A stretch of 64,000 nucleotides of DNA from an uncultured Bacillota bacterium. GTDB lineage: Bacteria; Sysuimicrobiota; Sysuimicrobiia; Sysuimicrobiales; Segetimicrobiaceae. The DNA lies in contig CAWDRG010000010.1 in the NCBI GenBank assembly GCA_963804645.1, positions 128,001 to 192,000 on the forward strand. The letters run 5' to 3'. A program made the position numbers and the translations under genes. Numbering within the stretch: position 1 is the stretch's first letter; each line of letters opens with the position of its first letter. Shown piece by piece: positions 1-64,000 of the stretch. The notes beneath the pieces are model-generated. The model did not search any database, was not told where the DNA came from, and saw only the letters and a list, made by a program, of their open reading frames with translations.

Positions 1-3000
1 AGCTGCATCGTGCTCCCCGCGTTCACCTGCATCGTCCCGTTGTTCGTTACGGTGCCGCCGCCGTTGAACAGCAGGGTCTGCCCGGGCGCGTTGGCAAGCA
101 ACGTCCCCGCGGCGTCGTTGACCACCGACAGCCCGTTGTCGCCGATATTCCCCGCGCCCTGGATGGTATTGTCGACGTTGGTCAGGGTCAGGCCGCCCGC
201 CGTCTGGAAGATGATGGGGGTTCCGCCGCCGCCGGCCGTGGACAGCGTCACCGTACCCCGCCCCGCCCTGTAGCGTCGTGTCGGCGTTGATCTCGACGTC
301 GGTATTGACGCCGCTCCCCGCGTTGATCTGGATGTTGCCGAGGTTGTCGAACGTCCCGAAGAGCGCCGTGGTGCTCGAGAGGGCGGCAGTATAGGTGCTC
401 CCCGCGCTCACGGTCAACGCGCCCTGGGAGGTCCCATCCAAGGTCGCGGACTGTCCTTGCGGCGTGCCAAGGGTCCCGCCACTCAGCGTATTCAGCGTCC
501 CGCCCGAGATAGTGGCGCCGCTTTGGATGCTCACCGTGGCGCCGGCGCCGTTCGCGGTGATGTTACCGCCAAGATTGTTCACGTGATTCTCGATCACCAG
601 GTTGCCGCTGTTCGTGGCTTCCAGCAGCCCGGCGTTCGTCACCAGTCCCCCGCCATCCATCGTCAGGGTCGTCGTGAGGCCGCCGCCCGTCGAGTTCGCG
701 TCGATCACTCCGCCGGCCTCGTTGGTCACCGCGAGCCCATTGTTGCCGAGGATGCCTTCGCCCTGGATGGTGTTGTTCACGTTCACGAGGGTCATGCCGC
801 CCGCAGACTGCTCGATGAACGCGGCGCCGCCGCCGGTGGCCGAGGACAGGTTCACCGTGCCCCCACCCTGCAGCGTCAGCGTGAGTTGGCTGCCGTTCCC
901 CAGCAACACGATCGTGTTGACGCCCGAGCCCCCGTTGATCTGGAACGTGTTGTCGTTGTTGATCGTGCCGAGGAGAGTAGTCGTGGAGCTCAGGGCGCTG
1001 GTAAACGTGCCGTTGAGCGTGATCGGCCCCGCGGTACCCCCGTCCAACGTCGCCGACTGGCCGACCGGCACGCCCAGGGTCCCGCCGTTGTTGTTCAGCG
1101 TCCCGCCCTGGATGATGGTGCCGCTTTGCAGGGTCACCGTGGCGCCGGCGCCGTTGGCGGTGATGTTGGCACCGGCGTTGTCCACGTTAGTCTCGATCAG
1201 CAGGTTGCCGCTGTTCGTGGCTTCCAGCAGCCCGGCGTTCGTCACCAGTCCCCCGCCGTCGAGCGTCAACGCCGTGATCAGCGGGCCGCCCGTCGAGTTC
1301 GCATCGATCACTCCACCGGCCTCGTTGAGCACCGTGAGCCCGTTGTTGCCGAGGATGCCCTCGCCCTGGATGGTGTTGTTGACGTTCGCCAGGGTCACGC
1401 CGCCCACAGCCTGCTCGATGAACGCGTCGCCGCCGCCCATGGTCGAGGACAGGTTCACCGTGCCCCCGCCCTGCAGCGTCAGCGTGAGTTGGGTGCCGCT
1501 CCCCAGCTCCACGATCGTGTTGACGCCCGAGCCCCCGTTGATCTGGAACGTGTTGTCGTTGTTGATCGTGCCGAGGAGAGTAGTCGTGGAGCCGAAGTCG
1601 GCGGTATACGTGCCGTTGAGCGTGATCGGCCCAGCGGTACCCCCGTCCAACGTCGCCGTCTGGTTTACCGGCGTACCCAGGAACCCGCCGTTGTTGGTCA
1701 GCGTCCCGCCCTGGATGGTGGTTTGGATGCTCACCGTGGCGCCGGCGCCGTTTGCGGTGATGTTACCGCCGGCGTTGTCCACGGTGTTATCGAGCACCAG
1801 GTCGCCGCTGTTCGTGGCTTCCAGCAGCCCGGCGTTCGTCACCAGTCCCCCGCCGTCGAGCGTCAACGTCGTGATCAGGCCGGGGCCGCCGGTCGAGTTC
1901 GCGTCGATCACTCCACCGGCCTCGTTGGTCACCGTGAGCCCGTTGTTGCCGAGGATGCCCTCGCCCTGGATGGTGTTGTTGACGTTTAGGAGCGTGACGC
2001 CGCCCACACTCTCCTCGATGAACGCGTCGCCGCCACCAACGGGCGTGGACACGTTCACCGTGCCCCCACCCTGCAGCGTCACCGTCGTGGCGCTCGCGGT
2101 CCCCAGGAACGTTATCGTGTTGGTGCCCGCGCCCCCGTCGATCTGTATCGTGCCGAGGTTGTTGATCGTGCCGGCGAGGAACAACTCCGTGTTCAGGGCG
2201 CTGGTAAACGTGCCGTTGATCGTCACCGCACCCGCCGCCGTGCTTCCGTCCAGATTACCTACATTCCCCGTCAGCACGCCCAAGGTCCCGCCGGCGTTGG
2301 TCAGCGTCCCGCCCTGGATGTCCGCGGCCAAAAGATTCACCGTGCTGCCGCTGCCGGCCAGGATGGTGCCGCCTGCGTTGTTCACGGTTGCAGTCACAAT
2401 CGCCAGCGTGCCGCCACTCGTGGCTTCGAGCAGATTCGTATTGGTGACCCCGCCGCCGGCGTCGATCTCCAACTCGCCCGTTCCCGGCACGTTGGCATCG
2501 ACGATGCCCTGATTGTTCAGGGCCAACCCGCCGTCCCCGACGAGGCCCGTGCCCTGAATCGTGTTATCGGCGTTGGTCAGCGTGACCCCGCCTACGCCCT
2601 GTAGGATGATCGCGTTACCGAAGCCGCTGGTCAGCGTCACGGTCCCCCCGCCCGACAGCGTGGTACTGGCATCGAGCTCCAGCAGGGTATTGAAGCCGCT
2701 CCCGGCGTTGATCACGATGTTGCCGCCGTTGATAATTTGCGACCCGTTGGTAATCAGCGTGCTGTTCAGACTCATGTTCAGCGTGTTGTTCGGGTCGACT
2801 TGGAGGCTGTCGACGTTCGCGGTGAACCCGGTGTCGAACGTCACGGTCGTGGGAGTCCCCAAGGTGCCGTTGGTGATGCAGACGTTGGTGCCGGCGCCGT
2901 TGGGCACCGTCCCGGTGCTCCAGTTCGACCCTGTGTTCCAGTTGCTGTTGCCGTCAGTCCACGACGTGGGACTCGCCAAGGTGCACGCCGCGGACGCCGG

Positions 3001-3129
3001 ACCGGCGCCGAACGACACGGCCGCACCGAGCGCCAGCACAAGACAGCTAAATAGGAAGAACGCGGGCCTACGATGGCCCGCGCGCAGACGTGCCCCCACG
3101 AGCATCCACACCGCCGATAACTGACTCAC
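1..3129 (-). CDS. Large secreted Gly/Thr/Asn-rich beta-strand-repeat protein (adhesin/autotransporter-passenger-like); runs off the window edge; apparent frameshift near 258
   Basis: Absent from the ORF track (no stop in window). Read manually: GGGGGAGG RBS, GTG at 3129, signal-like MSQLSAVW...FFLFSCLVLALGAAVSFGAGPASAA, then CTLASPTSWTDGNSNWNTGSNWSTG and repeats such as GGLVTNAGLLEATNSG. The + strand ORFs 602-2512 and 2561-3124 are its shadows. Confidence 0.85.
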   Translation of the reverse strand, partial: MSQLSAVWMLVGARLRAGHRRPAFFLFSCLVLALGAAVSFGAGPASAACTLASPTSWTDGNSNWNTGSNWSTGTVPNGAGTNVCITNGTLGTPTTVTFDTGFTANVDSLQVDPNNTLNMSLNSTLITNGSQIINGGNIVINAGSGFNTLLELDASTTLSGGGTVTLTSGFGNAIILQGVGGVTLTNADNTIQGTGLVGDGGLALNNQGIVDANVPGTGELEIDAGGGVTNTNLLEATSGGTLAIVTATVNNAGGTILAGSGSTVNLLAADIQGGTLTNAGGTLGVLTGNVGNLDGSTAAGAVTINGTFTSALNTELFLAGTINNLGTIQIDGGAGTNTITFLGTASATTVTLQGGGTVNVSTPVGGGDAFIEESVGGVTLLNVNNTIQGEGILGNNGLTVTNEAGGVIDANSTGGPGLITTLTLDGGGLVTNAGLLEATNSGDLVLDNTVDNAGGNITANGAGATVSIQTTIQGGTLTNNGGFLGTPVNQTATLDGGTAGPITLNGTYTADFGSTTTLLGTINNDNTFQINGGSGVNTIVELGSGTQLTLTLQGGGTVNLSSTMGGGDAFIEQAVGGVTLANVNNTIQGEGILGNNGLTVLNEAGGVIDANSTGGPLITALTLDGGGLVTNAGLLEATNSGNLLIETNVDNAGANITANGAGATVTLQSGTIIQGGTLNNNGGTLGVPVGQSATLDGGTAGPITLNGTFTSALSSTTTLLGTINNDNTFQINGGSGVNTIVLLGNGSQLTLTLQGGGTVNLSSATGGGAAFIEQSAGGMTLVNVNNTIQGEGILGNNGLAVTNEAGGVIDANSTGGGLTTTLTMDGGGLVTNAGLLEATNSGNLVIENHVNNLGGNITANGAGATVSIQSGATISGGTLNTLSGGTLGTPQGQSATLDGTSQGALTVSAGSTYTAALSSTTALFGTFDNLGNIQINAGSGVNTDVEINADTTLQGGAGYGDAVHGRRRRNPHHLPDGGRPDPDQRRQYHPGRGEYRRQRAVGGQRRRGDVACQRARADPAVQRRRHRNEQRDDAGERGEHDAA
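601..2400. repeat. About 600-bp (about 200 aa) tandem intragenic repeat, ~3 copies
   Basis: The block gccgctgttcgtggcttccagcagcccggcgttcgtcaccagtcccccgcc recurs at ~604, ~1207 and ~1804. Confidence 0.9.
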
Positions 3130-3621
3130 GGTTGCCTCCCCCTTGCGATACGCACCGTACCACTGTCGCGTCCCGGCGCCAGAACACGCGCAAACCGCTG
3201 TGAATCCGCGATGTGACAGACACACCCGTAGTCGGGCTATGTTCCCCTATTGTTTCCAATGTCCACGGCCGGGGTAATCCCTCAATCGGAGGGTCTTTAC
3301 GATCCGAACAGCGTTATCAGGCCACCCGACACGCCCAGGCGGTGCGCGCCGATGCTGAGGACAGATGCGGTGTCGCCGGCCAGTGCCACCGAACACCGCA
3401 CCGCCTGACGCTGCGGAGACCGCCGGCGGCGCGCCGCCAGACAGCACGCCACCCAGGTGGAGGAAACCGCGGTGGAAGCCCCAAAGTATGGGGTATCGGG
3501 TAAGCGCGGCACACACCGCACGCGAAATCTGCTGATAACCGTCCCGACGCGGTCGGGCGCGCCCCGCCCGGTACGCTCGGCAGGCGGCGGCCGACCCGCC
3601 GCCCCGCCCTTCGGAGGCCCT

Positions 3622-5674
3622 ATGGTAGACCGGTATCGGCTCGGCGTTGACATCGGGGGCACGTTCACGGATTTCGTGTTGTTGAACGAGGCGTCCGGCG
3701 CGGTAGAGATCCTGAAGATTCCCACGACACCGCGGGCACCCGCCGACGCCGTCGCGGACGGCGTCCGAATTCTCTCCCGACGACTTACGATCGACCCGGC
3801 GGTAATCGACTACTTCGTCCACGGGACGACCCTGGCCGTGAACACGCTGATCGAGCGCTCCGGCAGTCCGGTGGGCCTGCTCGTGACGAGCGGACTCGAG
3901 GACATCCTCGAGATCCGGCGGTTGCGGCTTCCCGATCCGCAGAATTTCTTCACGGATCCTCCGGCGCCGCTCGCCCCTCGCGAGATGGTGCGCGGCATCG
4001 ACGAACGCCTCGGTCCGAGCGGCGGGGTGGAGCGGGCCCTCGATGTGGAGGACGCCGAGGCCAAGGCCGCGGAGCTGGTGGCCGCGGGCTGCCGGGCGCT
4101 GGCGATCTGCTTCCTGCACGCGTACGCGAACGACGAACACGAGGCGGCGGTCAAGCGCCGCATCGAGGCCCGGTTCCCCGGGCTGTTCGTCTGCACGTCG
4201 AGCGACGTGTGGCCCCAGCGCCGCGAGTACGAGCGCTCGCTCCTGACGACGATCAACGCGCACGTCGGCGAGCGGATGCGCGACGTACTTTCGGTCCCTC
4301 GAGCACGATCTGCGCGCGCTCGGGGTCGCCTCTCCGATCCTCTCGACGAAATCGAACGGCGGCGTCATGACGGCGCGGACGGCCGGCGAGCGGTCGGTCG
4401 AGACGTTGTTCTCGGGCCCGTCCTCCGGCGTCATCGGCGCGCACTGGGTCGCCGCGCAGGCCGGATTTCCGCGCGTCATCACGTTCGACATGGGCGGGAC
4501 GAGCGCCGACGTCTCCGTGATCACGGACCGTCCTTCGTACTCGAGCGAAGCGCAGGCCGGCGACTTTCCGATCCTGATGCCGTCGATCGATATCAAATCG
4601 GTCGGCGCCGGCGGCGGGTCCATCGCCTGGATCGACCGGAGCGGCGTGCTGAAGGTCGGACCGCACAGCGCGGGGTCCGAGCCGGGCCCCGCGTGCTACG
4701 GGCGCGGCGGCACCGAGCCCACGATCACCGACGCCTACCTCACCATGGGCTGGCTGAACCCCGCGCGGTTCGCGGGGGGCGGCGTGCCGCTGGATCCCGC
4801 GGCGGCGCGCGGCGCGCTGACGACGTTGGGGCGGCGCCTCGGCATGGAGGCCGAAGAGATCGCGTGGGCGATCGCGGAGGTGGCCACCGCGAACATGTAC
4901 GCCCGCTTCACGCCGTTTCTCACGAGCCGCGGCGTCAACGCCGAAGAGTACGCCGTGGTGGCCTACGGCGGAGCCGGCCCCACCCACGTCTGCCTGCTCG
5001 CGCAGGAACTCGGCCTGAGCCGCGTGCTCGATCCCGCGCATCCCCGGCGCCTTGTGCGCCCTCGGATGCCTCGTCGCGGATCTGCGGGCGGATTTCGTGC
5101 GCGTGCTCGACGCGCGGTGCGCCGGACTCTCGCCGGCGGCGCTGGAGGCGTCGTTCCAGACGCTGGAAACCGAGGCGCACGCCTGGCTCGAGCGCGAAGG
5201 ACTCGCCGTCACGGCGCACCGGTTCGAGCGGTCCGCCGACATGCGCTACGTGGGTCAGTCGTTCGAGCTGACCGCGCCCCTGCCGGACCGGATCGACGGG
5301 TCGCTCGACCCGGTGCTCGAGGCGTTCTACCGCGTGTACCACGACGTGTACGGCTACGTCGACCGGGAGGCCCCCGTGGAGATCGTCGACCTTCGGATGC
5401 AGGTCGTGGGGGTCACCCCGAAACCGGCCAGCCTCGACGCACCGCCCGCCGCGGGCCCACGCGCCGCCGCGCACGGCGGCCGCGCGCCCGATCTATTGGA
5501 ACGGGACAGATGGTGGAGGCGGCGGTCTACCAGCGCGCCGCGCTCCAGGCCGGGGATCGGCTGACGGGACCGGCGCTGATCGAGCAGGACGACACGACGA
5601 CGGTCGTCCCGGCGGGCTTCAGCGCCGCCGTCGATGCGCAGCTCAACGTGATCATGGAAAGGCGGGCGCGATGA
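3622..5674 (+). CDS. Hydantoinase/oxoprolinase A subunit, split by apparent indels (~4284, ~5030, ~5480-5505)
   Basis: LGVDIGGTFTD, HGTTLAVN, DMGGTSAD, SVGAGGGSIA and GPACYGRGG motifs spread over ORFs 3457-5271, 4367-5674 and 5052-5564. Confidence 0.85.
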
Positions 5675-7701
5675 TCACGGAACGGACCACGAATCCCGTC
5701 ATGCTGGAAGTCCTCCGCAACCGCTTCCAGGCGATCGCGGAGGAGATGGCCTCACTCGTCCTGCGCGCGGGCCACACCGTGTTCGTGAAGGAGACCTCGG
5801 ATTTCGGGGCCGCGCTGGTCTCGACGCGCGGGGAAGTCGTGTGCGCGCCGGTCAACACCGGGGTAGCGCTGATGGTGGGCGTGCCGTGCGACGTCGCGAT
5901 CGAGCGCGCCCAGGACCTCGGGGTCGAGCCGGGCGACGTCTTCATCTCGAACGACGTCTGGGGCACCGGCGGCATGGCGACGCATCTGCCCGACATCTAC
6001 GTGTGGAAGCCGATCTTTCACGACGGGCAGGTGATCTGCTACGCGTGGGCGTTCGTGCACTCCTCGGACGTCGGCGGAATCGTGCCGGGCAGCATCGCGC
6101 CGTCAAGCAATGAGATCTACCAAGAAGGCATCCGGATCCCGGTCTCCAAGCTGTTCCGCCGCGACGAGCTGAACCGCGAACTGCTGAACCTCATCATGGC
6201 GAACTGCCGCATCCCCGACCAGAACTGGGGCGACATCAAGGCCATGGTCTCCGGACTGACGCGCGCCGAGCAGCGCGTGGAGGCCCTCGTCGACCGCTAC
6301 GGCATGGAGACGGTCCGCGCCGGCATCGTCGACGTGCTCGACTACGCCGAGGAACAGGCGCGCGAGGAGTTTGCCAAGGTTCCGGACGGGACGTACGTGT
6401 TCTGGGACTACATGGAGGGCGACTCCGGCGGCGGGCGGGCCATTCGGATGAAGGTGCGGATGGTCGTCGACGGCGGCGGTGTGACGCTCGACTTCTCGGA
6501 TACCGACCCGCAGACCCGCCAATCGTACAACCTACCGTCGCATTCGCGCCGCGGGCACTGGCAGTTCGTCTTCTCGCTCGTCGGCTTCCTGCGCTCGGTG
6601 CGGGCCGGCATCACGTACAACTCGGGCCTGGCCCGTCCCGTCGCCCTGGAGATCCCGCGCGGCAGCGTGCTGAACCCGGAGCCGGGCGTTTCCGTCGGCA
6701 ACCGCTCCGCCACGCAGATCCGCCTCGTGGACGTCATCATGGGCGCGCTCGCGCAGGCGCGGCCGGAGACCATACCGGCGGCCGGCGCGGGGCAGGGATC
6801 GATCTTCTTGCTGCGCGTGCCGGACCCGAACACGGGGCAGAGCAAGGTCAGCGTCATTCAACCGCTGTGCGGCGGGTCGGGCGGCCGGCCGACCAAGGAC
6901 GGGATCGACGGCATCGACTTCTCCATCGGCTATCTCCGCAACATTCCGGTCGAGTCCATCGAGGCCGACATGCCGGTGCGCATCCGCCGGTACCGCCTGC
7001 GCGAGGACTCCGGCGGGGCCGGACGCTTCCGGGGCGGGGTCGGCCTGGAGATCGAGATGCAGGTCCTGGCGCCTGAGGCCACCGTGACCTCCCGGGCGAT
7101 GGACCGCTACAATTTCAGGCCGTGGGGCCGCCTCGGCGGCCGACCGGGCGCCCGCGGCTACACGCTGCTGAATCCCGGCACGCCGGCGGAGCGCTCCATC
7201 GGGAAGATCGACGTCCTGCAACTCGAGTACGGCGACGTGATCCGCATCGGGACGCCCGGCGGCGGCGGATACGGGGACCCGCTGGAGCGCGACCCCGCCG
7301 ACGTCGCGGCCGACGTCCGGCGCGGCGTCCTCAGCGCCAACTCCGCCGCCCGCGAGTACGACGTGGTGCTGCGCTCCGACGCCACGGTCGACGACGCAGC
7401 GACGCAGACCCGGCGCGCGGCGCGCCGCGCGGCGCGGGGACCGCTGCGGGACTTCGACTTCGGGCCCGAGCGCGAGGAGTACGAGCGCGTATGGTCGGAT
7501 ACCCTCGTCACCGGGCTCGTCCGGGCGCTCGACCCGTATCCTCCGAAGATGCGCACGCTCCTGCGTGAGCGCGTCTGCCGCGCGATCGACGCGGAGACCG
7601 CTGCGGGCCGCCCGGTGACGGTGGACGACCTCGCGCGGCTGCTCGGAGGCATCCTCGAATCGGTGGGCTACACGGCGAAGATCCCGGCACCGGCCGGCTG
7701 A
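5671..7701 (+). CDS. Hydantoinase B/oxoprolinase family protein
   Basis: LEVLRNRFQAIAEEM, HLPD, DSGGAGRFRGG and TPGGGGYGDP motifs; ATGA overlap with the A subunit. Confidence 0.93.
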   Translation: MITERTTNPVMLEVLRNRFQAIAEEMASLVLRAGHTVFVKETSDFGAALVSTRGEVVCAPVNTGVALMVGVPCDVAIERAQDLGVEPGDVFISNDVWGTGGMATHLPDIYVWKPIFHDGQVICYAWAFVHSSDVGGIVPGSIAPSSNEIYQEGIRIPVSKLFRRDELNRELLNLIMANCRIPDQNWGDIKAMVSGLTRAEQRVEALVDRYGMETVRAGIVDVLDYAEEQAREEFAKVPDGTYVFWDYMEGDSGGGRAIRMKVRMVVDGGGVTLDFSDTDPQTRQSYNLPSHSRRGHWQFVFSLVGFLRSVRAGITYNSGLARPVALEIPRGSVLNPEPGVSVGNRSATQIRLVDVIMGALAQARPETIPAAGAGQGSIFLLRVPDPNTGQSKVSVIQPLCGGSGGRPTKDGIDGIDFSIGYLRNIPVESIEADMPVRIRRYRLREDSGGAGRFRGGVGLEIEMQVLAPEATVTSRAMDRYNFRPWGRLGGRPGARGYTLLNPGTPAERSIGKIDVLQLEYGDVIRIGTPGGGGYGDPLERDPADVAADVRRGVLSANSAAREYDVVLRSDATVDDAATQTRRAARRAARGPLRDFDFGPEREEYERVWSDTLVTGLVRALDPYPPKMRTLLRERVCRAIDAETAAGRPVTVDDLARLLGGILESVGYTAKIPAPAG

Positions 7702-7774
7702 CGCAGCGGGCGGCCGCACCCCGTACCCTGGACGCACGGACACGCATCACATCTGGTACGCTGGAGGGAGCCAC

Positions 7775-9373
7775 ATGATGAAGGGCACGAAACAGGCACG
7801 CCCCGGCACGCACCGCCGCGCCATGACGCGCCGGGCACTGCTCACGTCCACGGCCGTCGGGGCCGCGGCGGTCGGCGGGGGAGCGCTCGGTGCGCTCGCC
7901 TGGGTCGCCGACGCGCCGGCGCCGGCACGCGCCGCGGCTGGCCCCAAGCCGCTCGTCATCGGGATCGACACGGACCCCCTCACGCTCGACACGCGGCTGA
8001 CGACCCCGACGCAGGCGTATCCGATGGTCCAGCACATCTGCGAGCCGCTGACGTTCCGCCAGACCAACGGGGTCGTCCTCCCCTATCTCGCGGAGTCGTG
8101 GCAACGTGAAGGCGCGCTCGTCATGCGCCTCAATCTCCGCAAGGGCGTCAAGTTTCACAACGGCGAGCCGTTCGACGCCGAGTCGGTCAAGTACTCGCTC
8201 GACAGCGTGGTCACGCCCGACGTGTTTCCGAAAACGACCGGCCAGAAGCGCGCGTGGCTGAAGGCCATCGACTCGGTGGAGATCGTGGACGCCAGCACGG
8301 TCCGCCTGCACCTGAAGTATCCGTCCCGTGCGGTGCTCTCGTACCTCTCGCTGTTCGGGATGCTGCCGCCCCAGGCCGCGAGGACGGCGGGCGAGCGGTT
8401 CGGTCTGCAGCCGGTCGGCACGGGACCGTATCGGTTCGTCGAGTACGTGCCGGGCACGCATCTGGCGATGGAGCCGAACGCCTCATGGTGGGGCGGACGT
8501 GCGAAGAACGGCGGCGTCACCTTTCGGTTCCTCCCCGAGAACGCGACCCGCATCGCCGCGCTCGAAGCCGGCGAGGTGTCGTGGATCAACAACCTGCCTC
8601 CGGACCAGGTGGCGCGCATCAAGGGGAATTCCGGTCTGCGCGTCAATGAGACGATGTCCACGCGCATCATGTACCTCGGGATCGTGATGGACCGGGCCCC
8701 GTTCAACAAAGCCGAGGCCCGGCAGGCGGTCAACATCGCCATCGACAAGCAGGCGATCGTCGCGCAGCTGATGGGCGGCCACGGCGCCGTCGCCTCGTCC
8801 GTGTACTCGCCGGCGATCCTGTACTACAAAGCGCAACCGGCGTACAGGTACGACAAGGCGCAGGCCCAGCGGCTGTTTGCGGAGGCCGGGGTCGACCGCA
8901 GCACCCCGGTCAAGTACACGTACCCCACCGGCCGGTATCTGAACGACAAACAGGTCGGGGAGGCGGTCGGTGACATGCTGACGGACGCCGGCCTCACCCT
9001 GCAGTCGGAGAGCCCCGAGTGGGGCGTGCTGTTCGACGACATGGCCAAGGGCTATGCGAACCTGTTCTTGGTCGGCTACGCCGATCTCACGCTCGACCCA
9101 GACTACGCGCTCAATTGGCTGTTTATCAGCGACACGAGTTGGATGCGCTACAAGAATCCGCAGGTGGACACGCTGGTCACGAAGGGCGATGCGACGACCG
9201 ACTCCACGCAGGCACAGTCGGCGTATCAGGATGCGCAGCAGACGATTTGGCACGACGCGCCGACCGGATTCCTGTATCTCCAGCCCGAAATCCACGGCAC
9301 CAGCGCCAACTTCGTTGGCGATCAACCCCGCCCGGACGAGTACTTTCTGTTCTGGAACAACTCGCTGCGGTAA
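7775..9373 (+). CDS. Peptide/nickel ABC transporter substrate-binding protein (family 5), Tat signal
   Basis: TRRALL twin-arginine motif; LRKGVKFHNGEPFDAESV; PVGTGPY. Confidence 0.92.
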   Translation: MMKGTKQARPGTHRRAMTRRALLTSTAVGAAAVGGGALGALAWVADAPAPARAAAGPKPLVIGIDTDPLTLDTRLTTPTQAYPMVQHICEPLTFRQTNGVVLPYLAESWQREGALVMRLNLRKGVKFHNGEPFDAESVKYSLDSVVTPDVFPKTTGQKRAWLKAIDSVEIVDASTVRLHLKYPSRAVLSYLSLFGMLPPQAARTAGERFGLQPVGTGPYRFVEYVPGTHLAMEPNASWWGGRAKNGGVTFRFLPENATRIAALEAGEVSWINNLPPDQVARIKGNSGLRVNETMSTRIMYLGIVMDRAPFNKAEARQAVNIAIDKQAIVAQLMGGHGAVASSVYSPAILYYKAQPAYRYDKAQAQRLFAEAGVDRSTPVKYTYPTGRYLNDKQVGEAVGDMLTDAGLTLQSESPEWGVLFDDMAKGYANLFLVGYADLTLDPDYALNWLFISDTSWMRYKNPQVDTLVTKGDATTDSTQAQSAYQDAQQTIWHDAPTGFLYLQPEIHGTSANFVGDQPRPDEYFLFWNNSLR

Positions 9374-9446
9374 TCATGGCGTCCGCGGGCGGCCGCGCAG
9401 GACCAGATCGCCCCGCCGCCCGCCCGCCGCGGCTCCTGGAGGGACC

Positions 9447-10367
9447 GTGGGCGGGCTCATAGCACGGCGCCTCGCCCACGGCCTCGTCGTCCTCTGGGGC
9501 GTCTCGGTGGTCGTCTTCCTCGTCCTCCGCGTCGTCCCGGGAGACCCGGTCCTCATCATGTTCCCGGAGGGCCTGTCCCCGCAGCGGCTGCGGGCGGAAC
9601 ATGCCGCCCTCGGCCTCGATCGCCCGCTTCTCATCCAGTACGGCGCGTTCGTGTCCCGGGCGCTCCACGGGGATCTCGGCGATTCGTTTCGCTACGAGCG
9701 GCCCGCGCTCGGGCTGGTGCTGCAGCGCTTTCCCGCCACCGCACAGCTCGCCGCGGTCGCGATGGCCATCACCATTCTGGTCGGGATCCCGCTGGGCTTA
9801 GTGGCGGCGGCGCAGCGGGGCGGATGGATCGACCGCACGGTCATGCTCACGGCCTCGTTGGGACAGTCGCTGCCCACCTTCTGGCTCGGGATCATGCTGA
9901 TCGTGATCTTCGCCGTCGCCCTCCACTGGCTCCCCACCTCCGGCCGGGGCTCGCTCGCGCAGCTCGTCCTCCCCGCGGTCACGCTGGCCGGCTACAGCAC
10001 GGCGCTGACCGCGCGCCTGACCCGTGCGGGCATGCTCGACGTCTTCGCGGAGCCGTACATCCGCACGGCGCGGGCGAAAGGGCTGCGCGAGATCACCGTC
10101 CTGATCCGGCACGTCCTGCGGAACGGGCTGATCCCGGTGGTGACGCTGCTCGGCCTGCAGGTCGGGACGCTCCTCGGCGGGGCGGTGATCACCGAGGCGG
10201 TGTTCGCCTGGCCCGGCGTCGGCCTTTTGGCGGTCAGCGCGGTGTTCACCCGCGACTACAACGTGGTGCAGGCCGTCGTGCTCCTATCCACCGTCATCTT
10301 CATCGTCGTGAACCTGTGCATCGACCTGTGCTACGTCGTCCTCGATCCCAGGATCCGGCTGGGGTAG
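9447..10367 (+). CDS. Peptide ABC transporter permease (DppB-like)
   Basis: PGDP N-terminus, YIRTARAKGL, LDPRIR C-terminus; GTG start after GGAGGG. Confidence 0.92.
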   Translation: MGGLIARRLAHGLVVLWGVSVVVFLVLRVVPGDPVLIMFPEGLSPQRLRAEHAALGLDRPLLIQYGAFVSRALHGDLGDSFRYERPALGLVLQRFPATAQLAAVAMAITILVGIPLGLVAAAQRGGWIDRTVMLTASLGQSLPTFWLGIMLIVIFAVALHWLPTSGRGSLAQLVLPAVTLAGYSTALTARLTRAGMLDVFAEPYIRTARAKGLREITVLIRHVLRNGLIPVVTLLGLQVGTLLGGAVITEAVFAWPGVGLLAVSAVFTRDYNVVQAVVLLSTVIFIVVNLCIDLCYVVLDPRIRLG

Positions 10368-10372
10368 CCGCC

Positions 10373-11278
10373 GTGGCGGAGCGCGCGGGGACACGCATCA
10401 TCCGACGCCAGCACGCCGCGGCGGTGTTCGCGGCGCGCGCCGGGGCGGCGATCCGCCGCGTCGGCCGGGAGCGGTCGGCCCTTGCCGCCGCGGTCTTCGT
10501 GATGCTCGTCGTGGTCGGCGCCGTGGGGGCCCCGTGGCTCGCGCCGTACGACCCGGTGCGGTCTCACCTGATCGACCGCTTGCAGGCGCCGTCGTTCGGG
10601 ACCGGCCACTGGTTTGGGACCGATCAGCTCGGCCGCGACATCCTGAGCCGCGTCATCGCGGGGTCGCGCGTGTCGCTCACGGTTGGCGCCGCGGCGGTGG
10701 TCGGCGAAGGCCTGCTCGGGACCGCGCTCGGGCTGGTGGCCGGATACTCCCGGGGCGTCGCGGACACGGTCATCATGCGCGCGGTGGAGGTCCAGCTCGC
10801 GTTCCCCTTCGTGCTGCTCGCGCTCGCGATCGTCGCGGCGCTCGGCCCGGGCGTCGGAAACCTCATCATCGTGTTCATCGTCACCGGATGGGTTGTGTTC
10901 GCCCGGGTGGTGCGGGCGCAGGTGCTGCAGCTGCGCGAACGCGACTTTGTCGAGGCGAGCAGGAGCCTCGGCGCCACGTCCGCGCGCGTGCTGCTGCGTC
11001 ACATTCTCCCGAACGTGACCGGCTCGCTGATCGTGGTCGGGTCCTTCGAGTTGGCGAAGATCATCGTCTGGGAAGCCTCGCTCAGCTTTCTCGGGCTGGG
11101 CGTTCCGCCGCGCACCGTCTCGTGGGGCGCAATGCTGAGCGACGGCCGGCAGTACGTCGACACCGCCTGGTGGGTGGCCACATTTCCCGGGCTGGCGCTC
11201 GTAGGGGTCGTCCTCGCCGTCAACACGATCGGCGACGCGCTGCGGGACGCACTGGATCCGCGGGTGGAACGCGTCTGA
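10373..11278 (+). CDS. Peptide ABC transporter permease (DppC-like)
   Basis: HWFGTDQLGRD, FVEASRSLGA, GDALRDALDP. Confidence 0.92.
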   Translation: MAERAGTRIIRRQHAAAVFAARAGAAIRRVGRERSALAAAVFVMLVVVGAVGAPWLAPYDPVRSHLIDRLQAPSFGTGHWFGTDQLGRDILSRVIAGSRVSLTVGAAAVVGEGLLGTALGLVAGYSRGVADTVIMRAVEVQLAFPFVLLALAIVAALGPGVGNLIIVFIVTGWVVFARVVRAQVLQLRERDFVEASRSLGATSARVLLRHILPNVTGSLIVVGSFELAKIIVWEASLSFLGLGVPPRTVSWGAMLSDGRQYVDTAWWVATFPGLALVGVVLAVNTIGDALRDALDPRVERV

Positions 11279-11350
11279 CCGGACGGGTGCACCGCCGGAG
11301 CATCAACCGGCGGGTCCCAGCACGCCCCCCGCGCAGAGCCGAATGGGACC

Positions 11351-12079
11351 CTACAGCGCGGGACGAAACGGGAACACTTGCAGGATCCAGCCGTCGAGCC
11401 GGTACACCCAGTCGAAGAGCAGCGAGGCCCCCATCACCACGAGGAAGGCACCGCTGACAACCTGGATCGTTCGCAGGTATCGGCTGACCGACCGCAGCAT
11501 GCGGAACCCGGTCGTGAGCAGCAGCGCGGTTCCGAGGAACGGCAGCCCGAGCCCCAATGCGTAGACGAACAGCAGCGTCGCGCCATCGCCCGCCCGCTGC
11601 GTCGTCGCGGCGAGCGTCAGAATCGCCCCGAGGATCGGGCCCACGCACGGGATCCACGCGAACCCGAAGGCCATGCCGACCAGCAGGATGCCGGCCCACC
11701 CCGTCGGACGCTGTGTGATCTGGACGCGCCGCTCCCGGAACAACCCCGGGATCGGGACGGCCCCCAACATCACCAGCCCGAGCAGGATCACGATCGCGCC
11801 CCCGATGCGGCTCAGCAGTTCGCGGTTGGACAGCACAAAGCCGCCCACCAGCGACGCCGATGCCCCGAGCGACGTAAAGATCAGGGAGAACCCGAGCACG
11901 AACAGCGTCGTCGCGCCGAGAATTCGGCCGAAGTGCCGGCGGCGGTCCGCCTGCTCCATCTCCGCAAGGGACACGCCCGAGACGAACGACAGATACCCGG
12001 GGATCAGGGGCACGACGCAGGGCGAGAAAAACCCCAGGACGCCCGCCGCGAACGCGATCAGCAGATTCAGATGCGCCAC
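11351..12079 (-). CDS. ccdA: Cytochrome c biogenesis/disulfide transfer protein CcdA
   Basis: FFSPCVVPLIPGYL and WIPCVGPILG motifs; hydrophobic. Confidence 0.9.
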   Translation of the reverse strand: MAHLNLLIAFAAGVLGFFSPCVVPLIPGYLSFVSGVSLAEMEQADRRRHFGRILGATTLFVLGFSLIFTSLGASASLVGGFVLSNRELLSRIGGAIVILLGLVMLGAVPIPGLFRERRVQITQRPTGWAGILLVGMAFGFAWIPCVGPILGAILTLAATTQRAGDGATLLFVYALGLGLPFLGTALLLTTGFRMLRSVSRYLRTIQVVSGAFLVVMGASLLFDWVYRLDGWILQVFPFRPAL

Positions 12080-12125
12080 GCGCGTCCCTCCGCCCCCACC
12101 CGCCGGGGTGCCCCGTACCGCCCGT

Positions 12126-12617
12126 TCATCGGTGGACGAGCGTCTCGATGGTGGCTTCGAGCGCCTGCTCGCTCGACGGCCCGTACTCCGCCCGCAGCAG
12201 GGTGCCGTCCTTCGCGATCACGGCCCAGAACGGCTGGACCGTGAAGCCGTACGCCTTCGCAATGCGGCCGTTATCGTCGTAGCCGTTCGGGAACGTCAGG
12301 TGGTACCGCTGCACGAACGCCTCGACGCCGGGCTTGGTGTCGAGGAGCCCGAACCCGACGATCGCGATCCCTTTACCTTGCCAGCGCTGATACGCGCGCT
12401 CCCACCCCGGCGCCTCACCGTTGCATGTCGGGCACCACGGCGCCCAAAACAGCAGGATCACCGGCGTACCCTTCAGGTCGGAGAGGCTGAGCATCTTTCC
12501 GCTGAGCAAGGGGAGGGTAAACGCGGGGGCGAGCCGCGGCGCAGCGGATGCCGCCGGCAGTGCTACAAGCGCCAGCGTCACCGCCCACAATGCCATTCGC
12601 ACCAACACCCTCGACAT
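12126..12617 (-). CDS. TlpA/ResA-like thiol-disulfide oxidoreductase
   Basis: Signal-like N-terminus, APAFTL, FWAPWCPTC; adjacent to ccdA. Confidence 0.88.
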   Translation of the reverse strand: MSRVLVRMALWAVTLALVALPAASAAPRLAPAFTLPLLSGKMLSLSDLKGTPVILLFWAPWCPTCNGEAPGWERAYQRWQGKGIAIVGFGLLDTKPGVEAFVQRYHLTFPNGYDDNGRIAKAYGFTVQPFWAVIAKDGTLLRAEYGPSSEQALEATIETLVHR

Positions 12618-12836
12618 TCGGCCGCATCCCTCCGGCGAACCACGTTCCCACCCGCTACCGTACCCTTCTATTGTAACGAAATGCCGCGCGGTGGTGAAGC
12701 CGCGCCGTCCCGCCGCGCCCGGGGTGCATGGCAGGAGCCGTGCGGCGTCGCGGTGTATCGGCCACGATGAGGTCAACCGCCGTCATCACACAGGACTTGC
12801 GGCGGCACGCGACATCGGGAACACGGGGGGCACACG

Positions 12837-14090
12837 GTGGCAAGGAAACCGGTCAAGAGACAGTCCGTCAAGAAGGCATCCCGGACGACGTCGACCACGC
12901 ACATCGTCCACCGAGACCCCGCGGCGCCGGCCCATCCCGGTCCGGGGCGTTCCGGACGGGTCTTCCACGCGCAACGGTTCCCCGCCGCCGGGTTTTCCAC
13001 GATCAAGAGCCCCTCGCAGTCATCGCCGCTGCAGCCGCTGCCAACGCCGACCGGGTTTCCGCCGTTTCATCTGTCGTTGGATTCGGTGCTGTCTGCGACC
13101 GCGATCCAGCGGATCCAACAGAGCGGACGGCTCGTCCTGCACGCGGTCGGCGACACGGGCGGGGTCAACACCCCCACGCCGCAGGAGGTCGTCGCCCGCT
13201 ACATGGAGCAGGATTTCGCGACCACCGGCGATCTGTCGCGCAACCCGTCGTTTTTCTACCACATCGGCGACGTCGTCTATTACGCGGGCGAGACCGCGAA
13301 CTATTATGCCGAGTTTTATGAGCCGTACAACCAGTACCCGGCGCCGATCGTCGCGATTCCCGGGAACCACGACGGCGACGTCAATCCCAACGCTCCCGAG
13401 GCGTCACTCGCCGCGTTCGTCCGCAACTTTTGCGCGAAGATCCCCGTGCATACCCCCGAAGCGCAGGATTCGCCGAGACAGGCGATGACCCAACCGAACG
13501 TGTACTGGACGCTCGAGGCCGAGCTCGCCACGATCATCGGGCTTTACAGCAACTGTCCAGAGGGCGGCGAGCTCGACCAGACCCAGATCGCGTGGTTCCA
13601 GGAAGAACTCGCCGCCGCCCCGCGCAACCAGGCCCTGATCGTCGCGGTCCATCATCCGATCTATTCGGCCTACGGACCGCATCCGGGGAGCCAGCCTCTC
13701 AATGCGGTATTGGAGGCCGCGTGCCAAGCGAGCGGACGGACGCCGGACCTGGTGCTCACCGGGCACGTGCACAACTACCAGCGGTTTACCGCGCCGCTGG
13801 CCGGGCGCACGATCAACTTCATCGTGGCGGGGGCCGGCGGCTACAACCAGCAGCTCCACATGCTCGCGAAGGAGTTCAACGCCACGAAGGTGCCGATCCA
13901 GATGGCCGGATCCCCGGGAACGCTGCAGAGCTTCTGTGACACGAACCACGGCTATCTCGTAATTCAGGTCACCGCCACGTCGATCCACTGCGAGTACCGT
14001 GCGCTCCCGAACGTGGATCCCAATCTTCCCGCCGCGAAGCTGCCGGCGGCCAAAGTGTACGACACCGTCGACATTCCCATCGGCGGATAG
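12837..14090 (+). CDS. Calcineurin-like metallophosphoesterase
   Basis: VGDTG, IGDVVY, PGNHD, HHP and GHVHNY motifs. Confidence 0.88.
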   Translation: MARKPVKRQSVKKASRTTSTTHIVHRDPAAPAHPGPGRSGRVFHAQRFPAAGFSTIKSPSQSSPLQPLPTPTGFPPFHLSLDSVLSATAIQRIQQSGRLVLHAVGDTGGVNTPTPQEVVARYMEQDFATTGDLSRNPSFFYHIGDVVYYAGETANYYAEFYEPYNQYPAPIVAIPGNHDGDVNPNAPEASLAAFVRNFCAKIPVHTPEAQDSPRQAMTQPNVYWTLEAELATIIGLYSNCPEGGELDQTQIAWFQEELAAAPRNQALIVAVHHPIYSAYGPHPGSQPLNAVLEAACQASGRTPDLVLTGHVHNYQRFTAPLAGRTINFIVAGAGGYNQQLHMLAKEFNATKVPIQMAGSPGTLQSFCDTNHGYLVIQVTATSIHCEYRALPNVDPNLPAAKLPAAKVYDTVDIPIGG

Positions 14091-14122
14091 CGCGCCAGGC
14101 GCGCGAGGGACCGCGACCCCGG

Positions 14123-14575
14123 TTACCAGACCCTGACCGGGATGCCCTGGAGCGCCCGCAGATAACAGATTTGTCCCCCGTGGTAGCTGTCGTGGGCAAT
14201 GAGGCCTCGGACCGTGTCGAGGTCCGCGGCGGCGTGGGCTGCGAGCGCCGCCGCCACGCGCGCCTGCGCGTCACGGAGCCCCTGCAGCGACGCGCGCCAC
14301 GCGTGCTCCGTGACCGCTGGGATCGGACGCCAGTCCACGCCCACGTGCCATCCTGAGGGGCGCGGCGGCTCTCCCGAGATCCGCCGCGCCCCGCCGTCCT
14401 TCCAGAGCGCCACGTGATCGACAATCTGCCAGATCGAATTCCGCGAGGGCGCCGGCGTCCAGGCCGCCTGGGCGGCGGTCAGGTCCCTCACCGAGTCCCA
14501 GAGTGACACATGCCACCCCTCCTTGCCGAACACGAAGTCCATCCATTCTCTGAGAGACAACGACGTCGCGTCCAC
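14123..14575 (-). CDS. DinB family protein
   Basis: NSIWQIVDH...HDSYHGGQI. Confidence 0.85.
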   Translation of the reverse strand: MDATSLSLREWMDFVFGKEGWHVSLWDSVRDLTAAQAAWTPAPSRNSIWQIVDHVALWKDGGARRISGEPPRPSGWHVGVDWRPIPAVTEHAWRASLQGLRDAQARVAAALAAHAAADLDTVRGLIAHDSYHGGQICYLRALQGIPVRVW

Positions 14576-14991
14576 GATGCCACCTCTTCCCGCCGTGCGT
14601 ATCTCGCACGACCGTAGGTCGCCGCACGGTCCTTGACCGCGCCTGCCTTCGGCGGCCGCGGGGTTCCGGCCGCGGGCCCGTTAATGCACCCGCCGCCCGC
14701 GCTAACCTCTTCGCCGATTGATACGGCGGATCCGGCTCGAGCGCCGTCGGTGTCATGGGTATCTCGCGGCGTTCGCAAGAGGCGGCTCCGCTGCCCGGAT
14801 GGGCCCGACCCGCGTCGAGCAGCCGGGCCCAACCCGCCGGCCTTCGAACCCGAGCGGAGCGCTCATGACCGCGGGGCCGGCAGGGACGGGCGGGCGCGTT
14901 CGCGTATACCGCGATTCCGGCCATCCCGCCACCGTGGCGAAGTCCGGCCGGGACGCGGCCGGCGGCGGTGGGCGGCGAAGGAGGAAGAGCC

Positions 14992-15825
14992 GTGGCGGAA
15001 CCGCGCGTGATCTACCAAGGCGGCCAGGGGACACCGATCGACGCGGACCAGGAGTTCTACGGACGCCTCGCCCGGGACACTGACCGGCGGACGCTGGTCG
15101 ACAGGTTCGTCATCCCCCGCCGGTCCGGACGGGCCTGGATCGTCCCCGCCACCCACCTGTGTCGCATCGTCGCGAACGAAGGGCCGCAGGTCGGCGACTT
15201 GAACCTCTGGAACGCCCATAATCCCCGCGAGCGGTTTTGGGCGTCGCGGACCCGGCAGCTGCATGCCGCCCACGTGACGACGTACGATCGGCTGTGGTCG
15301 TGCCTCCCGTACTTGCGCCCGCTCGTGACCATCACGGGCGACAGCGTCGGCTACGGACTTGACGAGGACGGGGCGGGATGCCACGACCTCCTCGGCACCC
15401 GCTGCGACCCCTATGTGCACAAACTGCTCAACGGCGAGGAACTCGACGTCTGCTGTCACTCCAACCTTGTCCGGGCGGTTTCGGTGGCGCCGTACCGCCT
15501 CACCGAACTGGACGTGCACGATGTCCTCAACGTCTTTCAGGTCACCGGACTAACCCGCGACGGACGGTACTTCGTGAAACCAAGCCCCGCCCGGCGAGGA
15601 GATTTCTTCGAGTTTTTCGCGGAGCTGGATGTGCTCTGCGCGCTGTCGACGTGTCCGCACGGCGACCTTTCCGTGGCGATGTGGGGCTCGGAGCGCGCGG
15701 ATCCCCTCGACACCTGCCGCCCGCTGGCGGTCGAAGTGTACAGACCGGCGCCGGAGCTTCTCGACGGCTGGACCCCGCCGCGACAGGCCGACTACCGAGG
15801 CCTGCACGGGCTGACGCCGCCATAA
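14992..15825 (+). CDS. Urea carboxylase-associated family protein (DUF1989)
   Basis: GPQVGDLNLW, HDLLGTRCDP, CCHSNL, LNVF, STCPHGD; AAGGAGG RBS. Confidence 0.85.
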   Translation: MAEPRVIYQGGQGTPIDADQEFYGRLARDTDRRTLVDRFVIPRRSGRAWIVPATHLCRIVANEGPQVGDLNLWNAHNPRERFWASRTRQLHAAHVTTYDRLWSCLPYLRPLVTITGDSVGYGLDEDGAGCHDLLGTRCDPYVHKLLNGEELDVCCHSNLVRAVSVAPYRLTELDVHDVLNVFQVTGLTRDGRYFVKPSPARRGDFFEFFAELDVLCALSTCPHGDLSVAMWGSERADPLDTCRPLAVEVYRPAPELLDGWTPPRQADYRGLHGLTPP

Positions 15826-15990
15826 GGAAAGGAGTCCCGGCACGGGGCTGGTAATCCTACCGAGACCGCGCGGGCTGCGCGCTCGCGGCACCGCGGAGCG
15901 ATCCGCACGCGCGGCCGGGGCATCCGCCCGCAGGGGACCACGCGCAGGTAAGCGCGAACAGGCTGGTACGTCGGTGGAGGATGGGCGCGC

Positions 15991-16752
15991 ATGAAACTGC
16001 GGGAGCGGGTCGCGATCATCACCGGATCCAGCATGGGAATCGGCGAGGCGATCGCCTGGGACTACGCGCGCGAGGGGGCGCGGCTCGTGCTTCACTCCCG
16101 CGCGCAGGAACGGGCGGAACGCGTGGCCGGCGCCCTGCGGGCCCAGGGGCACGACGCGGTCGCGATCGCCGGTGACGTGCGCGAGCCGGCCACGGCGGCG
16201 CGGCTCGTCGATGCGGCGGTCGCCCGGTGGGAGCGCCTGGACATCCTGGTCAACAACGCGGGAACGTCCATGATCGGCGCGTCCGAAACGCTGCCCGCCG
16301 AAGGGTGGCAGATGACGATCGATACCAACCTGTCGGGCGCGTTCTTCTGCGCCCAGGCGGCGGCGAGGGTCATGATCCCCCGCCGGCGCGGCGTCATCCT
16401 GAACATCTCCTCGATCCTCGGCGAGGTCGGGCTTCCCAAGCGTGCTGCGTACTGCGCGAGTAAGCACGGGCTCATCGGCCTGACGAAGGTGCTCGCCGCG
16501 GAGTGGGCGCGGCACCGCATCCGGGTCCTCAGCATTGATCCCGCGTACATCAAGACGCCGATGGACGTGCACGATCAGGCGACCGGGGATTACACGGATG
16601 CGGACATCGAACGGCGGACGCCCGCGGGACGCTTTGGGACCGTTGAGGACGTGGCGCGCGCCGCGCTCTTCGCGGCGTCCGACGACGCCGATTACATCAC
16701 CGGTTCGTGCATCACGGTCGACGGCGGGTGGGTCGCCTACGGTGGCTGGTAA
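15991..16752 (+). CDS. SDR family oxidoreductase
   Basis: TGSSMGIG, NNAG, YCASK. Confidence 0.92.
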   Translation: MKLRERVAIITGSSMGIGEAIAWDYAREGARLVLHSRAQERAERVAGALRAQGHDAVAIAGDVREPATAARLVDAAVARWERLDILVNNAGTSMIGASETLPAEGWQMTIDTNLSGAFFCAQAAARVMIPRRRGVILNISSILGEVGLPKRAAYCASKHGLIGLTKVLAAEWARHRIRVLSIDPAYIKTPMDVHDQATGDYTDADIERRTPAGRFGTVEDVARAALFAASDDADYITGSCITVDGGWVAYGGW

Positions 16753-16786
16753 ACGCGACGGGCCGGGCCGGACCCGCCACCCTGAA

Positions 16787-17770
16787 GTGACGGAGCCGCG
16801 GCTCAGCGCCGCCGACCTTCGCGATCTCCTTCGATACATGCTGCTGCAGCGTCTCGCGGAGGAGCGCATCGTCGCCCTCTACCGTGGGGGCATGATCGTG
16901 GGCGCCTGCTTCACGGGCTACGGCCACGAGGCGACCACGGTCGGCGCCGCCTTTGCGCTCGGCCCCGACGACGTCGCCGCGACCCTGCACCGCGATCTCG
17001 GCGCACGGCTGGTCCTCGGGATGCCACTGCGGTACTACTTCGCGAACTTCTTGGGCCGCGTGGGCTCGCCGACCCGGGGACGGGAAGGCAACCTCCATAT
17101 CGGCGGCCTGGGACCGCGCATTCTCCTCCACACCGATTTCATCGGTGCCAACGTCCCCGTGGCGGCCGGCGCGGCGCTCGCGTTCGCGGTCCGCCAGGAG
17201 ACGCGGGTCGCGATGGCGTTCTTCGGCGAAGGGACGCTGGCTACGGGAGAGTTCCACGAAGGGGCGAATCTCGCCGCGGTGCTGCGGCTGCCGCTCGTCC
17301 TTGTCTGCTGGAACAATCAATTCGCGTACTCGACGCCGGTCGACCGAGAGGTGGCGGGTCCGATCGTCGATCGGATGGCGGGGTACGGCATGGCCGCCGC
17401 GGCCGTGGACGGCAATGACGTGCTCGCCGTGCACGCGGCCGCGCGGGAGGCGGTCGACCGCGCGCGTCGCGGTGGCGGGCCCACGTTCCTCGAATGCCGG
17501 ACGATGCGCATGCGGGGCCACTCCGAGGCCGACAACGCGACCTACGTGCCTCAGACGCTGCTCGACGAGTGGCGCGGGCGCGATCCCGTGGAGCGCTTCG
17601 AGGCCTGGCTTGCGGAGGCCGGCGTGCTGGACCGCGCCGCCATCGAGCGGGTGCGCGCCGAGGTGCTCGCGGAGGTCGACGAGTCGCTGGCGTGGGCGGA
17701 AGCCAGCCCGGCTCCCGAGGCATCCGAGGTGACCCGCGGCGTCTACTGCGAGGAACGGCCATGGCCGTGA
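16787..17770 (+). CDS. TPP-dependent 2-oxoacid dehydrogenase E1 alpha subunit
   Basis: GHEA, FGEG...FHEGANLA, NNQFA, RMRGHS. Confidence 0.9.
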   Translation: MTEPRLSAADLRDLLRYMLLQRLAEERIVALYRGGMIVGACFTGYGHEATTVGAAFALGPDDVAATLHRDLGARLVLGMPLRYYFANFLGRVGSPTRGREGNLHIGGLGPRILLHTDFIGANVPVAAGAALAFAVRQETRVAMAFFGEGTLATGEFHEGANLAAVLRLPLVLVCWNNQFAYSTPVDREVAGPIVDRMAGYGMAAAAVDGNDVLAVHAAAREAVDRARRGGGPTFLECRTMRMRGHSEADNATYVPQTLLDEWRGRDPVERFEAWLAEAGVLDRAAIERVRAEVLAEVDESLAWAEASPAPEASEVTRGVYCEERPWP

Positions 17771-18735
17771 TGACCTATCTGGAGGCCATCACGGACGGCT
17801 TGCGCGAGGCGATGCGGGCGGATCCGTCGGTCATCGTCCTGGGCGAAGACATCGCCGCGTACGGCGGCGCCTTCAAGGTCACGCAAGGCCTGTTCGAGGA
17901 GTTTGGGCCGCTGCGCGTGATCGATACGCCGATCTCCGAGTCCGCGATCGTCGGCGCGGCGGTCGGCGCGGCGCTGCTCGGCATGCGACCGGTCGCGGAA
18001 ATGCAGTTCGCCGACTTCATCGCCAGCGCGTTCAACCAGCTCACGAATGTCGCGGCGACGTCCGCGTACCGCGCCGGGGGCTGCCTGCCACTGGTCGTCC
18101 GCGCGCCGTGCGGTGCCGGGACCCACGGCGGTCCCTTCCACTCGCAATCTGTCGAAGCGTACTTTTTCCACACGCCCGGCCTCAAGATCGTCATGCCGGC
18201 GACGCCCGAGGACGCGAAAGGCTTGCTGCTCGCCGCGATCGCGGACCCGAACCCGGTGCTGTTCCTCGAGCACAAGGCGCTGTACCGGTCTGAGAAGGGC
18301 GAGGTCGCCGCCGGGATGGCGCGCGTGCCGCTCGGCCGAGCGGCCCTCCGCCGCCCCGGCCGCGATGTCACGGTCGTGACCTACGGCATGATGGTGCACC
18401 GGTGTCTTGAGGCGGCGGACGCGGCGGCGGCCGAGGGGGTCGAGGCGGAGGTCCTCGACCTGCGCACCCTCCTGCCGCTGGACGAGGACGCCGTCGGCGC
18501 GTCGGTCGCGCGCACGAGTCGGGCGCTCGTCGTCCACGAAGACCGGCTGCGGGGCGGGATCGGGGCCGAGATTGCCGCCGCGCTGGGCGAGCGCTTGTTC
18601 ACCTCGCTCGATGCCCCGATCCGCCGGATCGGCGCGCCGGACACGCCGGTGCCGTACGCCCCGGCGCTCGAGGCGGCATACCTGCCGGACGTCGACCGGA
18701 TTCGGACGGCGATCGTCGAACTGGGGCGCTGGTAG
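17761..18735 (+). CDS. 2-oxoacid dehydrogenase E1 beta subunit
   Basis: GEDI, DTPISES, EMQFADF, HSQS. Confidence 0.92.
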   Translation: MAVMTYLEAITDGLREAMRADPSVIVLGEDIAAYGGAFKVTQGLFEEFGPLRVIDTPISESAIVGAAVGAALLGMRPVAEMQFADFIASAFNQLTNVAATSAYRAGGCLPLVVRAPCGAGTHGGPFHSQSVEAYFFHTPGLKIVMPATPEDAKGLLLAAIADPNPVLFLEHKALYRSEKGEVAAGMARVPLGRAALRRPGRDVTVVTYGMMVHRCLEAADAAAAEGVEAEVLDLRTLLPLDEDAVGASVARTSRALVVHEDRLRGGIGAEIAAALGERLFTSLDAPIRRIGAPDTPVPYAPALEAAYLPDVDRIRTAIVELGRW

Positions 18736-18844
18736 GCGCCGGCACCGCGACGCGCCCCGATGAAACTTCGGAGCGGCGGGAGATCGTAAGAGGACGGTGT
18801 GCGGTGCCACGGGACCGCACAACACGCACCAGGGAGGTGACGGC

Positions 18845-19969
18845 ATGCGACGATGGATGGTCGTGGGCGTCTTGCTGGCCACGGCGCTGGCACTTCAGGT
18901 ACCGGGGTACGGAGCGGCGGGCGCACCTGTCTTGATCGGCGTCACCGTGCCGCTGTCGGGAAGCAGCGCGGAGGCGGGCCAGGACGTCCTCCAAGGGGCG
19001 CAGCTCGCGGTCAACCAGGCGAACGCCAAGGGCGGTGTACTCGGCCGCCAGATCCAGATCGTCTCCGCGGACGACGCGTGCGACGCGCAGCAGGGCGTCA
19101 CCGCGGCCCAGAAGCTCGTCGACGCGGGCGTCGTCGCGGTCGCGGGGGGCTATTGCTCCTCGGCCGCGATCCCGGCCAGCGGCGTGTTCAACAAGGCGGG
19201 GGTCGCATTCGTCGCGGACGCGTCGACCAACCCGACCCTGACGGAGCAGGGCTTCAACAACGTGTTCCGCGACATCGGCCGCGACGACCTGCAGGGGCCG
19301 TTCGCCGCGAACTTCATGCTGAACACGCTGCACGCGCACCGCATCGCGATCGTGCACGACAACACCGTGTACGCGAAGGGATTGGCCCAGGCGACCCAAA
19401 CGGCGCTCCAGGGCAAGCCGGGCGTCACGATCGTGTACTTCGACGCGATCACCCCGGGGGATAAGGACTTCAGCGCGGTCCTCACCAAGATCAAGGGCCT
19501 CAAGCCCGACGTGCTGTACTTCACCGGCTACTACGCCGAGGGCGGGCTGATGGCGAAGCAGTTCAAGGACCTCGGCGTGCCGGGACACTTCATGGCCGGG
19601 GACGCCAACAGCGATCCGGCGTTCCTCCAGGAGGCCGGCTCCGCCGCCGACGGCGATATGATTACCACCGCCCCGATCGCGGCGTTCCTGCCCGCGGCCA
19701 AGGCCTTCATCGCCGCGTACACGGCGAAGTACGGCAAGGCGCCCGGTCCCTACTCGGCCTATGAGTACGACGCGACCAACATCGTGATCGCCGCGATCAA
19801 GCGCGCCGGCTCGACGGACCGCGCCTCGGTTATCAAGTCACTCGCCGAGACCAAGAACTTCCCGGGGATCACCGGCTCGATCTCGTTCAATGCGAAGGGC
19901 GACCGCTCGGGCAGCGCGTACATGGTGCTGCTGGTCAAGAACGGCCAGTTCACGGCCTATGGCATGTAG
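18845..19969 (+). CDS. livK: Branched-chain amino acid ABC transporter substrate-binding protein
   Basis: Signal peptide, PLSG, DDACD, GGYCSS. Confidence 0.9.
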   Translation: MRRWMVVGVLLATALALQVPGYGAAGAPVLIGVTVPLSGSSAEAGQDVLQGAQLAVNQANAKGGVLGRQIQIVSADDACDAQQGVTAAQKLVDAGVVAVAGGYCSSAAIPASGVFNKAGVAFVADASTNPTLTEQGFNNVFRDIGRDDLQGPFAANFMLNTLHAHRIAIVHDNTVYAKGLAQATQTALQGKPGVTIVYFDAITPGDKDFSAVLTKIKGLKPDVLYFTGYYAEGGLMAKQFKDLGVPGHFMAGDANSDPAFLQEAGSAADGDMITTAPIAAFLPAAKAFIAAYTAKYGKAPGPYSAYEYDATNIVIAAIKRAGSTDRASVIKSLAETKNFPGITGSISFNAKGDRSGSAYMVLLVKNGQFTAYGM

Positions 19970-20084
19970 GCCGGCGTCGGCCCGCCGGCCGCACGGCACG
20001 TCGGCCGCGAGCGGGACCGGATGACGGACGCGTGGCGGGGCCGCCCGTTTGGGGCGGCCCCGGCGCGCCGCCGGCGGTGATCCG

Positions 20085-20984
20085 ATGGACATCGCGCTCC
20101 AGCAGCTGGTGAACGGCCTGACGGTGGGGGCGTTCTACGCGCTGGTCGCGCTCGGGTACACCATGGTCTACGGCATCATCCGCCTGATCAACTTCGCGCA
20201 GGGCGATCTGTACAGCGTCGGGGCGTTTCTCGGCCTGTCGCTTCTGGGCCTGCTCGGCGGGCTCACCACGCGCAGCGCGGCGCTCGCGACACTGCTGGGC
20301 CTGCTTGGGGCGATGGCGCTCACCGCAGTCCTCGGGGTGGTGATCTACCGCGTAGCCTACCGGCCACTGCTGGGATCGCGGCTGTCGATCCTCATCTCCG
20401 CGATCGGCGCGTCGCTGACGCTGGAATACAGTTTGTACCTCATCTACAGCCCGTCGTACCTCGTCTACCCGAACCCGTTCGGGACGGGCGGACCGCCGCT
20501 CGGGGACATCGTCGTCTCCTGGATCCAAATCGTCATCTTCGTCGTGAGCCTCCTCCTGATGGCGGCGCTCTACACCCTGGTCCACCGCACGAAGCTCGGC
20601 CTGGCGATGCGCGCGCTCGCGATCAACCAAGACGCCGCGCGGCTGATGGGGATCGACGTGGATCGCGTGATCGCCATGACGTTCGCGATCGGCGCGTCGC
20701 TCGCCGCGTTCGGCGGCGTCACGACCGGGCTCTACTACGGTCAGATCTCGTTCCTGATGGGCTTCCTGGCGGGATTGAAGGCGTTCACGGCGGCGGTACT
20801 CGGCGGCATCGGCAACATTCCCGGCGCGATGCTGGGAGGGTTCATCGTCGGCATCGTGGAGAGCCTCGCCACCGGATACATCTCGGGCCGCTGGAAGGAC
20901 GTCATCACGTTCGCCGTGCTGATCTTTATTCTGGTCGTACGTCCCCGCGGCCTTCTCGGCGAGCGGGTCGTCGAACGGATGTGA
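20085..20984 (+). CDS. livH: Branched-chain amino acid ABC permease
   Basis: QQLVNGL...YALVALGYTMVYG...INFAQG. Confidence 0.92.
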   Translation: MDIALQQLVNGLTVGAFYALVALGYTMVYGIIRLINFAQGDLYSVGAFLGLSLLGLLGGLTTRSAALATLLGLLGAMALTAVLGVVIYRVAYRPLLGSRLSILISAIGASLTLEYSLYLIYSPSYLVYPNPFGTGGPPLGDIVVSWIQIVIFVVSLLLMAALYTLVHRTKLGLAMRALAINQDAARLMGIDVDRVIAMTFAIGASLAAFGGVTTGLYYGQISFLMGFLAGLKAFTAAVLGGIGNIPGAMLGGFIVGIVESLATGYISGRWKDVITFAVLIFILVVRPRGLLGERVVERM

Positions 20985-21988
20985 CGCGCCGCCAAGGCAC
21001 GGCAGCCCGTCTGCGCCTCGGCGCGGCGGTCGCGGTCGGAATCGCGGCGTTGGCGCTGCCGCTGGTCGCCAGCCCGTACGTGGTCGACGTCGCCACGCTC
21101 ATCTGCCTCTACGTCATGCTCGGCCTCGGCCTCAATATCGTCGTCGGGTACGCGGGCCTGCTCGATCTCGGGTACGCGGCGTTCTTCGCGATCGGGGCGT
21201 ATACCACCGCGATCATGATGGTCCGCTACCACCAGCCGTACTGGGCGACGATCCCGGTCGCGGCGCTGCTCACGACGGCGTCGGGGGTGGTGATCGGCAC
21301 CCCCACGCTCCGGCTGCGCAGCGACTATCTGGCGATCGTCACGCTGGGGTTCGGCGAGATCGTGCGCATCACCGCGACGAACCTGGACTTCACCGGCGGC
21401 CCGGACGGCGTGTGGGGGATCCCGCGGCCCGCGATCGGGTCCTGGGTGCTGAGCAGCGGGACGTCACTGTACTATCTTGGGCTGGTGCTCGCGGCCTGCG
21501 TCCTCGTGGTCGCCTACAACGTGGCGCACTCCCGGCTCGGACGGGCGTGGCTGGCGATCCGCGAGGATGAGATCGCCGCCCGGGCGGCGGGCATCAATAC
21601 CGTCGTGTTCAAGCTCAAAGCGTACATGATGGGAGCGCTGCTTGGGGGCATCGGCGGGTCATTCTTCGCGATCAAGCTCACCGCGGTCGACCCCACGAGC
21701 TTCACCTTCGTGCAGTCGGTGAACATCCTCATGGTCGTCGTCCTCGGCGGGATGGGGAGCCTGCCGGGGGTCGTGCTCGGCGCGGCCGTCATCGTCGGGC
21801 TGCCCGAGGTGCTGCGCGCGTTTCAGACGATCCGGGTGCTGGCGTTCGGGCTGGGCCTGATCATCATGATGCTGCTCCGCCCGCAGGGCCTGTGGCCGAG
21901 CCGCACGGGAGAGGTCGCGCGAGAGACCCCGCCGACGTCCCCGCTGCGCCAGCGGCCTCTCGGGCCGCGCGAAGAGGGCGTCCCGTGA
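20981..21988 (+). CDS. livM: Branched-chain amino acid ABC permease
   Basis: GLNIVVGYAGLLDLGY, LRSDYLAIVTLGFGEI. Confidence 0.92.
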   Translation: MTRRQGTAARLRLGAAVAVGIAALALPLVASPYVVDVATLICLYVMLGLGLNIVVGYAGLLDLGYAAFFAIGAYTTAIMMVRYHQPYWATIPVAALLTTASGVVIGTPTLRLRSDYLAIVTLGFGEIVRITATNLDFTGGPDGVWGIPRPAIGSWVLSSGTSLYYLGLVLAACVLVVAYNVAHSRLGRAWLAIREDEIAARAAGINTVVFKLKAYMMGALLGGIGGSFFAIKLTAVDPTSFTFVQSVNILMVVVLGGMGSLPGVVLGAAVIVGLPEVLRAFQTIRVLAFGLGLIIMMLLRPQGLWPSRTGEVARETPPTSPLRQRPLGPREEGVP

Positions 21989-22785
21989 GCAGCCGGCCAT
22001 CGACGCCCGCTGAGGCGGGCCCGATTCTGACCGTCGAGCGGTTGACGGTGAGGTTTGGCGGCCTGCTGGCGGTCAGCAACCTGTCCTTTGATGCGCGCAC
22101 GGGTGAGATCCTGAGCATCATCGGCCCGAACGGAGCGGGGAAGACGACGGTGTTCAACTGCATCACCGGATTCCAACGGCCCGCGAGCGGCCGGGTCGTC
22201 TTCCGCGGACAGCCGGTGACCTCGCTCCCGCCCGACCTCATCGTGGCGCGCGGCATCGCGCGCACGTTTCAGATGATTCGCCTGTTCCCCGGTCTCGAGG
22301 TGATCGAGAACGTCATGATCGGGCTGCACGCCCGAACGCGTGCCGGCACCATTGGGGCAGTCCTGCATACGCCGGGCGAGCGGCGGGAAGAAGCGTGGGT
22401 CCGGGAAGAGGCCCGCCGGTGGCTGGTGTTCGTTGGGCTGGAGCACCGCGCGCGTCACCAGGCCCGAACCCTCGCGTACGGCGATCAGCGGCGTGTGGAA
22501 ATCGCACGGGCGATGGCGACCGGGCCGCGGCTGCTCGTGCTCGACGAACCGGCGAGCGGGATGAACCCGGCCGAGAAGGACGATCTCGCCCGATTGGTCG
22601 CGGAGATCCGGGCGCTCGGCGTCACGGTCCTCCTCGTCGAGCACGACATGGGGGTCGTGATGGGGACGAGCGACCGCGTCATCGTCCTGAACTATGGGAC
22701 GCAGATCGCCGAGGGCACGCCGGACGAGGTCCAGCGCGACCCGGCGGTGATCGAGGCGTACCTAGGCCAGGAGGACAACGCGTGA
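21985..22785 (+). CDS. livG: Branched-chain amino acid ABC ATPase
   Basis: GPNGAGKT, RTFQ, LDEP, VIEAYLG. Confidence 0.92.
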   Translation: MSSRPSTPAEAGPILTVERLTVRFGGLLAVSNLSFDARTGEILSIIGPNGAGKTTVFNCITGFQRPASGRVVFRGQPVTSLPPDLIVARGIARTFQMIRLFPGLEVIENVMIGLHARTRAGTIGAVLHTPGERREEAWVREEARRWLVFVGLEHRARHQARTLAYGDQRRVEIARAMATGPRLLVLDEPASGMNPAEKDDLARLVAEIRALGVTVLLVEHDMGVVMGTSDRVIVLNYGTQIAEGTPDEVQRDPAVIEAYLGQEDNA

Positions 22786-23516
22786 CGACGCTGCTCGATG
22801 TCCGGGACCTGCGGACAGCCTACGGAGCGATCGAGGCCCTTCACGGCATCTCGTTTCACGTCGACGCGGGGGAGATCGTTGCGCTCCTCGGCGCGAACGG
22901 CGCCGGCAAGACAACAACACTGCGGACCATCTGCGGTCTGCTGGTTCCCCGCAGCGGCACCATCCGGTTCGCCGGCAAGCGGATCGACGGGCTTCAGGCG
23001 CACCGGGTCGTGCGGCTCGGACTCACGATGGTTCCGGAAGGAAGATGGATTTTCGGCGTCATGACCGTTGAGGAGAATCTGCGGCTCGGAGCGTATGTGG
23101 AACCCCACGTCCCCGCGGACGCCCTCGACCGCGTCTTCCAGCTGTTTCCCCGTCTCCGGGAGCGCCGGCGTCAGATCGCCGGAACGCTCTCGGGCGGCGA
23201 GCAGCAGATGCTCGCGATCGCGCGCGCGCTGATGACCAAGCCCCGTCTGCTGCTGCTGGACGAGCCGTCGATGGGACTCGCCCCAGTCATCGTGCGGGTG
23301 ATGTTACAGACGATCGGGGAGATCAACCGGGCCGGGACGACCGTGCTGCTGGTCGAGCAAAATGCGAGCGCGGCCCTTCGGTTGGCCACCCGGGGATACG
23401 TGCTGGAAAACGGCCAGATCGCGCTTGAGGGGACCGGCGCCGAGCTGACCCGTCACGAAGGAGTCCGGCGAAGCTACCTCGGGATACGCGTCTCGCCCGG
23501 CGGGCCCGGTCGCTGA
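22782..23516 (+). CDS. livF: Branched-chain amino acid ABC ATPase
   Basis: GANGAGKT, LSGGEQQM, LDEPSMGL. Confidence 0.92.
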   Translation: MTTLLDVRDLRTAYGAIEALHGISFHVDAGEIVALLGANGAGKTTTLRTICGLLVPRSGTIRFAGKRIDGLQAHRVVRLGLTMVPEGRWIFGVMTVEENLRLGAYVEPHVPADALDRVFQLFPRLRERRRQIAGTLSGGEQQMLAIARALMTKPRLLLLDEPSMGLAPVIVRVMLQTIGEINRAGTTVLLVEQNASAALRLATRGYVLENGQIALEGTGAELTRHEGVRRSYLGIRVSPGGPGR

Positions 23517-23991
23517 ACGAGGGAGCGCCGCTCGCGCGCCGTCGGCACCCGATACCCTGCACTCCCGCCGTCATCGGCTCCGCGCGGCAGGCGGTGCCGC
23601 GGCTGCGTGCGCGTCTTTGGAGGTTGTCGCCCCCCGGACTGACGGCCAGCCCAAACGTATCGCCGACATCTCCAAGCCACGAGTCGGCACGACCCCATTG
23701 TGAGCGACACCAGGACCAATCCTGCAAGAAGCAGCGTGCGCACGTCGGGTCGTCTCCTCGATCCATATCACCGGACGGTGCGCTCGCATCCTCTACGCGA
23801 CGCGTCCTTCGGAGGTGCACTCGGGATCCACCGAGAATTTCAAGTCCAGCATCTGCCGGTCGCCGCGTCGAGATACAGACGCCTCCGCGGAAGAAGGAGC
23901 GATGCGGGGGCGTTCGCTTCACTTCCTAAGAACGCAGGCGGCGCGATTCCGCGCACGCCTATCTGGCGGCGAACGGCGAAAGGAGGTACGC

Positions 23992-24828
23992 ATGGCATCC
24001 GACGCGTCCGTGTTTGGCGCGGGGCAGCGCGCGGGAACGGGCACCACGGTGCACTGGCAGGAGCTGTGGCGCCACGAGCTCGAGGCGATGCTCCCGCAGG
24101 CCCCGGTGGTGATCGTCCCGTGCGGCTCGGTCGAGCAGCACGGCCCGCACTGCCCGATGGATGTCGACATCAGCCACACGCAGGCGCTCGCCGTCGCCAC
24201 GGCGCGCGCGATCACCGAATTTCCCGTCGTGGTGGCCCCGCCGATCTGGATGGGGCTCACCCACTACAACATGGGCGAGATCGGCACACTTACGGTCAGC
24301 GTCGAGACTTACATCGCGCTCGTGTCCGAGATCTGCCGCAGCCTCTGGGCCAACGGATTCAAGCGGATCGTGCTGCTCAACGGGCACGGCGGGAACCGCG
24401 ACATTCTCCGCGTGATTTCGATCAAGCTGGCGGGGGAGGACATCTGGGCGCTGCCGATCACCTACTGGGAAATGGTGCCCGCCGCGATGCGGGCGGCCGC
24501 CGACACGGACGGAAGCAGCGTCGGGCACGGCGGGGAGTGGGAAACATCCCTGCAGCTGTATCTGCGCCCGACGCTCATCGACCGGGCGCGGGCGGTCGCG
24601 GACCCGGTCCGCGAGCCGCGGTTCTCCGACGACGTCTCCGCGTTCACGGGATTTCCCGAGCGGCGGCGCGAGGCCGCGCACGGGGTGATGGGCAATCCCG
24701 AGACGGCCTCCGCGCGCAAAGGTGAAATCCTCTTCACCGCCGCGCGGGATCGGCTCGTGGACGTCTGCCGGCAGTACCATGCGCTGCCCGTCCGCGGCTA
24801 TCGGGAGTTCGGCTCGCACTGTCCGTAG
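23992..24828 (+). CDS. Creatininase family amidohydrolase
   Basis: GSVEQHGPH...D, NGHGGN, HGGEWET; AAAGGAGG RBS. Confidence 0.9.
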   Translation: MASDASVFGAGQRAGTGTTVHWQELWRHELEAMLPQAPVVIVPCGSVEQHGPHCPMDVDISHTQALAVATARAITEFPVVVAPPIWMGLTHYNMGEIGTLTVSVETYIALVSEICRSLWANGFKRIVLLNGHGGNRDILRVISIKLAGEDIWALPITYWEMVPAAMRAAADTDGSSVGHGGEWETSLQLYLRPTLIDRARAVADPVREPRFSDDVSAFTGFPERRREAAHGVMGNPETASARKGEILFTAARDRLVDVCRQYHALPVRGYREFGSHCP

Positions 24829-24875
24829 CGCCGGCGCCCCCGCCGATCGTCGCCGCCCAACGAGGAGGTAGCCTG

Positions 24876-26723
24876 TTGCAGCGCGTCACGCGACGGACGT
24901 ATTCCGCCGGGCTCGCGATCGCGATCGGCGTGGCCGCCTGGCTGTATTACAGCTGGAGACTCTCGCTGACGGTCCCGGCCGGCCTCGACCTCTTCGACTT
25001 CGCGAACAATTTCCTGTACGCGGACGACATGCGCCACGGCAACTGGCTGCTGCACGGATGGGTCGTAACCCAAGACCCGCATTGGCTGACCGACGATCTC
25101 GTGTATGTAATCGGCCTCGCCGTACGAGGCTTCGACCCCTCGCTGCTCCATGCCGTCCCGGTGGTCGTCTATACCGTCCTCGTCGGCCTCGCCGCGTGGG
25201 CGGCGGTGGCCGGGCTGAACCTGCGCGCGGGCGAAGGGATCCTGGTCTCGGCGGTGGCCGTCCTCCCGCTCGTCTTCCCGTCTTCCGCGCTCGCCAGCCA
25301 GGTCCTGATCGGCCCGTACCACACGGGCACCACCGCCGCGGCGCTGGGCGCGATGCTCCTCCTCGCGCCGCGCGGCGGCGATGAGCCGCGCGCGGCGCGG
25401 ATGCGCCGGACCGTCGCGGGAGGCGCCCTGCTCGCGATCGGCCGGATCGGCGATCCGTACATGCTGACGCTCGGCATCGTGCCGGTGATCGCGGTCGCGC
25501 TCTACAGCGCCGTCGTCTACCGCGCGCGGCCGTGGAGCACGCCGGCGGGCCTTCCGCTCACCGCCGCGCTCGTGGCCTGGGCAGGGGCGGCCGGCGTCCT
25601 CGCCCTGATCCCCCACCTCGGGGGATTCACGATGCGCGCATCGCTCGCGCCGTTGATTCCCCTCTCCGAACTCGGACCGCGCCTATTGAGCTTTCTCGGC
25701 ACGTTCTTGGATCTCAGCGGCGGCGACATCTTCGGGATGAACTTCGGCAGCCTCCTGATCGTGACGCTCGTCCGGCTCGTGTACCTCTGCGCGGCCGCGT
25801 GGGCCGTCGCGCGCGTCCTCGGCGAGCTCCGCCGGGGCACCGAGCGGGACTGGACGACGTCGGTCTTGACCGCGGCTGTCCTCATCTCGGCGGCCGGGAC
25901 GTTCTTGTACGGCCCGAGCGACTACCTCGGGACCGAGCACCGGACGCCGGTATTTCTGCTGATGGGCGTCGTGCTCGCGCGCGATCTCGCCGCGCGACAC
26001 CGGCAGTGGTTTACGGATTCCGCCGCGCGGCGGACCACCGGAGCGGCCCTCCTGATCGGCGCGCTGCTCTTCGCGGCGCTTCCGCTCGACGAGCTCCAGC
26101 ATCCGGCGGGGTTCGACGATCCGGCGCGGTTCCCGCAGCTGGTCTTGGCGGGATGGCTCGATCAGCACGGCCTGCGGCGCGGGTACGGGCCGTACGATGA
26201 GGCGTCGATCATCACGGTCGAGACCCACGGCCGCGTCACCGTGCGCCCGCTGATCTCGACGGGCCGCTACGGCGCGCCGCCGCGCAGTACCTGGAGGCTC
26301 ATCCCCAACATTGAACTGATGGCGAACAGCGCCTGGTACGCTCCCTCGGCGGCTGGCACGTTCCTGATCGTGGACGGGCAGGACGTCGACGCGCAGACCG
26401 CCCGCGCGACGTTCGGAGCGCCCGATCAGACTTACCAAGTCGGGCAGTGGCAGGTATGGACCTGGTCGACCGGGATCGTGTGCACCCTCCCCGACGCCAC
26501 GCCGCAGGTGCGGGCCGAGGAAGCTGGCGGGACGCCGCCCGAGGGCGCCTCGTGCCGCCGCGCGCAGGGACCCTCGGCGGGCGGATCGCCGCCGGCCCGC
26601 CGCGGCGATCGAGCAGCCGGGCGGCCTACGGTCCCGCGCTCGGTCGGGCAGACGGCGTCCCTCGCGGACGGGGACGTGATTCGAGCGGCAGTCGCCACGG
26701 GGCAGATCCGCCCCCGACGCTGA
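24876..26723 (+). CDS. Polytopic membrane protein, possibly a GT-C-type glycosyltransferase
   Basis: Many hydrophobic segments, N-terminal loop LYADDMRHGNWLLHGW, soluble C-terminal domain; family call is inference. Confidence 0.55.
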   Translation: MQRVTRRTYSAGLAIAIGVAAWLYYSWRLSLTVPAGLDLFDFANNFLYADDMRHGNWLLHGWVVTQDPHWLTDDLVYVIGLAVRGFDPSLLHAVPVVVYTVLVGLAAWAAVAGLNLRAGEGILVSAVAVLPLVFPSSALASQVLIGPYHTGTTAAALGAMLLLAPRGGDEPRAARMRRTVAGGALLAIGRIGDPYMLTLGIVPVIAVALYSAVVYRARPWSTPAGLPLTAALVAWAGAAGVLALIPHLGGFTMRASLAPLIPLSELGPRLLSFLGTFLDLSGGDIFGMNFGSLLIVTLVRLVYLCAAAWAVARVLGELRRGTERDWTTSVLTAAVLISAAGTFLYGPSDYLGTEHRTPVFLLMGVVLARDLAARHRQWFTDSAARRTTGAALLIGALLFAALPLDELQHPAGFDDPARFPQLVLAGWLDQHGLRRGYGPYDEASIITVETHGRVTVRPLISTGRYGAPPRSTWRLIPNIELMANSAWYAPSAAGTFLIVDGQDVDAQTARATFGAPDQTYQVGQWQVWTWSTGIVCTLPDATPQVRAEEAGGTPPEGASCRRAQGPSAGGSPPARRGDRAAGRPTVPRSVGQTASLADGDVIRAAVATGQIRPRR

Positions 26724-26739
26724 CAGGGAGGTCGAACCC

Positions 26740-27735
26740 GTGAACCGACAAATCGTGCTTCAGAGCCGCCCGGCCGGGGCGCCGACGCCAGCAAACTTCG
26801 CGCTGGTGGAGCGCCCGATCCCCGAGCCCAGCGACGGCGAGGTCCTGACGCGCACGCTGTGGCTCTCCCTCGATCCCTACATGCGCGGGCGGATGAACGA
26901 CGCGCAATCGTACGCGTCCTCGGTGCCGATCGGAGGGGTCATGGTCGGCGGGACGGTCGGCGCGGTCGTCGCCTCGCGTGATCCACGCTTTTCCGCGGGC
27001 GACATCGTGCTTGGCTCCGGAGGCTGGCAGGAGTACGCGGTCCTGCCCGGCGCGAGCCTCCGCAAGCTCGACTCGGCGCTCGCGCCGGTCTCCTTGTTCC
27101 TCGGCGTGCTGGGCATGCCGGCGATGACCGCCTACGTCGGGCTCCTCGATCTCGGGCGGCCGCGCGAGGGCGAGACCGTGGTCGTCTCGGCCGCGTCGGG
27201 AGCCGTCGGCTCGGTGGTCGGCCAGATCGCCAAGATCAAAGGCTGCCGGACGGTGGGCGTGGCCGGCGGCCCGGACAAGTGCCGCTACGTGGTCGAGACG
27301 CTGGGCCTGGACGCGTGCGTCGATCACCGCGCGCCGGCGCTCGCCGAGGCGCTCGCGCGCGCCTGCCCGAACGGCGTGGACGTCTATTTCGAGAACGTCG
27401 GAGGGGCCGTGCAGCAGGCGGTGTGGCCGCTGCTCAATCAGTTCGCCCGCGTGCCGGTCTGCGGCCTGATCGCCCAGTACAACGACGAGACGCCGCGGCC
27501 GGGCCCGTCCATGTGGTCCGTCCTGAGAAAACGCCTGTCCGTGCGCGGGTTCATCGTGTCGGACCACGCCGACCGGCTGGACGCCTTTCTGCACGACATG
27601 TCCGCCTGGGTCCGCGAGGGCCGCGTGAAATACCGGGAGGATGTCGTCGACGGCCTGGAGCATGCGCCCGAGGCGTTCCTCGGCCTGCTGCAGGGACGCA
27701 ACTTCGGCAAGCTGCTTGTCCGCGTCGCCTCATAG
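26740..27735 (+). CDS. NADP-dependent oxidoreductase (CurA/YncB/PTGR-like MDR)
   Basis: LSLDPYMRGRM, GMPAMTAY, SAASGAVG, GRNFGK. Confidence 0.92.
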   Translation: MNRQIVLQSRPAGAPTPANFALVERPIPEPSDGEVLTRTLWLSLDPYMRGRMNDAQSYASSVPIGGVMVGGTVGAVVASRDPRFSAGDIVLGSGGWQEYAVLPGASLRKLDSALAPVSLFLGVLGMPAMTAYVGLLDLGRPREGETVVVSAASGAVGSVVGQIAKIKGCRTVGVAGGPDKCRYVVETLGLDACVDHRAPALAEALARACPNGVDVYFENVGGAVQQAVWPLLNQFARVPVCGLIAQYNDETPRPGPSMWSVLRKRLSVRGFIVSDHADRLDAFLHDMSAWVREGRVKYREDVVDGLEHAPEAFLGLLQGRNFGKLLVRVAS

Positions 27736-28260
27736 CCGCGCGGACGCCTTCGCGCGCCGCCGGCGGTAGAGCTTTCTCGTGAGCAGGATCTGCCCGGTGT
27801 GGTAGGCGTCGTGCGCCGCTTCCCCGAGCAGCAGCTGGATCGCCGAATAGCGCGGGCCCCCGGCCGCGTCGAACGCCTCCGGCGACAGCGCACCTATCGT
27901 GGTCTGGAGATCTCGATGGAGCCGCTCGAGCATCGCCAGCGCGCGGCGAAGCTCCGCGGCGGTCCGGCCCGCACGCGGCCACGCCTGGTTCGTCTGCCGG
28001 CTGCGTCCCCGCACGCGCTCGAGGACGTAGCGCTTCCAGTACGCAACGTGGTTGATCTGCTCCCACACGGAGTGGACGCCGCGCCCGGGAGTCCACCGCG
28101 CCTCCGCCAGCGATACGCCGCGCAGCGCGGCCCGCAGGCCCCGGTGACCCCAGTTGCGCCGCGCGAAGGTGTCCTCGCGAAACCTCACCAGATCGCGCCG
28201 CGCGAGCGCGTCCGTCCTCGGACGCGCGGGGCCCCGCGTGTTGCGCCCTCCCTCGGCCAC
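27730..28260 (-). CDS. DinB family protein
   Basis: HSVWEQINH...HDAYHTGQI. Confidence 0.83.
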   Translation of the reverse strand: MAEGGRNTRGPARPRTDALARRDLVRFREDTFARRNWGHRGLRAALRGVSLAEARWTPGRGVHSVWEQINHVAYWKRYVLERVRGRSRQTNQAWPRAGRTAAELRRALAMLERLHRDLQTTIGALSPEAFDAAGGPRYSAIQLLLGEAAHDAYHTGQILLTRKLYRRRRAKASARL

Positions 28261-28274
28261 CGCCGCGCCTCCCG

Positions 28275-29198
28275 TCAGCCGGCGGCCGTCTTGCCGGTCG
28301 ACCGGCTCAAGTAGCCCCGCGCCTCCAGGAACCCTTCGATCCGCTCGAGTTGCCGCAGCGTCTCGTCGTCCGCCACGGCCCCCGGATGACGGACGGTCGC
28401 GCTGCGGATCGCCCCGAGCCGCGCCAGCACCGCCTTGCGGAGCGACACGCCGAGTCCCGGCTGAAACTCGAAGCGAATCAGCGGCAGGATCGTGTAGAAC
28501 AGATCCGCCGCCTTATCGATCTCGCCCGCGCGGTGCAGCGTGTACAGACGCACCAGCAGATCCTGGTACACAAATCCCGTCATGATCCCGCACGCGCCGC
28601 GTTCGAGCTCCTCCAGCGCGTACAGGCCGCCGTAGGCGCCGAAGATGCCGAGCGACGCTCCGGCGAGGCTTCGGACCCGGTCGATTTTGGGACCGGTCGG
28701 CGGGTCTTCGAGCTTCACATACTGGACCTGTGTGATCTCCTTATAGAGGCGCGCCAGCAGCGGCGGCGACAGCATGACGCGCGTGGCGATCGGACAGTCG
28801 TGCACGATGATCGGGACGCTGACCGCCTCACCAATCCGCCGATAGTACTCGAAGATCACCTCGTCACTCTGCACCGGGAGCGGGCCGACCAACAGCGCGT
28901 CTGCCCCGAGATCGACGGCGCGCCGGCTCGCGTGAATCGCGGCGTCGGTCCCGTTGGCAAAGACGCCCGCGACCAGGGTATGCGTGCGCGGCAGGGCCTC
29001 GCGGAACAGTCGGACGACCTGCTCGCGCTCCGCGTCGATCAGCCGGTCGACCTCGCCCATGACACCGAGAATCGCGAGTCCGTTCACGCCGCGATTCACC
29101 ATGAACGCGGTCATCGTCCGGATGCTGTGCGCGTCGATCGCCCCACGCTCGTCGAACGGCGTCGGTACGATCGGATAGATCCCCGCCAACATCCGCAT
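28275..29198 (-). CDS. Dihydrodipicolinate synthase (DapA)-family aldolase/dehydratase
   Basis: GIYPIVPTPF, GVMGE, Schiff-base Lys in YVKLED. Confidence 0.88.
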   Translation of the reverse strand: MRMLAGIYPIVPTPFDERGAIDAHSIRTMTAFMVNRGVNGLAILGVMGEVDRLIDAEREQVVRLFREALPRTHTLVAGVFANGTDAAIHASRRAVDLGADALLVGPLPVQSDEVIFEYYRRIGEAVSVPIIVHDCPIATRVMLSPPLLARLYKEITQVQYVKLEDPPTGPKIDRVRSLAGASLGIFGAYGGLYALEELERGACGIMTGFVYQDLLVRLYTLHRAGEIDKAADLFYTILPLIRFEFQPGLGVSLRKAVLARLGAIRSATVRHPGAVADDETLRQLERIEGFLEARGYLSRSTGKTAAG

Positions 29199-29485
29199 CC
29201 CTCCCCAACGGCCTCCGCGCTGTCGATCGCGGCGGCGGTGCGGGCCCACCGAAGTCGTCTGGCCGCACGAGCACCTCAAGCGGCGACCGGCCGGCTCGCG
29301 CGCGAACGCGACAGCGATGGGTATTTGGGTATTATGGTTGAACGCGGTCCGGATCGTCCCCTCCAGCAAGACCGGTCGACGGACGGAGGGGTTCCCGCGG
29401 CCGGGGCGAATTCGAGGGCACGCGGCGACGTGCGCGATCATCCGCACGCCGGCGGCCGTCGGCGTCCGCGTGTCTGTCCACGCTG

Positions 29486-31816
29486 GTGGAGGCGATCGCT
29501 GTGGCTCAAGATCTGCGCCCGCACACATCGCATTGGGGGACGTTCAGCGCGGAGGTGCGGGACGGCGCCATCACGGCCATTCTCCCGTACGCGCGCGACG
29601 CCGATCCATCCCCGCTCCTTCAAAACATCCAGGGCAGCGTCCGGCACCGGACGCGGATCGCGCAGCCGATGGTACGGGCCGGGTGGCTCGACCGGGGTCC
29701 CGGACCGGACGCGCGCCGCGGGGCCGAGCCGTTCGTGCCCGTCGGGTGGGAGACCGTCACCAACCTGCTCGCGGCCGAGCTGCGCCGCGTCATCGACGCC
29801 GACGGGCCGCAGGCGGTCTACGGAGGCTCCTACGGATGGGGCAGCGCAGGCCGGTTCCATCACGCCCAGAGCCAGCTCCATCGGTTCCTGAACTGTCTCG
29901 GCGGCTACGTGGGGTCGGTCAACACCTACAGCATGGGCGCCTCGGCCGTGATCATGCCCCACGTCGTCGGCCTCCACGGCGAACTGACACAGCGGGCGAC
30001 CTCCTGGCCCCTGCTCGTCGCCAACACGCAGCTGATGGTCTGCTTCGGGGGCATTCCCCTCAAGAACGCCGCGGTCCAGTCGGGCGGCCTGAGCCGCCAT
30101 GCCGTGCGCGACCACCTGCGCGCCGCGGCCGACCGCGGCGTGGACTTCGTCCTCTTCAGCCCGGTGCGCGACGACCTGCCGGAGTTTCTGCCCGTCGAGT
30201 GGCACCCGCTCGTGCCCGGGACGGACACCGCCGTGATGCTCGGTCTCGCCCACACGCTGATCACCGAGGGGCTGCACGACCGCCCGTTCCTGGACCGCTA
30301 CTGCGTCGGCTTCGAGCGGTTCGAGCGCTATGTGCTCGGCCTCGACGACGGACGTCCCAAAACTCCGGAGTGGGCCGCACCGCTGTCGGGGATCCCGGCC
30401 GACGCGCTGCGCGCGCTCGCCCGCCGCATGGCGGGCTCCCGCACGCTCGTCACGGTCAGCTGGTCGCTGCAGCGCGCCGACCACGGCGAGCAGGTGCCGT
30501 GGATGGGCGTCACGCTGGCGGCGATGCTCGGCCAGATCGGGCTGCCGGGCGGGGGCTTCGGTTTCGGGTACGGCTCGGTCCAGGGAGTCGGCGGCCCGAT
30601 CTACGTGGGAATGCCGGCCCTGCCGCAGGGGCGAAACCGGGTCGACGCGTTCATCCCCGTGGCCCGGATCTCGGACATGCTGCTGCATCCCGGGGAGATG
30701 TTCGACTACGACGGCCGCCGGCTGGTGTACCCGAGCATCAAGCTGGTGTACTGGTGCGGCGGCAATCCGTTTCACCATCATCAGGACCTCGGCCGCCTGC
30801 GCCGCGCGCTCGCGCGCCCGGAGACCATCGTCGTGCACGACCCGTTCTGGACGTCGATGGCGCGGCACGCCGACATCGTGCTCCCCTCGACGATGACCCT
30901 GGAGCGCAACGACATCGGCGGCTCGCTGCACGACCCGTGTCTCGTCGCGATGCACCAGGCCGTGGCGCCGTACGCGCAGTCGCGGAACGATTACGATACC
31001 TTCACCGCGGCGGCCGCGGCGCTCGGGGTCGGCGAGCAGTTCACCGAAGGACGCTCCGAGATGGCGTGGATCGCGCACCTGTACGACGGCTGGCGCGAGG
31101 GGGTCGCGCAGTTTGGCGTGCACCTCCCGGTGTTTGAGGAGTTTTGGCGCGCCGGGTTCTTCGAGCTTCCGCAGACGGAAGACTCCAGGATCCTGTTCGG
31201 CGCGTTCAGGGACGACCCGGAGCGCGCTCCGCTGAACACGCCGAGCGGCCGCATCGAGATCTTCTCCTCGACGATCGACGGGTTTCACTACGACGACTGC
31301 GCCGGGCATCCGACGTGGTACGAGCCGGCGGAATGGCTCGGATCGCCGGCGGCCGAGCGGTTCCCGCTCGTGCTGGTCGCCAACAATCCCCGGACGCGAC
31401 TGCACAGCCAGCTCGACATGGGCGAGTTCAGCCGATCATCCAAGGTCCAGGGACGCGAGCCGGTCCGGATGCATCCGGACGATGCCGCGGCCAGGGGGAT
31501 CGCGGACGGCGACGTGGTGCGCCTCTTCAACGACCGCGGCAGCTGCCTCGCCGGGGCGGTGCTGAGCCGCGACGTGCGGCGGAGCGTCGTGCAGCTCTCG
31601 ACCGGAGCCTGGTACGATCCGCTGGACCCGACCGACCCGGGGTCCATGTGCGTGCACGGGAACCCCAACGTCCTCACGCGGGACCAGGGCACGTCGAAGC
31701 TGGCCCAGGGCTGCGCGGGCCAGCACTCGCTCGTGGAGGTCGAACGGTGGGACCGCCCGCTGCCGCCGATCCGCGTGCTGGAGCCGCCGCCGGTGCAGGT
31801 GCGCGACGGGCGCTGA
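29486..31816 (+). CDS. Molybdopterin oxidoreductase, BisC/TorZ-like, no signal peptide
   Basis: SHWG, PMVRAGWL, GGSYGWGSAGRFHHA, TYS (Mo-ligand Ser), RLHSQLD, HGNPNVLT. Confidence 0.9.
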   Translation: MEAIAVAQDLRPHTSHWGTFSAEVRDGAITAILPYARDADPSPLLQNIQGSVRHRTRIAQPMVRAGWLDRGPGPDARRGAEPFVPVGWETVTNLLAAELRRVIDADGPQAVYGGSYGWGSAGRFHHAQSQLHRFLNCLGGYVGSVNTYSMGASAVIMPHVVGLHGELTQRATSWPLLVANTQLMVCFGGIPLKNAAVQSGGLSRHAVRDHLRAAADRGVDFVLFSPVRDDLPEFLPVEWHPLVPGTDTAVMLGLAHTLITEGLHDRPFLDRYCVGFERFERYVLGLDDGRPKTPEWAAPLSGIPADALRALARRMAGSRTLVTVSWSLQRADHGEQVPWMGVTLAAMLGQIGLPGGGFGFGYGSVQGVGGPIYVGMPALPQGRNRVDAFIPVARISDMLLHPGEMFDYDGRRLVYPSIKLVYWCGGNPFHHHQDLGRLRRALARPETIVVHDPFWTSMARHADIVLPSTMTLERNDIGGSLHDPCLVAMHQAVAPYAQSRNDYDTFTAAAAALGVGEQFTEGRSEMAWIAHLYDGWREGVAQFGVHLPVFEEFWRAGFFELPQTEDSRILFGAFRDDPERAPLNTPSGRIEIFSSTIDGFHYDDCAGHPTWYEPAEWLGSPAAERFPLVLVANNPRTRLHSQLDMGEFSRSSKVQGREPVRMHPDDAAARGIADGDVVRLFNDRGSCLAGAVLSRDVRRSVVQLSTGAWYDPLDPTDPGSMCVHGNPNVLTRDQGTSKLAQGCAGQHSLVEVERWDRPLPPIRVLEPPPVQVRDGR

Positions 31817-31867
31817 GCGCCCGCCGCGCTCGCGCGCACGACGGGAGCGCCCCCGCTCCCGCGCCGT

Positions 31868-32668
31868 TCAGCGCACGCCGGCGCGCCCGAGCCCGGACTT
31901 GACGAGCTCGATCAGCGCGATCTCGCTGGTTTCCGACGTGGGCGTGTCGAGCACGATCTCGCCCGCGAACAGGAAGTTGAGGCGGTCGCACACTTCAAAG
32001 ATCTGGCTGTAGTTGTGGACGATCATGATGATCGACACCTCGCGGCGGCGGCGCAGCTCCTGAATCAGCGTCAGCACGTGCGCGCTCTCCCGCACGCCCA
32101 GCGCGGCCAGCGGCTCGTCGAGCATCAAGAGTTTGGGAGTCCCCCGCAGCGCGCGGGCCACCGCGATCGACTGGCGCTGCCCGCCCGACAACAGCGCCAC
32201 CGTGCTGTCCACGGACGGAATGTTGATGCCGAGCCCGTCCAGGTACTCCCGCGCCTCCCGCCGCATCCGGCGGTTGTCCAGCAGCGGCACGAGGCCCCAC
32301 AATCGGGCCTTGAGTTCGCGGCCAAGGAACATGTTCTGGTACACGGTGAGATCGTTAATCAGGGCCAGGTCCTGATAGACGGTCTCGATCCCGAGCGCCC
32401 GCGCGTCCGCCGGCGAGCGCAGCCGCAGCGGCGCGCCTTCCCACTCGATCGTGCCGCCGTCCGGCTGGTGGAACCCCGACAGAATCTTGATGAACGTCGA
32501 TTTGCCGGCGCCGTTGTCCCCGACGAGCGCGAGCACCTCACCGCGCCGCAGAAACAGATTCACATCGCGGAGCGCCGTCACGGCCCCGAAACTCTTGTGG
32601 ACGTGAACGGCGCGCAGGATCACGTCCGCGTCGTCCGCCAGCGGACGCACCTCGGGCGGGCGGCTCAT
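31868..32668 (-). CDS. Monosaccharide ABC transporter ATPase
   Basis: GDNGAGKS, YQDLAL, LSGGQRQ. Confidence 0.9.
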   Translation of the reverse strand: MSRPPEVRPLADDADVILRAVHVHKSFGAVTALRDVNLFLRRGEVLALVGDNGAGKSTFIKILSGFHQPDGGTIEWEGAPLRLRSPADARALGIETVYQDLALINDLTVYQNMFLGRELKARLWGLVPLLDNRRMRREAREYLDGLGINIPSVDSTVALLSGGQRQSIAVARALRGTPKLLMLDEPLAALGVRESAHVLTLIQELRRRREVSIIMIVHNYSQIFEVCDRLNFLFAGEIVLDTPTSETSEIALIELVKSGLGRAGVR

Positions 32669-33717
32669 CGCGCGCGCATCCGAAACGTCCCGGTCCACAC
32701 GTTCAGGATCATCGCCGCCACGATCGCAGCCCCAAGATAGATGTCCGACTGCGTCGCCTGGGCCCCGATCAGCACCAGTCCGTTGTTCAGCGCGGCGACG
32801 ACGAACGCGCCGAGCAGCGTCCCGATGGCCGTCCCGGACCCGCCGAACAGCGACGTCCCGCCGATCACCGCGGCGGCGATCGCCTGGAGGGTCAGCCCGC
32901 TGCCTCCGGCGATCGGGTCCGCGGAGGTGTACTGGACGGCGTTGATGATGCCGATCAGCGCCGCCAGCCCTCCGGCGATCATGAAGTTCGCGATTTTCGT
33001 ACGCTCCACGTGCACACCGATCTCCCGGGCCCCGGTCATGTTGCTGCCGGTCGCGATGGTGTGCAGGCCGAACGTCGTCCAGCGCAGGGTCACGGCAACC
33101 GCGCACGCGGCGGCGAACGCCCACAGGAACGGCGTAAACGCGGTGAGCGTGTGGAACGACCACAACGGCGTGGTGGGCGAGTACAGGTTTTCACCGAAGA
33201 TCGCGTTGAACGGTTCCTGCACGAGCGTCGCGACCGGCTGGCTGTGGGCGAGGGTCACCGCCAGTCCGGAGACAAAGAACAGCGTCCCGAGCGTGGCGAT
33301 CAGCGACGGCACCCGGAAGCGCACGGTGATCACGCCGTTGACGAACCCGATGGCGACGCCGATCAGGAGGCCGACGAACGCCCCGAGGATCAAGGGCTGG
33401 CCGCTGCCGGCGATCAGGTTCATAACGACCGGGGCGAGCGCGAACGTGCTGCCGGCCGACAGGTCGATCTCGCCGGTGATCATGAGCAGCGTCTCGCCGA
33501 TGGCGATCAAGGCGATCTCGCCGGCGTCGCGCAGCACGACGCTGAGCTCGGCGGTGGTCAGAAACGCGGGATTGCGCGCCTGGAAGTACGCGACCAACAC
33601 GAGGGCCACCAGCGCGATGCTGGCTTCTCGATACCGTGCCAGGACGGCCAGCACGGCCCGCGCCGCCGCCCCGAACGGCGCGTCCTGCGGCGTCGGTTCG
33701 GGCACGCCCGCGCTCAT
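32665..33717 (-). CDS. Monosaccharide ABC transporter permease (RbsC-like)
   Basis: GEIDLS, IAAAVIGGTSLFGGSG. Confidence 0.9.
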   Translation of the reverse strand: MSAGVPEPTPQDAPFGAAARAVLAVLARYREASIALVALVLVAYFQARNPAFLTTAELSVVLRDAGEIALIAIGETLLMITGEIDLSAGSTFALAPVVMNLIAGSGQPLILGAFVGLLIGVAIGFVNGVITVRFRVPSLIATLGTLFFVSGLAVTLAHSQPVATLVQEPFNAIFGENLYSPTTPLWSFHTLTAFTPFLWAFAAACAVAVTLRWTTFGLHTIATGSNMTGAREIGVHVERTKIANFMIAGGLAALIGIINAVQYTSADPIAGGSGLTLQAIAAAVIGGTSLFGGSGTAIGTLLGAFVVAALNNGLVLIGAQATQSDIYLGAAIVAAMILNVWTGTFRMRAR

Positions 33718-33812
33718 GGACGACCGCGGCCCGTCAGCGTCGCGTCACTCCGCCCGTCGGCGATCTACGCCGCGCGCGCGGGTGGCGAGGACCGGCGATC
33801 CATCTCGACGGC

Positions 33813-34901
33813 CTACTTGGGCGCCGCCGTCGTGCTGCCCTCGAACCGGCTGGACCCCGACAGGTATGGCCCGACCGTCTGCTTGGTCACGAACCGAAGC
33901 CCGGTGTCCGTATCCGAGGGGAACATCAAGCCGCCGGACAGCTTGTACAGGTACAACTGCACGGCGGGATAAAAGCCCTGCAGGTACGGCTGCTGATCGA
34001 TCGTGAAGTCCAAGAATCCCTGGTTGATCAGGGTCAGCGTATCCGGCAGGAGATCGTACCCGCCCCCGGTCACGCCGCTTGCCGCGAGGTTGTACTTCTT
34101 CATCACCATCGCGACGGCGAGCGTGTCGCTGCCGCCCGTCGCAAACAGGCCCTTCACGGTCTTGTGGCTCAGATAGTAGCTTTCGATCCTCGAGAGCTCC
34201 TGTTGGGACTGCGGCCCCGCGTTGAGCACGTCGTAGGTCACCGGGCTGCCGGCTTCCTTGATGGCGGCGATGTTTCCGTCCAGGCGCGGTTGGAGGTTCA
34301 GCGAGCCCGGGGTGTCGATCGCCAGCATCACGTGGCTGCCCTTCGGCACCGACTTCAGCCAGCGGCGTCCCATCGTCAGGCCCGACTGGTACAGATCCTG
34401 GCCCACGTAGGCCAGGCGCTGGTTCCCGCTGGTCGCCGGGGCGTCCGAGTTGTACGCGACGACGGGAATACCCGCCGCCACCGCGTCGGCAATCGGCTTG
34501 TTGAACGCCGTCGGGTCGACGATCGACACGGCAATGCCGTCGACTTTCGCGGCGGTGGCGGTTTGAATCGCGGAGACCATCTCCGACACGACGGCGTTCT
34601 GCGATCCCGTCCACTGATAGGAACACCCCAGCATCGCGCACGCGTCCTGGACGCCGTAGATCGTGGGCGTAAAGAACGGGTTCGTGGTGACGTGGTTCAC
34701 GAACACGAATTTGTAGGCCTTCTTCGGGAGGTCCGGTGCGGCTAGCGCGGCGGGGACCCCGCTCGCGAGACCCGTCGCGACACCGGCGGCCAGCGCGGCA
34801 CCGCCGAACCCGGCCCTGGCCGCAGCGGCAAGCATCCGCCGGCGATTCACCGCCAGTGTGGCGCCCTCGGATTGCGGTCTGCCATTACGCATCCGGTCCA
34901 T
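33813..34901 (-). CDS. Sugar ABC transporter substrate-binding protein, Tat signal
   Basis: NRRRML twin-arginine motif; HVTTNPFF; DQQPYLQG. Confidence 0.9.
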   Translation of the reverse strand: MDRMRNGRPQSEGATLAVNRRRMLAAAARAGFGGAALAAGVATGLASGVPAALAAPDLPKKAYKFVFVNHVTTNPFFTPTIYGVQDACAMLGCSYQWTGSQNAVVSEMVSAIQTATAAKVDGIAVSIVDPTAFNKPIADAVAAGIPVVAYNSDAPATSGNQRLAYVGQDLYQSGLTMGRRWLKSVPKGSHVMLAIDTPGSLNLQPRLDGNIAAIKEAGSPVTYDVLNAGPQSQQELSRIESYYLSHKTVKGLFATGGSDTLAVAMVMKKYNLAASGVTGGGYDLLPDTLTLINQGFLDFTIDQQPYLQGFYPAVQLYLYKLSGGLMFPSDTDTGLRFVTKQTVGPYLSGSSRFEGSTTAAPK

Positions 34902-35309
34902 CGCTACACCCCCTGCGCTCTGAACTGCCACTGCCCACGCGATCGTCACCGCTCGGTCCCGTCGAGATGGCCGGCACACTGCCAGCATCCGCCGAGAGAG
35001 CATATGCGACGCTCCGGACGGCGCCGCCTCCACGCGTGTACTCGTTCGCCGGGTCGGGGTCGCTACCCTGGCCCTCAATCCATCCCGTGGCGGCACCGTT
35101 CGGGTACCGGTTGGCTCATCGGCTCCGGACGTTTCGCGAGCGCGCGATCGACCGCGTGCACGGTTCTGATCGTGCGCGCCCTGGCCGTCGCCCGTCGGCG
35201 TCACCCGCGGTCGAGACTCGGGAAGCGATGCCCACCATGCCCGGTCTCCTCGGTCGTCACGAAACGCGGGCCGTCCTGACGCACGCCTCTATGGGGCTCG
35301 CAGCAGGTG

Positions 35310-36014
35310 CTAGACCGTGTTCACCAATCGCGGCAAACGCTTGCGCAATCGTTCCGGATCCAGCACCTCCACCACACCCCGTCGGCGGCGCACGAATCCT
35401 TCGCGGGCGAGAATCCGAAGCCACCGGTTGATGCTCTCCCGCGTCCCGCCCACGAGTTCGGCCAGTTCCTCCTGCGTCAGCCGGGGGGCGCTTACGACGC
35501 CGTCCGGATCAAGCCGCTCCCTATCCCCCACTTGCGCAAGCCGGAGGAGGACCTTCGTCAAGCGGGTTGGACCATCGAGAAACACCGCGTCGTGTGTCAG
35601 ATCAGTGGTGCGCCGCAACCGGCGGCTCAATGCGGCCAGCAGGGGAGCGACCGCGTTCGGGTGGCTGCCCAAGAACCTCAGGAGGTCCACTCGCTCCAGG
35701 ACGAGGAGCTTGGAGGGGCTCCGTGCCACCGCCGTGGCCGATCGCATGCCACCGTCCAGCAGCGCAAGCTCGCCGAAGAATCCGCCCGATCCGAGCAAGG
35801 CCAGGATGACTTCCTTTCCATCGGGGGAAAGGAGTGTCAATTTCACTTCACCGTCTTGGATGAGGTACAGGGTGGTTCCGGGATCGCCCTCGGAAAAGAT
35901 CACCGCCCCCTTCCGATAGGGATGAGACCGGAAGAACGCCGCGAGAGCATCACACTCAGCGCTCGATAATCCGCCAAAAAGGGGCGTCTCCGCGAGAATC
36001 ATCCGGACGGACAT
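35310..36014 (-). CDS. Crp/Fnr family transcriptional regulator
   Basis: cNMP-binding GELALLDGGMRSATA; HTH TQEELAELVGGTRESINRWL. Confidence 0.93.
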   Translation of the reverse strand: MSVRMILAETPLFGGLSSAECDALAAFFRSHPYRKGAVIFSEGDPGTTLYLIQDGEVKLTLLSPDGKEVILALLGSGGFFGELALLDGGMRSATAVARSPSKLLVLERVDLLRFLGSHPNAVAPLLAALSRRLRRTTDLTHDAVFLDGPTRLTKVLLRLAQVGDRERLDPDGVVSAPRLTQEELAELVGGTRESINRWLRILAREGFVRRRRGVVEVLDPERLRKRLPRLVNTV

Positions 36015-36139
36015 TTCCCCTCCCCGCCCTGTCCGGCGTATCTTTCGATGACACACCGCGCGTGACACAAGCACGCGGGTTTCCGGTCGAGACAGGGGCG
36101 GTTTCCGAATCTAGTATCATGCGCCTGCACATCCGTCAC

Positions 36140-36204
36140 CGTGACGGAGATCACACCGCGAGGTGATGTGGATCAACACCAGTTTCCACACGGTCGAGTA
36201 CGAT
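36140..36204 (+). promoter_or_regulatory. Tandem CRP/FNR-type boxes plus -10 element
   Basis: CGTGA-cggaga-TCACA (36140-36155), GGTGA-tgtgga-TCAAC (36161-36176), TACGAT (36199-36204). Confidence 0.75.
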
Positions 36205-36236
36205 GGGCACGATCTCAAACGAAAGGAGGAAACCAC

Positions 36237-36431
36237 ATGCTGCGGTCATGGAAGGCGATAGCAAGCGCAGTGGCGATGCTTGCCCTGGGAACCGCGTGGA
36301 GTTTAGCAGCAGGTGCCGCCGTGGCGGAAGACGACACGCAGATCCTGATGCCACAGACTCCGATGCCCATCCCTGTGAGCCTACCGTCGTTGATCTCTGG
36401 CGCTACGGCGTATGATGTGCTGCCGCAATGA
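36237..36431 (+). CDS. Small secreted peptide (64 aa), paralog 1
   Basis: AAAGGAGG RBS; MLRSWKAIASAVAMLALGTAWSLAAGAAVA|EDD; signal region similar to 36930. Confidence 0.75.
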   Translation: MLRSWKAIASAVAMLALGTAWSLAAGAAVAEDDTQILMPQTPMPIPVSLPSLISGATAYDVLPQ

Positions 36432-36828
36432 GTCCAGACGTTGGCGAGGCAACGCTGCGCCCGCCGCGGCGGGCGCAGCTAGCCCCAACGCCAACAGCGC
36501 GAATCTCCGATCCCCGGAGATTACGGGAGTCGCCTCGATGCTCAACGCTTTGATCACGGCCGCACCCCCTCTTCTCCGCTAGTGGAACAAGTCGCACTCC
36601 TACGCTAAGAAGTTGGAGCGACGTCGGTCTGGACCGCGTCACCAGCTCCTCGCCCAGGTCCCGCTGACCACGTGACATCGAACATGCTGACGTTCCGACG
36701 TTCATCGCCGGCGTCGCCTCGGTGAAACCGGCCTGTGACAACTTCGCAGGCGACCGGCACATCGCTGGACGCCGCGTGCACCGTTGGGTTGGGAACGGAT
36801 CTTTCTATTCTCGACACGGCTGATCCAA

Positions 36829-36893
36829 TGTGCGCAACATCACGTCCGTGTGTGACGCCGGTCAACGTGGCTTTCCGCAGTTTCAAGTACGAT
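36829..36893 (+). promoter_or_regulatory. Tandem CRP/FNR-type boxes plus -10 element
   Basis: TGTGC-gcaaca-TCACG (36829-36844), TGTGA-cgccgg-TCAAC (36851-36866), TACGAT (36888-36893). Confidence 0.75.
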
Positions 36894-36929
36894 GATCCCG
36901 CAGCAAAAAAACGTAAGGAGGCGATGACA

Positions 36930-37124
36930 ATGGAGCGGACGTGGAAGGCAGTGTGCAGCGTGCTGGCTCTGGTCACGGTTGGGGCGGTCCTGGCGCTGGC
37001 GCCGGGGGCGGCGCTGGCTGAGGACGCCAGCGCCAATGGCAACGGAATCGGCGTGGCGAGCGGCGGCGTCACCCTCGATCCCGCCACCCAGGTCGGGAAC
37101 GCGCAGGGCGACCACGGGCAGTAA
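36930..37124 (+). CDS. Small secreted peptide (64 aa), paralog 2
   Basis: AAGGAGG RBS; MERTWKAVCSVLALVTVGAVLALAPGAALA|EDA. Confidence 0.75.
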   Translation: MERTWKAVCSVLALVTVGAVLALAPGAALAEDASANGNGIGVASGGVTLDPATQVGNAQGDHGQ

Positions 37125-37564
37125 GCGGGTGGGGCAGCCGGAGATTGCGCAACACGGATGCTCGATCACGCGAATAGGCACAGCCGGGCGGAGTTGGTCT
37201 CGTCGCCCGGCTGTGCCACGTGAGGGCGTCATCGTCGAGAGCACCACCGGCCCCTTGGCCCTTAGTCACTCGCAGCAGCCTGCGGATCGTCCTTCCCGCG
37301 TCCACTGAGTATCCCGGTCGTCGCACCCCGCCGTCCTGCGGACATGCTGGACCCGTACCCCAATGGCGCCGCCACAGGATGGGGTGAGGGCCTGGACAGC
37401 GACCCCGGCCCGGCGAATGAGTGCACCTCGACAGAACCGAGCGGTTGGGAAGCGCTGGATGGTTCGTGTTGGCCGGTACGAGTGTGATGAAGCGGTTGCC
37501 CGCCCCACGTCGCAGGGCGGGCTAGTGTTCGCCAACCCCTCGCGACCCAACCGATCCCTCGCCG

Positions 37565-38377
37565 TCACACGCGGTCGACACGTGGAAAGCGGTCTACGGG
37601 AAAGATGTCGACGGTCGCCGATCGCTGCTGCACCAGCAGCCCGCCGTCGACGACCAGCAGATGTCCGGTGATGTACCGCGCGTCGTCGCTGGCGAGAAAC
37701 ACGGCGGGGCCCCCCAGGTCGCTCGCGTCTCCGACGCGTCCGAGCGGAATGTTCTCGCCGCGAGCCGTCCGGGTCTCGCGGTTCATCCCGCCGTTATCGA
37801 TCGAACCCGGGACCAGCGCATTCACCCGGATTCCGTACGGGGCCAGATCCAGCGCCATGGCGCGGGTCAGCGCCTCCACCCCGCCCTTCGCGGCATCGTA
37901 CGCCGCGTTTCCGCGATGCGCGCGGGACGCGCCGCCGCTCGACAGGTTAATGATGACCCCGGCGCCCTTCCGCGCCATGATCTGCGCCGCGGTGAACCCA
38001 CAGAGAAAGACGCTCCGGAGGTTCACCGCGATGATCCGGTCCCACCACGCCGCATCGCCGTCCAGAAAGTGGCGCATGGTGTCGACGAGGGCGGCGTTGT
38101 TGACGAGCACATCGACGGTCCCGAAGCGCTGGACCGCCGTGCTGAACAGACGCTCCACCTGCGAAGCATCCGAGACATCGGCGGCCACCGCGATGGCCGA
38201 GCCGCCTGCCGCCGCGAGCGTTTGGACAACGGCCTCGGCGCCCGCCCCGTTGATGTCGTTCACCACGACGTGCGCGCCTTCCCGAGCAAATCGCTCCGCG
38301 ATCGCGCGCCCGATACCGCCGGCCGCTCCCGTGACGACCACGGTTTTTCCAGACACCGTCCCGTTCGACGTCGTCAC
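37565..38377 (-). CDS. SDR family oxidoreductase
   Basis: TGAAGGIG, NNAA, YDAAK. Confidence 0.92.
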   Translation of the reverse strand: MTTSNGTVSGKTVVVTGAAGGIGRAIAERFAREGAHVVVNDINGAGAEAVVQTLAAAGGSAIAVAADVSDASQVERLFSTAVQRFGTVDVLVNNAALVDTMRHFLDGDAAWWDRIIAVNLRSVFLCGFTAAQIMARKGAGVIINLSSGGASRAHRGNAAYDAAKGGVEALTRAMALDLAPYGIRVNALVPGSIDNGGMNRETRTARGENIPLGRVGDASDLGGPAVFLASDDARYITGHLLVVDGGLLVQQRSATVDIFPVDRFPRVDRV

Positions 38378-38815
38378 GGGAGCGCCAGCTCACCCAGAAC
38401 GTCGGGGGTCGATACTGTCACCGATCCTCCCGGACACCGCGTCCCCAGGCGGCCACCAGCACGCGGGGCACGCTCCAAATCACGTAGCAGGCGTTGTAGC
38501 CGATCAAGGCTGCCAACACGAGCAGCAGGGACGATGGTCAAGTCGCGCACATCCCGCGGTCCTTCAACTTCTTCCAGGTCAGCGGCTGTCTGAACACGTC
38601 CCACACCTCCAAGAACGCCCCGCGCGTCCAGATGCACCTTCTCTTCCCCCTCATAGGATCCTTGCCTGTGCGTCGTGTCAAGCCGAATCGCGTGTACGTG
38701 GGAGACGGCGTTTCCGTCGACCCGGCTCCGCGGAATCCATACGTCGCCCGATAGACGCAAGAGGGTTCAAGCTGTACGTTCAGGGTGGAAACTAGCGCAC
38801 GGGTCGCGTGTACCT

Positions 38816-38902
38816 CCAGCCGATAAGAGCAACCCCCAGCGGCGCGGGGGACGCAAAGCCTACGGGGCCCGATCGTGGGTCAGCCGAGGCTGCCGAAGCT
38901 GG
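38816..38902 (+). ncRNA. GEMM-I (c-di-GMP-I class) riboswitch, A20 variant
   Basis: CCAGCCGATAAGAGCAA-P2-GGACGCAAAGCC-P3-CAGCCGAGGCTGCCGAAGCTGG; P1 CCAGC/GCTGG. Confidence 0.85.
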
Positions 38903-38928
38903 GCAATCGTGTCCGGCTTTTTGCATTT
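38896..38928 (+). terminator. Intrinsic terminator overlapping the riboswitch P1 3' strand
   Basis: AAGCTGGGCA-atcg-TGTCCGGCTT followed by TTTGCATTT. Confidence 0.7.
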
Positions 38929-39076
38929 GTGGAGGAGGAGCTGGAGGAATGACAGCAGGCGGCGTGTTGCGACGGCTGAATTGCCTGGCCAGGCCGGCGT
39001 GCCCAGCGCGGGGACTGAGTGCCTCGGCGCCGACCGAGTGTCGGCCGTATGCGAAGCGCTGCGGGAGGGATCGACG

Positions 39077-39619
39077 ATGCATGCAAGATCGAAGTCGAAG
39101 CTCGCAACCGGCGTTGTGATCGGGATTTGCGTCTTACTGTGGGCCACTCCTCTCGCCGGTCAAGCCCGGGAAGATTGGCCGATCACGGAGACACAAGGAA
39201 TACTTGCGACCGTGGACCTTGCAGGCATGACGGCAACACTCAGTACGCCCGCCGGGCCGCAAGTGTATACGCTGGCATCGATGACCGCCGTGCGTGTGGG
39301 TGGGGAAACGGAGACCCTCGGTGCGCTGCCATCGTTTATCGGTGCCGGGGCGGTGGTGCTGTCGACGACCGTCGGCGGGGCCGCGATTGCGGGGCGCGTG
39401 GATATTCTGGTCTTCCCTGCGGCCGGGACCGTGGGCACGGATACCGGAGGAGCCACCGGCCAAGAGGGTGGGCCAGGCGGCTCGAGCGGGTCCAGCGGCG
39501 CGCGCGTCGGACCCTGCTCGGAGTGCGGCAGCGCAGCGGGGACGGGTCCAGGCGGAGCCGGTGGCGGCGGCAACCGCAGCGGCAACGGCGGTGTTAATGA
39601 AGGCGGCGGTCGGCCATAA
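39077..39619 (+). CDS. Secreted protein of unknown function with Gly-rich tail; paralog of 52347-54125
   Basis: GGGAGG RBS; signal peptide ending [23 protein letters not shown]...DILVFP domain; VGPCSEC. Confidence 0.8.
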   Translation: MHARSKSKLATGVVIGICVLLWATPLAGQAREDWPITETQGILATVDLAGMTATLSTPAGPQVYTLASMTAVRVGGETETLGALPSFIGAGAVVLSTTVGGAAIAGRVDILVFPAAGTVGTDTGGATGQEGGPGGSSGSSGARVGPCSECGSAAGTGPGGAGGGGNRSGNGGVNEGGGRP

Positions 39620-39944
39620 CGACGACGCTCGCGAAGACGGTGACATCTGAGGCGATGGCCTCATCGATGAGACATTCACCATTGCGGAGGTCGGTCAGCA
39701 AGAGTTCGAGGCGTTGACGTAGAGGGTACGGGCCGGAGATCTCTTCGACCCACAGAGGCGACGGACTAGTGTCTGTCGCCTCTGGCGCATCGCGAGGTTC
39801 GCGCGGCGGCGGCGCGGCCCCCGCCGCCGCCGTACCCTACCGGCTAGGCGGCCCGCCATATGGGTATGGACATTTTGGCCCCATCGTGGCATTCTACGCT
39901 GGACGGTCTTGGAAGGTCTGACCGAGCCGACTGAGCGCTCGGGA

Positions 39945-40037
39945 CGTTCCTTCCGAAAGAGCAAACCTGGGGCAACCTAGGGACGCAAAGTCACGGGACC
40001 CTCGACTGAGGGCCAGCCGGATTGCCGAGGAGGAACG
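39945..40037 (+). ncRNA. GEMM-I riboswitch, A20 variant, overlapping the SD of the CAP gene
   Basis: CCGAAAGAGCAAACCTGGG-GCAA-CCTAGGGACGCAAAGTC...CAGCCGGATTGCCGAGGAGGAACG; 5' CGTTCCTTC can pair with GGAGGAACG. Confidence 0.88.
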
Positions 40038-40039
40038 GG

Positions 40040-40573
40040 ATGACGCACCGCCCGCCATCCACCGCACGGAGTGTGTTCCTCATAGTCGCGGCTCTCGCGA
40101 TCGGCGCGATCCCCCAGTCTTCGTCGGCCCAGATCCCGCCGAGTGCGGGAACCGCGATCGTGCGGACCGGCAGCGCGGCCACCACGTATGAGTATCTTAC
40201 TTCGGACGAGAACAAGCTGCTTACCCTGGTCAACGACGTTCGTGCGCAGCATCATCTGGGTCCACTCGCCATGAATCCGTCCCTGCGCCAAGTCGCGCGT
40301 GACCACTCCCGGGAGATGATTCTTCAGGGGTATGTCGGACACGGCTCACCGTCGAACGAATCGTTCCTTGACCGGATGGCGCGAGTCGTCCCGGCCGGCA
40401 CGCGGGTCGGGGAGAACGTGGCCGCCGCGCAAACCGCGGAGGCGGCACATGCGGCATTTGTGGCCAGTACCTACCATCTGCAGAACATGCTGACGCCGAC
40501 GTTCCGCAGGGTGGGAATCGGCATTGCCACCGCCGGGGACGTTGTGATGGTCACGGAGGATTTTGCCGAGTAG
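40040..40573 (+). CDS. Secreted CAP (SCP/Tpx-1/Ag5/PR-1) domain protein
   Basis: Signal peptide; LVNDVRAQH, ARDHSREM, GENVA, HLQNML, VGIG. Confidence 0.9.
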   Translation: MTHRPPSTARSVFLIVAALAIGAIPQSSSAQIPPSAGTAIVRTGSAATTYEYLTSDENKLLTLVNDVRAQHHLGPLAMNPSLRQVARDHSREMILQGYVGHGSPSNESFLDRMARVVPAGTRVGENVAAAQTAEAAHAAFVASTYHLQNMLTPTFRRVGIGIATAGDVVMVTEDFAE

Positions 40574-40683
40574 CTGGCGTCTAACGCTCGTGGGGGAAAG
40601 CGCCCTCCCCATTCCAGCCTGACGCGTCGCGTTCCCCGGCTCCCGCAGCGCGAGCGTGGCTGCCCGGCGCGCCCGCGCGATTC

Positions 40684-42315
40684 CTACGTCGCCCCGCGCC
40701 GAAGATCATGCAGGTGCTTCATGACGCCGGTGCCGCCCTCGCCAAAGTATCGCGCCATGTCGAGATAGTCCCGATACAACTCCTCATAGACCCGCCTCGC
40801 CTGCCCGTCCGGGCGGTAGATCACACGCTCGGCGCTTCCCATCCGCCTGATCACCCCGGTCATGTCTGTCCCGCCGGCGGCCGCTGCGGCCGCGTAGACC
40901 GCCGCACCGACACCCGACGCGTCCGGCACCCGCGCGGCCAGGATCGGCCGTCCCGTCACGTCCGCGGTGATCTGTAGGAGCAGCGCGTTCCGCTCGGCGA
41001 GCCCGCCGCAAGCGTGCACCCCCACCACGGGCACCCCGCCGGCCTCGAACGTCTCGATGACGCGGCGGGTCCCGTACGCCGTCGACTCGAGCAGAGCCCG
41101 ATACACCTCTGCCGGCTCGGTCGTCAGTGTGAGACCCAGCACGGCACCTGAGAGGTCGGCGTCGACGAGCGGCGTGCGGCACCCGTTCCACCAATCGAGC
41201 GCGAGGAGTCCCGACGCGCCGGGAGCGAGCCGGGCGGCCTCGCCCTCAAGTCGCTCGAACACACCGGCCTCTCCATAGCGTGACGGCACGCTCGTCCGCA
41301 CGAACCACTGGAAGATGTCTCCCACAGACGCCTGCCCCGCCTCGTACCCGAACAGCCCGGGCACGATGCCGTCCTCGACCACGCCCGAGATCCCGCGGAC
41401 CGGCCGGCGCTGACCATCGATCATGAGATGGCAGGTGGATGTCCCCATGATCATAACGAGGTGTCCCGCCTCGTGCACGCCGAGCGCCGGCACCGCGGCG
41501 TGGGCGTCGATCACGGCAACCGCTATCGGCGTGCCCGCCCGCAACCCGGTGCGCGACGCCCACGGGGCCGCGAGGCCGCCGGCCCGCGTGCCCACGGGAC
41601 GCGGATCACGGCCCAGCGCACCGCGCAGGCCAGCGAGCCCGGGATCGAGCGCGCGCCAGAACTCTTCCACCGGGTACCCCGCGTCCTTCTGCCAGTGGGC
41701 TTTGTAGCCCGCCTGGCAGGCGCTCCGCGTTTCGGCGCCGGTCAGCTGCCACACGAGCCAGTCGCCGCCCTCGATCCACCGCGCCATCGCGCGCGACACG
41801 GACGCTGGCGCCTCAGCGAGCACCTGCCACCCCTTGGCCCACATCCACTCAGAGGACGTCTTGCCCCCGTAGAGCGCCAGAAACTCTCCGCCCGGCTGCG
41901 CGGCCATGGCGTTGATGCGATCGGCGTACGGCTGCGCCGCGTGGTGCTTCCACAGCTTGGGCCACGCGTGCGGCTCAGCCTGAAACTCCGGGACCAGGCA
42001 CAATGGGGTGCCGTCGGCGGTGGCGGGCAGCACGGTGCACGAGGTGAAGTCGATCCCGATCCCGACGATGTCCTCCGGGCGTCCCCCGGCACCCACGGCA
42101 CGCAGCAGCGTGTCCGCCGCCTCGAGCCAGTCACCCGGATGCTGCAGCGCCCAGTCCGGCGGCAGGCGGTCCGCCCGACCCGGCAGCGTCCGGTCGAGCA
42201 CGCCGTGCGGATACGCGAACGACGCGGACGCCAGCACCCGGCCGTTGTCGACGTCCACCAAGACGCCGCGCGCGGACTCGGTCCCGAAATCGATGCCGAC
42301 CGCGTGGCGGCTCAT
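40684..42315 (-). CDS. araB: Ribulokinase (FGGY family)
   Basis: GIDFGTES, GIDFTSCT, KLWKHHAAQ, DWWNGCRTP. Confidence 0.88.
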   Translation of the reverse strand: MSRHAVGIDFGTESARGVLVDVDNGRVLASASFAYPHGVLDRTLPGRADRLPPDWALQHPGDWLEAADTLLRAVGAGGRPEDIVGIGIDFTSCTVLPATADGTPLCLVPEFQAEPHAWPKLWKHHAAQPYADRINAMAAQPGGEFLALYGGKTSSEWMWAKGWQVLAEAPASVSRAMARWIEGGDWLVWQLTGAETRSACQAGYKAHWQKDAGYPVEEFWRALDPGLAGLRGALGRDPRPVGTRAGGLAAPWASRTGLRAGTPIAVAVIDAHAAVPALGVHEAGHLVMIMGTSTCHLMIDGQRRPVRGISGVVEDGIVPGLFGYEAGQASVGDIFQWFVRTSVPSRYGEAGVFERLEGEAARLAPGASGLLALDWWNGCRTPLVDADLSGAVLGLTLTTEPAEVYRALLESTAYGTRRVIETFEAGGVPVVGVHACGGLAERNALLLQITADVTGRPILAARVPDASGVGAAVYAAAAAAGGTDMTGVIRRMGSAERVIYRPDGQARRVYEELYRDYLDMARYFGEGGTGVMKHLHDLRRGAT

Positions 42316-42322
42316 GCCCTCG

Positions 42323-43738
42323 TCAGGCGAACACCCTGTAGTCGATCCCGAACATCTTCGCGGCCCACACGAGCTCGTCGACGTAGTCGCCGTACACGCC
42401 GTGGATGTGGTTGCTGTCGTACTCGGACAAGAACACGTCCGGGGCCACCCGGAAGCGTGCGAACGCGTGGGGCCACGTCGGGCTCGTCGCGGCGGCCTTG
42501 GCCTGCGCGACCACCGGAGGGAACTCGACGAACTCTCCCGGCACGATCGCAAGCCAGTACCGGCCCCGCCGACGCGCCAGCCGCGCGAGCGTGACCGGGC
42601 CAGGCGCCGCGATGTGCATCACCGACGCGCCGCCGGCGGGAAAGTAGATGTCCGCGGGATACAGGCTCACGCGCGACAGGTTCACCGCGGGGTCGAGGGA
42701 CTTACCCGCGAAGTACGTCGCGTGCTCCCCGGAGTTGCACAGGTCCCAGACGTCGTCGGCCGCGTCGTAGTGCCGCACGTCCGCGAACAGCACGGGGGTC
42801 CCCGCGATGTGCTTGAAGATCTCCATCGTCAGGGCGCCGTCACTGTCCGCCTCGGTCGCGCACACGATCGGATCGTGCGGACCCTCCCAGTCGTACGGGT
42901 CGTTGAGCAGCGCCTCGGCCACATCCATCGTGGCGAAGAAGTTGGTCATCTCCGGCTGGCCCTTGATCCCGCAGAACGCACACCGCCACTCATCGAGGAT
43001 CTCGCGCACCGCCAGGTAGGATTTCAGCTGGCGGCGGAGGAGCGCGGGCGTCAGCCGCTTGCCGTCGTAGTGGATCGCCGCTCCGTGCCGCTCGAGCCAC
43101 GCGATCCCCGCGTCGGCGCGCGTGTCGGCCATCGCGTCGGCGCGGCGGACGATCTCAAACTGATCGATATGCTCGATGTCGATGCCGAACTCGCGCCGCC
43201 ACTGATCGAGCGCGGGCACCGCCGTGTACATGCCCATCGAGCGGCCGCCGATCAGTCCGTAGACCTCGCCGCGGAGGCGGTTCTTCGCGACCGCCGGCCG
43301 CAGAAATCGCAGCACGCGCTGGAACACCGCGTCGTCCCCAATGTCACCCGAGATCCGCCCGCAGAACACCCCGATCTGGTCCAGGCTGCCGGCCGCCGCG
43401 AGCATCGCTACCAACCCCGGATACGTGGGGTTGACGTTGCTCAGCAGGAGTAGCGGGTGCGGGACAAACTCCGCGGCGATCGCGGAGAAATGCGGAAACG
43501 CCCAGATGCCGTAGTTGAAGACGACCGCCTCGACCTCCTGCGCCGCCAGGTACCGCCCCTCGCGCTGCGCGAGATCGGTGGTCCACACGATCTCCCGGCC
43601 GGCGACCACGTCCCATCCGGCCTCGCCGAGCCGCGCGGCCAGGCGCGCCTGGAACTGTTGCGTGAGCGGCAGGAGTTCGCGGTGCATGTGCGGCCGTCCA
43701 TCCGAGAAAGTCAGAATCCCGACCTTCGGCCGTTTCAT
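42323..43738 (-). CDS. L-fucose/L-arabinose isomerase family protein
   Basis: GGRSMGM, GIKGQPEM, CATEADSDG, CNSG, WPHAF, NHIHG. Confidence 0.88.
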   Translation of the reverse strand: MKRPKVGILTFSDGRPHMHRELLPLTQQFQARLAARLGEAGWDVVAGREIVWTTDLAQREGRYLAAQEVEAVVFNYGIWAFPHFSAIAAEFVPHPLLLLSNVNPTYPGLVAMLAAAGSLDQIGVFCGRISGDIGDDAVFQRVLRFLRPAVAKNRLRGEVYGLIGGRSMGMYTAVPALDQWRREFGIDIEHIDQFEIVRRADAMADTRADAGIAWLERHGAAIHYDGKRLTPALLRRQLKSYLAVREILDEWRCAFCGIKGQPEMTNFFATMDVAEALLNDPYDWEGPHDPIVCATEADSDGALTMEIFKHIAGTPVLFADVRHYDAADDVWDLCNSGEHATYFAGKSLDPAVNLSRVSLYPADIYFPAGGASVMHIAAPGPVTLARLARRRGRYWLAIVPGEFVEFPPVVAQAKAAATSPTWPHAFARFRVAPDVFLSEYDSNHIHGVYGDYVDELVWAAKMFGIDYRVFA

Positions 43739-43776
43739 TCGTCACCCCCGTCAAGACGGCTCGCGCCCGGCTTGCG

Positions 43777-44634
43777 TCAGCCCTTGATGCCGGTCGTCGT
43801 GATCCCCTGCGTGAAGTAGCGCTGGAGCAGGAAGAACGCGAGCAGCGCCGGCGCGGTGGCCATCACCGCGGAGGCCAGCGGCGGGCCGAACGCCGGGGCC
43901 GAGCCGCTTGTGCCCGCCTGGGCACCCATGTACTGTGCGATCCCGACCGGCAGCGTGCGGGCGCGGTCGCTGCTCGTCGCGATCAACGGCCACAGGAAGT
44001 TGTTCCACGAGCTGACGAACGTCAGCGCGGCGACCGCGGCCATCGCCGGACGGCTCAGCGGCAGCACCACACGGGCAAAGACCTGCAGGTCCCCGGCCCC
44101 GTCGATCCGCGCGGCCTCCTCGAGCTCGGCGGGAATACCCAGGAAAAACTGCCGCATCAAAAAGACGCCGGTGACGTTTGCGGTCGTCGGTAGAATGAGC
44201 GCCTGGAACGTATCGAGCATGCGGACCTGCGCGAAGATCAGAAACAGCGGAATCACGGTCACCTGGATCGGCACGAGCAGCATCGAGATGATGACGTCGT
44301 AAATGATGCCGCGGCCGGGAAAGGAAAACCGGGCCAGCGCGTAGCCCGCCATCGCATCGATGGCGACGACGATGGCGGTCGCGACGACCGCGACAACGAC
44401 GCTGTTGGCCATCCAGCGGAGGAACGCGTACTTCGCGAGGACCCGCTGGAAGTTTTCCAGCGTCAGCGTCTGCGGGATCCAGTGGGGCGTGGCCGACAGG
44501 ATCTGCCCCTCCGGCTTGAGCGCGGTGGACACCATCCAGATGATCGGGGCGACGGCGATGACCACGATCGCGACCTCGGCCGCGTACATCAGCACCGCGG
44601 CGACCTCGCGGCGGACCGTCCGCCGCGAGGTCAC
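43777..44634 (-). CDS. Carbohydrate ABC transporter permease
   Basis: ELEEAARIDGA, WNNFLWPLI. Confidence 0.9.
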   Translation of the reverse strand: MTSRRTVRREVAAVLMYAAEVAIVVIAVAPIIWMVSTALKPEGQILSATPHWIPQTLTLENFQRVLAKYAFLRWMANSVVVAVVATAIVVAIDAMAGYALARFSFPGRGIIYDVIISMLLVPIQVTVIPLFLIFAQVRMLDTFQALILPTTANVTGVFLMRQFFLGIPAELEEAARIDGAGDLQVFARVVLPLSRPAMAAVAALTFVSSWNNFLWPLIATSSDRARTLPVGIAQYMGAQAGTSGSAPAFGPPLASAVMATAPALLAFFLLQRYFTQGITTTGIKG

Positions 44635-45536
44635 GCCGAGACCTCCGACGGCAGCAGCCGCTGCTGCAGCCACGCCAGCAGCAGCAGCAGCGCAAACGTG
44701 ACGTACGCGATCGCCGACCCGTACCCGAGCTTGAACGTCTGAAACGCCTGGAAAAACAGGTATTGCACGAGGGTCAGCGTGGCCGTGCCGGGGCCGCCGC
44801 CGGTCATGACGTATACCTGGTCGAAGACCTGGAACGTGTTAATGATGGTCAGCATGACGACGACGAACGTCGTCGGACGCAGCAGAGGGATCGTGATGTG
44901 CCGCAGCACCTGCCAGGCGCCCGCGCCGTCGATCCGCGCCGACTCCTCGAGCTGCGGCGGGATGTCCTGCAGGCCGGCCAGGAAGATCACCATGTTGTAG
45001 CCGATGGTCCACCACACGGTGGTCAGCGCGATCGCGGGCATGGCCGCGATCTGACTGGACAGCCATGGGATCGGGCCGAGGTGGACCTTGGCGAGATAGT
45101 AGTTCAGCAGCCCGAAGTTGCTGTCAAGGATCCACGTCCAGAGAATGCCGACGACGGCCGACATCATCGCGTACGGCGCGAAGATCAGCACCCGCGCCGC
45201 ACCGCGGCCGGCGATGGGCCGGTTGAGGAGCAGCGCGAATGCGAGTCCGAGTACGATCAGCGTGGGCGCCGTGAGGAAGAGGAAGTAGAACGTGTTCGCG
45301 ACCGATGTGAAGAACAGCGGGTCGTGGACGAGCGCGCGGTAGTTCGCGAGTCCGACGAACTTCGGCGAGCCGACGATGCTCCACGACGTGAAGCTCGTCA
45401 GGAACCCGCCGACGACCGGACCGAACCGGAACAGGACGAAGACAACGAGATACGGCAGCAGAAACAGATACGGCGTAAATGGGGACCCACCCCCCACGAG
45501 GCGGTGCCCGTGTGCGCGCTGAGGCAGGACCTTCAT
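44631..45536 (-). CDS. Carbohydrate ABC transporter permease
   Basis: EESARIDGA, FQVFDQVYVMTGGGP. Confidence 0.9.
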   Translation of the reverse strand: MKVLPQRAHGHRLVGGGSPFTPYLFLLPYLVVFVLFRFGPVVGGFLTSFTSWSIVGSPKFVGLANYRALVHDPLFFTSVANTFYFLFLTAPTLIVLGLAFALLLNRPIAGRGAARVLIFAPYAMMSAVVGILWTWILDSNFGLLNYYLAKVHLGPIPWLSSQIAAMPAIALTTVWWTIGYNMVIFLAGLQDIPPQLEESARIDGAGAWQVLRHITIPLLRPTTFVVVMLTIINTFQVFDQVYVMTGGGPGTATLTLVQYLFFQAFQTFKLGYGSAIAYVTFALLLLLAWLQQRLLPSEVSA

Positions 45537-45592
45537 CGTCGACGAGACGGCCCGGAGGTTCCGATGCCTCCGGGCCGCCGAACCGGCTCCGA

Positions 45593-46891
45593 CTAGGGTG
45601 CCGCCAGAATCGCGTTGACCCGATTCCGCAACTCCTGCGTCACCTGCGCGACGGGCACGTCTCGCACCAGCGCGGCCTGCGCGGCCACCACGATCGGGCT
45701 GGGCGCCGCGGATGAGTACAGCTGCGCCGACTGCGTGACGTCGGGCAGCATGATCTCATACGCCTGCTCCTCCAGGAACCCCCTGCGCCCCGGAAGCGCC
45801 CGGAATGCGGCCGAGGTCCGGGCCGACAGCAGCGCCGGCAGGTTGCCGGAATTGCCCCATTCCTGGTCATGCTGCACGATCCACGTCGCCAGGGTGAGCG
45901 CGGCCTGCTCGCGCGCCTTGTCGTTCTGCTTGGGGATCGTCAGCAGGTGGCCGCTTCCCCACGCGGCCGGTGCCGCGAAGACCCGCGGAAACGTCGTGGT
46001 GTCCCAGTGGAGTCCCTTGACCGTGTTCAGACCGGGAATCTCCCACGGGCCGTCGATCAGCATCGCGACATGCTTCGTCACGAAGTCCTGGTACGGGTTC
46101 GTCTCGCCGACGGGGACGACGTGGTACTTGAACACGAGGTCCTGCAGCCACTGCCACGCCGCGTTCGACTTCGCGTCGCTGAACGCCGTACGGGTGAAGT
46201 CCGGCGCGATGAACGGGTCGCCCTGCTGGGCGAGCAACGCGTACCACATATAGAACCCGTGGTGGTTGTTCATCATCCCGACGCCGTACTGCGTGATCGT
46301 CTTCGGGTCGAATCCGGGATCGTCGGGATGGCGGCCGGCGGCGTCAACCGTCAGCTTCTTCGCCGCGGCAACGAAGTCGTCCCCGGTCGTCGGCAGCTTG
46401 GCGGGATTCAGCCCCGCCTGCTTCCACATGTCCGTATTCACGTACACGGCGTGCATGTGCATGTCCAGCGGGATCGCATACTGCGTCCCCTTGTAAAACG
46501 TGCCCTTCCAGGCGACGTCCATGAAATCCGACGCCTTGAACCCGGCACCCGTCACCATGGAGCCCATTGGCTCCAGAATGCCGAGCGTCGAGAACTGGGA
46601 GATGTCCTGGGAGTGCATCCCCATCAGATCGGGGGGCTGCCCGGCCCGCACCGAGGTCAGCAGCTTGTCGAACAGCGGCGTCCACTGCAGCGTCGTGAGC
46701 GTCACCCGAATATCGGGGTGTTCTTTATTGAACTGATCAACCATCTGGTGCATCACGTCGCCGTCGGGTCCGGTCCACCCACCCCAGAACGCGAGGTCCA
46801 TGGGCGCGGCGGCCCGCGCTGGGGGCAAAGACGGCGCCACCACGAACGAGACGAGCACCAGGCACAACGCGAGACTCCATAGGCGTCGCAT
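45593..46891 (-). CDS. Carbohydrate ABC transporter substrate-binding protein
   Basis: Signal peptide; FWGGWTGPDG; PPDL; AMLIDGPW. Confidence 0.9.
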   Translation of the reverse strand: MRRLWSLALCLVLVSFVVAPSLPPARAAAPMDLAFWGGWTGPDGDVMHQMVDQFNKEHPDIRVTLTTLQWTPLFDKLLTSVRAGQPPDLMGMHSQDISQFSTLGILEPMGSMVTGAGFKASDFMDVAWKGTFYKGTQYAIPLDMHMHAVYVNTDMWKQAGLNPAKLPTTGDDFVAAAKKLTVDAAGRHPDDPGFDPKTITQYGVGMMNNHHGFYMWYALLAQQGDPFIAPDFTRTAFSDAKSNAAWQWLQDLVFKYHVVPVGETNPYQDFVTKHVAMLIDGPWEIPGLNTVKGLHWDTTTFPRVFAAPAAWGSGHLLTIPKQNDKAREQAALTLATWIVQHDQEWGNSGNLPALLSARTSAAFRALPGRRGFLEEQAYEIMLPDVTQSAQLYSSAAPSPIVVAAQAALVRDVPVAQVTQELRNRVNAILAAP

Positions 46892-47116
46892 CGGCTACCC
46901 TCCGTGTGAATGCATCCGTCCGGCGCCCGCGCACCCAAGCCAAACGCCGCGACCGGAGGCGGTCTCTCATGCCGCCTCAATATAAAGGCTAGCGCCTCCC
47001 GAACCGGGCGCACTATCAGGCGCAGGCCCGATATTGGCACACCCCTGGGTCGGCCCGGAAGGAGGCGTACCCCGCCCGCCAAAGGACTCCCGCCGGGCCC
47101 GACAGAAGGTGGCGGC

Positions 47117-49078
47117 GTGCCGGTCGTGCGATGGGAAGACCTCATTCCGCGATGGAGCGGCGCGGAACCGTTCGGCGAGGTCATCGGTCACCACCCAAGC
47201 GTCGTCTGCGGGCCGCTCGCCGTCGGGCTGTGGGCGGCGCCGGCGCTCGCGTCCGCGGACGTGGGCTCCGGAACGGACGGACGCGACCTCCTCGTCGCCT
47301 GTTGGGACGCGTGCTTCGAGGGAGGTGTCTACCGCTTCCGAGGCCTCACCGCGGAGCTGAACGTCGAGGGGCCGGCCGAGCGCATTCCCGGCCTCTTTGG
47401 AAACGTCGATTCCGTGCCGCTGAGCGCCTCGTCTGCGCTGCTCAGCGTGACGCGGGACCGCCCCGAGGTCCTGCTGCGACAGGGAGGCTCTGCCGGGGAG
47501 CCGGCGGCCCTCGAGCTCGAGATCCTATGGGTGCGCGGTCCCGAGACGCTGCACGTCGTCAGAGCCTGCGACCTCGACGGCGACGGCATGTGGGACCTCC
47601 TGATCGGGACGGACGATTGGACGGACTACTGGCCGGACCGGCGCGAGTGGAACGATCCAGACTATCGCCCGTACGACGCGGGCGGCGGGTGGCGCGGGGG
47701 ACCGCTCCGGGGCCACGTCTACGCGGCGCTCAACAGCGGCACCAACGAGCGGCCCCGCTTCGAGCGGGCGCGGCCGCTCGTGTGCGGGAGCCAGGCCTTG
47801 GAGGTGTACGGGGCTGCGGCGCCCGCGTGGGCGGATTTTCTGGTGTGCGGACGGCCGGACCTGGTGTGTGGAGATTTCCTCGACCAGCTCTGGTTTTTCC
47901 GGCACGTCGGCGGTCTCGCGTTCGATCCGCCGGTACCGGTCCTCGGCCCGGACGGTCGTGCCCTCAAGCTCCCGCAGAACATCCACGTGCCGATCGCCGT
48001 GCCGAGCGTCGACGGACGCGACGGACATTCGCGTCCGCCGGCGCTCCTGGTCGGCGCGGAGGACGGACTGGTGCAGCGACTTGCTCCATTGTCTCCAGCG
48101 GCGCGGACGCCAGCGTACGCCATGCCCGGGCCCGTGCTTCAACCCTGGCCCCCGCTCCACCCCGGAATCGTCCCGGTCCCGACGGTATGCGACTGGACAA
48201 ACGGCGGCGGCCGGGACCTCATTATCGGCACCGGCGGAGGATGGCTGCGTTGGTATCCTGACCTGGGCGGCGATCCCGTGCGTCGCCACGGAGAACCGCT
48301 CACACTCCGGACGGCATCGCGTCCGATTCGGATACAGGCGGGGCACAACGGGTCTATTCAGGGACCCTCCGAAGCGAAATGGGGCTACCTGTGTCCCACC
48401 GCCGCAGACTGGGACGACGACGGTCGCGTGGAGATCTTGGCGAGCGACGTGATGGGCCGCCATCTTCTGTTTGCTCGCACGGGTGACCCCAGCGTCCTGG
48501 AGGAACCGGTGACGCTCCGCTACGGCAGCACGCCACTGCGTACCGCTTGGCGGGTACGCCCGGCGGTCACGGAATGGGGCGGCGCTCGCGGCGATCGACG
48601 ATACGTGTGCGTGGACAGCGACGGTCTGCTGGTCGATCTGGCTCAGGCCGGCCTGGACCTCCTCTCAGACAAACGCGTGCTCCGGTACGCGGACGGCGTC
48701 CCCATCGCGTTCACGGAGGACGGCGGCGGAGGCCTCGGTCGCGTCAAGCTCGCGGTCTGCGATTGGACCGGTTCGGGACTCGGCGACCTGCTGGTGGGAA
48801 CGCACGCGCGGGCATCGGTGCCTCCTGGTCTCTCGGGCGCACCCCGACACACGCACGGACAGGCAACGGTGCTGCTGCTCGAGAATCTCGGGACGCCCGG
48901 GCACCCGACGTTCGGACGGCCCCGCCAACTCTGCTATCGTGGAGCGCCGGTCCGGTACGGCATGCACGCATGCTCACCCGCGCCCGCGGACTGGTTCGGA
49001 CGGGGCGTCCTCGATCTGGTCGTCGGTGCCGAAAGCGGAACGCTCGTACTGTTGAGGCGGGAGTGGCTCACCTGGTAG
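47117..49078 (+). CDS. FG-GAP/VCBS-repeat beta-propeller protein, no obvious signal peptide
   Basis: Repeated DLDGDGMWDLLIG, DWTNGGGRDLIIG, DWDDDGRVEIL, DWTGSGLGDLLVG, DWFGRGVLDLVVG. Confidence 0.8.
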   Translation: MPVVRWEDLIPRWSGAEPFGEVIGHHPSVVCGPLAVGLWAAPALASADVGSGTDGRDLLVACWDACFEGGVYRFRGLTAELNVEGPAERIPGLFGNVDSVPLSASSALLSVTRDRPEVLLRQGGSAGEPAALELEILWVRGPETLHVVRACDLDGDGMWDLLIGTDDWTDYWPDRREWNDPDYRPYDAGGGWRGGPLRGHVYAALNSGTNERPRFERARPLVCGSQALEVYGAAAPAWADFLVCGRPDLVCGDFLDQLWFFRHVGGLAFDPPVPVLGPDGRALKLPQNIHVPIAVPSVDGRDGHSRPPALLVGAEDGLVQRLAPLSPAARTPAYAMPGPVLQPWPPLHPGIVPVPTVCDWTNGGGRDLIIGTGGGWLRWYPDLGGDPVRRHGEPLTLRTASRPIRIQAGHNGSIQGPSEAKWGYLCPTAADWDDDGRVEILASDVMGRHLLFARTGDPSVLEEPVTLRYGSTPLRTAWRVRPAVTEWGGARGDRRYVCVDSDGLLVDLAQAGLDLLSDKRVLRYADGVPIAFTEDGGGGLGRVKLAVCDWTGSGLGDLLVGTHARASVPPGLSGAPRHTHGQATVLLLENLGTPGHPTFGRPRQLCYRGAPVRYGMHACSPAPADWFGRGVLDLVVGAESGTLVLLRREWLTW

Positions 49079-49835
49079 GCTGCGCGCCGCGCGAGAAATC
49101 GCGAAACCGCGAGCGCCCGCGGATCGCTGCGGCCCGGTCCTCGCGGCCGGGCGTGAGGCCACGGGAGATGCCGGCGCTGCCGGGCACTCGTCGAAACGGG
49201 TCATACCGACTGGCAGACTGAACGGACGCACCTACCCAACGCGCGCTCAGGACATGGTGCCGGGCCCAACCAACCTGGATCGGACCGTGGGCAACGCTGA
49301 TCATGGCGGCGGATACCCAAAGACGTTGAGGCGCCGGTGCCCAGTCCCCGATCATCGGAACTTGGGGAGACTGGGCGAATCGGACACTCAAAGAAGTCCG
49401 CGGCAGCTTGGCGAACACCCTGTCGACGCACGAACGCCGCGGCCTAGACGTAGGGGATGGCACATGCGCGCGCGAACAGGGCTCCAGTAAGTTCGCCCCA
49501 GCCGCCCCCTGGAAGGCGCCGTGCACGACGCTCCCAACGTGTCCGCTCACCCACGCGAGTTATCTCGCCCCAGGCAAAGTGGTCCTGCTGCTGCTCGTCG
49601 CGCATGCCGTGGCGGTCGTTCTGCCCGACACGCTGCGCCGCACACGCGGCCGCAACTTGGGAATCCACGCTTAACCCTAGGCAAAAATATTTGAAATTTT
49701 GAGAGCGTCGCAAGTTGCGTGGGTCCCGAGAGTCGACTGGGCTCACAGATCGGTATCGTGCGGTTGCCAGGCCCTGAACGCCGGCCGGCCTTCAAGCACA
49801 ACACGTCTCCCGCTCCCCACCGGCGGAGGGGCCGA

Positions 49836-50225
49836 TCATGCGTAGCTCTGCTCTGCGATGAGCCGGGTAGGGTAGCCGAGAATGGTGCGGACGGTCCTGG
49901 CGTCTTTGGCAACGTAGACGAAAGCGTCGCCGTCGATCTGGTACTGGCCGGTCCACCCGATGGTGAAACTGGTGGCCGTATCTTCCACCTGCACTGGCAG
50001 AGGATCGCCCTCGCGGGCCACCGGCGTGGCGAGTTGATCGGCAGGATCCAAGACCCAGGCGTCGCCCGTCTCGGAGGAGAAGAGGACGAGTGGCCCGACG
50101 GTGATGATCCGACTGTCGTAGTCGGCGGCGCGGCGTTGAATGTACTGCACTTCGTCGGCGAGCCGCCACCTCGCTCCGTCCACCAACCTGGTCTCGTGGC
50201 CCTGCTTGCGCGATCGCCGAGCCAT
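49836..50225 (-). CDS. Hypothetical 129-aa accessory protein, divergent from the putative transposase
   Basis: Globular, non-shadow composition (GPLVLFSSETGDAWVLDP, GWTGQY); GAGGTGG upstream. Confidence 0.7.
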   Translation of the reverse strand: MARRSRKQGHETRLVDGARWRLADEVQYIQRRAADYDSRIITVGPLVLFSSETGDAWVLDPADQLATPVAREGDPLPVQVEDTATSFTIGWTGQYQIDGDAFVYVAKDARTVRTILGYPTRLIAEQSYA

Positions 50226-50277
50226 GCGCGTGTGTCCACCTCGGGTCCTATCTGCGGCGCGGGAGGGACCGATCCCG

Positions 50278-51897
50278 ATGGAACGATTCTACCAATTGTT
50301 TGGCAAGTTCCTCGTGTTTGTCTACCATTGTTTCGATCGCATCGTGATCAACGGCTACTTGACCGGCCTGATGCGCCCGGAGAATGCGGTGTATTTTTTC
50401 CGAGACGTCCTGGGACGCCGCGCCATCACCAAAGAGGTGCTGCGGCAGCGGACCACCGATTACGCCCACTGGGTCGAGGCCTACGCGCGGAATCACCATG
50501 TGCCCATCGAGTGGGCTGCGAAGGGGGTCCGGAAAGAAGACTATGTGCGGCCGAGGCTGCGCCGGATGGAACGTGCGCACCGGTATGGGGTCTACTTCAT
50601 CTTCAAGAGCATGGAACAAGGCCTGACGTTTCGTTCCATCATGCCCAAGTTTCCCACTGCGGATCCCGATTACCGCATCCTCCGCCCGCACCGGAGCCGC
50701 TTCACGCACTACTACTTCTACCTCCGGGACCACATCCTTGGGCCGATGGTGGTGCGGGTCGCCTCGTTCGTGCCGTTTCATACGACCTACTACCTCAACG
50801 GGCACTCGTTCATCGAACAAGAGCTGACCCGAGTCGGGCTCGCCTTCCGCAAGGACGATAATGCGTTTCTGGCCGTCGCAGATCCGACCGCCCTCCAGGC
50901 GGCCGCCGATCGCCTGAGCCCAACCGTCATTCAGCATCGGCTTGACTACTGGACCCTCGTGCTTGGCCCGAAGTTTTCTCGACGCGAACGCCAAGCCATG
51001 ATGCTGCGCCGGTTCTACTTTCTCCAACAGGTCGAATACTGCCGAAACTTCATCTTCAAGCGGTGCTTCCCGATCCACACGCTTTTTGAGCGGTCCTGCG
51101 AGCTCGGCCTCAGCCAGTTGACCGCGCACCAGCTCTCCGAGGTCTTCGGCCTACGCCTGACCAAGCGGCTCAAGGGGAAGTTGCACACCACGCTCGAGCA
51201 ACTCGCACAAGGCCATCATATCCTCCGGATCTATTGCAAGAGCGCCTTCCTCCGGCAGTACGAGAAGTTCGCCATGTTCCTGCGCAACGAGCTCTGCTCC
51301 AATAACCTCGCCGACTTCCAGCTGAAGAAAGGCCTCGCGCATCTGGGCGCCGTGCGGGAGACGTTTCTCGCCATCACCGACCGCTTCGCCGACGCGCAGG
51401 CGCAGTGGCTCAACGTCCACGTGGAGTTTCCACTCCTCCAACGCGTGGCGCTCCCGATTCAGGTCGGTACCGCCAAGGTGCCGGGCATCAAGATTCACGA
51501 CGCCCGCATGATCCGCCTCATGGAAGTGCTGCTGGACGGGCGCACCATCATCGGTGGTCAGCGGGCGACAGAACTGCACCAGGCTGTCGTGACTCGATTC
51601 CATCTCTCCGCCGAGCGGTACGGGCTCAACCAACTCCGGTACGACCTCCGCAAGCTCCGGGCGCATGGGCTCCTCCAACGGGACGGCCGCCGCTACGCAT
51701 ATCGCCTGACCGACAAGGGGCTCCGCGTCGCTCTTCTCTTCCTGCTCTTCCATCAGCGACTCTGCGGACCTCTCGCTCACAGCCTCTTTCATCACCGGCC
51801 CGATCCCAAGACCCAGCTCAACAGTCCTCTCGAAGCGGCCTACCACAAAGCCGATGCGGCGATTCAGGACATCATTCAGCTGTTGCAGGCTGCTTGA
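50278..51897 (+). CDS. Putative transposase/Rep-like protein with C-terminal winged helix
   Basis: GGGAGGG RBS; CFDRIVINGYL N-terminus; LRQYEK...LRNE; YDLRKLRAHGLL...YRLTDKG; basic, aromatic-rich. Confidence 0.65.
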   Translation: MERFYQLFGKFLVFVYHCFDRIVINGYLTGLMRPENAVYFFRDVLGRRAITKEVLRQRTTDYAHWVEAYARNHHVPIEWAAKGVRKEDYVRPRLRRMERAHRYGVYFIFKSMEQGLTFRSIMPKFPTADPDYRILRPHRSRFTHYYFYLRDHILGPMVVRVASFVPFHTTYYLNGHSFIEQELTRVGLAFRKDDNAFLAVADPTALQAAADRLSPTVIQHRLDYWTLVLGPKFSRRERQAMMLRRFYFLQQVEYCRNFIFKRCFPIHTLFERSCELGLSQLTAHQLSEVFGLRLTKRLKGKLHTTLEQLAQGHHILRIYCKSAFLRQYEKFAMFLRNELCSNNLADFQLKKGLAHLGAVRETFLAITDRFADAQAQWLNVHVEFPLLQRVALPIQVGTAKVPGIKIHDARMIRLMEVLLDGRTIIGGQRATELHQAVVTRFHLSAERYGLNQLRYDLRKLRAHGLLQRDGRRYAYRLTDKGLRVALLFLLFHQRLCGPLAHSLFHHRPDPKTQLNSPLEAAYHKADAAIQDIIQLLQAA

Positions 51898-52030
51898 GCG
51901 GGACTCGGTGCGCCCTTCTTGAAATCTTGAAGTGCTTCTGTCGAGGAAAGAGCGGCTAAGAATCTATAGACCACGAGCATTTCAAAGCGTATATTTTGGG
52001 TGGATAGGAGAACACGGGGCACCTGGACCT

Positions 52031-52118
52031 CCAGTCGATAAGAGCACCCTCCGATCGCGCGGAGGACGCAAAGCCACCGGGGCCCAATAACGGGACTAGC
52101 CGGGGCTGCCGAAGCTGG
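52031..52118 (+). ncRNA. GEMM-I riboswitch, A20 variant
   Basis: CCAGTCGATAAGAGCA-P2-GGACGCAAAGCCACCGGGG-P3-TAGCCGGGGCTGCCGAAGCTGG. Confidence 0.85.
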
Positions 52119-52145
52119 ACGCAACCGTCCAGCTTCTTTGATTTG
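52112..52145 (+). terminator. Intrinsic terminator overlapping the riboswitch P1 3' strand
   Basis: AAGCTGGACG-caac-CGTCCAGCTT followed by CTTTGATTT. Confidence 0.75.
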
Positions 52146-52346
52146 GGGAGGCTAGTCGGAGGCGCGCGGTGCGTGGGCTACTAGCCCGGCAAGATCGCGT
52201 AAGCACTGTGAGGCAGGAATGGGGGCGAGAATAAATTAGGGACAACGAGTCGGCTCGCGTGACGAATGATCGACCAATTACCCAAACCCGAGGCTGGGGG
52301 GACTCGGGCGCGCTAGGGAGGTTGGGACGCACTGGAGGAGTGGGTC

Positions 52347-54125
52347 ATGCAAGCAAGATCAAAGCTCCAGATGGTAATCATCGTAATACTTGGGATTTCT
52401 CTTACACTGTGGGGCATTCCCCTCGCGGGCCAAACACAGGAACCCCCATCAATCACTCGGACTGAGGGAATTCTCGCGTCCGTAGATCTTGCAGGCATGA
52501 CGGCGACGCTCAACATCCCCGCCGGGCAGCGCGTGTATGAACTGACGTCGGTCACCGATGTGCGCGTTGGCGAGGAGACAGAATCCATCAATGCACTGGC
52601 AACATTCGTCGGCGCGGCAGCGGTTGTGCTGTCGACCAATGTTAACGGTACCCAGGTTGCTGGGAGCTTGGACATCTTGGTCTTCCCCGTAGCCGGGACC
52701 GTGGAAGCTACCCTAGGAGCGGGGACGGAATACGGCGGCCCTCCTCCTGTTAGCGGTAGTCCGATTGTAAGTAACACGACGCGCGGCACTACCACTGGCG
52801 GCGGCGCTACTACTGGCGGCGGCACTACTACTGGCGGCGGCACTACTACCGGCGGCGGCACTACTACCGGCGGCAGCGGCAACAAAGGTGGTTGGGGCGG
52901 CTTTGGCGGTTGGGACTATTTCCGCGGTTGGGACCATTTCCGCGGTTGGGACCACTTCGGCGGTTGGGGCCGCTTCGACGGTCGGGACCGCTTCGGCGGT
53001 TGGGATCGCTTCGACGGTCGGGACCGCTTCGGCGGTTGGGATCGCTTCGACGGTCGGGACCGCTTCGGTGATAGGGACCCCTTCGGCGGTTGGGACGGTC
53101 GCGGCGGTTGGGGCGGCGTTGGGCCGTGTGCAATCTGCGATGATGCGCACGGGCTCATCCCTGACCCTAACCCTAAGGGCGGTAATCACAACGGCAAGGA
53201 TGGCGGCAAGGGTTACGATGGCGGCGGTAAGGGCGGCAGCCACGACCCCGGCTACGATGGCGGCGGTAAGGGCGGCAGCCACGACTCCGGCTACGATGGC
53301 GGCGGTAAGGGCGGCAGCCACGACCCCGGTTACGATGGCGGCGGTAAGGGCGGCAGCCACGACCCCGGCTACGATGGCGGCGGTAAGGGCGGCAGCCACG
53401 ACCCCGGCTACGATGGCGGCGGTAAGGGCGGCAGCCACGACTCCGGCTACGATGGCGGCGGTAAGGGCGGCAGCCACGACCCCGGTTACGATGGCGGCGG
53501 TAAGGGCGGCAGCCACGACCCCGGCTACGATGGCGGCGGTAAGGGCGGCAGCCACGACCCCGGCTACGATGGCGGCGGTAAGGGCGGCAGCCACGACCCC
53601 GGCTACGATGGCGGCGGTAAGGGCGGCAGCCACGACTCCGGCTACGATGGCGGCGGTAAGGGCGGCAGCCACGACCCCGGCTACGATGGCGGCGGTAAGG
53701 GCGGCAGCCACGACCCCGGCTACGATGGCGGCGGTAAGAGCGGCAGCCACGACCCCGGCTACGATGGCGGCGGTAAGGGCAACTACGGCGAGTCCATCGG
53801 CGAGCACGGATACGGCGGTGGCGATGACTACGGCAAGGGGTACGACGACAGCGGCCGTGACGGTGGCGGACATGATCGCGGCCACGAGAATGGCGGCCGT
53901 GACGGCGGCGGGCATGATCGCGGTCACGAGAACGGCGGCCATGAGAACGGCGGTCACGAGAATGGCGGTCATGAGGGCGGCGGCCATGAGGGCGGCGGCC
54001 ATGAGGGCGGCGGCCATGAGGGCAGCGGCCATGAGGGCGGCGGCCACGAAGGCGGCGGCCATGAGGGCGGCGGCCATGAGGGCGGCCACGATGGCGGCGA
54101 TCACGACTGCGGTGACAGAGGCTGA
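52347..54125 (+). CDS. Secreted protein: conserved N-domain plus multi-block Gly/His/Asp repeat tail
   Basis: GGAGG RBS; signal peptide; N-domain paralogous to 39077; [25 protein letters not shown] and GGGHE repeat blocks. Confidence 0.85.
53211..53780 (+). repeat. 39-bp tandem repeat, 14 full copies plus a partial ([12 protein letters not shown][P/S])
   Basis: Unit ggctacgatggcggcggtaagggcggcagccacgacccc; 14 x 39 bp spans 53211-53756. Confidence 0.95.
53930..54095 (+). repeat. 15-bp tandem repeat encoding (G/N)GGHE, about 11 copies
   Basis: ggcggcggccatgag units. Confidence 0.9.
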
Positions 54126-54395
54126 TGTAACGGAATCATCCTTGCGAACATGACAGTTGAGGAGGTGGTTAAGGAAGAGCCTGATGGAGCGGGATCTTCG
54201 GACTACCGAGGCGATGGGTGGATCGATCCCCGTCGCCTCAGTGTATGTTGTTCGGGATGGCTGAGGCCGATTCTCTGAGGTCTTCTGCGCATCTCGTTCC
54301 GAGTAGACCGAGCGCGCCCATACCCCCGCGCATTTGTGCGGCATTTGCGATGATCACGCGCTTTCCCTGAGCCAAAAGCTTGTCGGCCACACCTC

Positions 54396-54716
54396 GTGTC
54401 CGCGATCGATGCAATCGGCACCCCGGCCTTTGCCCTAATCGGGATGCAGCTGGCTCAGGATCAAGGCATCCCGGTCCCGGGCGTGCTGCTGATGGGAATC
54501 ATCAACGGGACCGGAGGCGGCTTACTGCGAGATGTCGTCGGCGGCGACGTACCCGCCGACCTACGGCCCGGGCAGTTTTCTTCCCTGTCCTTGCTGGCGG
54601 TATGCGTGCTGTTTCAGGCACTGACGCGTGAATTTCGCGTATTCGCTACCCAAGCGGCACTCATTACCGTTGCAGCGTACTTCGTCATTCGGGTCTTGAC
54701 CGTGCGGGTCAACTGA
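54396..54716 (+). pseudogene. C-terminal fragment of a TRIC/UPF0126 (YadS-like) membrane protein
   Basis: DAIG...MGIINGTGGGLLRDV motif; N-terminal half missing. Confidence 0.65.
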
Positions 54717-54867
54717 CAACCACGTGCGGTGCTGAAAGAACCGCCGTAAGAACACGTCGCCGCGGACACCATGCCGGCAGCTTGAGGGAGTTCGCTCTTC
54801 CGATGGAAGGAGTTACAGGAATCAAACCGGAAATCCCGGGCACAAAAAACTGTGAAGTGTCGGGAGG

Positions 54868-55269
54868 GTGCTCATGCCGGACACGCCAGACGCCGGGATG
54901 ATCCATCTCCGTAGTCGTTACTCCGTGCAAGAAACACTGGCACGGCTCGAGTCGATCCTGCAGTCTCACGGTCTCACTATTTTCTGCCGCGTCGACCACA
55001 GCGGGGCGGCTGAAAAGGTCGGGCTGAAAATGCCCCCGACACAGGTGCTCATCTTCGGCAGCCCCAAAGCGGGCACGCCTCTGATGATTGCGTCCCCCAC
55101 CCTTGCCATCGATCTCCCGTTGAAGGCGCTGGTCTGGGAGGATGCGGGTGGCACGGTTCGGATCACCTACAACAGCCCCGAATACCTGCAGCAGCGGCAC
55201 AACATTCCCAGCGACCTTGTCAAGAACATCGCCGGGGCCGGCGCCCTCCTCCAACAAACTGCCGACTAG
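54868..55269 (+). CDS. DUF302 domain protein
   Basis: VDHSGAAEKVGL, IFGSPKAGTPLM, DLPLK. Confidence 0.88.
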   Translation: MLMPDTPDAGMIHLRSRYSVQETLARLESILQSHGLTIFCRVDHSGAAEKVGLKMPPTQVLIFGSPKAGTPLMIASPTLAIDLPLKALVWEDAGGTVRITYNSPEYLQQRHNIPSDLVKNIAGAGALLQQTAD

Positions 55270-55379
55270 CCTCCGCTATGTCCGTCACCTCCCGTGCCGA
55301 CACTTTCGGCCCGCTCCCATGGTTACCGCGCTGCGGCGTTTCAGTTGCTCCCCCTGGGTGCGTGAGTTCCTTAGCCCAG

Positions 55380-56401
55380 GCCACCTGCTATCACCCGCTG
55401 CTGCTGTTCAACCGGGAGGGCGATTGTCTGGCGGTGAAGCTGCGGCCCGGGAACGTCCACAGCGCTGAGGACTGGGACGCCGCGCTCCTGCCGGAGATCG
55501 AGCGGCAGCAGAAGCAAGGCAAGGACGTCGTGGTGCGGGCCGACGCGGGCTTCACCAAGCCGGAGCTGTACGAGGTCCTGGAGAAGCGCGGCGTGAAGTA
55601 CGCGATTCGCATTCCCTTCAACGACACACTGGAGCAGGCTGTCGCGGAGTTGCTGACGAGGCCCGTGGGGAGACCCAGTCACAAGCCGGTGGTGCGGTAT
55701 ACGAGCTTCCGCTACGAAGCCGGCAGTTGGAAGATCGCGCGACGGGTGGTGGCGAAGATCGAGTTCCACTGCGAAGAACTGTTCCCCCGAGTGGGCTTTA
55801 TCGTCACAACCCTGGCGACGGATAGCCGGGGAGTGGTGCGGTTCTATAACAAGCGCGGGACGGCAGAACAGTGGATCAGGGCCGGCAAGGAGGCGGTGAA
55901 GCTGACGCGGCTGAGCTGCCACCGCTTCCGGGCGAACGAGGTGCGGTTGTGGCTGAGCGTGATCGCGTACAATCTGGGAAACTTGTGGCGCCGGCTCGGC
56001 CTGCCGAAGCGGCTCGACACGTGGTCGCTGACAAGTCTGCAGCAGCGGTGGATGAAAACGGGCGGCCGGCTCGTGAAGCACGCCCGGTACTATTGGCTGT
56101 TGCTGGCGGAGGAACACCTGACCCGGCGGCTGTTCGGGGCGATCCTGCGACGGCTGGAGGCGGTGCCGGGGCCTGCGGGATAGCGCAGGCCCTCGCTCGT
56201 TGCAGCCACCTCGGGCGGCAAGGGGGCCGAGAATGGGGCAGTGTCCGAGAAATCGAATGGGGGTACGTCCGTACCAGGTGGGAAAGGGCGCGGGAGGATC
56301 AAACAGGCTTTCGCGGGTGGCTGCTGGACGCGGGCCAGCCCGAAGGTCGGATCGGAACCTCTCGTAGGAGGACCTCGGAAACGCAAAACGGAAATTCCCG
56401 A
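55380..56401 (+). mobile_element. 5'-truncated IS1380-family element (transposase fragment ends 56183; right end about 56401)
   Basis: CYHPL...LRPGNVHSA, VRADAGF, YNKRGTAEQWI, AYNL motifs; end-like CAAAACGGAAATTCCCG. Confidence 0.85.
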
Positions 56402-56426
56402 TTAAAACGCGGGGGGGTTGAGTGAC

Positions 56427-57344
56427 ATGAAGAGACCGGAGAGGACAACGCGCTTGACACGGCGAGATCTGTTCCAGACGTCCGCGGTAGTCGCAGGCGC
56501 CGCGGCTGTGGCCCGGTGGGGCGGCGCGCTGGCGTTCCCGCGGATGGCCGAGGCGCAGGCTCCATACTTCCAGAGCTCCAACAATATAGTTTTCGTCGAC
56601 AAGTGTCAGAGTCTGCAAAACCTGACGTTATCCCTGCAGGCCACGAGGGACTTGATCACGCTCGGGAATAATGGATTTTCGTTGCAGTTGAATTGCTATC
56701 CGCAGACCCATCCCCAAGCTACCTATCGGAACAAGCCGCTGATTTGGATGCAGTACGTCATGGCCGTACAAAGCAACTCGATTCTGTGGGGGATCCAGTA
56801 CTTTTCCGCGGTGAAGGGTTTCGGCTTTAGCCCGAGCCCAAATTACGTCTCATTCGCCTCTGCCCCGTCGAATCGGGTGCCGGCAGGCTCGGTGATGAAG
56901 ATTGCGCTCGACACTAAGGCCAACGGCAATGTGACGCAGGTGAAATTCAGCATCCAACGTGTTCCGTCTGTGGCGGGCCTTACCGGTCCCAAGGGTAAGG
57001 TTTCCAGCCACACGTTCACGTTCCCGTCTAACGCCTTGTGCGCGATCTATGGCTTCCAGGTCAATCTCGTAGGACCGCCTAGCGGCACCCACACCTGCAA
57101 ATTCACGTCAGCAGATGGGTTCCTGAACTACTCGGTGTCCTCAGGTACGCTTGCGGTACCGGCCGGACGCCTTCCGGTTCTTCCGGGCGCACAGGGCAAG
57201 AACACCTGCGGCGGCCCTCAACCCATCACGGCCGAAACGTCCAATGTGTACTACGCCCAACCCCTAACGGCCTCCAGCAATCCGATGGGCCAGGAATTCG
57301 GCCTCGCGGTTCATTCACCCCGGCCACCGAAACTGTCGAAGTAG
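56427..57344 (+). CDS. Tat-exported hypothetical beta-rich protein
   Basis: LTRRDLF twin-arginine motif, AEA cleavage site; Ser/Thr/Asn-rich. Confidence 0.75.
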   Translation: MKRPERTTRLTRRDLFQTSAVVAGAAAVARWGGALAFPRMAEAQAPYFQSSNNIVFVDKCQSLQNLTLSLQATRDLITLGNNGFSLQLNCYPQTHPQATYRNKPLIWMQYVMAVQSNSILWGIQYFSAVKGFGFSPSPNYVSFASAPSNRVPAGSVMKIALDTKANGNVTQVKFSIQRVPSVAGLTGPKGKVSSHTFTFPSNALCAIYGFQVNLVGPPSGTHTCKFTSADGFLNYSVSSGTLAVPAGRLPVLPGAQGKNTCGGPQPITAETSNVYYAQPLTASSNPMGQEFGLAVHSPRPPKLSK

Positions 57345-57480
57345 ATTCAAAGCTACCTCGATGATCTGAACTTACGACATATTGCCTTCGACGATTGTGG
57401 GTGCGGAATGAATTCGCTTTGATAATTGTCCTGCTCGGTTGGAAGTGAGACAAACCCGGCCGTAATTGGGTGAGGATTTC

Positions 57481-58492
57481 CTACCCTCCCGCGACCTCAA
57501 TTTTTCCCTCATCCTTCCAATAGCTCTGCCGGACCGTCAGGCCATGCTGGAGCTTCTGCCGTCGCTCGGCCAGCCGTGCTTCCGGGTCACCGCGATAGTA
57601 GTCGACCGGTCGCAGATAGCGTAACGCCGAATGCGGCCGGCGGTGATTGTAGTAATTGTCCCAGCGCGTCAGCGCAGCGACCGCCTTCCCGTAGTCGGTG
57701 ATGTCTTCGTTGATCAATCCCTCCTCTCGGTGTGTCCGGTGCAGACGTTCAAGGCGTCCGTTCGACTCAGGATGTGCGACCCGGGTTCGGATATCGCCGG
57801 CTCCAGCGAGCGTCACGAACGTTCGCCATTCGCGGCTGATGAACTGGCTTCCATGATCATGCACGAGCTGCGGCTCACCGGGGCGACGGGTCGAGAGTGT
57901 TTCCAACGCCTCTTGCACCGTCAACATCACCAGATCTGCGTGCATCGTCATGTTGAGGTTCCAATGGACGAGATACCGACTGTACCCGTCGAGGATGTCG
58001 ACGAGGTAGTACCAGCGCGGCTTGACGTACAGGTACATCAGGTCGATGTGCCACACTTGATCTGGCCGGTCCGGCGGCACCGGCCGCCGCAGCGGATCAG
58101 ACGCAAGCGGAGGACGGCGCGCCAGCAGGTCGGCCGCCTGCAACACTTGATACACTTGGCCTGGCCGCAGATACGCGAGATCTCGATCCACCATGTCCCA
58201 GGCCAGGCGCTTGTAGCCCATCAACGGATGTGCACGCGCGAAGTCGCACACGGCCGCGCGTTCCGTCGGTGTCGGCGGTAGACCTGGCCGACGCCGCGGC
58301 GTGCGAGCGTCCACCAGGCGATCGCGCTCGGCTCGGTCCTTCCATCGATAGTAGGTCGCATGCGACACGTCGAGTTGGTCCAACACATCGCGGACAGAAG
58401 CTCGCTCACGGTCCCGATGTGGTGCACGGTGTCCAAGAGGCGCTGCTTCTCCTCTGCCGCGTAATGTCGATACGGCTTCTATGGCCAGAGCC
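57481..58492 (-). CDS. IS3-family transposase OrfB (rve/DDE core); 5' boundary set by the IS110 insertion
   Basis: WHIDLMY, DGYSRY, HDHGSQF, SNGRLERLH, YNHRRPHSAL. Confidence 0.88.
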
Positions 58493-58714
58493 CTTATCTG
58501 TTGAGGGACCCCGCCGTCAAGAGGGACCGTGTAACGATTTAGAAGCTATTCCCCCACCGATCGCGACCGCGGCAAAATGTGCAGCGTCCGACGGGACGAT
58601 CAAAGCCGTGTCCCGAGAAGCGTTGGCAATTTCTCGCAGCCGAGTTTCGATGTCGAGATTCTGTGGAGGAATTAGGCCCGGACAATCACCTCCCGGAAAG
58701 ACCGCGGAGATAGG

Positions 58715-58885
58715 AAGTCTGCGCCAGGGTGCCCAGCCTTATCTGGGTGCGCGGAGGTATAGCCTCCGGCGACATGATGAGTGATAGGTGCAACCCTGGA
58801 GCGGGCTGCGGCCGCATCCATCTTTTCGGGATGTCCACGGACAAGCCGTGGCGACATGGGCTTACTGGGAGCTGGCCGCATCCCA
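58715..58885 (-). ncRNA. Predicted IS110 bridge RNA with target- and donor-binding loops
   Basis: CATGTC and CAGATAAG match the two element ends; CCAG and AAAAG match the insertion site; each pair flanks a hairpin. Confidence 0.7.
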
Positions 58886-58922
58886 TCTGGTGATCTCGGG
58901 CAGAAGCGCAGTAATCCCATCT

Positions 58923-59987
58923 TCAGGCGATCTCTGAGGCCGGCTGTTCGAACGACGGAAGGACGTTCACATCGACGGGCGCGAAGGCGCTTTCTCCCAA
59001 ATTGCGAAGGATGTGGTGTGCACGGCGACAGATCTTGCGCGCGACCGACAGACATGCCCGCTTGTGGTTGAGGCGTTCTTTGACCTTCTGGTAGTAGCTA
59101 CGATCAGGGGCTGTACGCCAAGCGGCGCATTGTGCGGCTTCGTACAGCGCCCATCGAAGCGCTTCGGGCCCCTGGCGAGAGAGATGGCCTGGAGGACGCT
59201 TGTCGTCCGATTCGTAGACGGTGATGTCCAGCCCCGCATACCGCACTGCATCATCCGAGGACGAGAATCTGATACAGTTTCCGAGCTCAGCCCAGATGAA
59301 AACGGCGGTAATGTCGCCGACCCCGAACAGGCGCTGCTTGAGGGCGCGGCAACCTGGCTGCAGCTTTGCAAAGCGCACGAGGTAGGCATCAAGGGGCATG
59401 AGCTGGCGGTCGAGATGCTCCATCACCTCAAGCCCCGTCGTCACAACTCGCCGCCCGGCGGCTGAAAGGTCAGCTGCGGCGAGCTGCTCCCGTCCTTGTG
59501 TCGTGGTGAGTCGGATGCTTGGTATTCCCTGATGGAACAGTTGCGCTTGGATCCGCTGCTGCCACTCTCGACGTTCATCGGCCACTGACTTGCGAAGCCG
59601 GACTAGGGTGCGAATCTCCAGCGCGTGCTCCGGAGGGAACCACGATTCCGGGAGACGTCCAGTGAGAAGCAGCTCCACCATGTGGTCGCAATCACGGCGG
59701 TCGGTCTTGGCCCGCCGCTTCTTTCCCCTGAGAGCCGCAGTGTCTGCCGGCTCAGCAAGATGGGCAGTCAAGCCTGCCCGTGAGATTTCCTCCGCGATGA
59801 AGCGCCATCCCGTGGTGGCCTCGAGCGCAAAGTGCGCATCGCGGCCCTTGAAGGGCACGAGGAATTCTCGTACCGTTTCCCTCAGTCCAGGAGCGATGCG
59901 ACCCCGTTTGATCTCGCCGGTCTCGGTGTTCAACCACTTGAATGTGATCTGCTTCCTATGCACGTCGAATGCACCTATAATTTCCAT
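58923..59987 (-). CDS. IS110 family recombinase/transposase
   Basis: FDVHRK, ALEAT, KTDRRD (DEDD); YESDDK...LRWALYEAA...ARK. Confidence 0.93.
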   Translation of the reverse strand: MEIIGAFDVHRKQITFKWLNTETGEIKRGRIAPGLRETVREFLVPFKGRDAHFALEATTGWRFIAEEISRAGLTAHLAEPADTAALRGKKRRAKTDRRDCDHMVELLLTGRLPESWFPPEHALEIRTLVRLRKSVADERREWQQRIQAQLFHQGIPSIRLTTTQGREQLAAADLSAAGRRVVTTGLEVMEHLDRQLMPLDAYLVRFAKLQPGCRALKQRLFGVGDITAVFIWAELGNCIRFSSSDDAVRYAGLDITVYESDDKRPPGHLSRQGPEALRWALYEAAQCAAWRTAPDRSYYQKVKERLNHKRACLSVARKICRRAHHILRNLGESAFAPVDVNVLPSFEQPASEIA

Positions 59988-60079
59988 TGGGACCTCCTCG
60001 ATAGCTCCGCCCGTATCCTGGGCTTCAGCACGTGCTTTGTGCTTGAGCCGAGGGGGCCCCTCTCTCTCAGGGAGTCCCT

Positions 60080-60376
60080 CTACATGTCATCTTTTTTGAG
60101 CTGCAGCGTCTCGACGCTGAGCTCGGCGACGACCGTGCGTAACCGCACGATCTCGTCCTTGAGATACGCTTCCGTCGCGCTCGGCTTGCGGCCGCGCTTC
60201 TTGGCGCGTAGTGCCTCGAGCGCGCCGGTGCGCGCTTGCTTCTCCCATTCGTAGAACTGCGTGGGTGCGATCTGATGCCGGCGGCAGACGTCGCTCACCG
60301 GTTGCCCCGCCTTGCGGGCTTCGTCCAAGATCTGCAGCTTCTCTTCGGCTGTCCACTTCCGTCCGTTGGCTCCCAC
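60080..60376 (-). CDS. IS3-family transposase OrfA (HTH); last codons come from the IS110 end
   Basis: RKWTAEEKLQIL...VSDVCRRHQI...FYEW...LQLKK. Confidence 0.88.
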   Translation of the reverse strand: MGANGRKWTAEEKLQILDEARKAGQPVSDVCRRHQIAPTQFYEWEKQARTGALEALRAKKRGRKPSATEAYLKDEIVRLRTVVAELSVETLQLKKDDM

Positions 60377-60460
60377 CAGCCACCCCCCGCCTCATCGAGT
60401 CTACCTCCGCTCGGTGACGCCGGGAAGGGCGGAACCCTCACCCAATTTTCAGCGCTTTTG

Positions 60461-62445
60461 GTAGAGTAAGGGGTCAGCGCGCCGTGCGGCTCGTCCGTCA
60501 GGCAATTCAGCCCTATCCACCTCCGTCGGTGGCCTGCAAGCCCATGCCGTGTTCCGGTCGCACACGTTTCTGATCCCTTCTCATCGAACCGGACGTGCGG
60601 AGTTGCCGCATCCGGCTCTCGGACTGAGTTCACACCAGGCTCACGAAATTACCACACGCTCGACGGCGTGAGCGGGTGCAGACCGCACTCCCGGTACAGG
60701 CGTCGGTTCGGAAACTGTCGGGTGCCCCGGCCACTGATCTTATGCCGTCGCACAAGGAATCGTCGGAGCCGATCCGTCACGTACCGGTCAACTTGCCGGT
60801 ACGTCTTGGTCACTGTCCCGTAGCTGAAGAAATGCTGCCAGCCTACGAGCAGCCGATTGAGGTGTGTAATCACCTCGTCCATCGGACTCTGATTGTGCGG
60901 ACTCAGATAGCGGTGGACATCCTGTCGCAGTCGCCGAACGCCAGCCTTGGAAGGCGCTGCACCCAAGTACCGCCAGCCGTTCTTCCGACTGTACATCGGT
61001 CCAAACGTGTACCCCAGGAAGTCAAAGCTCTCTCTTCGCGCGTTTACCACCCGGGTCTTCTCCTCGTTCAGCTCCAGCTTGATCCGCCGCATGAGATCCC
61101 GGGTCGCCGTCAAAGCCTCTGCGGCCGTGCCGCGACACAAGATCACCAAGTCGTCGGCATAGACTTGCACGCGAGCCTGGAGCTGCTGCTCATACCGTTG
61201 CTGCCATGCCAGCAGAAACCGGCGCATGTATAGCAGAGCGAGCAGCGGACTGATCACTCCGCCTTGCGGGGTCCCGCGATGACGATGGTTCCCGCCACTT
61301 CGTCGTGGCCGTCCGCGGTCATCCGGCTCAACCACCGGCGCCTGCAACCAAGCCTTGATCAACGCCAGCACCTTGCCGTCGCTGATCCGCCGGGCTACAC
61401 AGCGCATGAGCTCCGCGTGCGGGATCGTCTCGAAGTACTGTCGTAGGTCGGCGTCCACCACGTCCGTGTATCCCGCCTTGACGTCCGCATGCACCTGCTT
61501 GACTGCTCCCAGTGCCGACCGCTTGGGGCGGTAACCCCAAGCATTGTCTGGGAGATCGGCTTCGAAAATTGGACCGAGCACGAGAAGCGCCGCCGTCTGG
61601 ATGACCCGCGTCCGGATCGTCGGTATACCTAACGGACGCAAACTCTTGCCGTCCGCTTTCAAAATCTCGACGCGCCGCACGGGGTCCGCGCGATAACTCC
61701 CCTCCTGAAGTTCTCGTTGGATCTCCCGCAAGAACGACTCCACCCCGGCCGCCTCGATCTGCTCGAAGGTCACCCCATCCACGCCCGGCGCGCCAGCGTT
61801 CGCCCGCGCCCGGTGGTACGCGTGTTCCAGGATGTCCCACCGAGAGAGCTTGTCGTACAGGGTGTAGAAGCGAAACTGTGGCTCCTTCTTCGCCTTGGCG
61901 TACAGCCGCCGCTGGAGGATCCGAATCCGTTCCGGAGTTGCTAGGCTCATCGCCAATCCCCGATCATCTCGCCTCCATTGGACAGCACCTCAGAACTGAG
62001 GCCCCTTCCCTCCGCCGGCTTTCGCCGGACTCATCGGTACTACGCGCCTCTCCGCCATCTCCGCCCAACAGGAGCCCAAAGCTCCTGGACCTCGTCCTGG
62101 CCGGAGACTTCCCGTGTTGCGCGGTCCTCGCTCTCCCTGCGTGCCGCCTCCACTACCCCGGCGAGACGCTCAGGGCTCCGTCGGGTTCATCTCCTGAGCG
62201 CAACGGCCTTCCCCGAATGAGAGGCGGGTCGGCTCTCGCATCCGTTATTTCGGGGCCTGCTTAGAGTCTCGCTACGCGCTGCAGCCCGCAGGGTTGCAGA
62301 GTCTGACTTATTCAGACTCCTTTCCGGAGGGCTTCACCATGATCCGTTGCCAGATCACCGTGCCTCCGTAGCTACCGAGGCGTCCCGACAACTCCTCGGG
62401 CGGGACCTTCCCCCGCTAGAGGACTCGCGCCTTTTCACGGCGCTC
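60461..62445 (-). mobile_element. Group II intron, 1985 nt
   Basis: 5' GAGCGCCGTGAAAAGG; domain V GAGCCGGATGCGGCAACTCCGCACGTCCGGTTC (60618-60586); 3' end ...CCTTACTCTAC; EBS1 TCTCAT (62222-62217) pairs with 5' exon GTGAGA. Confidence 0.9.
60649..61956 (-). CDS. ltrA: Group II intron reverse transcriptase/maturase, no C-terminal endonuclease
   Basis: [36 protein letters not shown] domain LNRLLVGW. Confidence 0.95.
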
Positions 62446-62738
62446 TCTCACTTCGCCGCGGGCAATACATTGTCTCTCGCATCATGTAGGCCGGACCATC
62501 ACGGAATTACACAATTAACGCTCATTCTTGCGTGGGTCGCGTGGCTGCAACTCGGTGCGTCGTCCGGTACGGCGCAGACGGACTCTGACCGGGCGAGTGC
62601 GGGTTTTGTCTTGCAACTCCGCGCTGCTTTTTTCACTCCTCGGACGCGTATCCTCTTCACACTCATTGACCAGGGGTGGACAGCAGCTGTTCACGGTGTG
62701 GACAAATGGTCCCAAACGGGTATGGTATAACCCTTGAC

Positions 62739-63290
62739 ATGCAGCGCACCTTCGCCACCCGGCTGTCGCGGGATGCCACGCGGGATCCCCTGCTGGAGGC
62801 GTACGCCGCGCTCTACGGGCGCGCGGAACGGACGCTTTTTGCCCGGTTACGCGCCGGCGGGCCGCTCGCCGCGACCAAGCGCGAGTTTCTCGGTCGCTTC
62901 GGCCTCACGGCCCGCCAGTTCAACGCCCTCGCGGCGAGTGTGCGCGGCAAGATCACGGCGATTCAAGCACGCCGGCCGCGGCTCATCACGACCCTCGAGC
63001 GCCGCCTCGAACGGGCGCGACAGGTCCTGGCGACGATGCCCGAGGGGACCAGCGCGTATCACCAGAAACAGCGGCGGCTTGGAGCCCTCCAGCAGCGCCT
63101 CACCGCGCTGAAGGAAGAAGAAGCCGTGGGGGCCGTGCGCCTCTGCTTTGGCTCCCGGCCGTTGTTCCGCCGGCAGTTCGCGCTGGCGGCGAATGGCTAC
63201 GTCTCGCACGACGCCTGGCGCCGCGCGTGGCGCGCGGCCCGCTCCAGCCAGTTTTTTGTGCTCGGCTCGAAGGACGAGACAGCCGGCTGC
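62739..63290 (+). pseudogene. tnpB: N-terminal part of an IS200/IS605 TnpB-related protein, truncated by an IS110 insertion
   Basis: KREFLGRFGLTARQFNA, LCFGSRPLF, FFVLGSKDETAGC; the frame runs into the IS110 end before any RuvC region. Confidence 0.7.
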
Positions 63291-64000
63291 CATATCTGAG
63301 AACGCTGCGCCCGTCAAGCCCCCCGTTCGAACGGGCGGACACCATTTTTTCTGCGCCTACCGGCATATTTGGGCACACGTCCCCCCGCGACGAGGCGGTC
63401 AAGGATCGCGAAGCGAGCCGAAGGCCTCGTCCTTGACGGCCGGGGGAGCGAGGGGTAAGGATTCCCGAACCGGTAGGCGCCGGGTCCCACGCACCGGCCG
63501 CGTTCGTGATCTTGATGCTTATGCTCTGCTGCTCACCTCACTCGTTGGTTCAGGTGCCCAAACACGCTCGAATCACCACGTCCATTTGCCTCGGTCTCGA
63601 TCGCGTCGATGAGTCATATCTTCGCCCTTGCGAGCTGCATGAGGGTGTCCCGAAGGCGTGTCGCAATCAGGGCTACGAGCCTCGTGGGCTCATGGCAACC
63701 GCGCGCTTACGCCTTCGTGGACGCGATGACCCTGCGCTTGGGCTCCTGGTATGTTTCCTCCTTTGTCAGAATCCAATATGTGGCCTCCGCCAAGTGCCGG
63801 GCTACGGCTCCGATGGCGGTCTTATGATTCTTGCGCTGACGTACGCGAGTATAGAGCTGACTGACATGACGTTGCGGCCAATCCACTCGATGCTGACCGA
63901 CCACTTCGGCTGCTTCCGTGTACGCCCATTTGAGATAGTGGTTGACATCAGGGCGCCGTCGGCCGATCCGGATCTTGTCCCCACTCGCGTGGACACGCGG
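63291..64000 (-). mobile_element. Second IS110-family element (3' part); transposase C-terminus 64000-63707
   Basis: VHASGDK...YLKWAYTEAA...AIGAVARHLAEATYWIL; right end TTGACG...CAGATATG resembles that of the 58493 element. Confidence 0.85.

Follow-up and report, generated by a model that had tools for sequence, protein, structure and literature searches.

Three natural A20 variants of the GEMM-I riboswitch precede secreted-protein genes in an uncultured Bacillota bacterium and probably still respond to c-di-GMP

Three GEMM-I aptamers scoring above the gathering threshold (cmscan, Rfam 15) were found in the window, the whole stretch of 64,000 nt of an uncultured Bacillota bacterium that was analyzed (GCA_963804645.1 CAWDRG010000010.1:128001-192000). 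All three are genuine class-I cyclic-dinucleotide (GEMM-I) riboswitches of a natural A20 subtype. The earlier note on this DNA had read them as a candidate cGAMP regulon of secreted proteins. Because no cGAMP-making enzyme was found, the A20 switches most likely still answer to c-di-GMP, and we hold it to be probable that they sense this ligand with an altered, probably weaker, affinity.

Riboswitch 1 matched RF01051 (clan CL00126) at 38818-38897 with 37.6 bits and riboswitch 3 matched the same model at 52033-52113 with 36.0 bits, the gathering cut-off being 35. Riboswitch 2, at 39951-40030, scored 67.3 bits with RF03168 and 67.0 bits with RF01051 (cut-off 35). This covariance-model search bore out the GEMM-I assignment of the earlier note, and its alignments placed A20 exactly where it had been proposed, at 38828, 39960, and 52043. 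The riboswitch 1 aptamer (38816..38902, plus strand) has a P1 formed by 38816-38822 with 38894-38902, A47 at 38855, and C92 at 38893. In riboswitch 2 (39945..40037, plus strand), an extended P1 joins 39945-39955 with 40026-40037, C92 lies at 40025, and the P2 loop is GCAA, of the GNRA type. Riboswitch 3 (52031..52118, plus strand), a paralog of riboswitch 1, pairs 52031-52037 with 52110-52118 in P1 and has C92 at 52109. The P2 loops of riboswitches 1 and 3 are non-GNRA, AGCGGCGC (8 nt) and AUCGCG (6 nt), respectively, and those of the genus homologs are GNRA-type in 52/52 cases. GEMM representatives without a GNRA tetraloop exist. The c-di-GMP-I-UAU variant (RF03168) is the best-scoring model for the aptamer at 39951 but was rejected as its class, since A20 and C92 stand where U20 and U92 define that variant and the RF01051 score is nearly equal.

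All three aptamers carry an A at RF01051 model position 11, where the consensus is G; this position corresponds to G20 of Vc2 and precedes the G21-C46 pair. G19 is unaltered and the motif reads GAGC against GGGC, so this is a clean G-to-A change at position 20 with no alignment shift. In c-di-GMP-I aptamers, the partner of G20 is G-alpha of c-di-GMP. The ligand-contact nucleotides, A47 as the A in GACGCAAAG and C92 as the central C in UG-C-CGA, are retained in all three. With a covariance model built from the lineage (R1), riboswitches 1, 2, and 3 scored 61.3, 83.5, and 68.2 bits, respectively. Among 60 aligned genus aptamers, 94.6% of the cells were paired and both sides had changed in 18/22 pairs, while 0/500 shuffles reached any covariation measure and slid controls were at most 46% paired; the alignment had been fitted to the model, which biases these measures in its favor.

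Riboswitch 1 is followed by an intrinsic terminator at 38895..38923 (plus strand; 11-pair stem, loop ATCG, and a T run) and riboswitch 3 by another at 52111..52146 (plus strand; a perfect 11-pair stem GAAGCTGGACG/CGTCCAGCTTC, loop CAAC, and a T-rich tail); these are the two best terminator-like sites within 38400-52500. In both switches, the GCUGG that forms the 3' strand of P1 doubles as the beginning of the terminator 5' arm, so that read-through (ON) would be expected upon ligand binding, a direction that we infer from this overlap. The free fold of riboswitch 1 has the terminator formed (-55.7 kcal/mol), and enforcing P1 leads to its loss (-43.4 kcal/mol). In riboswitch 2, the Shine-Dalgarno sequence GGAGGA (40029-40034) lies within the 3' strand of P1, an arrangement also seen in the G20 orthologs of this switch in five genus members. 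With its Shine-Dalgarno sequence buried in the extended P1, riboswitch 2 is probably a translational OFF switch, as judged from the overlap. A promoter-like site at 51967..51995 (plus strand; TAGACC, 17 nt, TATATT), identified by consensus match only, lies about 36 nt 5' of the P1 of riboswitch 3, and RNA-library contigs start at 52013-52015, 3' of this site. A20-bearing contigs of these libraries, which come from a single study with at most three samples, join aptamer, terminator, and ORF start at both loci (38796-39084 and 39055-39768; 52013-52190 and 52091-52803).

Riboswitches 1 and 3 precede genes for paralogous secreted proteins, P0002 (39077..39619, plus strand; 180 aa) and P0001 (52347..54125, plus strand; 592 aa), respectively. 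Riboswitch 2 precedes P0003 (40040..40573, plus strand; 177 aa), which consists of a signal peptide and a CAP/SCP domain (PF00188, E = 7.2e-17). Signal peptides are present on all three proteins, which are largely uncharacterized, in agreement with the earlier description of the targets as uncharacterized extracellular proteins. In P0002, which matched no Pfam family, the signal peptide is followed by a beta domain of OB-fold-like character, about 80 aa long, and by a tail rich in Gly. In P0001, the signal peptide and OB-fold-like domain, which share 61% identity with P0002 across 119 aa, are followed by a long repeat region that includes Gly/Thr-, Gly/Trp/Asp/Arg-, and Gly/His/Glu-rich parts. 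The tails of both proteins are of low complexity and rich in Gly and His. A structure model of this N-terminal domain has pLDDT >90 over residues 41-110, and its best Foldseek matches were CusF/SilF (E = 1.5e-4, target TM 0.64-0.73), at only 11-15% identity. No invariant His, Met, or Trp was found in an 11-sequence alignment of this domain, which thus gives no sign of a metal site of the CusF type. A third paralog, on contig C19, has no riboswitch, and a stop truncates the gene after the domain. The span 38816-52145 of the earlier note is not a single unit; the three switches act as independent units, and a sugar-catabolism/ABC-transporter cluster on the opposite strand, plus other genes, intervenes between riboswitches 2 and 3.

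The same gene families are found behind G20 switches. P0002 orthologs are preceded by two to three tandem G20 switches in the relatives G001, G002, G003, and G006. In G005, one ortholog (C154) follows a single G20 switch, with a second G20 ahead of the neighboring CAP gene, and another (C349) lies behind an A20+G20 tandem pair. At least ten relatives have a CAP (P0003) ortholog behind a G20 switch, as read from coordinates. A fourth A20 switch of this genome lies on contig C18 before an adhesin gene; it scores 78.4 bits with R1 and shows the A20/A47/C92 signature of the window aptamers. Near-identical PATR adhesin paralogs of this genome have G20 upstream on contigs C8 and C2. The A20 ahead of the adhesin gene is common to this genome and its closest relative, G004, and is thus maintained. 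Judged by these gene contexts, the A20-controlled genes are not a regulon separate from the G20-controlled ones. A20 occurs in 4/7 GEMM-I switches of this genome, compared with about 11 A20 aptamers against about 235 G20-pattern matches in 60 genomes of relatives (about 5%) and with 1/52 GEMM-I aptamers in five genus members. The G-to-A change occurred separately at least three times, a pattern that resembles selection for something, threshold tuning being one candidate only.

Hypr GGDEF enzymes were sought by the residue at the selectivity site defined in PMC6456294 (PleD Asp344 / GacA Ser348), that is, the D of GHxxGD, nine residues past the N of FKxxND, in domains that also have GGDEF. Ser or Thr was found at this site in 0/140 GGDEF domains from 11 genomes (7 domains from this genome, 88 from G001/2/3/5/6, and 45 from G004/7/15/17/19); Asp was present in 124, and the other 16 were degenerate or fragments. 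In this genome, each of the six readable domains carries the canonical Asp. The S348D change turns GacA into a diguanylate cyclase (PMC6456294), so the Asp-type enzymes would be expected to make c-di-GMP. In two GGDEF proteins encoded here, the cross-dimer residue, usually Arg, is His (counted from the sequence); this position differs in Hypr enzymes (PMC6456294). No CD-NTase with a SMODS domain (PF18144) was matched in this genome, which is 96.8% complete, or in any of 61 genomes of the order; the control was positive in E. coli and archaea. The DncV-like family PF21654 also gave no match in this genome, in a search that is uninformative because its control was silent everywhere. These searches cover known families only. 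The earlier note had itself named the lack of a cGAMP synthase, together with a preference for c-di-GMP, as refuting its proposal, and, as far as can be read from sequence, no such synthase was recognized in this genome.

Control by cGAMP, as the earlier note had it, is disfavored, given that no Hypr GGDEF or SMODS protein was found, that G20 switches control these families in relatives and in paralogs of this genome, and that A20 aptamers are often bispecific; ligand preference itself is more than sequence alone can reveal. The earlier note had allowed that some A20 variants bind both ligands. The class is reported to show 'widespread bispecific binding', and A20 variants are often bispecific or c-di-GMP-preferring (PMC6140456). 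For Vc2 G20A, binding is at 53 nM with c-di-GMP and 120 nM with cGAMP, and for Cbe 1-2, a natural A20 aptamer, at 30 nM and 463 nM, respectively; both recognize c-di-GMP via protonated A20, and A20 alone does not predict cGAMP selectivity (PMC6140456). Similarly, in an A20 paralog of Desulfobacca, affinity for cGAMP was gained while that for c-di-GMP fell only slightly (PMC9481103). By analogy, we expect the present A20 aptamers to behave like Cbe 1-2 and Vc2 G20A. Recognition of c-di-GMP would occur through protonated A20, as in other A20 aptamers, with an affinity probably below that of this genome's own G20 switches, and we infer from this a different c-di-GMP threshold. In riboswitches 1 and 3, the ligand-stabilized P1 would block termination and turn on the secreted P0002 and P0001; in riboswitch 2, ligand binding would lower translation of the secreted CAP-domain protein P0003. 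The affinity of riboswitches 1 and 3 for any ligand is uncertain, since they have no GNRA loop and score just above the Rfam cut-off. Against c-di-GMP as ligand stands the finding that position 20 is the one position shown to switch Geobacter aptamers between cGAMP and c-di-GMP, Gs1761 having a ~1200-fold cGAMP preference (PMC6456294). The maintenance of the adhesin A20 in G004, the restriction of the synthase searches to known families, and the 96.8% completeness weigh in the same direction, and the A20 excess of this genome is left unexplained by c-di-GMP sensing and counts against it.

That excess, the A20/A47/C92 signature in all four A20 aptamers, the A20 conserved before the adhesin ortholog of G004, and the two GGDEF proteins with His for Arg would all suit a true 3',3'-cGAMP regulon of GEMM-Ib-like, cGAMP-selective switches, the synthase being unrecognizable or lying in the unassembled ~3%. 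The terminator-type switches would also be ON, like those of Geobacter (PMC6456294). The species would then have moved 4/7 GEMM-I-controlled transcripts from c-di-GMP to cGAMP. We consider this unlikely in view of the Ser/Thr count of 0/140, the expected c-di-GMP production by the Asp types, the SMODS count of 0/61, the G20 control of the gene families in relatives and in the paralogs of this genome, and the G005 ortholog behind an A20+G20 tandem. Moreover, bispecific binding has been reported for natural A20 aptamers from outside Geobacter (PMC6140456, PMC9481103). A source for a second ligand was likewise not found (SMODS 0/61 genomes, with the PF21654 search uninformative), which also bears on the idea that A20 integrates a signal that G20 ignores, for instance a linear breakdown product (pGpA/pApG) or an extracellular CDN. 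The in vitro bispecificity of A20 aptamers (PMC6140456) and the G005 tandem, which would suit a two-input device, are compatible with such sensing of two messengers or related dinucleotides, but the literature searched gave no GEMM-I variant for linear dinucleotides, and the idea, argued from possibility only, seems very improbable to us.

Riboswitches 1 and 3 might instead be decaying, binding nothing well, with promoter strength and leaky termination governing the genes. They have lost both G20 and the GNRA loop kept by all 52 genus homologs, their Rfam scores of 37.6 and 36.0 bits are close to the cut-off of 35, and the C19 paralog has neither a riboswitch nor a reading frame beyond the domain. 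However, P1, P2, and P3 are intact in both, with compensatory CCCCC/GGGGG versus CCUCCG/CGGAGG, neither C92 nor the ACGCAAAGC core is altered, and a strong terminator precisely overlapping P1 is retained. Behind a dead aptamer, this terminator would keep the gene silent, but the terminators of both switches are spanned by RNA-library contigs. Riboswitch 2 (83.5 bits) and the C18 switch (78.4 bits, R1) are canonical except for A20, and we regard decay as quite doubtful.

Our preferred reading, c-di-GMP sensing with altered affinity, allies these switches with C. beijerinckii Cbe 1-2 and Vc2 G20A, which share A20 in an otherwise c-di-GMP-I aptamer but differ in phylum and in the genes concerned. 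Shared with Vc2 and RF01051 are the covarying three-helix fold, the GACGCAAAG core with its intercalating A47, C92, the coupling of P1 to a terminator or Shine-Dalgarno sequence, and the control of adhesin, pilus, and secreted-protein genes; the differences are A20 instead of G and, in riboswitches 1 and 3, the missing P2 GNRA loop. The CUAA/AUG tetraloop-receptor bulges of the RF01051 consensus are missing across the whole lineage, appearing as alignment gaps. The Geobacter GEMM-Ib switches (Gs1761, Gm0970) have A20, A47, and C92, terminator ON switches, and extracellular targets in common with those described here (PMC6456294). There, the Hypr GGDEF GacA (Ser348 with GGDEF) is present and A20 controls cytochromes and pili, whereas here none of the 140 GGDEF domains has Ser/Thr and A20 and G20 share gene families. 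Finally, as in the aptamer cluster of Desulfobacca acetoxidans, related aptamers of one genome differ at position 20; those stand in tandem with AdoCbl switches (PMC9481103, where tandem riboswitch logic is reviewed), whereas here the switches are single units, and arrays of two to three copies occur in relatives only.

Rfam covariance models, run over the window at the curated cut-off, returned three GEMM-I aptamers, all on the plus strand: riboswitch 1 at 38818-38897 (RF01051, 37.6 bits), riboswitch 2 at 39951-40030 (RF03168, 67.3 bits; RF01051, 67.0 bits), and riboswitch 3 at 52033-52113 (RF01051, 36.0 bits). These precede the genes of the secreted proteins P0002, P0003, and P0001, respectively. 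In the Rfam alignments of all three, an A replaces the consensus G ahead of the G21-C46 pair (38828, 39960, and 52043), and the earlier note's identification of three aptamers with A at Vc2 position 20 (A20) was confirmed, each match exceeding the gathering cut-off. With G19 and G21-C22 retained on either side, the change from GGGC to GAGC is a clean difference; the ligand-contact bases A47 and C92 are unchanged. Although RF03168 is its best model, riboswitch 2 is not a member of the 'UAU' variant, since A and C stand where the variant has U and U. R1, a covariance model built from aptamers of the lineage, scored the three at 61-84 bits. When 60 genus aptamers were aligned, 94.6% of cells were paired and 18 of 22 pairs showed double changes, values matched by 0 of 500 shuffles, with slid controls at most 46% paired; the alignment was itself fitted to the model, a procedure that favors these figures.

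Riboswitches 1 and 3 are paralogues, as are P0002 and P0001 encoded behind them. Their P1 pairs 5'-CCAG(C/U)CG with CG-AA-GCUGG, and an intrinsic terminator of 11 pairs takes part of its 5' arm from the 3' strand of this helix; the two terminators rank as the top two among the terminator-like sites in 38400-52500. The unconstrained fold of riboswitch 1 contains P2, P3, and the terminator (-55.7 kcal/mol), and enforcing P1 removes the terminator (-43.4 kcal/mol). Because P1 excludes the terminator, a ligand that stabilizes P1 would block termination and should permit read-through, and from the direction of these folds both should be ON switches. Riboswitch 2 has no terminator. Its P1 is extended to about 11 pairs (39945-39955 with 40026-40037) and contains the Shine-Dalgarno sequence GGAGGA (40029-40034), five bases ahead of the ATG at 40040. 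The G20 orthologues of this switch in five genus members likewise hold an anti-Shine-Dalgarno CUUCC and the GGAGG within P1, which points to a translational OFF switch; the folds from three of these genomes (G002, G005, and G006) show an extra upstream hairpin able to sequester the anti-Shine-Dalgarno.

Contigs 95-100% identical to the window were found in four RNA libraries labelled peat metagenome, from one study and at most three samples (38796-39084 and 39055-39768; 52013-52190, 52015-52225, and 52091-52803). They carry A20 unchanged, run at riboswitches 1 and 3 from the aptamer through the terminator into the start of the ORF, and begin about 10-20 bases 5' of P1; the start for riboswitch 3 lies about 20 bases 3' of a promoter-like -10 box. 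Such contigs prove neither the ends nor the abundance of transcripts and may stem from carried-over DNA. Neither 40093-44800, which includes the P0003 gene, nor 46996-51774 is covered, and contigs cannot show absence.

The targets are secreted and largely uncharacterized, as had been proposed. P0002 (180 aa) and P0001 (592 aa) each carry a signal peptide and a common domain of about 80 residues, with 61% identity across the first 119 residues; no Pfam match was obtained for either protein or for the domain. P0003 is secreted as well and has a CAP/SCP domain (PF00188, E = 7.2e-17). An AlphaFold model of the shared domain from an 11-sequence alignment is a small beta-barrel (pLDDT >90 over residues 41-110), and the PDB folds nearest to it belong to two OB-fold metallochaperones, CusF and SilF (E = 1.5e-4, target TM 0.64-0.73, identity 11-15%). 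A CusF-type metal site is not indicated, since the 11-sequence alignment of the domain family holds no invariant His, Met, or Trp. Beyond the domain, P0001 (52347-54125, plus strand) continues for several hundred repeat residues in four different low-complexity blocks, including Gly/Thr repeats, GGWDRF-like repeats, a block of about fourteen units, and a Gly-His-Glu tail, which suggests a metal-binding or matrix protein. A third P0002 paralogue, on contig C19 (220270-221030), consists of signal peptide and domain only, with a stop after 112 aa. An unfiltered search upstream of it that accepted E values as high as 1 found no aptamer. Directly 5' of its start codon the 10-mer GTAGTACTGG is repeated in tandem about 27 times, possibly as a phase-variable or spacing element.

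The region 38816-52145 had been put forward as a candidate regulon. Its aptamers stand, but it is not a single locus: riboswitches 2 and 3 are separated by an unrelated sugar kinase/isomerase/ABC-transporter cluster on the minus strand along with further genes, and the three switches belong to three separate transcription units. Other features of the window are a Crp/Fnr-type regulator with a cyclic-nucleotide-binding domain (PF00027 and PF13545; 35310-36074, minus strand), 2.7 kb upstream of riboswitch 1, a DDE transposase fragment matching only profile positions 165-432 of PF13701 (55278-56183, plus strand), 1.1 kb past the P0001 gene, and group II intron domains D1-D4 (62274-62418, minus strand; RF02003, 86 bits, E = 1.9e-17).

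Seven GEMM-I aptamers were found in the assembly (5.3 Mb, 22 contigs, 96.8% complete), four with A20 and three with G20. Besides the three of the window, one more A20 switch is present on contig C18 (within 10930-11020), ahead of a PATR-repeat, adhesin-like secreted protein, and is built to the same P1/terminator design as riboswitches 1 and 3. Switches with G20 precede PATR-repeat paralogues on C8 and C2. The N-termini of the three PATR proteins are nearly identical; the DNA is only 72-87% identical, with repeats, which marks the loci as paralogues and excludes C8 and C18 as strain copies of one locus. Both switch types thus govern one gene family within one cell. The seventh aptamer, at the C4 locus 57907-59400, combines G20 with a U at position 92 (UGUCGGA); its P3 holds a long insertion, and the switch has a terminator. 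It precedes PilT-like ATPase genes, the first of which spans two frames (a frameshift or an assembly error) and is followed by the second and a sigma factor. A G20-pattern match at C15:445995 is coding DNA and was discarded.

Among 61 genomes sampled from the order, all but one contain GEMM-I (316 matches in 60 genomes). Across the GEMM-I class as a whole, about 23% of riboswitches carry A20. In the order, position 20 was read by R1 alignment in the 52 matches of five genus members, where one has A20 and the remainder G20, and by sequence pattern in the other genomes. In the 61-genome set, 31 matches to the A20 pattern were obtained (reversed-pattern control, 13), and about 16 of them were rejected as not aptamer-like; the approximately 15 read as real aptamers comprise the four described above plus 11 from ten relatives, including one in an unpublished genome (G034). 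The G20 pattern gave 249 matches (control, 14). By this pattern census, the A20 share is about 5% in relatives versus 4/7 in the present genome.

The P0002 domain family was found only in the window's own family (19/22 genomes versus 0/38 in other families); with P0002 alone as query, no relative was found in the genome-contig collection. The closest P0002 orthologues stand behind tandem G20 switches in G006 (three) and in G002, G001, and G003 (two each). In a fifth genus member, G005, one orthologue has a single G20 switch (contig C154) and another an A20+G20 pair (C349:2279-4453), beside which lies a divergent GGDEF gene. Single A20 switches precede the orthologues of three further family members (G015, G017, and G019), and the closest relative, G004 (65% complete), has A20 ahead of its adhesin orthologue. 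By coordinates, CAP orthologues lie behind G20 switches in at least 10 relatives. CAP and P0002-type genes are adjacent in G002 (C57:3990-5800), G005 (C154:300-1830), G001 (C4:220-1950), and G003 (C39:260-1960), in the opposite order to the window, each with its own G20 switch and the second gene usually with two in tandem.

Position 20 therefore alternates between G and A ahead of the same genes, which fits one messenger more easily than two. A 3',3'-cGAMP (cGAMP) regulon would also call for a synthase. In the Hypr enzyme GacA, Ser348 stands where other GGDEF enzymes have the canonical Asp, nine residues past Asn339 and 26 ahead of D374 in GGDEF; Ser/Thr variants were seen only with GGDE[F/Y], and S348D makes GacA a diguanylate cyclase (PMC6456294). 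Counted from these residues, the site is the D of the GHxxGD motif. We read 140 GGDEF-domain matches in 11 genomes: 7 in the present genome, 88 in five genus members, and 45 in five more family members that include A20-switch carriers. The site is Asp in 124 and degenerate or fragmentary in 16; Ser or Thr was found in 0/140. Five GGDEF proteins of the present genome (on C9, C19, and C15, and two on C17) have an intact GGDEF motif and an NRR-type substrate loop. Two large GAF-rich GGDEF proteins at C9:359404-363273 and C17:420994-423972 keep this Asp and have His for Arg at the cross-dimer position (LNHR), a site that differs in Hypr enzymes; the NHR variant is common in relatives. The SMODS model for CD-NTases (PF18144) had no match in this genome or in any of the 61 genomes of the order, with positive controls in E. 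coli and archaea; PF21654, a DncV-like model, had no match either, but its control was also silent everywhere, so that this result is uninformative. The search proposed earlier for a Hypr-type GGDEF protein or CD-NTase thus found no recognizable cGAMP synthase among the known families, in an assembly with about 3% of the genome missing.

A20 is widely read as shorthand for 'cGAMP riboswitch' and would predict a cGAMP regulon in this organism, as the earlier note proposed. That proposal is unsupported: neither this genome nor 60 relatives yielded a recognizable synthase, and G20 switches control the same genes in relatives and paralogues in this genome. We consider it probable that the window's switches sense c-di-GMP through A20 with a shifted affinity, two as ON switches and one as an OFF switch. 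A true cGAMP pathway, with a synthase of no known family in an uncultured peat/soil lineage far from Geobacter, seems unlikely. It would mean that in one species four of the seven GEMM-I switches had passed from c-di-GMP to cGAMP, placing a CAP protein, an adhesin paralogue, and two secreted proteins of the OB-fold/His-Gly-rich kind under cGAMP control, and that A20 and G20 adhesin paralogues obey different messengers; selectivity for cGAMP would imply an unknown synthase, and the matched A20/G20 paralogue pairs could reveal further selectivity determinants. That the switches are decaying is more doubtful still, and dual or other ligands are the least probable of the readings considered. The turn of four of seven aptamers to A20 in this one genome took three or more separate G-to-A events, one of them common to riboswitches 1 and 3. 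If c-di-GMP is the ligand, the case would be a clear natural example of a G20-to-A20 change that tunes sensitivity rather than ligand, and a caution against annotating ligands from a single nucleotide. Under either ligand, a family-restricted, unannotated secreted protein family gains a second-messenger input.

The value of the case lies in a natural test of position 20 as a ligand predictor. Among published examples, A20G turns Geobacter Gm0970 from cGAMP- to c-di-GMP-selective, and Gs1761 prefers cGAMP about 1200-fold (PMC6456294; PMC6140456). A Desulfobacca A20 paralogue gained affinity for cGAMP, its c-di-GMP affinity being slightly lowered (PMC9481103). Vc2 G20A binds both alike (c-di-GMP, 53 nM; cGAMP, 120 nM), and bispecific behavior is called widespread, with P1 stability suggested to contribute to selectivity (PMC6140456). 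The natural A20 aptamer Cbe 1-2 favors c-di-GMP (30 nM versus 463 nM for cGAMP), and a stably protonated A20 mediates c-di-GMP binding (PMC6140456). In the cases tested in these sources, A20 is necessary yet not sufficient for cGAMP selectivity.

Follow-up and report, generated by a model that had tools for sequence, protein, structure and literature searches.

An active insertion sequence encoding a putative transposase with a Rep_trans-like TBP fold and a winged helix

We identified a recently active insertion sequence at positions 49677–51966 (forward strand) of the window, i.e., the whole 64-kb (64,000-nt) stretch of DNA that was analysed. With a probability of about 65%, it belongs to a very large, unannotated family of active insertion sequences whose transposase joins a Rep_trans-like tyrosine nuclease of TBP fold to a winged helix. 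Its mechanism is most likely that of a tyrosine-nickase, single-strand or rolling-circle-type transposase, with the chemistry, the identity of the cut strand, and the intermediate being inferred.

Extent, ends, and target of the element

The element measured 2290 bp when the CTAs of both junctions are counted, or 2287 bp and one further CTA. The host genome carried four copies on three contigs, at least 99.7% identical and with exactly the same span. These copies moved the left boundary from 49671, as given in the initial annotation, to 49677; the right boundary of 51966 stood. Contigs from two peat-metagenome runs (X1 and X6) joined position 49676 to 51964 with three letters shared, representing a precise empty site, and the occupied left junction was spanned by a contig of a further run (X2). 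An insertion sequence is generally expected to occur as identical copies that sit at different sites and share exact ends, and to have an empty site; all of this was observed. The locus, for which a search for further copies and empty sites had been suggested, is neither single-copy nor fixed, and both the mobility and the copy number of the element are demonstrated.

All joints were read from assembled contigs, which drop rare forms. Other joints that skipped sequence were left unused, as their short sides were under 31 letters or they came from other members of the family, 90% similar. Circular intermediates were sought, as the initial annotation had advised: no circular or head-to-tail junction was present among the joints listed from these contigs. 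Empty sites were also sought in genomes of the same genus; none was usable, the flanks having diverged to 70–79%. A match was found in seven of 41 related genomes, a patchy spread. The host genome contained no miniature derivatives or solo ends, the left end occurring only in the four full copies.

The ends and the target were demonstrated by alignment of related loci. The left end (49677–49699, forward strand) is a 23-nt block consisting of CTA followed by G-G/C-CAAA-n-ATATTTGAAATTT, based on 57 distinct ends drawn from 80 related loci and the present element. The right end (51955–51966, forward strand) reads GCTAAGAATCTA, and the family consensus, built from 52 distinct ends, terminates in GGTAAGAATCTA. 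Both the 23-nt block at the left and AAGAATCTA at the right were near-invariant across phyla (Acidobacteriota, Verrucomicrobiota, Proteobacteria, and Nitrospira). The two ends are unlike each other: the left end had no inverted counterpart in the right-end alignment, and no terminal inverted repeats were among the 25 longest inverted repeats listed. No conserved hairpin was detected at the right end, where the RNAalifold consensus of 46 distinct sequences was empty on both strands (three poorly aligned rows, L047, L083, and L092, were left out) and folds of single sequences were weak (0 to -7.7 kcal/mol).

A directly repeated subterminal motif, described earlier as shared by the borders, was confirmed. 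The 12-mer TTGAAATYTTGA occurred only at 49691–49702 (left copy, TTGAAATTTTGA) and 51919–51930 (right copy, TTGAAATCTTGA), both on the forward strand, within the 64-kb window, with zero occurrences expected from 100 shuffles. In relatives, the TTGAAAT of the left copy is part of the near-invariant 23-nt end, and the right copy is kept only as a looser block, TTGTTGAAsT. Both copies are candidate binding sites for the winged helix.

CTA was present at both junctions (49677–49679 and 51964–51966, forward strand) in all four host copies and in relatives, for which the left CTA was part of the search pattern; the empty site contained one CTA. The earlier statement that no target site duplication is evident therefore needs qualifying: judged from sequence, duplication of a 3-bp CTA looks the same as insertion beside a CTA already in the target. 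The left CTA may stem from the target or from the element, or it may be one of the two copies produced by such a duplication. In at least three relatives (L058, L063, and L088), TTA stood at the right end and CTA at the left. Across 74 independent insertions, the target was A-R-N-N-CTA/R (the slash marks the junction). The 74 unique left flanks had A at position -4 in 70 cases and A or G at -3 in 63, and the first base of the right flank was a purine in 57 of 67.

Fold and conserved residues of the ORF539 protein

ORF539 (50278–51897, forward strand, stop codon included) encodes the putative transposase of 539 aa. Sequence searches bore out the earlier remark that this protein lacks any known transposase or recombinase motif. 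It had no family in Pfam, where only weak helix-turn-helix matches below the cut-offs were obtained, and no transposase or recombinase family match in PHROGs. NCBIfam release 20, which contains models for the ISfinder families, returned nothing except two chance-level matches (E 0.1) to unrelated families. Neither the protein nor its family profile had a useful match by sequence in the PDB, and matches in the ESM Atlas were to unnamed clusters only. We considered and rejected identity as a MarR/PadR/ArsR-type regulator: the predicted C-terminal winged helix, as anticipated in the initial annotation, covers only residues 383–508 of 539 (51424–51801, forward strand), and the Pfam helix-turn-helix matches were sub-threshold.

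The N-terminal domain (aa 1–382; 50278–51423, forward strand) was modelled with AlphaFold at a pLDDT of 92.1 and a pTM of 0.90. The model contains a crescent-shaped, 10-stranded antiparallel sheet made of two five-strand modules with TBP-like topology. Whole-domain structural matches listed for it were only TBP and the Rep_trans initiators RepDE and RepSTK1. Foldseek matched it to 4cij_C with an E-value of 5.7e-4 and a probability of 0.98, and the BFVD search placed A0A345MNV4, named as an Inoviridae Rep_trans protein in the portion of the source available (PMC13107129), at rank 3 (E 2.5e-5). These matches support a Rep_trans-like transposase, as originally proposed, with a putative catalytic mechanism. 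There were no RNase H-like or HUH chains among the N-domain fold matches listed, an absence that by itself excludes no family, and the single transposase listed in the whole-model search was Tn5, at a probability of 0.08. Among the matches listed, the structure showed none to a DDE or other known insertion sequence transposase above that low probability, in line with the placement of the element outside the common families. TBP itself differs from the ORF539 protein in being a eukaryotic and archaeal transcription factor without catalytic residues; there is no sequence similarity between the two, and the ORF539 protein, encoded by a mobile element, has an invariant set of Tyr and acidic residues.

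Conservation was counted in 150 representatives, with those covering each position as the denominator. The motif running from Y328 to E338 (Y328-E-K330-x4-L335-R336-N-E338), already singled out in the initial annotation as YEK-x4-LRNE, was the best conserved in the family. Its proposed catalytic tyrosine, Y328 (codon at 51259–51261), was Tyr in 68 of 74 representatives and in all 121 of 121 close relatives; it is flanked by position 326, which was Lys or Arg in 72/74, and by K330, kept in 68/75. R336 and E338 (codons R336-N-E338 at 51283–51291) were kept in 73/74 and 69/73, respectively. The two further proposed metal ligands are D20 (50335–50337), which was Asp in all 47 representatives covering the position, and E253 (51034–51036), which was Glu in 77/83 and lies within Q-x-E-x-C-x-N; all these codons are on the forward strand. 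Y319 was rejected as the nucleophile because the position varies (Tyr in just 46 of 75 representatives). A second conserved polar cluster, E113, Y146, Y148, and D151, lies in the first half of the sheet and is not accounted for by the mechanism proposed below.

The strands on which these residues lie were demonstrated in the model. R326-Q-Y328-E-K330 occupies strand 323–330, the fourth strand of the second module (S4', corresponding to Rep_trans strand 10), and R336-N-E338 occupies the last strand (S5'). D20 is on strand 1 (S1) and E253 on the first strand of module 2 (S1'). As far as the accessible text of the structural report goes, RepDE has a sheet order of 2-3-4-5-1-6-11-10-9-8, in which strand 1 carries D46, strand 6 R140xD142xA144xD146, strand 10 R189xY191xK193, and strand 11 R212xE214 (PMC4797284). 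The equivalent strands of the model carry D20, Q251xE253xC255xN257, R326xY328xK330, and R336xE338, so that D20, E253, and E338 fall on the strands of the Rep_trans metal ligands D46, D142, and E214. The earlier suggestion that YEK...LRNE corresponds to the Rep_trans R-x-Y-x-K and R-x-E motifs is consistent with this modelled placement. We drew the proposed residue equivalences from the order of the strands, the periodicity of the motifs, and the ranges of the alignments; the VIA ranges (13..382/39..240 and 12..380/1..252) set RepDE D46 and RepSTK1 D9 at residue 20, provided that strand 1 has no gaps.

Kinship with Rep_trans at the level of sequence profiles, in contrast, failed to appear. Neither PF02486 (Pfam cut-off 29.6 bits) nor PF25227 matched the ORF539 protein or any of 19 family members at E-values up to 1, and PF02486 had zero matches in the host genome and 60 genomes of its phylum, with a positive Bacillus subtilis control. 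Aligning the family profile (19 sequences) to five plasmid Rep_trans proteins, a small and not diverse set, hhalign gave a probability of 0.3% (E 0.19). Windows picked by hand from structural expectation paired CFDRIVING with SFDAMTIVG and SAFLRQYEK with NRFIRIYNK, and one such window paired R317-x-Y319 with the Rep tyrosine motif instead; chosen in this way, the windows are descriptive and constitute no test.

The Rep_trans family (PF02486), the first comparison, includes pT181 RepC, pC221 RepD/RepDE (PDB 4cwc, 4cwe), pSTK1 RepSTK1 (4cij), filamentous-phage initiators, and MOB_T relaxases. Shared features are the double TBP-like, 10-stranded curved sheet, an acidic residue on its first strand, acidic-x-small-x-D/N on the strand that opens the second half, R/K-x-Y-x-K with R-x-E on the strand after it, and an attached DNA-binding domain. 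Apart from the lack of detectable sequence or profile similarity, the ORF539 domain differs in its size (~380 residues with long helical inserts versus ~200–230), its Tyr-to-Glu spacing (10 residues, Y328 to E338, versus 23 in RepDE), its winged helix (versus the four-helix DNA binder of RepD), and its setting, a 1.75–2.4 kb multicopy chromosomal insertion sequence as opposed to a plasmid, phage, or conjugative element.

The archaeal Rep-Arvir initiators (DUF7845, PF25227), encoded by archaeal viruses and plasmids, provide a second comparison. In the sections of the source that were available, they are described as having an N-terminal TBP-fold catalytic domain of ~300 aa followed by a MarR-like winged helix and a C-terminal tail, a kinship with Rep_trans visible by structure alone, and catalytic residues in the order acidic, acidic, Tyr, acidic (PMC13107129); the ORF539 protein is similar in all these respects. 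However, PF25227 does not match it, its family is bacterial, its tyrosine motif, R/K-x-Y-x-K, is that of bacterial Rep_trans instead of the KHYYM given in those sections, and it resides in an insertion sequence and not in a virus or plasmid replicon.

Family breadth and the accessory gene

An eight-sequence profile was used to search species-representative genomes, yielding 294 confirmed relatives, and 80 loci were kept. The ORF539 family comprised 6109 representative clusters (50% identity, E up to 0.001) from many phyla. Carriers included strains of Bradyrhizobium and Caballeronia among soil isolates. Some long-read genomes carried many near-identical copies, e.g., nine loci from one Bryobacterales genome, and distant relatives occupied up to four places per record on megaplasmids. 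Relatives were annotated as "hypothetical protein" and in one case as "ArsR family transcriptional regulator", much as had been predicted for automated pipelines.

ORF129 (49836–50225, reverse strand) encodes 129 aa and is arranged head-to-head with ORF539, the start codons being 52 bp apart as first described. Its GC3 of 0.80 was like that of ORF539, and 1602 clusters of homologues were found. Of the 80 related loci, 45 had it, invariably within the element and in divergent orientation. It was found in 36 of 38 long relatives and in none of the 29 short ones (1736–1765 bp), which code for the ORF539 homologue alone and are still multicopy. Accordingly, the accessory gene proposed in the initial annotation is real and conserved, but it is optional for the element family and not needed for movement. 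The sequences of these short forms suggest that one protein is enough for the family. ORF129 had no Pfam match (two of 17 homologues gave chance-level matches), only chance-level matches in the PDB, and ESM Atlas scores below 0.9. Prediction of an ORF129–ORF539 complex scored 0.00; run without controls, it speaks neither for nor against binding. The role of ORF129 is most likely regulatory. IS91 reportedly has a small upstream ORF as well, Orf121.

Proposed mechanism and its alternatives

We propose that the winged helix would read the directly repeated, TTGAA-containing subterminal sites and that a divalent metal would be held by D20, E253, and E338. Y328, flanked by R/K326 and K330, would nick one strand beside CTA at each end and become linked to the 5' phosphate. 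The element would then travel via a single-stranded or rolling-circle-type intermediate and be joined next to CTA in A-R-N-N-CTA/R targets. Such a mechanism would account for the asymmetric ends without inverted repeats and for the empty site having just one CTA. The Y146/Y148 cluster in the pseudo-symmetric first half could be a second active centre, with one monomer cutting both ends as in two-tyrosine HUH enzymes. Elements of the IS91/ISCR (Y2) and IS200/IS605 (Y1) groups have asymmetric ends, no terminal inverted repeats, and a Rep-type tyrosine enzyme, and IS91 and IS200/IS605 insert beside a short specific target with no clear target duplication. The present element resembles these groups in its ends, its short specific target, and its putative Rep-type tyrosine enzyme. 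It differs from HUH transposons in the fold of ORF539, which is unrelated and has no HUH motif, in giving no match to the NCBIfam or Pfam models of IS91 and IS200/IS605, and in that no conserved subterminal hairpins were detected in the family.

A cut-and-paste insertion sequence that cuts both strands, duplicates a 3-bp CTA target, and uses its TBP-like fold in a way unlike Rep_trans is an improbable reading, yet the least improbable of the alternatives. It would equally explain the CTA at both junctions of the four copies and of relatives, the one CTA in the empty site, and a target preference ending in CTA and then a purine; IS5- or Harbinger-like elements make 3-bp duplications at YTAR or TNA sites, which resemble this target. 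Against it stand ends that differ in sequence and layout and have no terminal inverted repeats, the lack of any DDE or RNase H family match in Pfam and NCBIfam, and fold searches in which the one transposase listed was the low-probability Tn5. The relatives with a right TTA and a left CTA better fit an element-encoded right CTA, with later mutation being possible.

We regard as somewhat less probable still that the element is a small integrated rolling-circle replicon, plasmid- or satellite-like, whose protein mainly starts episomal replication and whose integration is a side reaction or a host function. The protein does have the fold and domain layout of replication initiators, including the TBP-fold domain and subsequent winged helix described for Rep-Arvir in the available part of the source (PMC13107129), and asymmetric ends would be expected of an origin and a terminator. 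Nevertheless, every copy seen was a chromosomal insertion, at different sites and with exact identical ends; the short forms have one gene in 1.75 kb, with no second-strand origin or integrase. Zero of the 80 kept loci had a plasmid title, a count in which many short metagenome contigs stop at the element ends, and the distant relatives on megaplasmids occupy several places per record, as insertion sequences do. It is very unlikely that the ORF539 protein solely binds DNA, by way of a TBP-like saddle and a winged helix, and that another enzyme moves the element in trans. The short forms have no other gene and are nonetheless multicopy across many phyla, the copies all have different flanks and hence share no neighbouring enzyme gene, and the invariant D, E, Y, K, R, and E on adjacent strands mirror an enzyme active site and not the DNA-binding face of TBP.

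Transposition by a Rep_trans-like tyrosine nuclease remains our preferred reading, and we consider it somewhat more likely than not that the family is a mechanistically new class of prokaryotic transposon, in which a TBP-fold tyrosine nuclease of the Rep_trans superfamily moves an insertion sequence and which lies outside the recognised transposase classes. Transposases are grouped into a small number of enzyme classes, to which additions are rare. To our knowledge, those recognised are DDE, DEDD, HUH, serine and tyrosine recombinases, and Cas1, with TBP-fold Rep_trans enzymes not among them, and our literature search found no insertion sequence class with a Rep_trans-like TBP-fold transposase. 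What the present element contributes is an example of the long form, in which a 129-aa partner gene is conserved but optional, and evidence from populations that it moved recently. If the reading is correct, transposition would be linked to rolling-circle plasmid and phage initiators, MOB_T relaxases, and archaeal Rep-Arvir proteins; if the family nicks DNA as Rep_trans does, rolling-circle-type transposition would have arisen on a second, unrelated fold, separately from IS91/ISCR, IS200/IS605, and Helitrons. With strict ends and a short defined target, the element may attract interest as a compact system for inserting DNA with one protein. The family is abundant across soil and sediment phyla and invisible to annotation: because it is large and its members are labelled as hypothetical or as regulators, insertion sequence content, genome plasticity, and assembly breaks are under-counted in soil and sediment bacteria.

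Copies, ends and empty site

This genome codes for four copies, 100% identical, of the protein of ORF539 (50278-51897, + strand), the large protein of the element. The DNA common to the four copies runs from window position 49677 to ~51966 (99.7-99.8% identity, BLASTN); the copies sit on contigs C10, C15 (twice) and C17, and their flanks are unrelated to one another. The left end starts CTAGGCAAAAATATTTGAAATTT and the right end finishes AAGAATCTA; no terminal inverted repeat was found in the element. The GC content of the element is 61.5%, and that of the contigs of the host genome 66-70%. Since the left end occurs just four times in the genome, in these copies only, no miniature derivatives are present in it. 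In one copy (L003, G000:C15:375975-378253, G000 being this genome) the right end is different and 4 nt shorter, though it still finishes ATCTA, and the right flank starts with an A-rich run similar to the element's own left end; this copy could reflect decay of the end or a termination event that went wrong.

The initial annotation had proposed searching for further copies and empty sites, and the search returned both the four copies with exact ends and empty-site contigs. The latter, assembled from two runs on peat metagenomes (X1 and X6) within a single study, join 49676 directly to 51964, with 34 letters on the short side of the joint and three letters (CTA) that fit either side; the empty site holds one CTA. 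The occupied left junction is covered by a contig from another study (X2) spanning 49399-50691. As both states occur among these contigs, the insertion is polymorphic in nature. We place the probability that the element is mobile and that the ORF539 protein is its transposase above 0.9.

Two further features of the initial annotation were recovered. The 12-mer shared by the borders, TTGAAATYTTGA, stands twice as a direct repeat (49691 and 51919), with no third occurrence in the window (0 expected, 100 shuffles). The start codons confirm that the 129-aa gene, ORF129 (49836-50225, - strand), lies head-to-head with the 539-aa gene, 52 bp apart. The codon-position GC of ORF129 (0.65/0.49/0.80 vs 0.65/0.38/0.79 for ORF539) is that of a real gene.

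Family spread, target and accessory gene

The ORF539 protein had 6489 relatives with E-values of 0.001 or lower among 8000 candidates scored in a 90%-clustered collection. HMMER, run exhaustively on representatives clustered at 50% identity, gave 6109 matches with a cut-off of 0.001, of which 2966 passed 1e-10 and 622 passed 1e-30. Distribution was patchy in related genomes, with a match in 7 of 41 (this genome included). As had been anticipated, automated annotation calls the family hypothetical or a regulator: each name given among the 120 relatives listed, whose contigs were mostly ~2 kb, was 'hypothetical protein', and 'ArsR family transcriptional regulator' appeared once among distant relatives. 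Distant relatives (22-29% identity) were found on megaplasmids of Rhodococcus, Mycobacterium and the Burkholderia group.

In species-representative genomes, 317 stretches fit the search patterns, of which 294 proved to be relatives, and the best 80 of these were compared as related loci. By record title, these 80 came from Acidobacteriota, Verrucomicrobiota, Alpha- and Betaproteobacteria, Nitrospira, Planctomycetes and Armatimonadota; the proteobacterial ones included the isolates Bradyrhizobium erythrophlei GAS478 and Caballeronia choica, and one bin was labelled Thaumarchaeota. Long-read genomes carried many near-identical copies, for instance nine loci in one Bryobacterales and five in one Terriglobia genome. 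Three of the five copies in B. erythrophlei GAS478 (L061, L064 and L067) have a ~195-bp tandem duplication near the 3' end, so that both the element (2281-2283 bp vs 2086-2087 bp) and the stretch matching the large ORF are longer. The Thaumarchaeota-labelled locus, L045, is a 72%-identical copy on a 4.1-kb contig titled Thaumarchaeota archaeon MAG, and is a long form (2100 bp), yet without an ORF129 match; the contig may be misbinned, or the element may have crossed from one domain to the other.

Exact ends were set by within-genome comparison in seven genomes and then placed by short patterns in 84 loci (the 80 relatives and the four own copies), leaving out loci without the motif or too near a contig end. 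No upstream CTA was present in two loci, L080 and L049, the latter truncated by the start of its contig. The flanks that remained, each counted once, numbered 74 on the left and 67 on the right. The CTA is constant in the 74 left flanks by construction, as the search pattern demanded it, and it was also seen, independently of the pattern, in all within-genome comparisons. Relative to this CTA, 70 of 74 left flanks had A at position -4 and 63 of 74 had A or G at position -3; a purine directly followed the right CTA in 57 of 67 right flanks. The 23-nt left end was nearly invariant (57 distinct sequences), its one freely varying position separating CAAA from ATATTTG. Over 52 distinct sequences, the right end comprised three blocks, TTGTTGAAsT, TTyTGTyTAmGA and GGTAAGAATCTA, in this order. 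A TTGAA core thus stands in direct orientation at both ends, and the 12-mer shared by the borders is one instance of this more general motif. Three loci (L058, L063 and L088) have TTA at the right end and CTA at the left junction, which leans towards the right CTA being element-derived and the left one target-derived, without being decisive.

For ORF129, homologues with E-values of 0.001 or lower fell into 1602 clusters, with strongly conserved blocks; family, structure and atlas searches gave no lead for it. Homologues were present in 45 of the 80 related loci, each within the element and divergent from the large gene. Where both ends were found (13 of the 80 loci, with an end not found or mis-called, were left out), they occurred in none of the 29 elements of 1736-1765 bp and in 36 of the 38 elements of 2056-2435 bp. 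The short forms are multicopy too, and ORF129 is therefore not needed for movement; one protein is enough.

Modelled fold and proposed active site of the ORF539 protein

Sequence methods gave a single, weak signal, a winged helix near residues 445-484. An alignment of 19 sequences (identity down to 24%) had as invariant residues Y16, D20, R21, E113, F147, Y148, P166, F167, N174, N195, Q251, F260, F290, Y328, R336, E338, R410, Y455, G481 and P498. Residues 1-382, modelled alone (pLDDT 92.1, pTM 0.90), formed two five-strand modules. With this model, Foldseek against the PDB matched chains of 4cij, the Rep_trans initiator RepSTK1 (E 5.7e-4 to 1.3e-3, probability 0.92-0.98), and the TBP 1ais (E 1.4e-3). 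The top match by E-value, the di-domain polyketide cyclase 4xrw, aligned over just one half in VIA. Viral models gave 27 matches at E up to 0.001; third in rank, beside giant-virus TBPs and other Inoviridae proteins, was A0A345MNV4 (E 2.5e-5, probability 1.00), named as a PF02486 protein in the 2026 Rep-Arvir paper (PMC13107129). The same paper ascribes a TBP fold to Rep_trans and describes archaeal Rep-Arvir initiators in which a MarR-like winged helix comes after a domain of the TBP fold.

According to Carr et al. (2016, PMC4797284), the Rep_trans sheet has the order 2-3-4-5-1-6-11-10-9-8 and holds all catalytic residues on its inner face. The metal ligands are D46 (strand 1), D142 (strand 6, R140-x-D142-x-A144-x-D146) and E214 (strand 11, R212-x-E214), and the nucleophile Y191 lies on strand 10 within R189-x-Y191-x-K193. 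Matched by strand and motif, the predicted counterparts in the ORF539 model are D20 (strand 12-28) for D46, Q251-x-E253-x-C255-x-N257 (strand 245-260) for the strand 6 motif, R326-x-Y328-x-K330 (strand 323-330) for that of strand 10 and R336-x-E338 (strand 334-341) for that of strand 11. If the first strand is ungapped, the VIA alignment starts also put RepDE D46 and RepSTK1 D9 on residue 20. RepC, its sequence taken from plasmid records, shares these short motifs and their order. Across 150 representatives from the HMMER scan, fragments included and each position counted where covered, conservation was 47/47 for D20, 77/83 for E253, 72/74 for K/R326, 68/74 for Y328, 68/75 for K330, 73/74 for R336 and 69/73 for E338; in 121 close relatives all seven were conserved wherever covered.

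Against a relationship to Rep_trans stand the lack of any Pfam Rep_trans (PF02486) or DUF7845 match to the ORF539 family, an hhalign probability of 0.3% for the family profile against Rep_trans, and the higher score of TBP than of the Rep structures in the VIA fold alignment. A second conserved cluster in the first module (E113 82/85, Y146 84/88, Y148 87/89, D151 86/88) likewise counts against it, having no counterpart among the motifs quoted from Carr et al. (PMC4797284). We consider ORF539 quite probably related to the Rep_trans superfamily. The second cluster, polar and near-invariant (E113, Y146, Y148, D151, N174), falls in residues 104-176 (window ~50587-50805), on the first, pseudo-symmetric half of the sheet, and may act as a further catalytic site or as a surface that binds DNA.

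Proposed mechanism and genomic setting

A nickase-type mechanism fits best because one protein is enough, the ends are asymmetric with binding-site-like repeats that are direct rather than inverted, the same trinucleotide stands before the element and closes it, and both the fold and the arrangement of residues in the ORF539 model are those of a metal-dependent tyrosine nickase. The protein would make a strand-specific cut adjoining CTA at both ends, become covalently linked to the DNA through its tyrosine, and pass a single strand on to a new A-R-N-N-CTA target. Taken as a whole, this single-strand tyrosine mechanism appears reasonably likely. It would be analogous to that of the HUH elements IS91 and IS200/IS605, although the ORF539 fold is unrelated to theirs. 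Full-text searches of a literature collection with few subscription journals yielded no insertion sequence whose transposase is of the Rep_trans or TBP-fold type; one may be described elsewhere, ISfinder included. HUH-based Rep transposons are the sole Rep transposons named in the abstract of the Replitron preprint.

The element lies in a 3.3-kb intergenic stretch. Directly left of the insertion, a stretch of ~175 bp (49467-49643) has counterparts of 74-79% identity elsewhere in the genome (G000:C9:1707-1877) and in two same-genus genomes (G004 and G002). On the right-hand side, a 301-aa ORF (55278-56183) may encode the C-terminal portion of an IS4/IS1380-type DDE transposase, in which case there would be another IS, of a conventional kind, ~3.3 kb beyond the right end of the element. 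A promoter-like site, TAGACC-17-TATATT (51967-51995), starts at the base after the element's right end. It is followed by a c-di-GMP-I riboswitch (52033-52113; 36 bits vs a gathering score of 35), the only Rfam or tRNA match in 48500-53000, a terminator-like stem-loop (52111-52136), and a 592-aa ORF full of Gly/His/Asp-rich tandem repeats (52347-54125). Because its right end abuts the promoter-like site before the riboswitch, the insertion may alter the expression of this riboswitch-preceded ORF.
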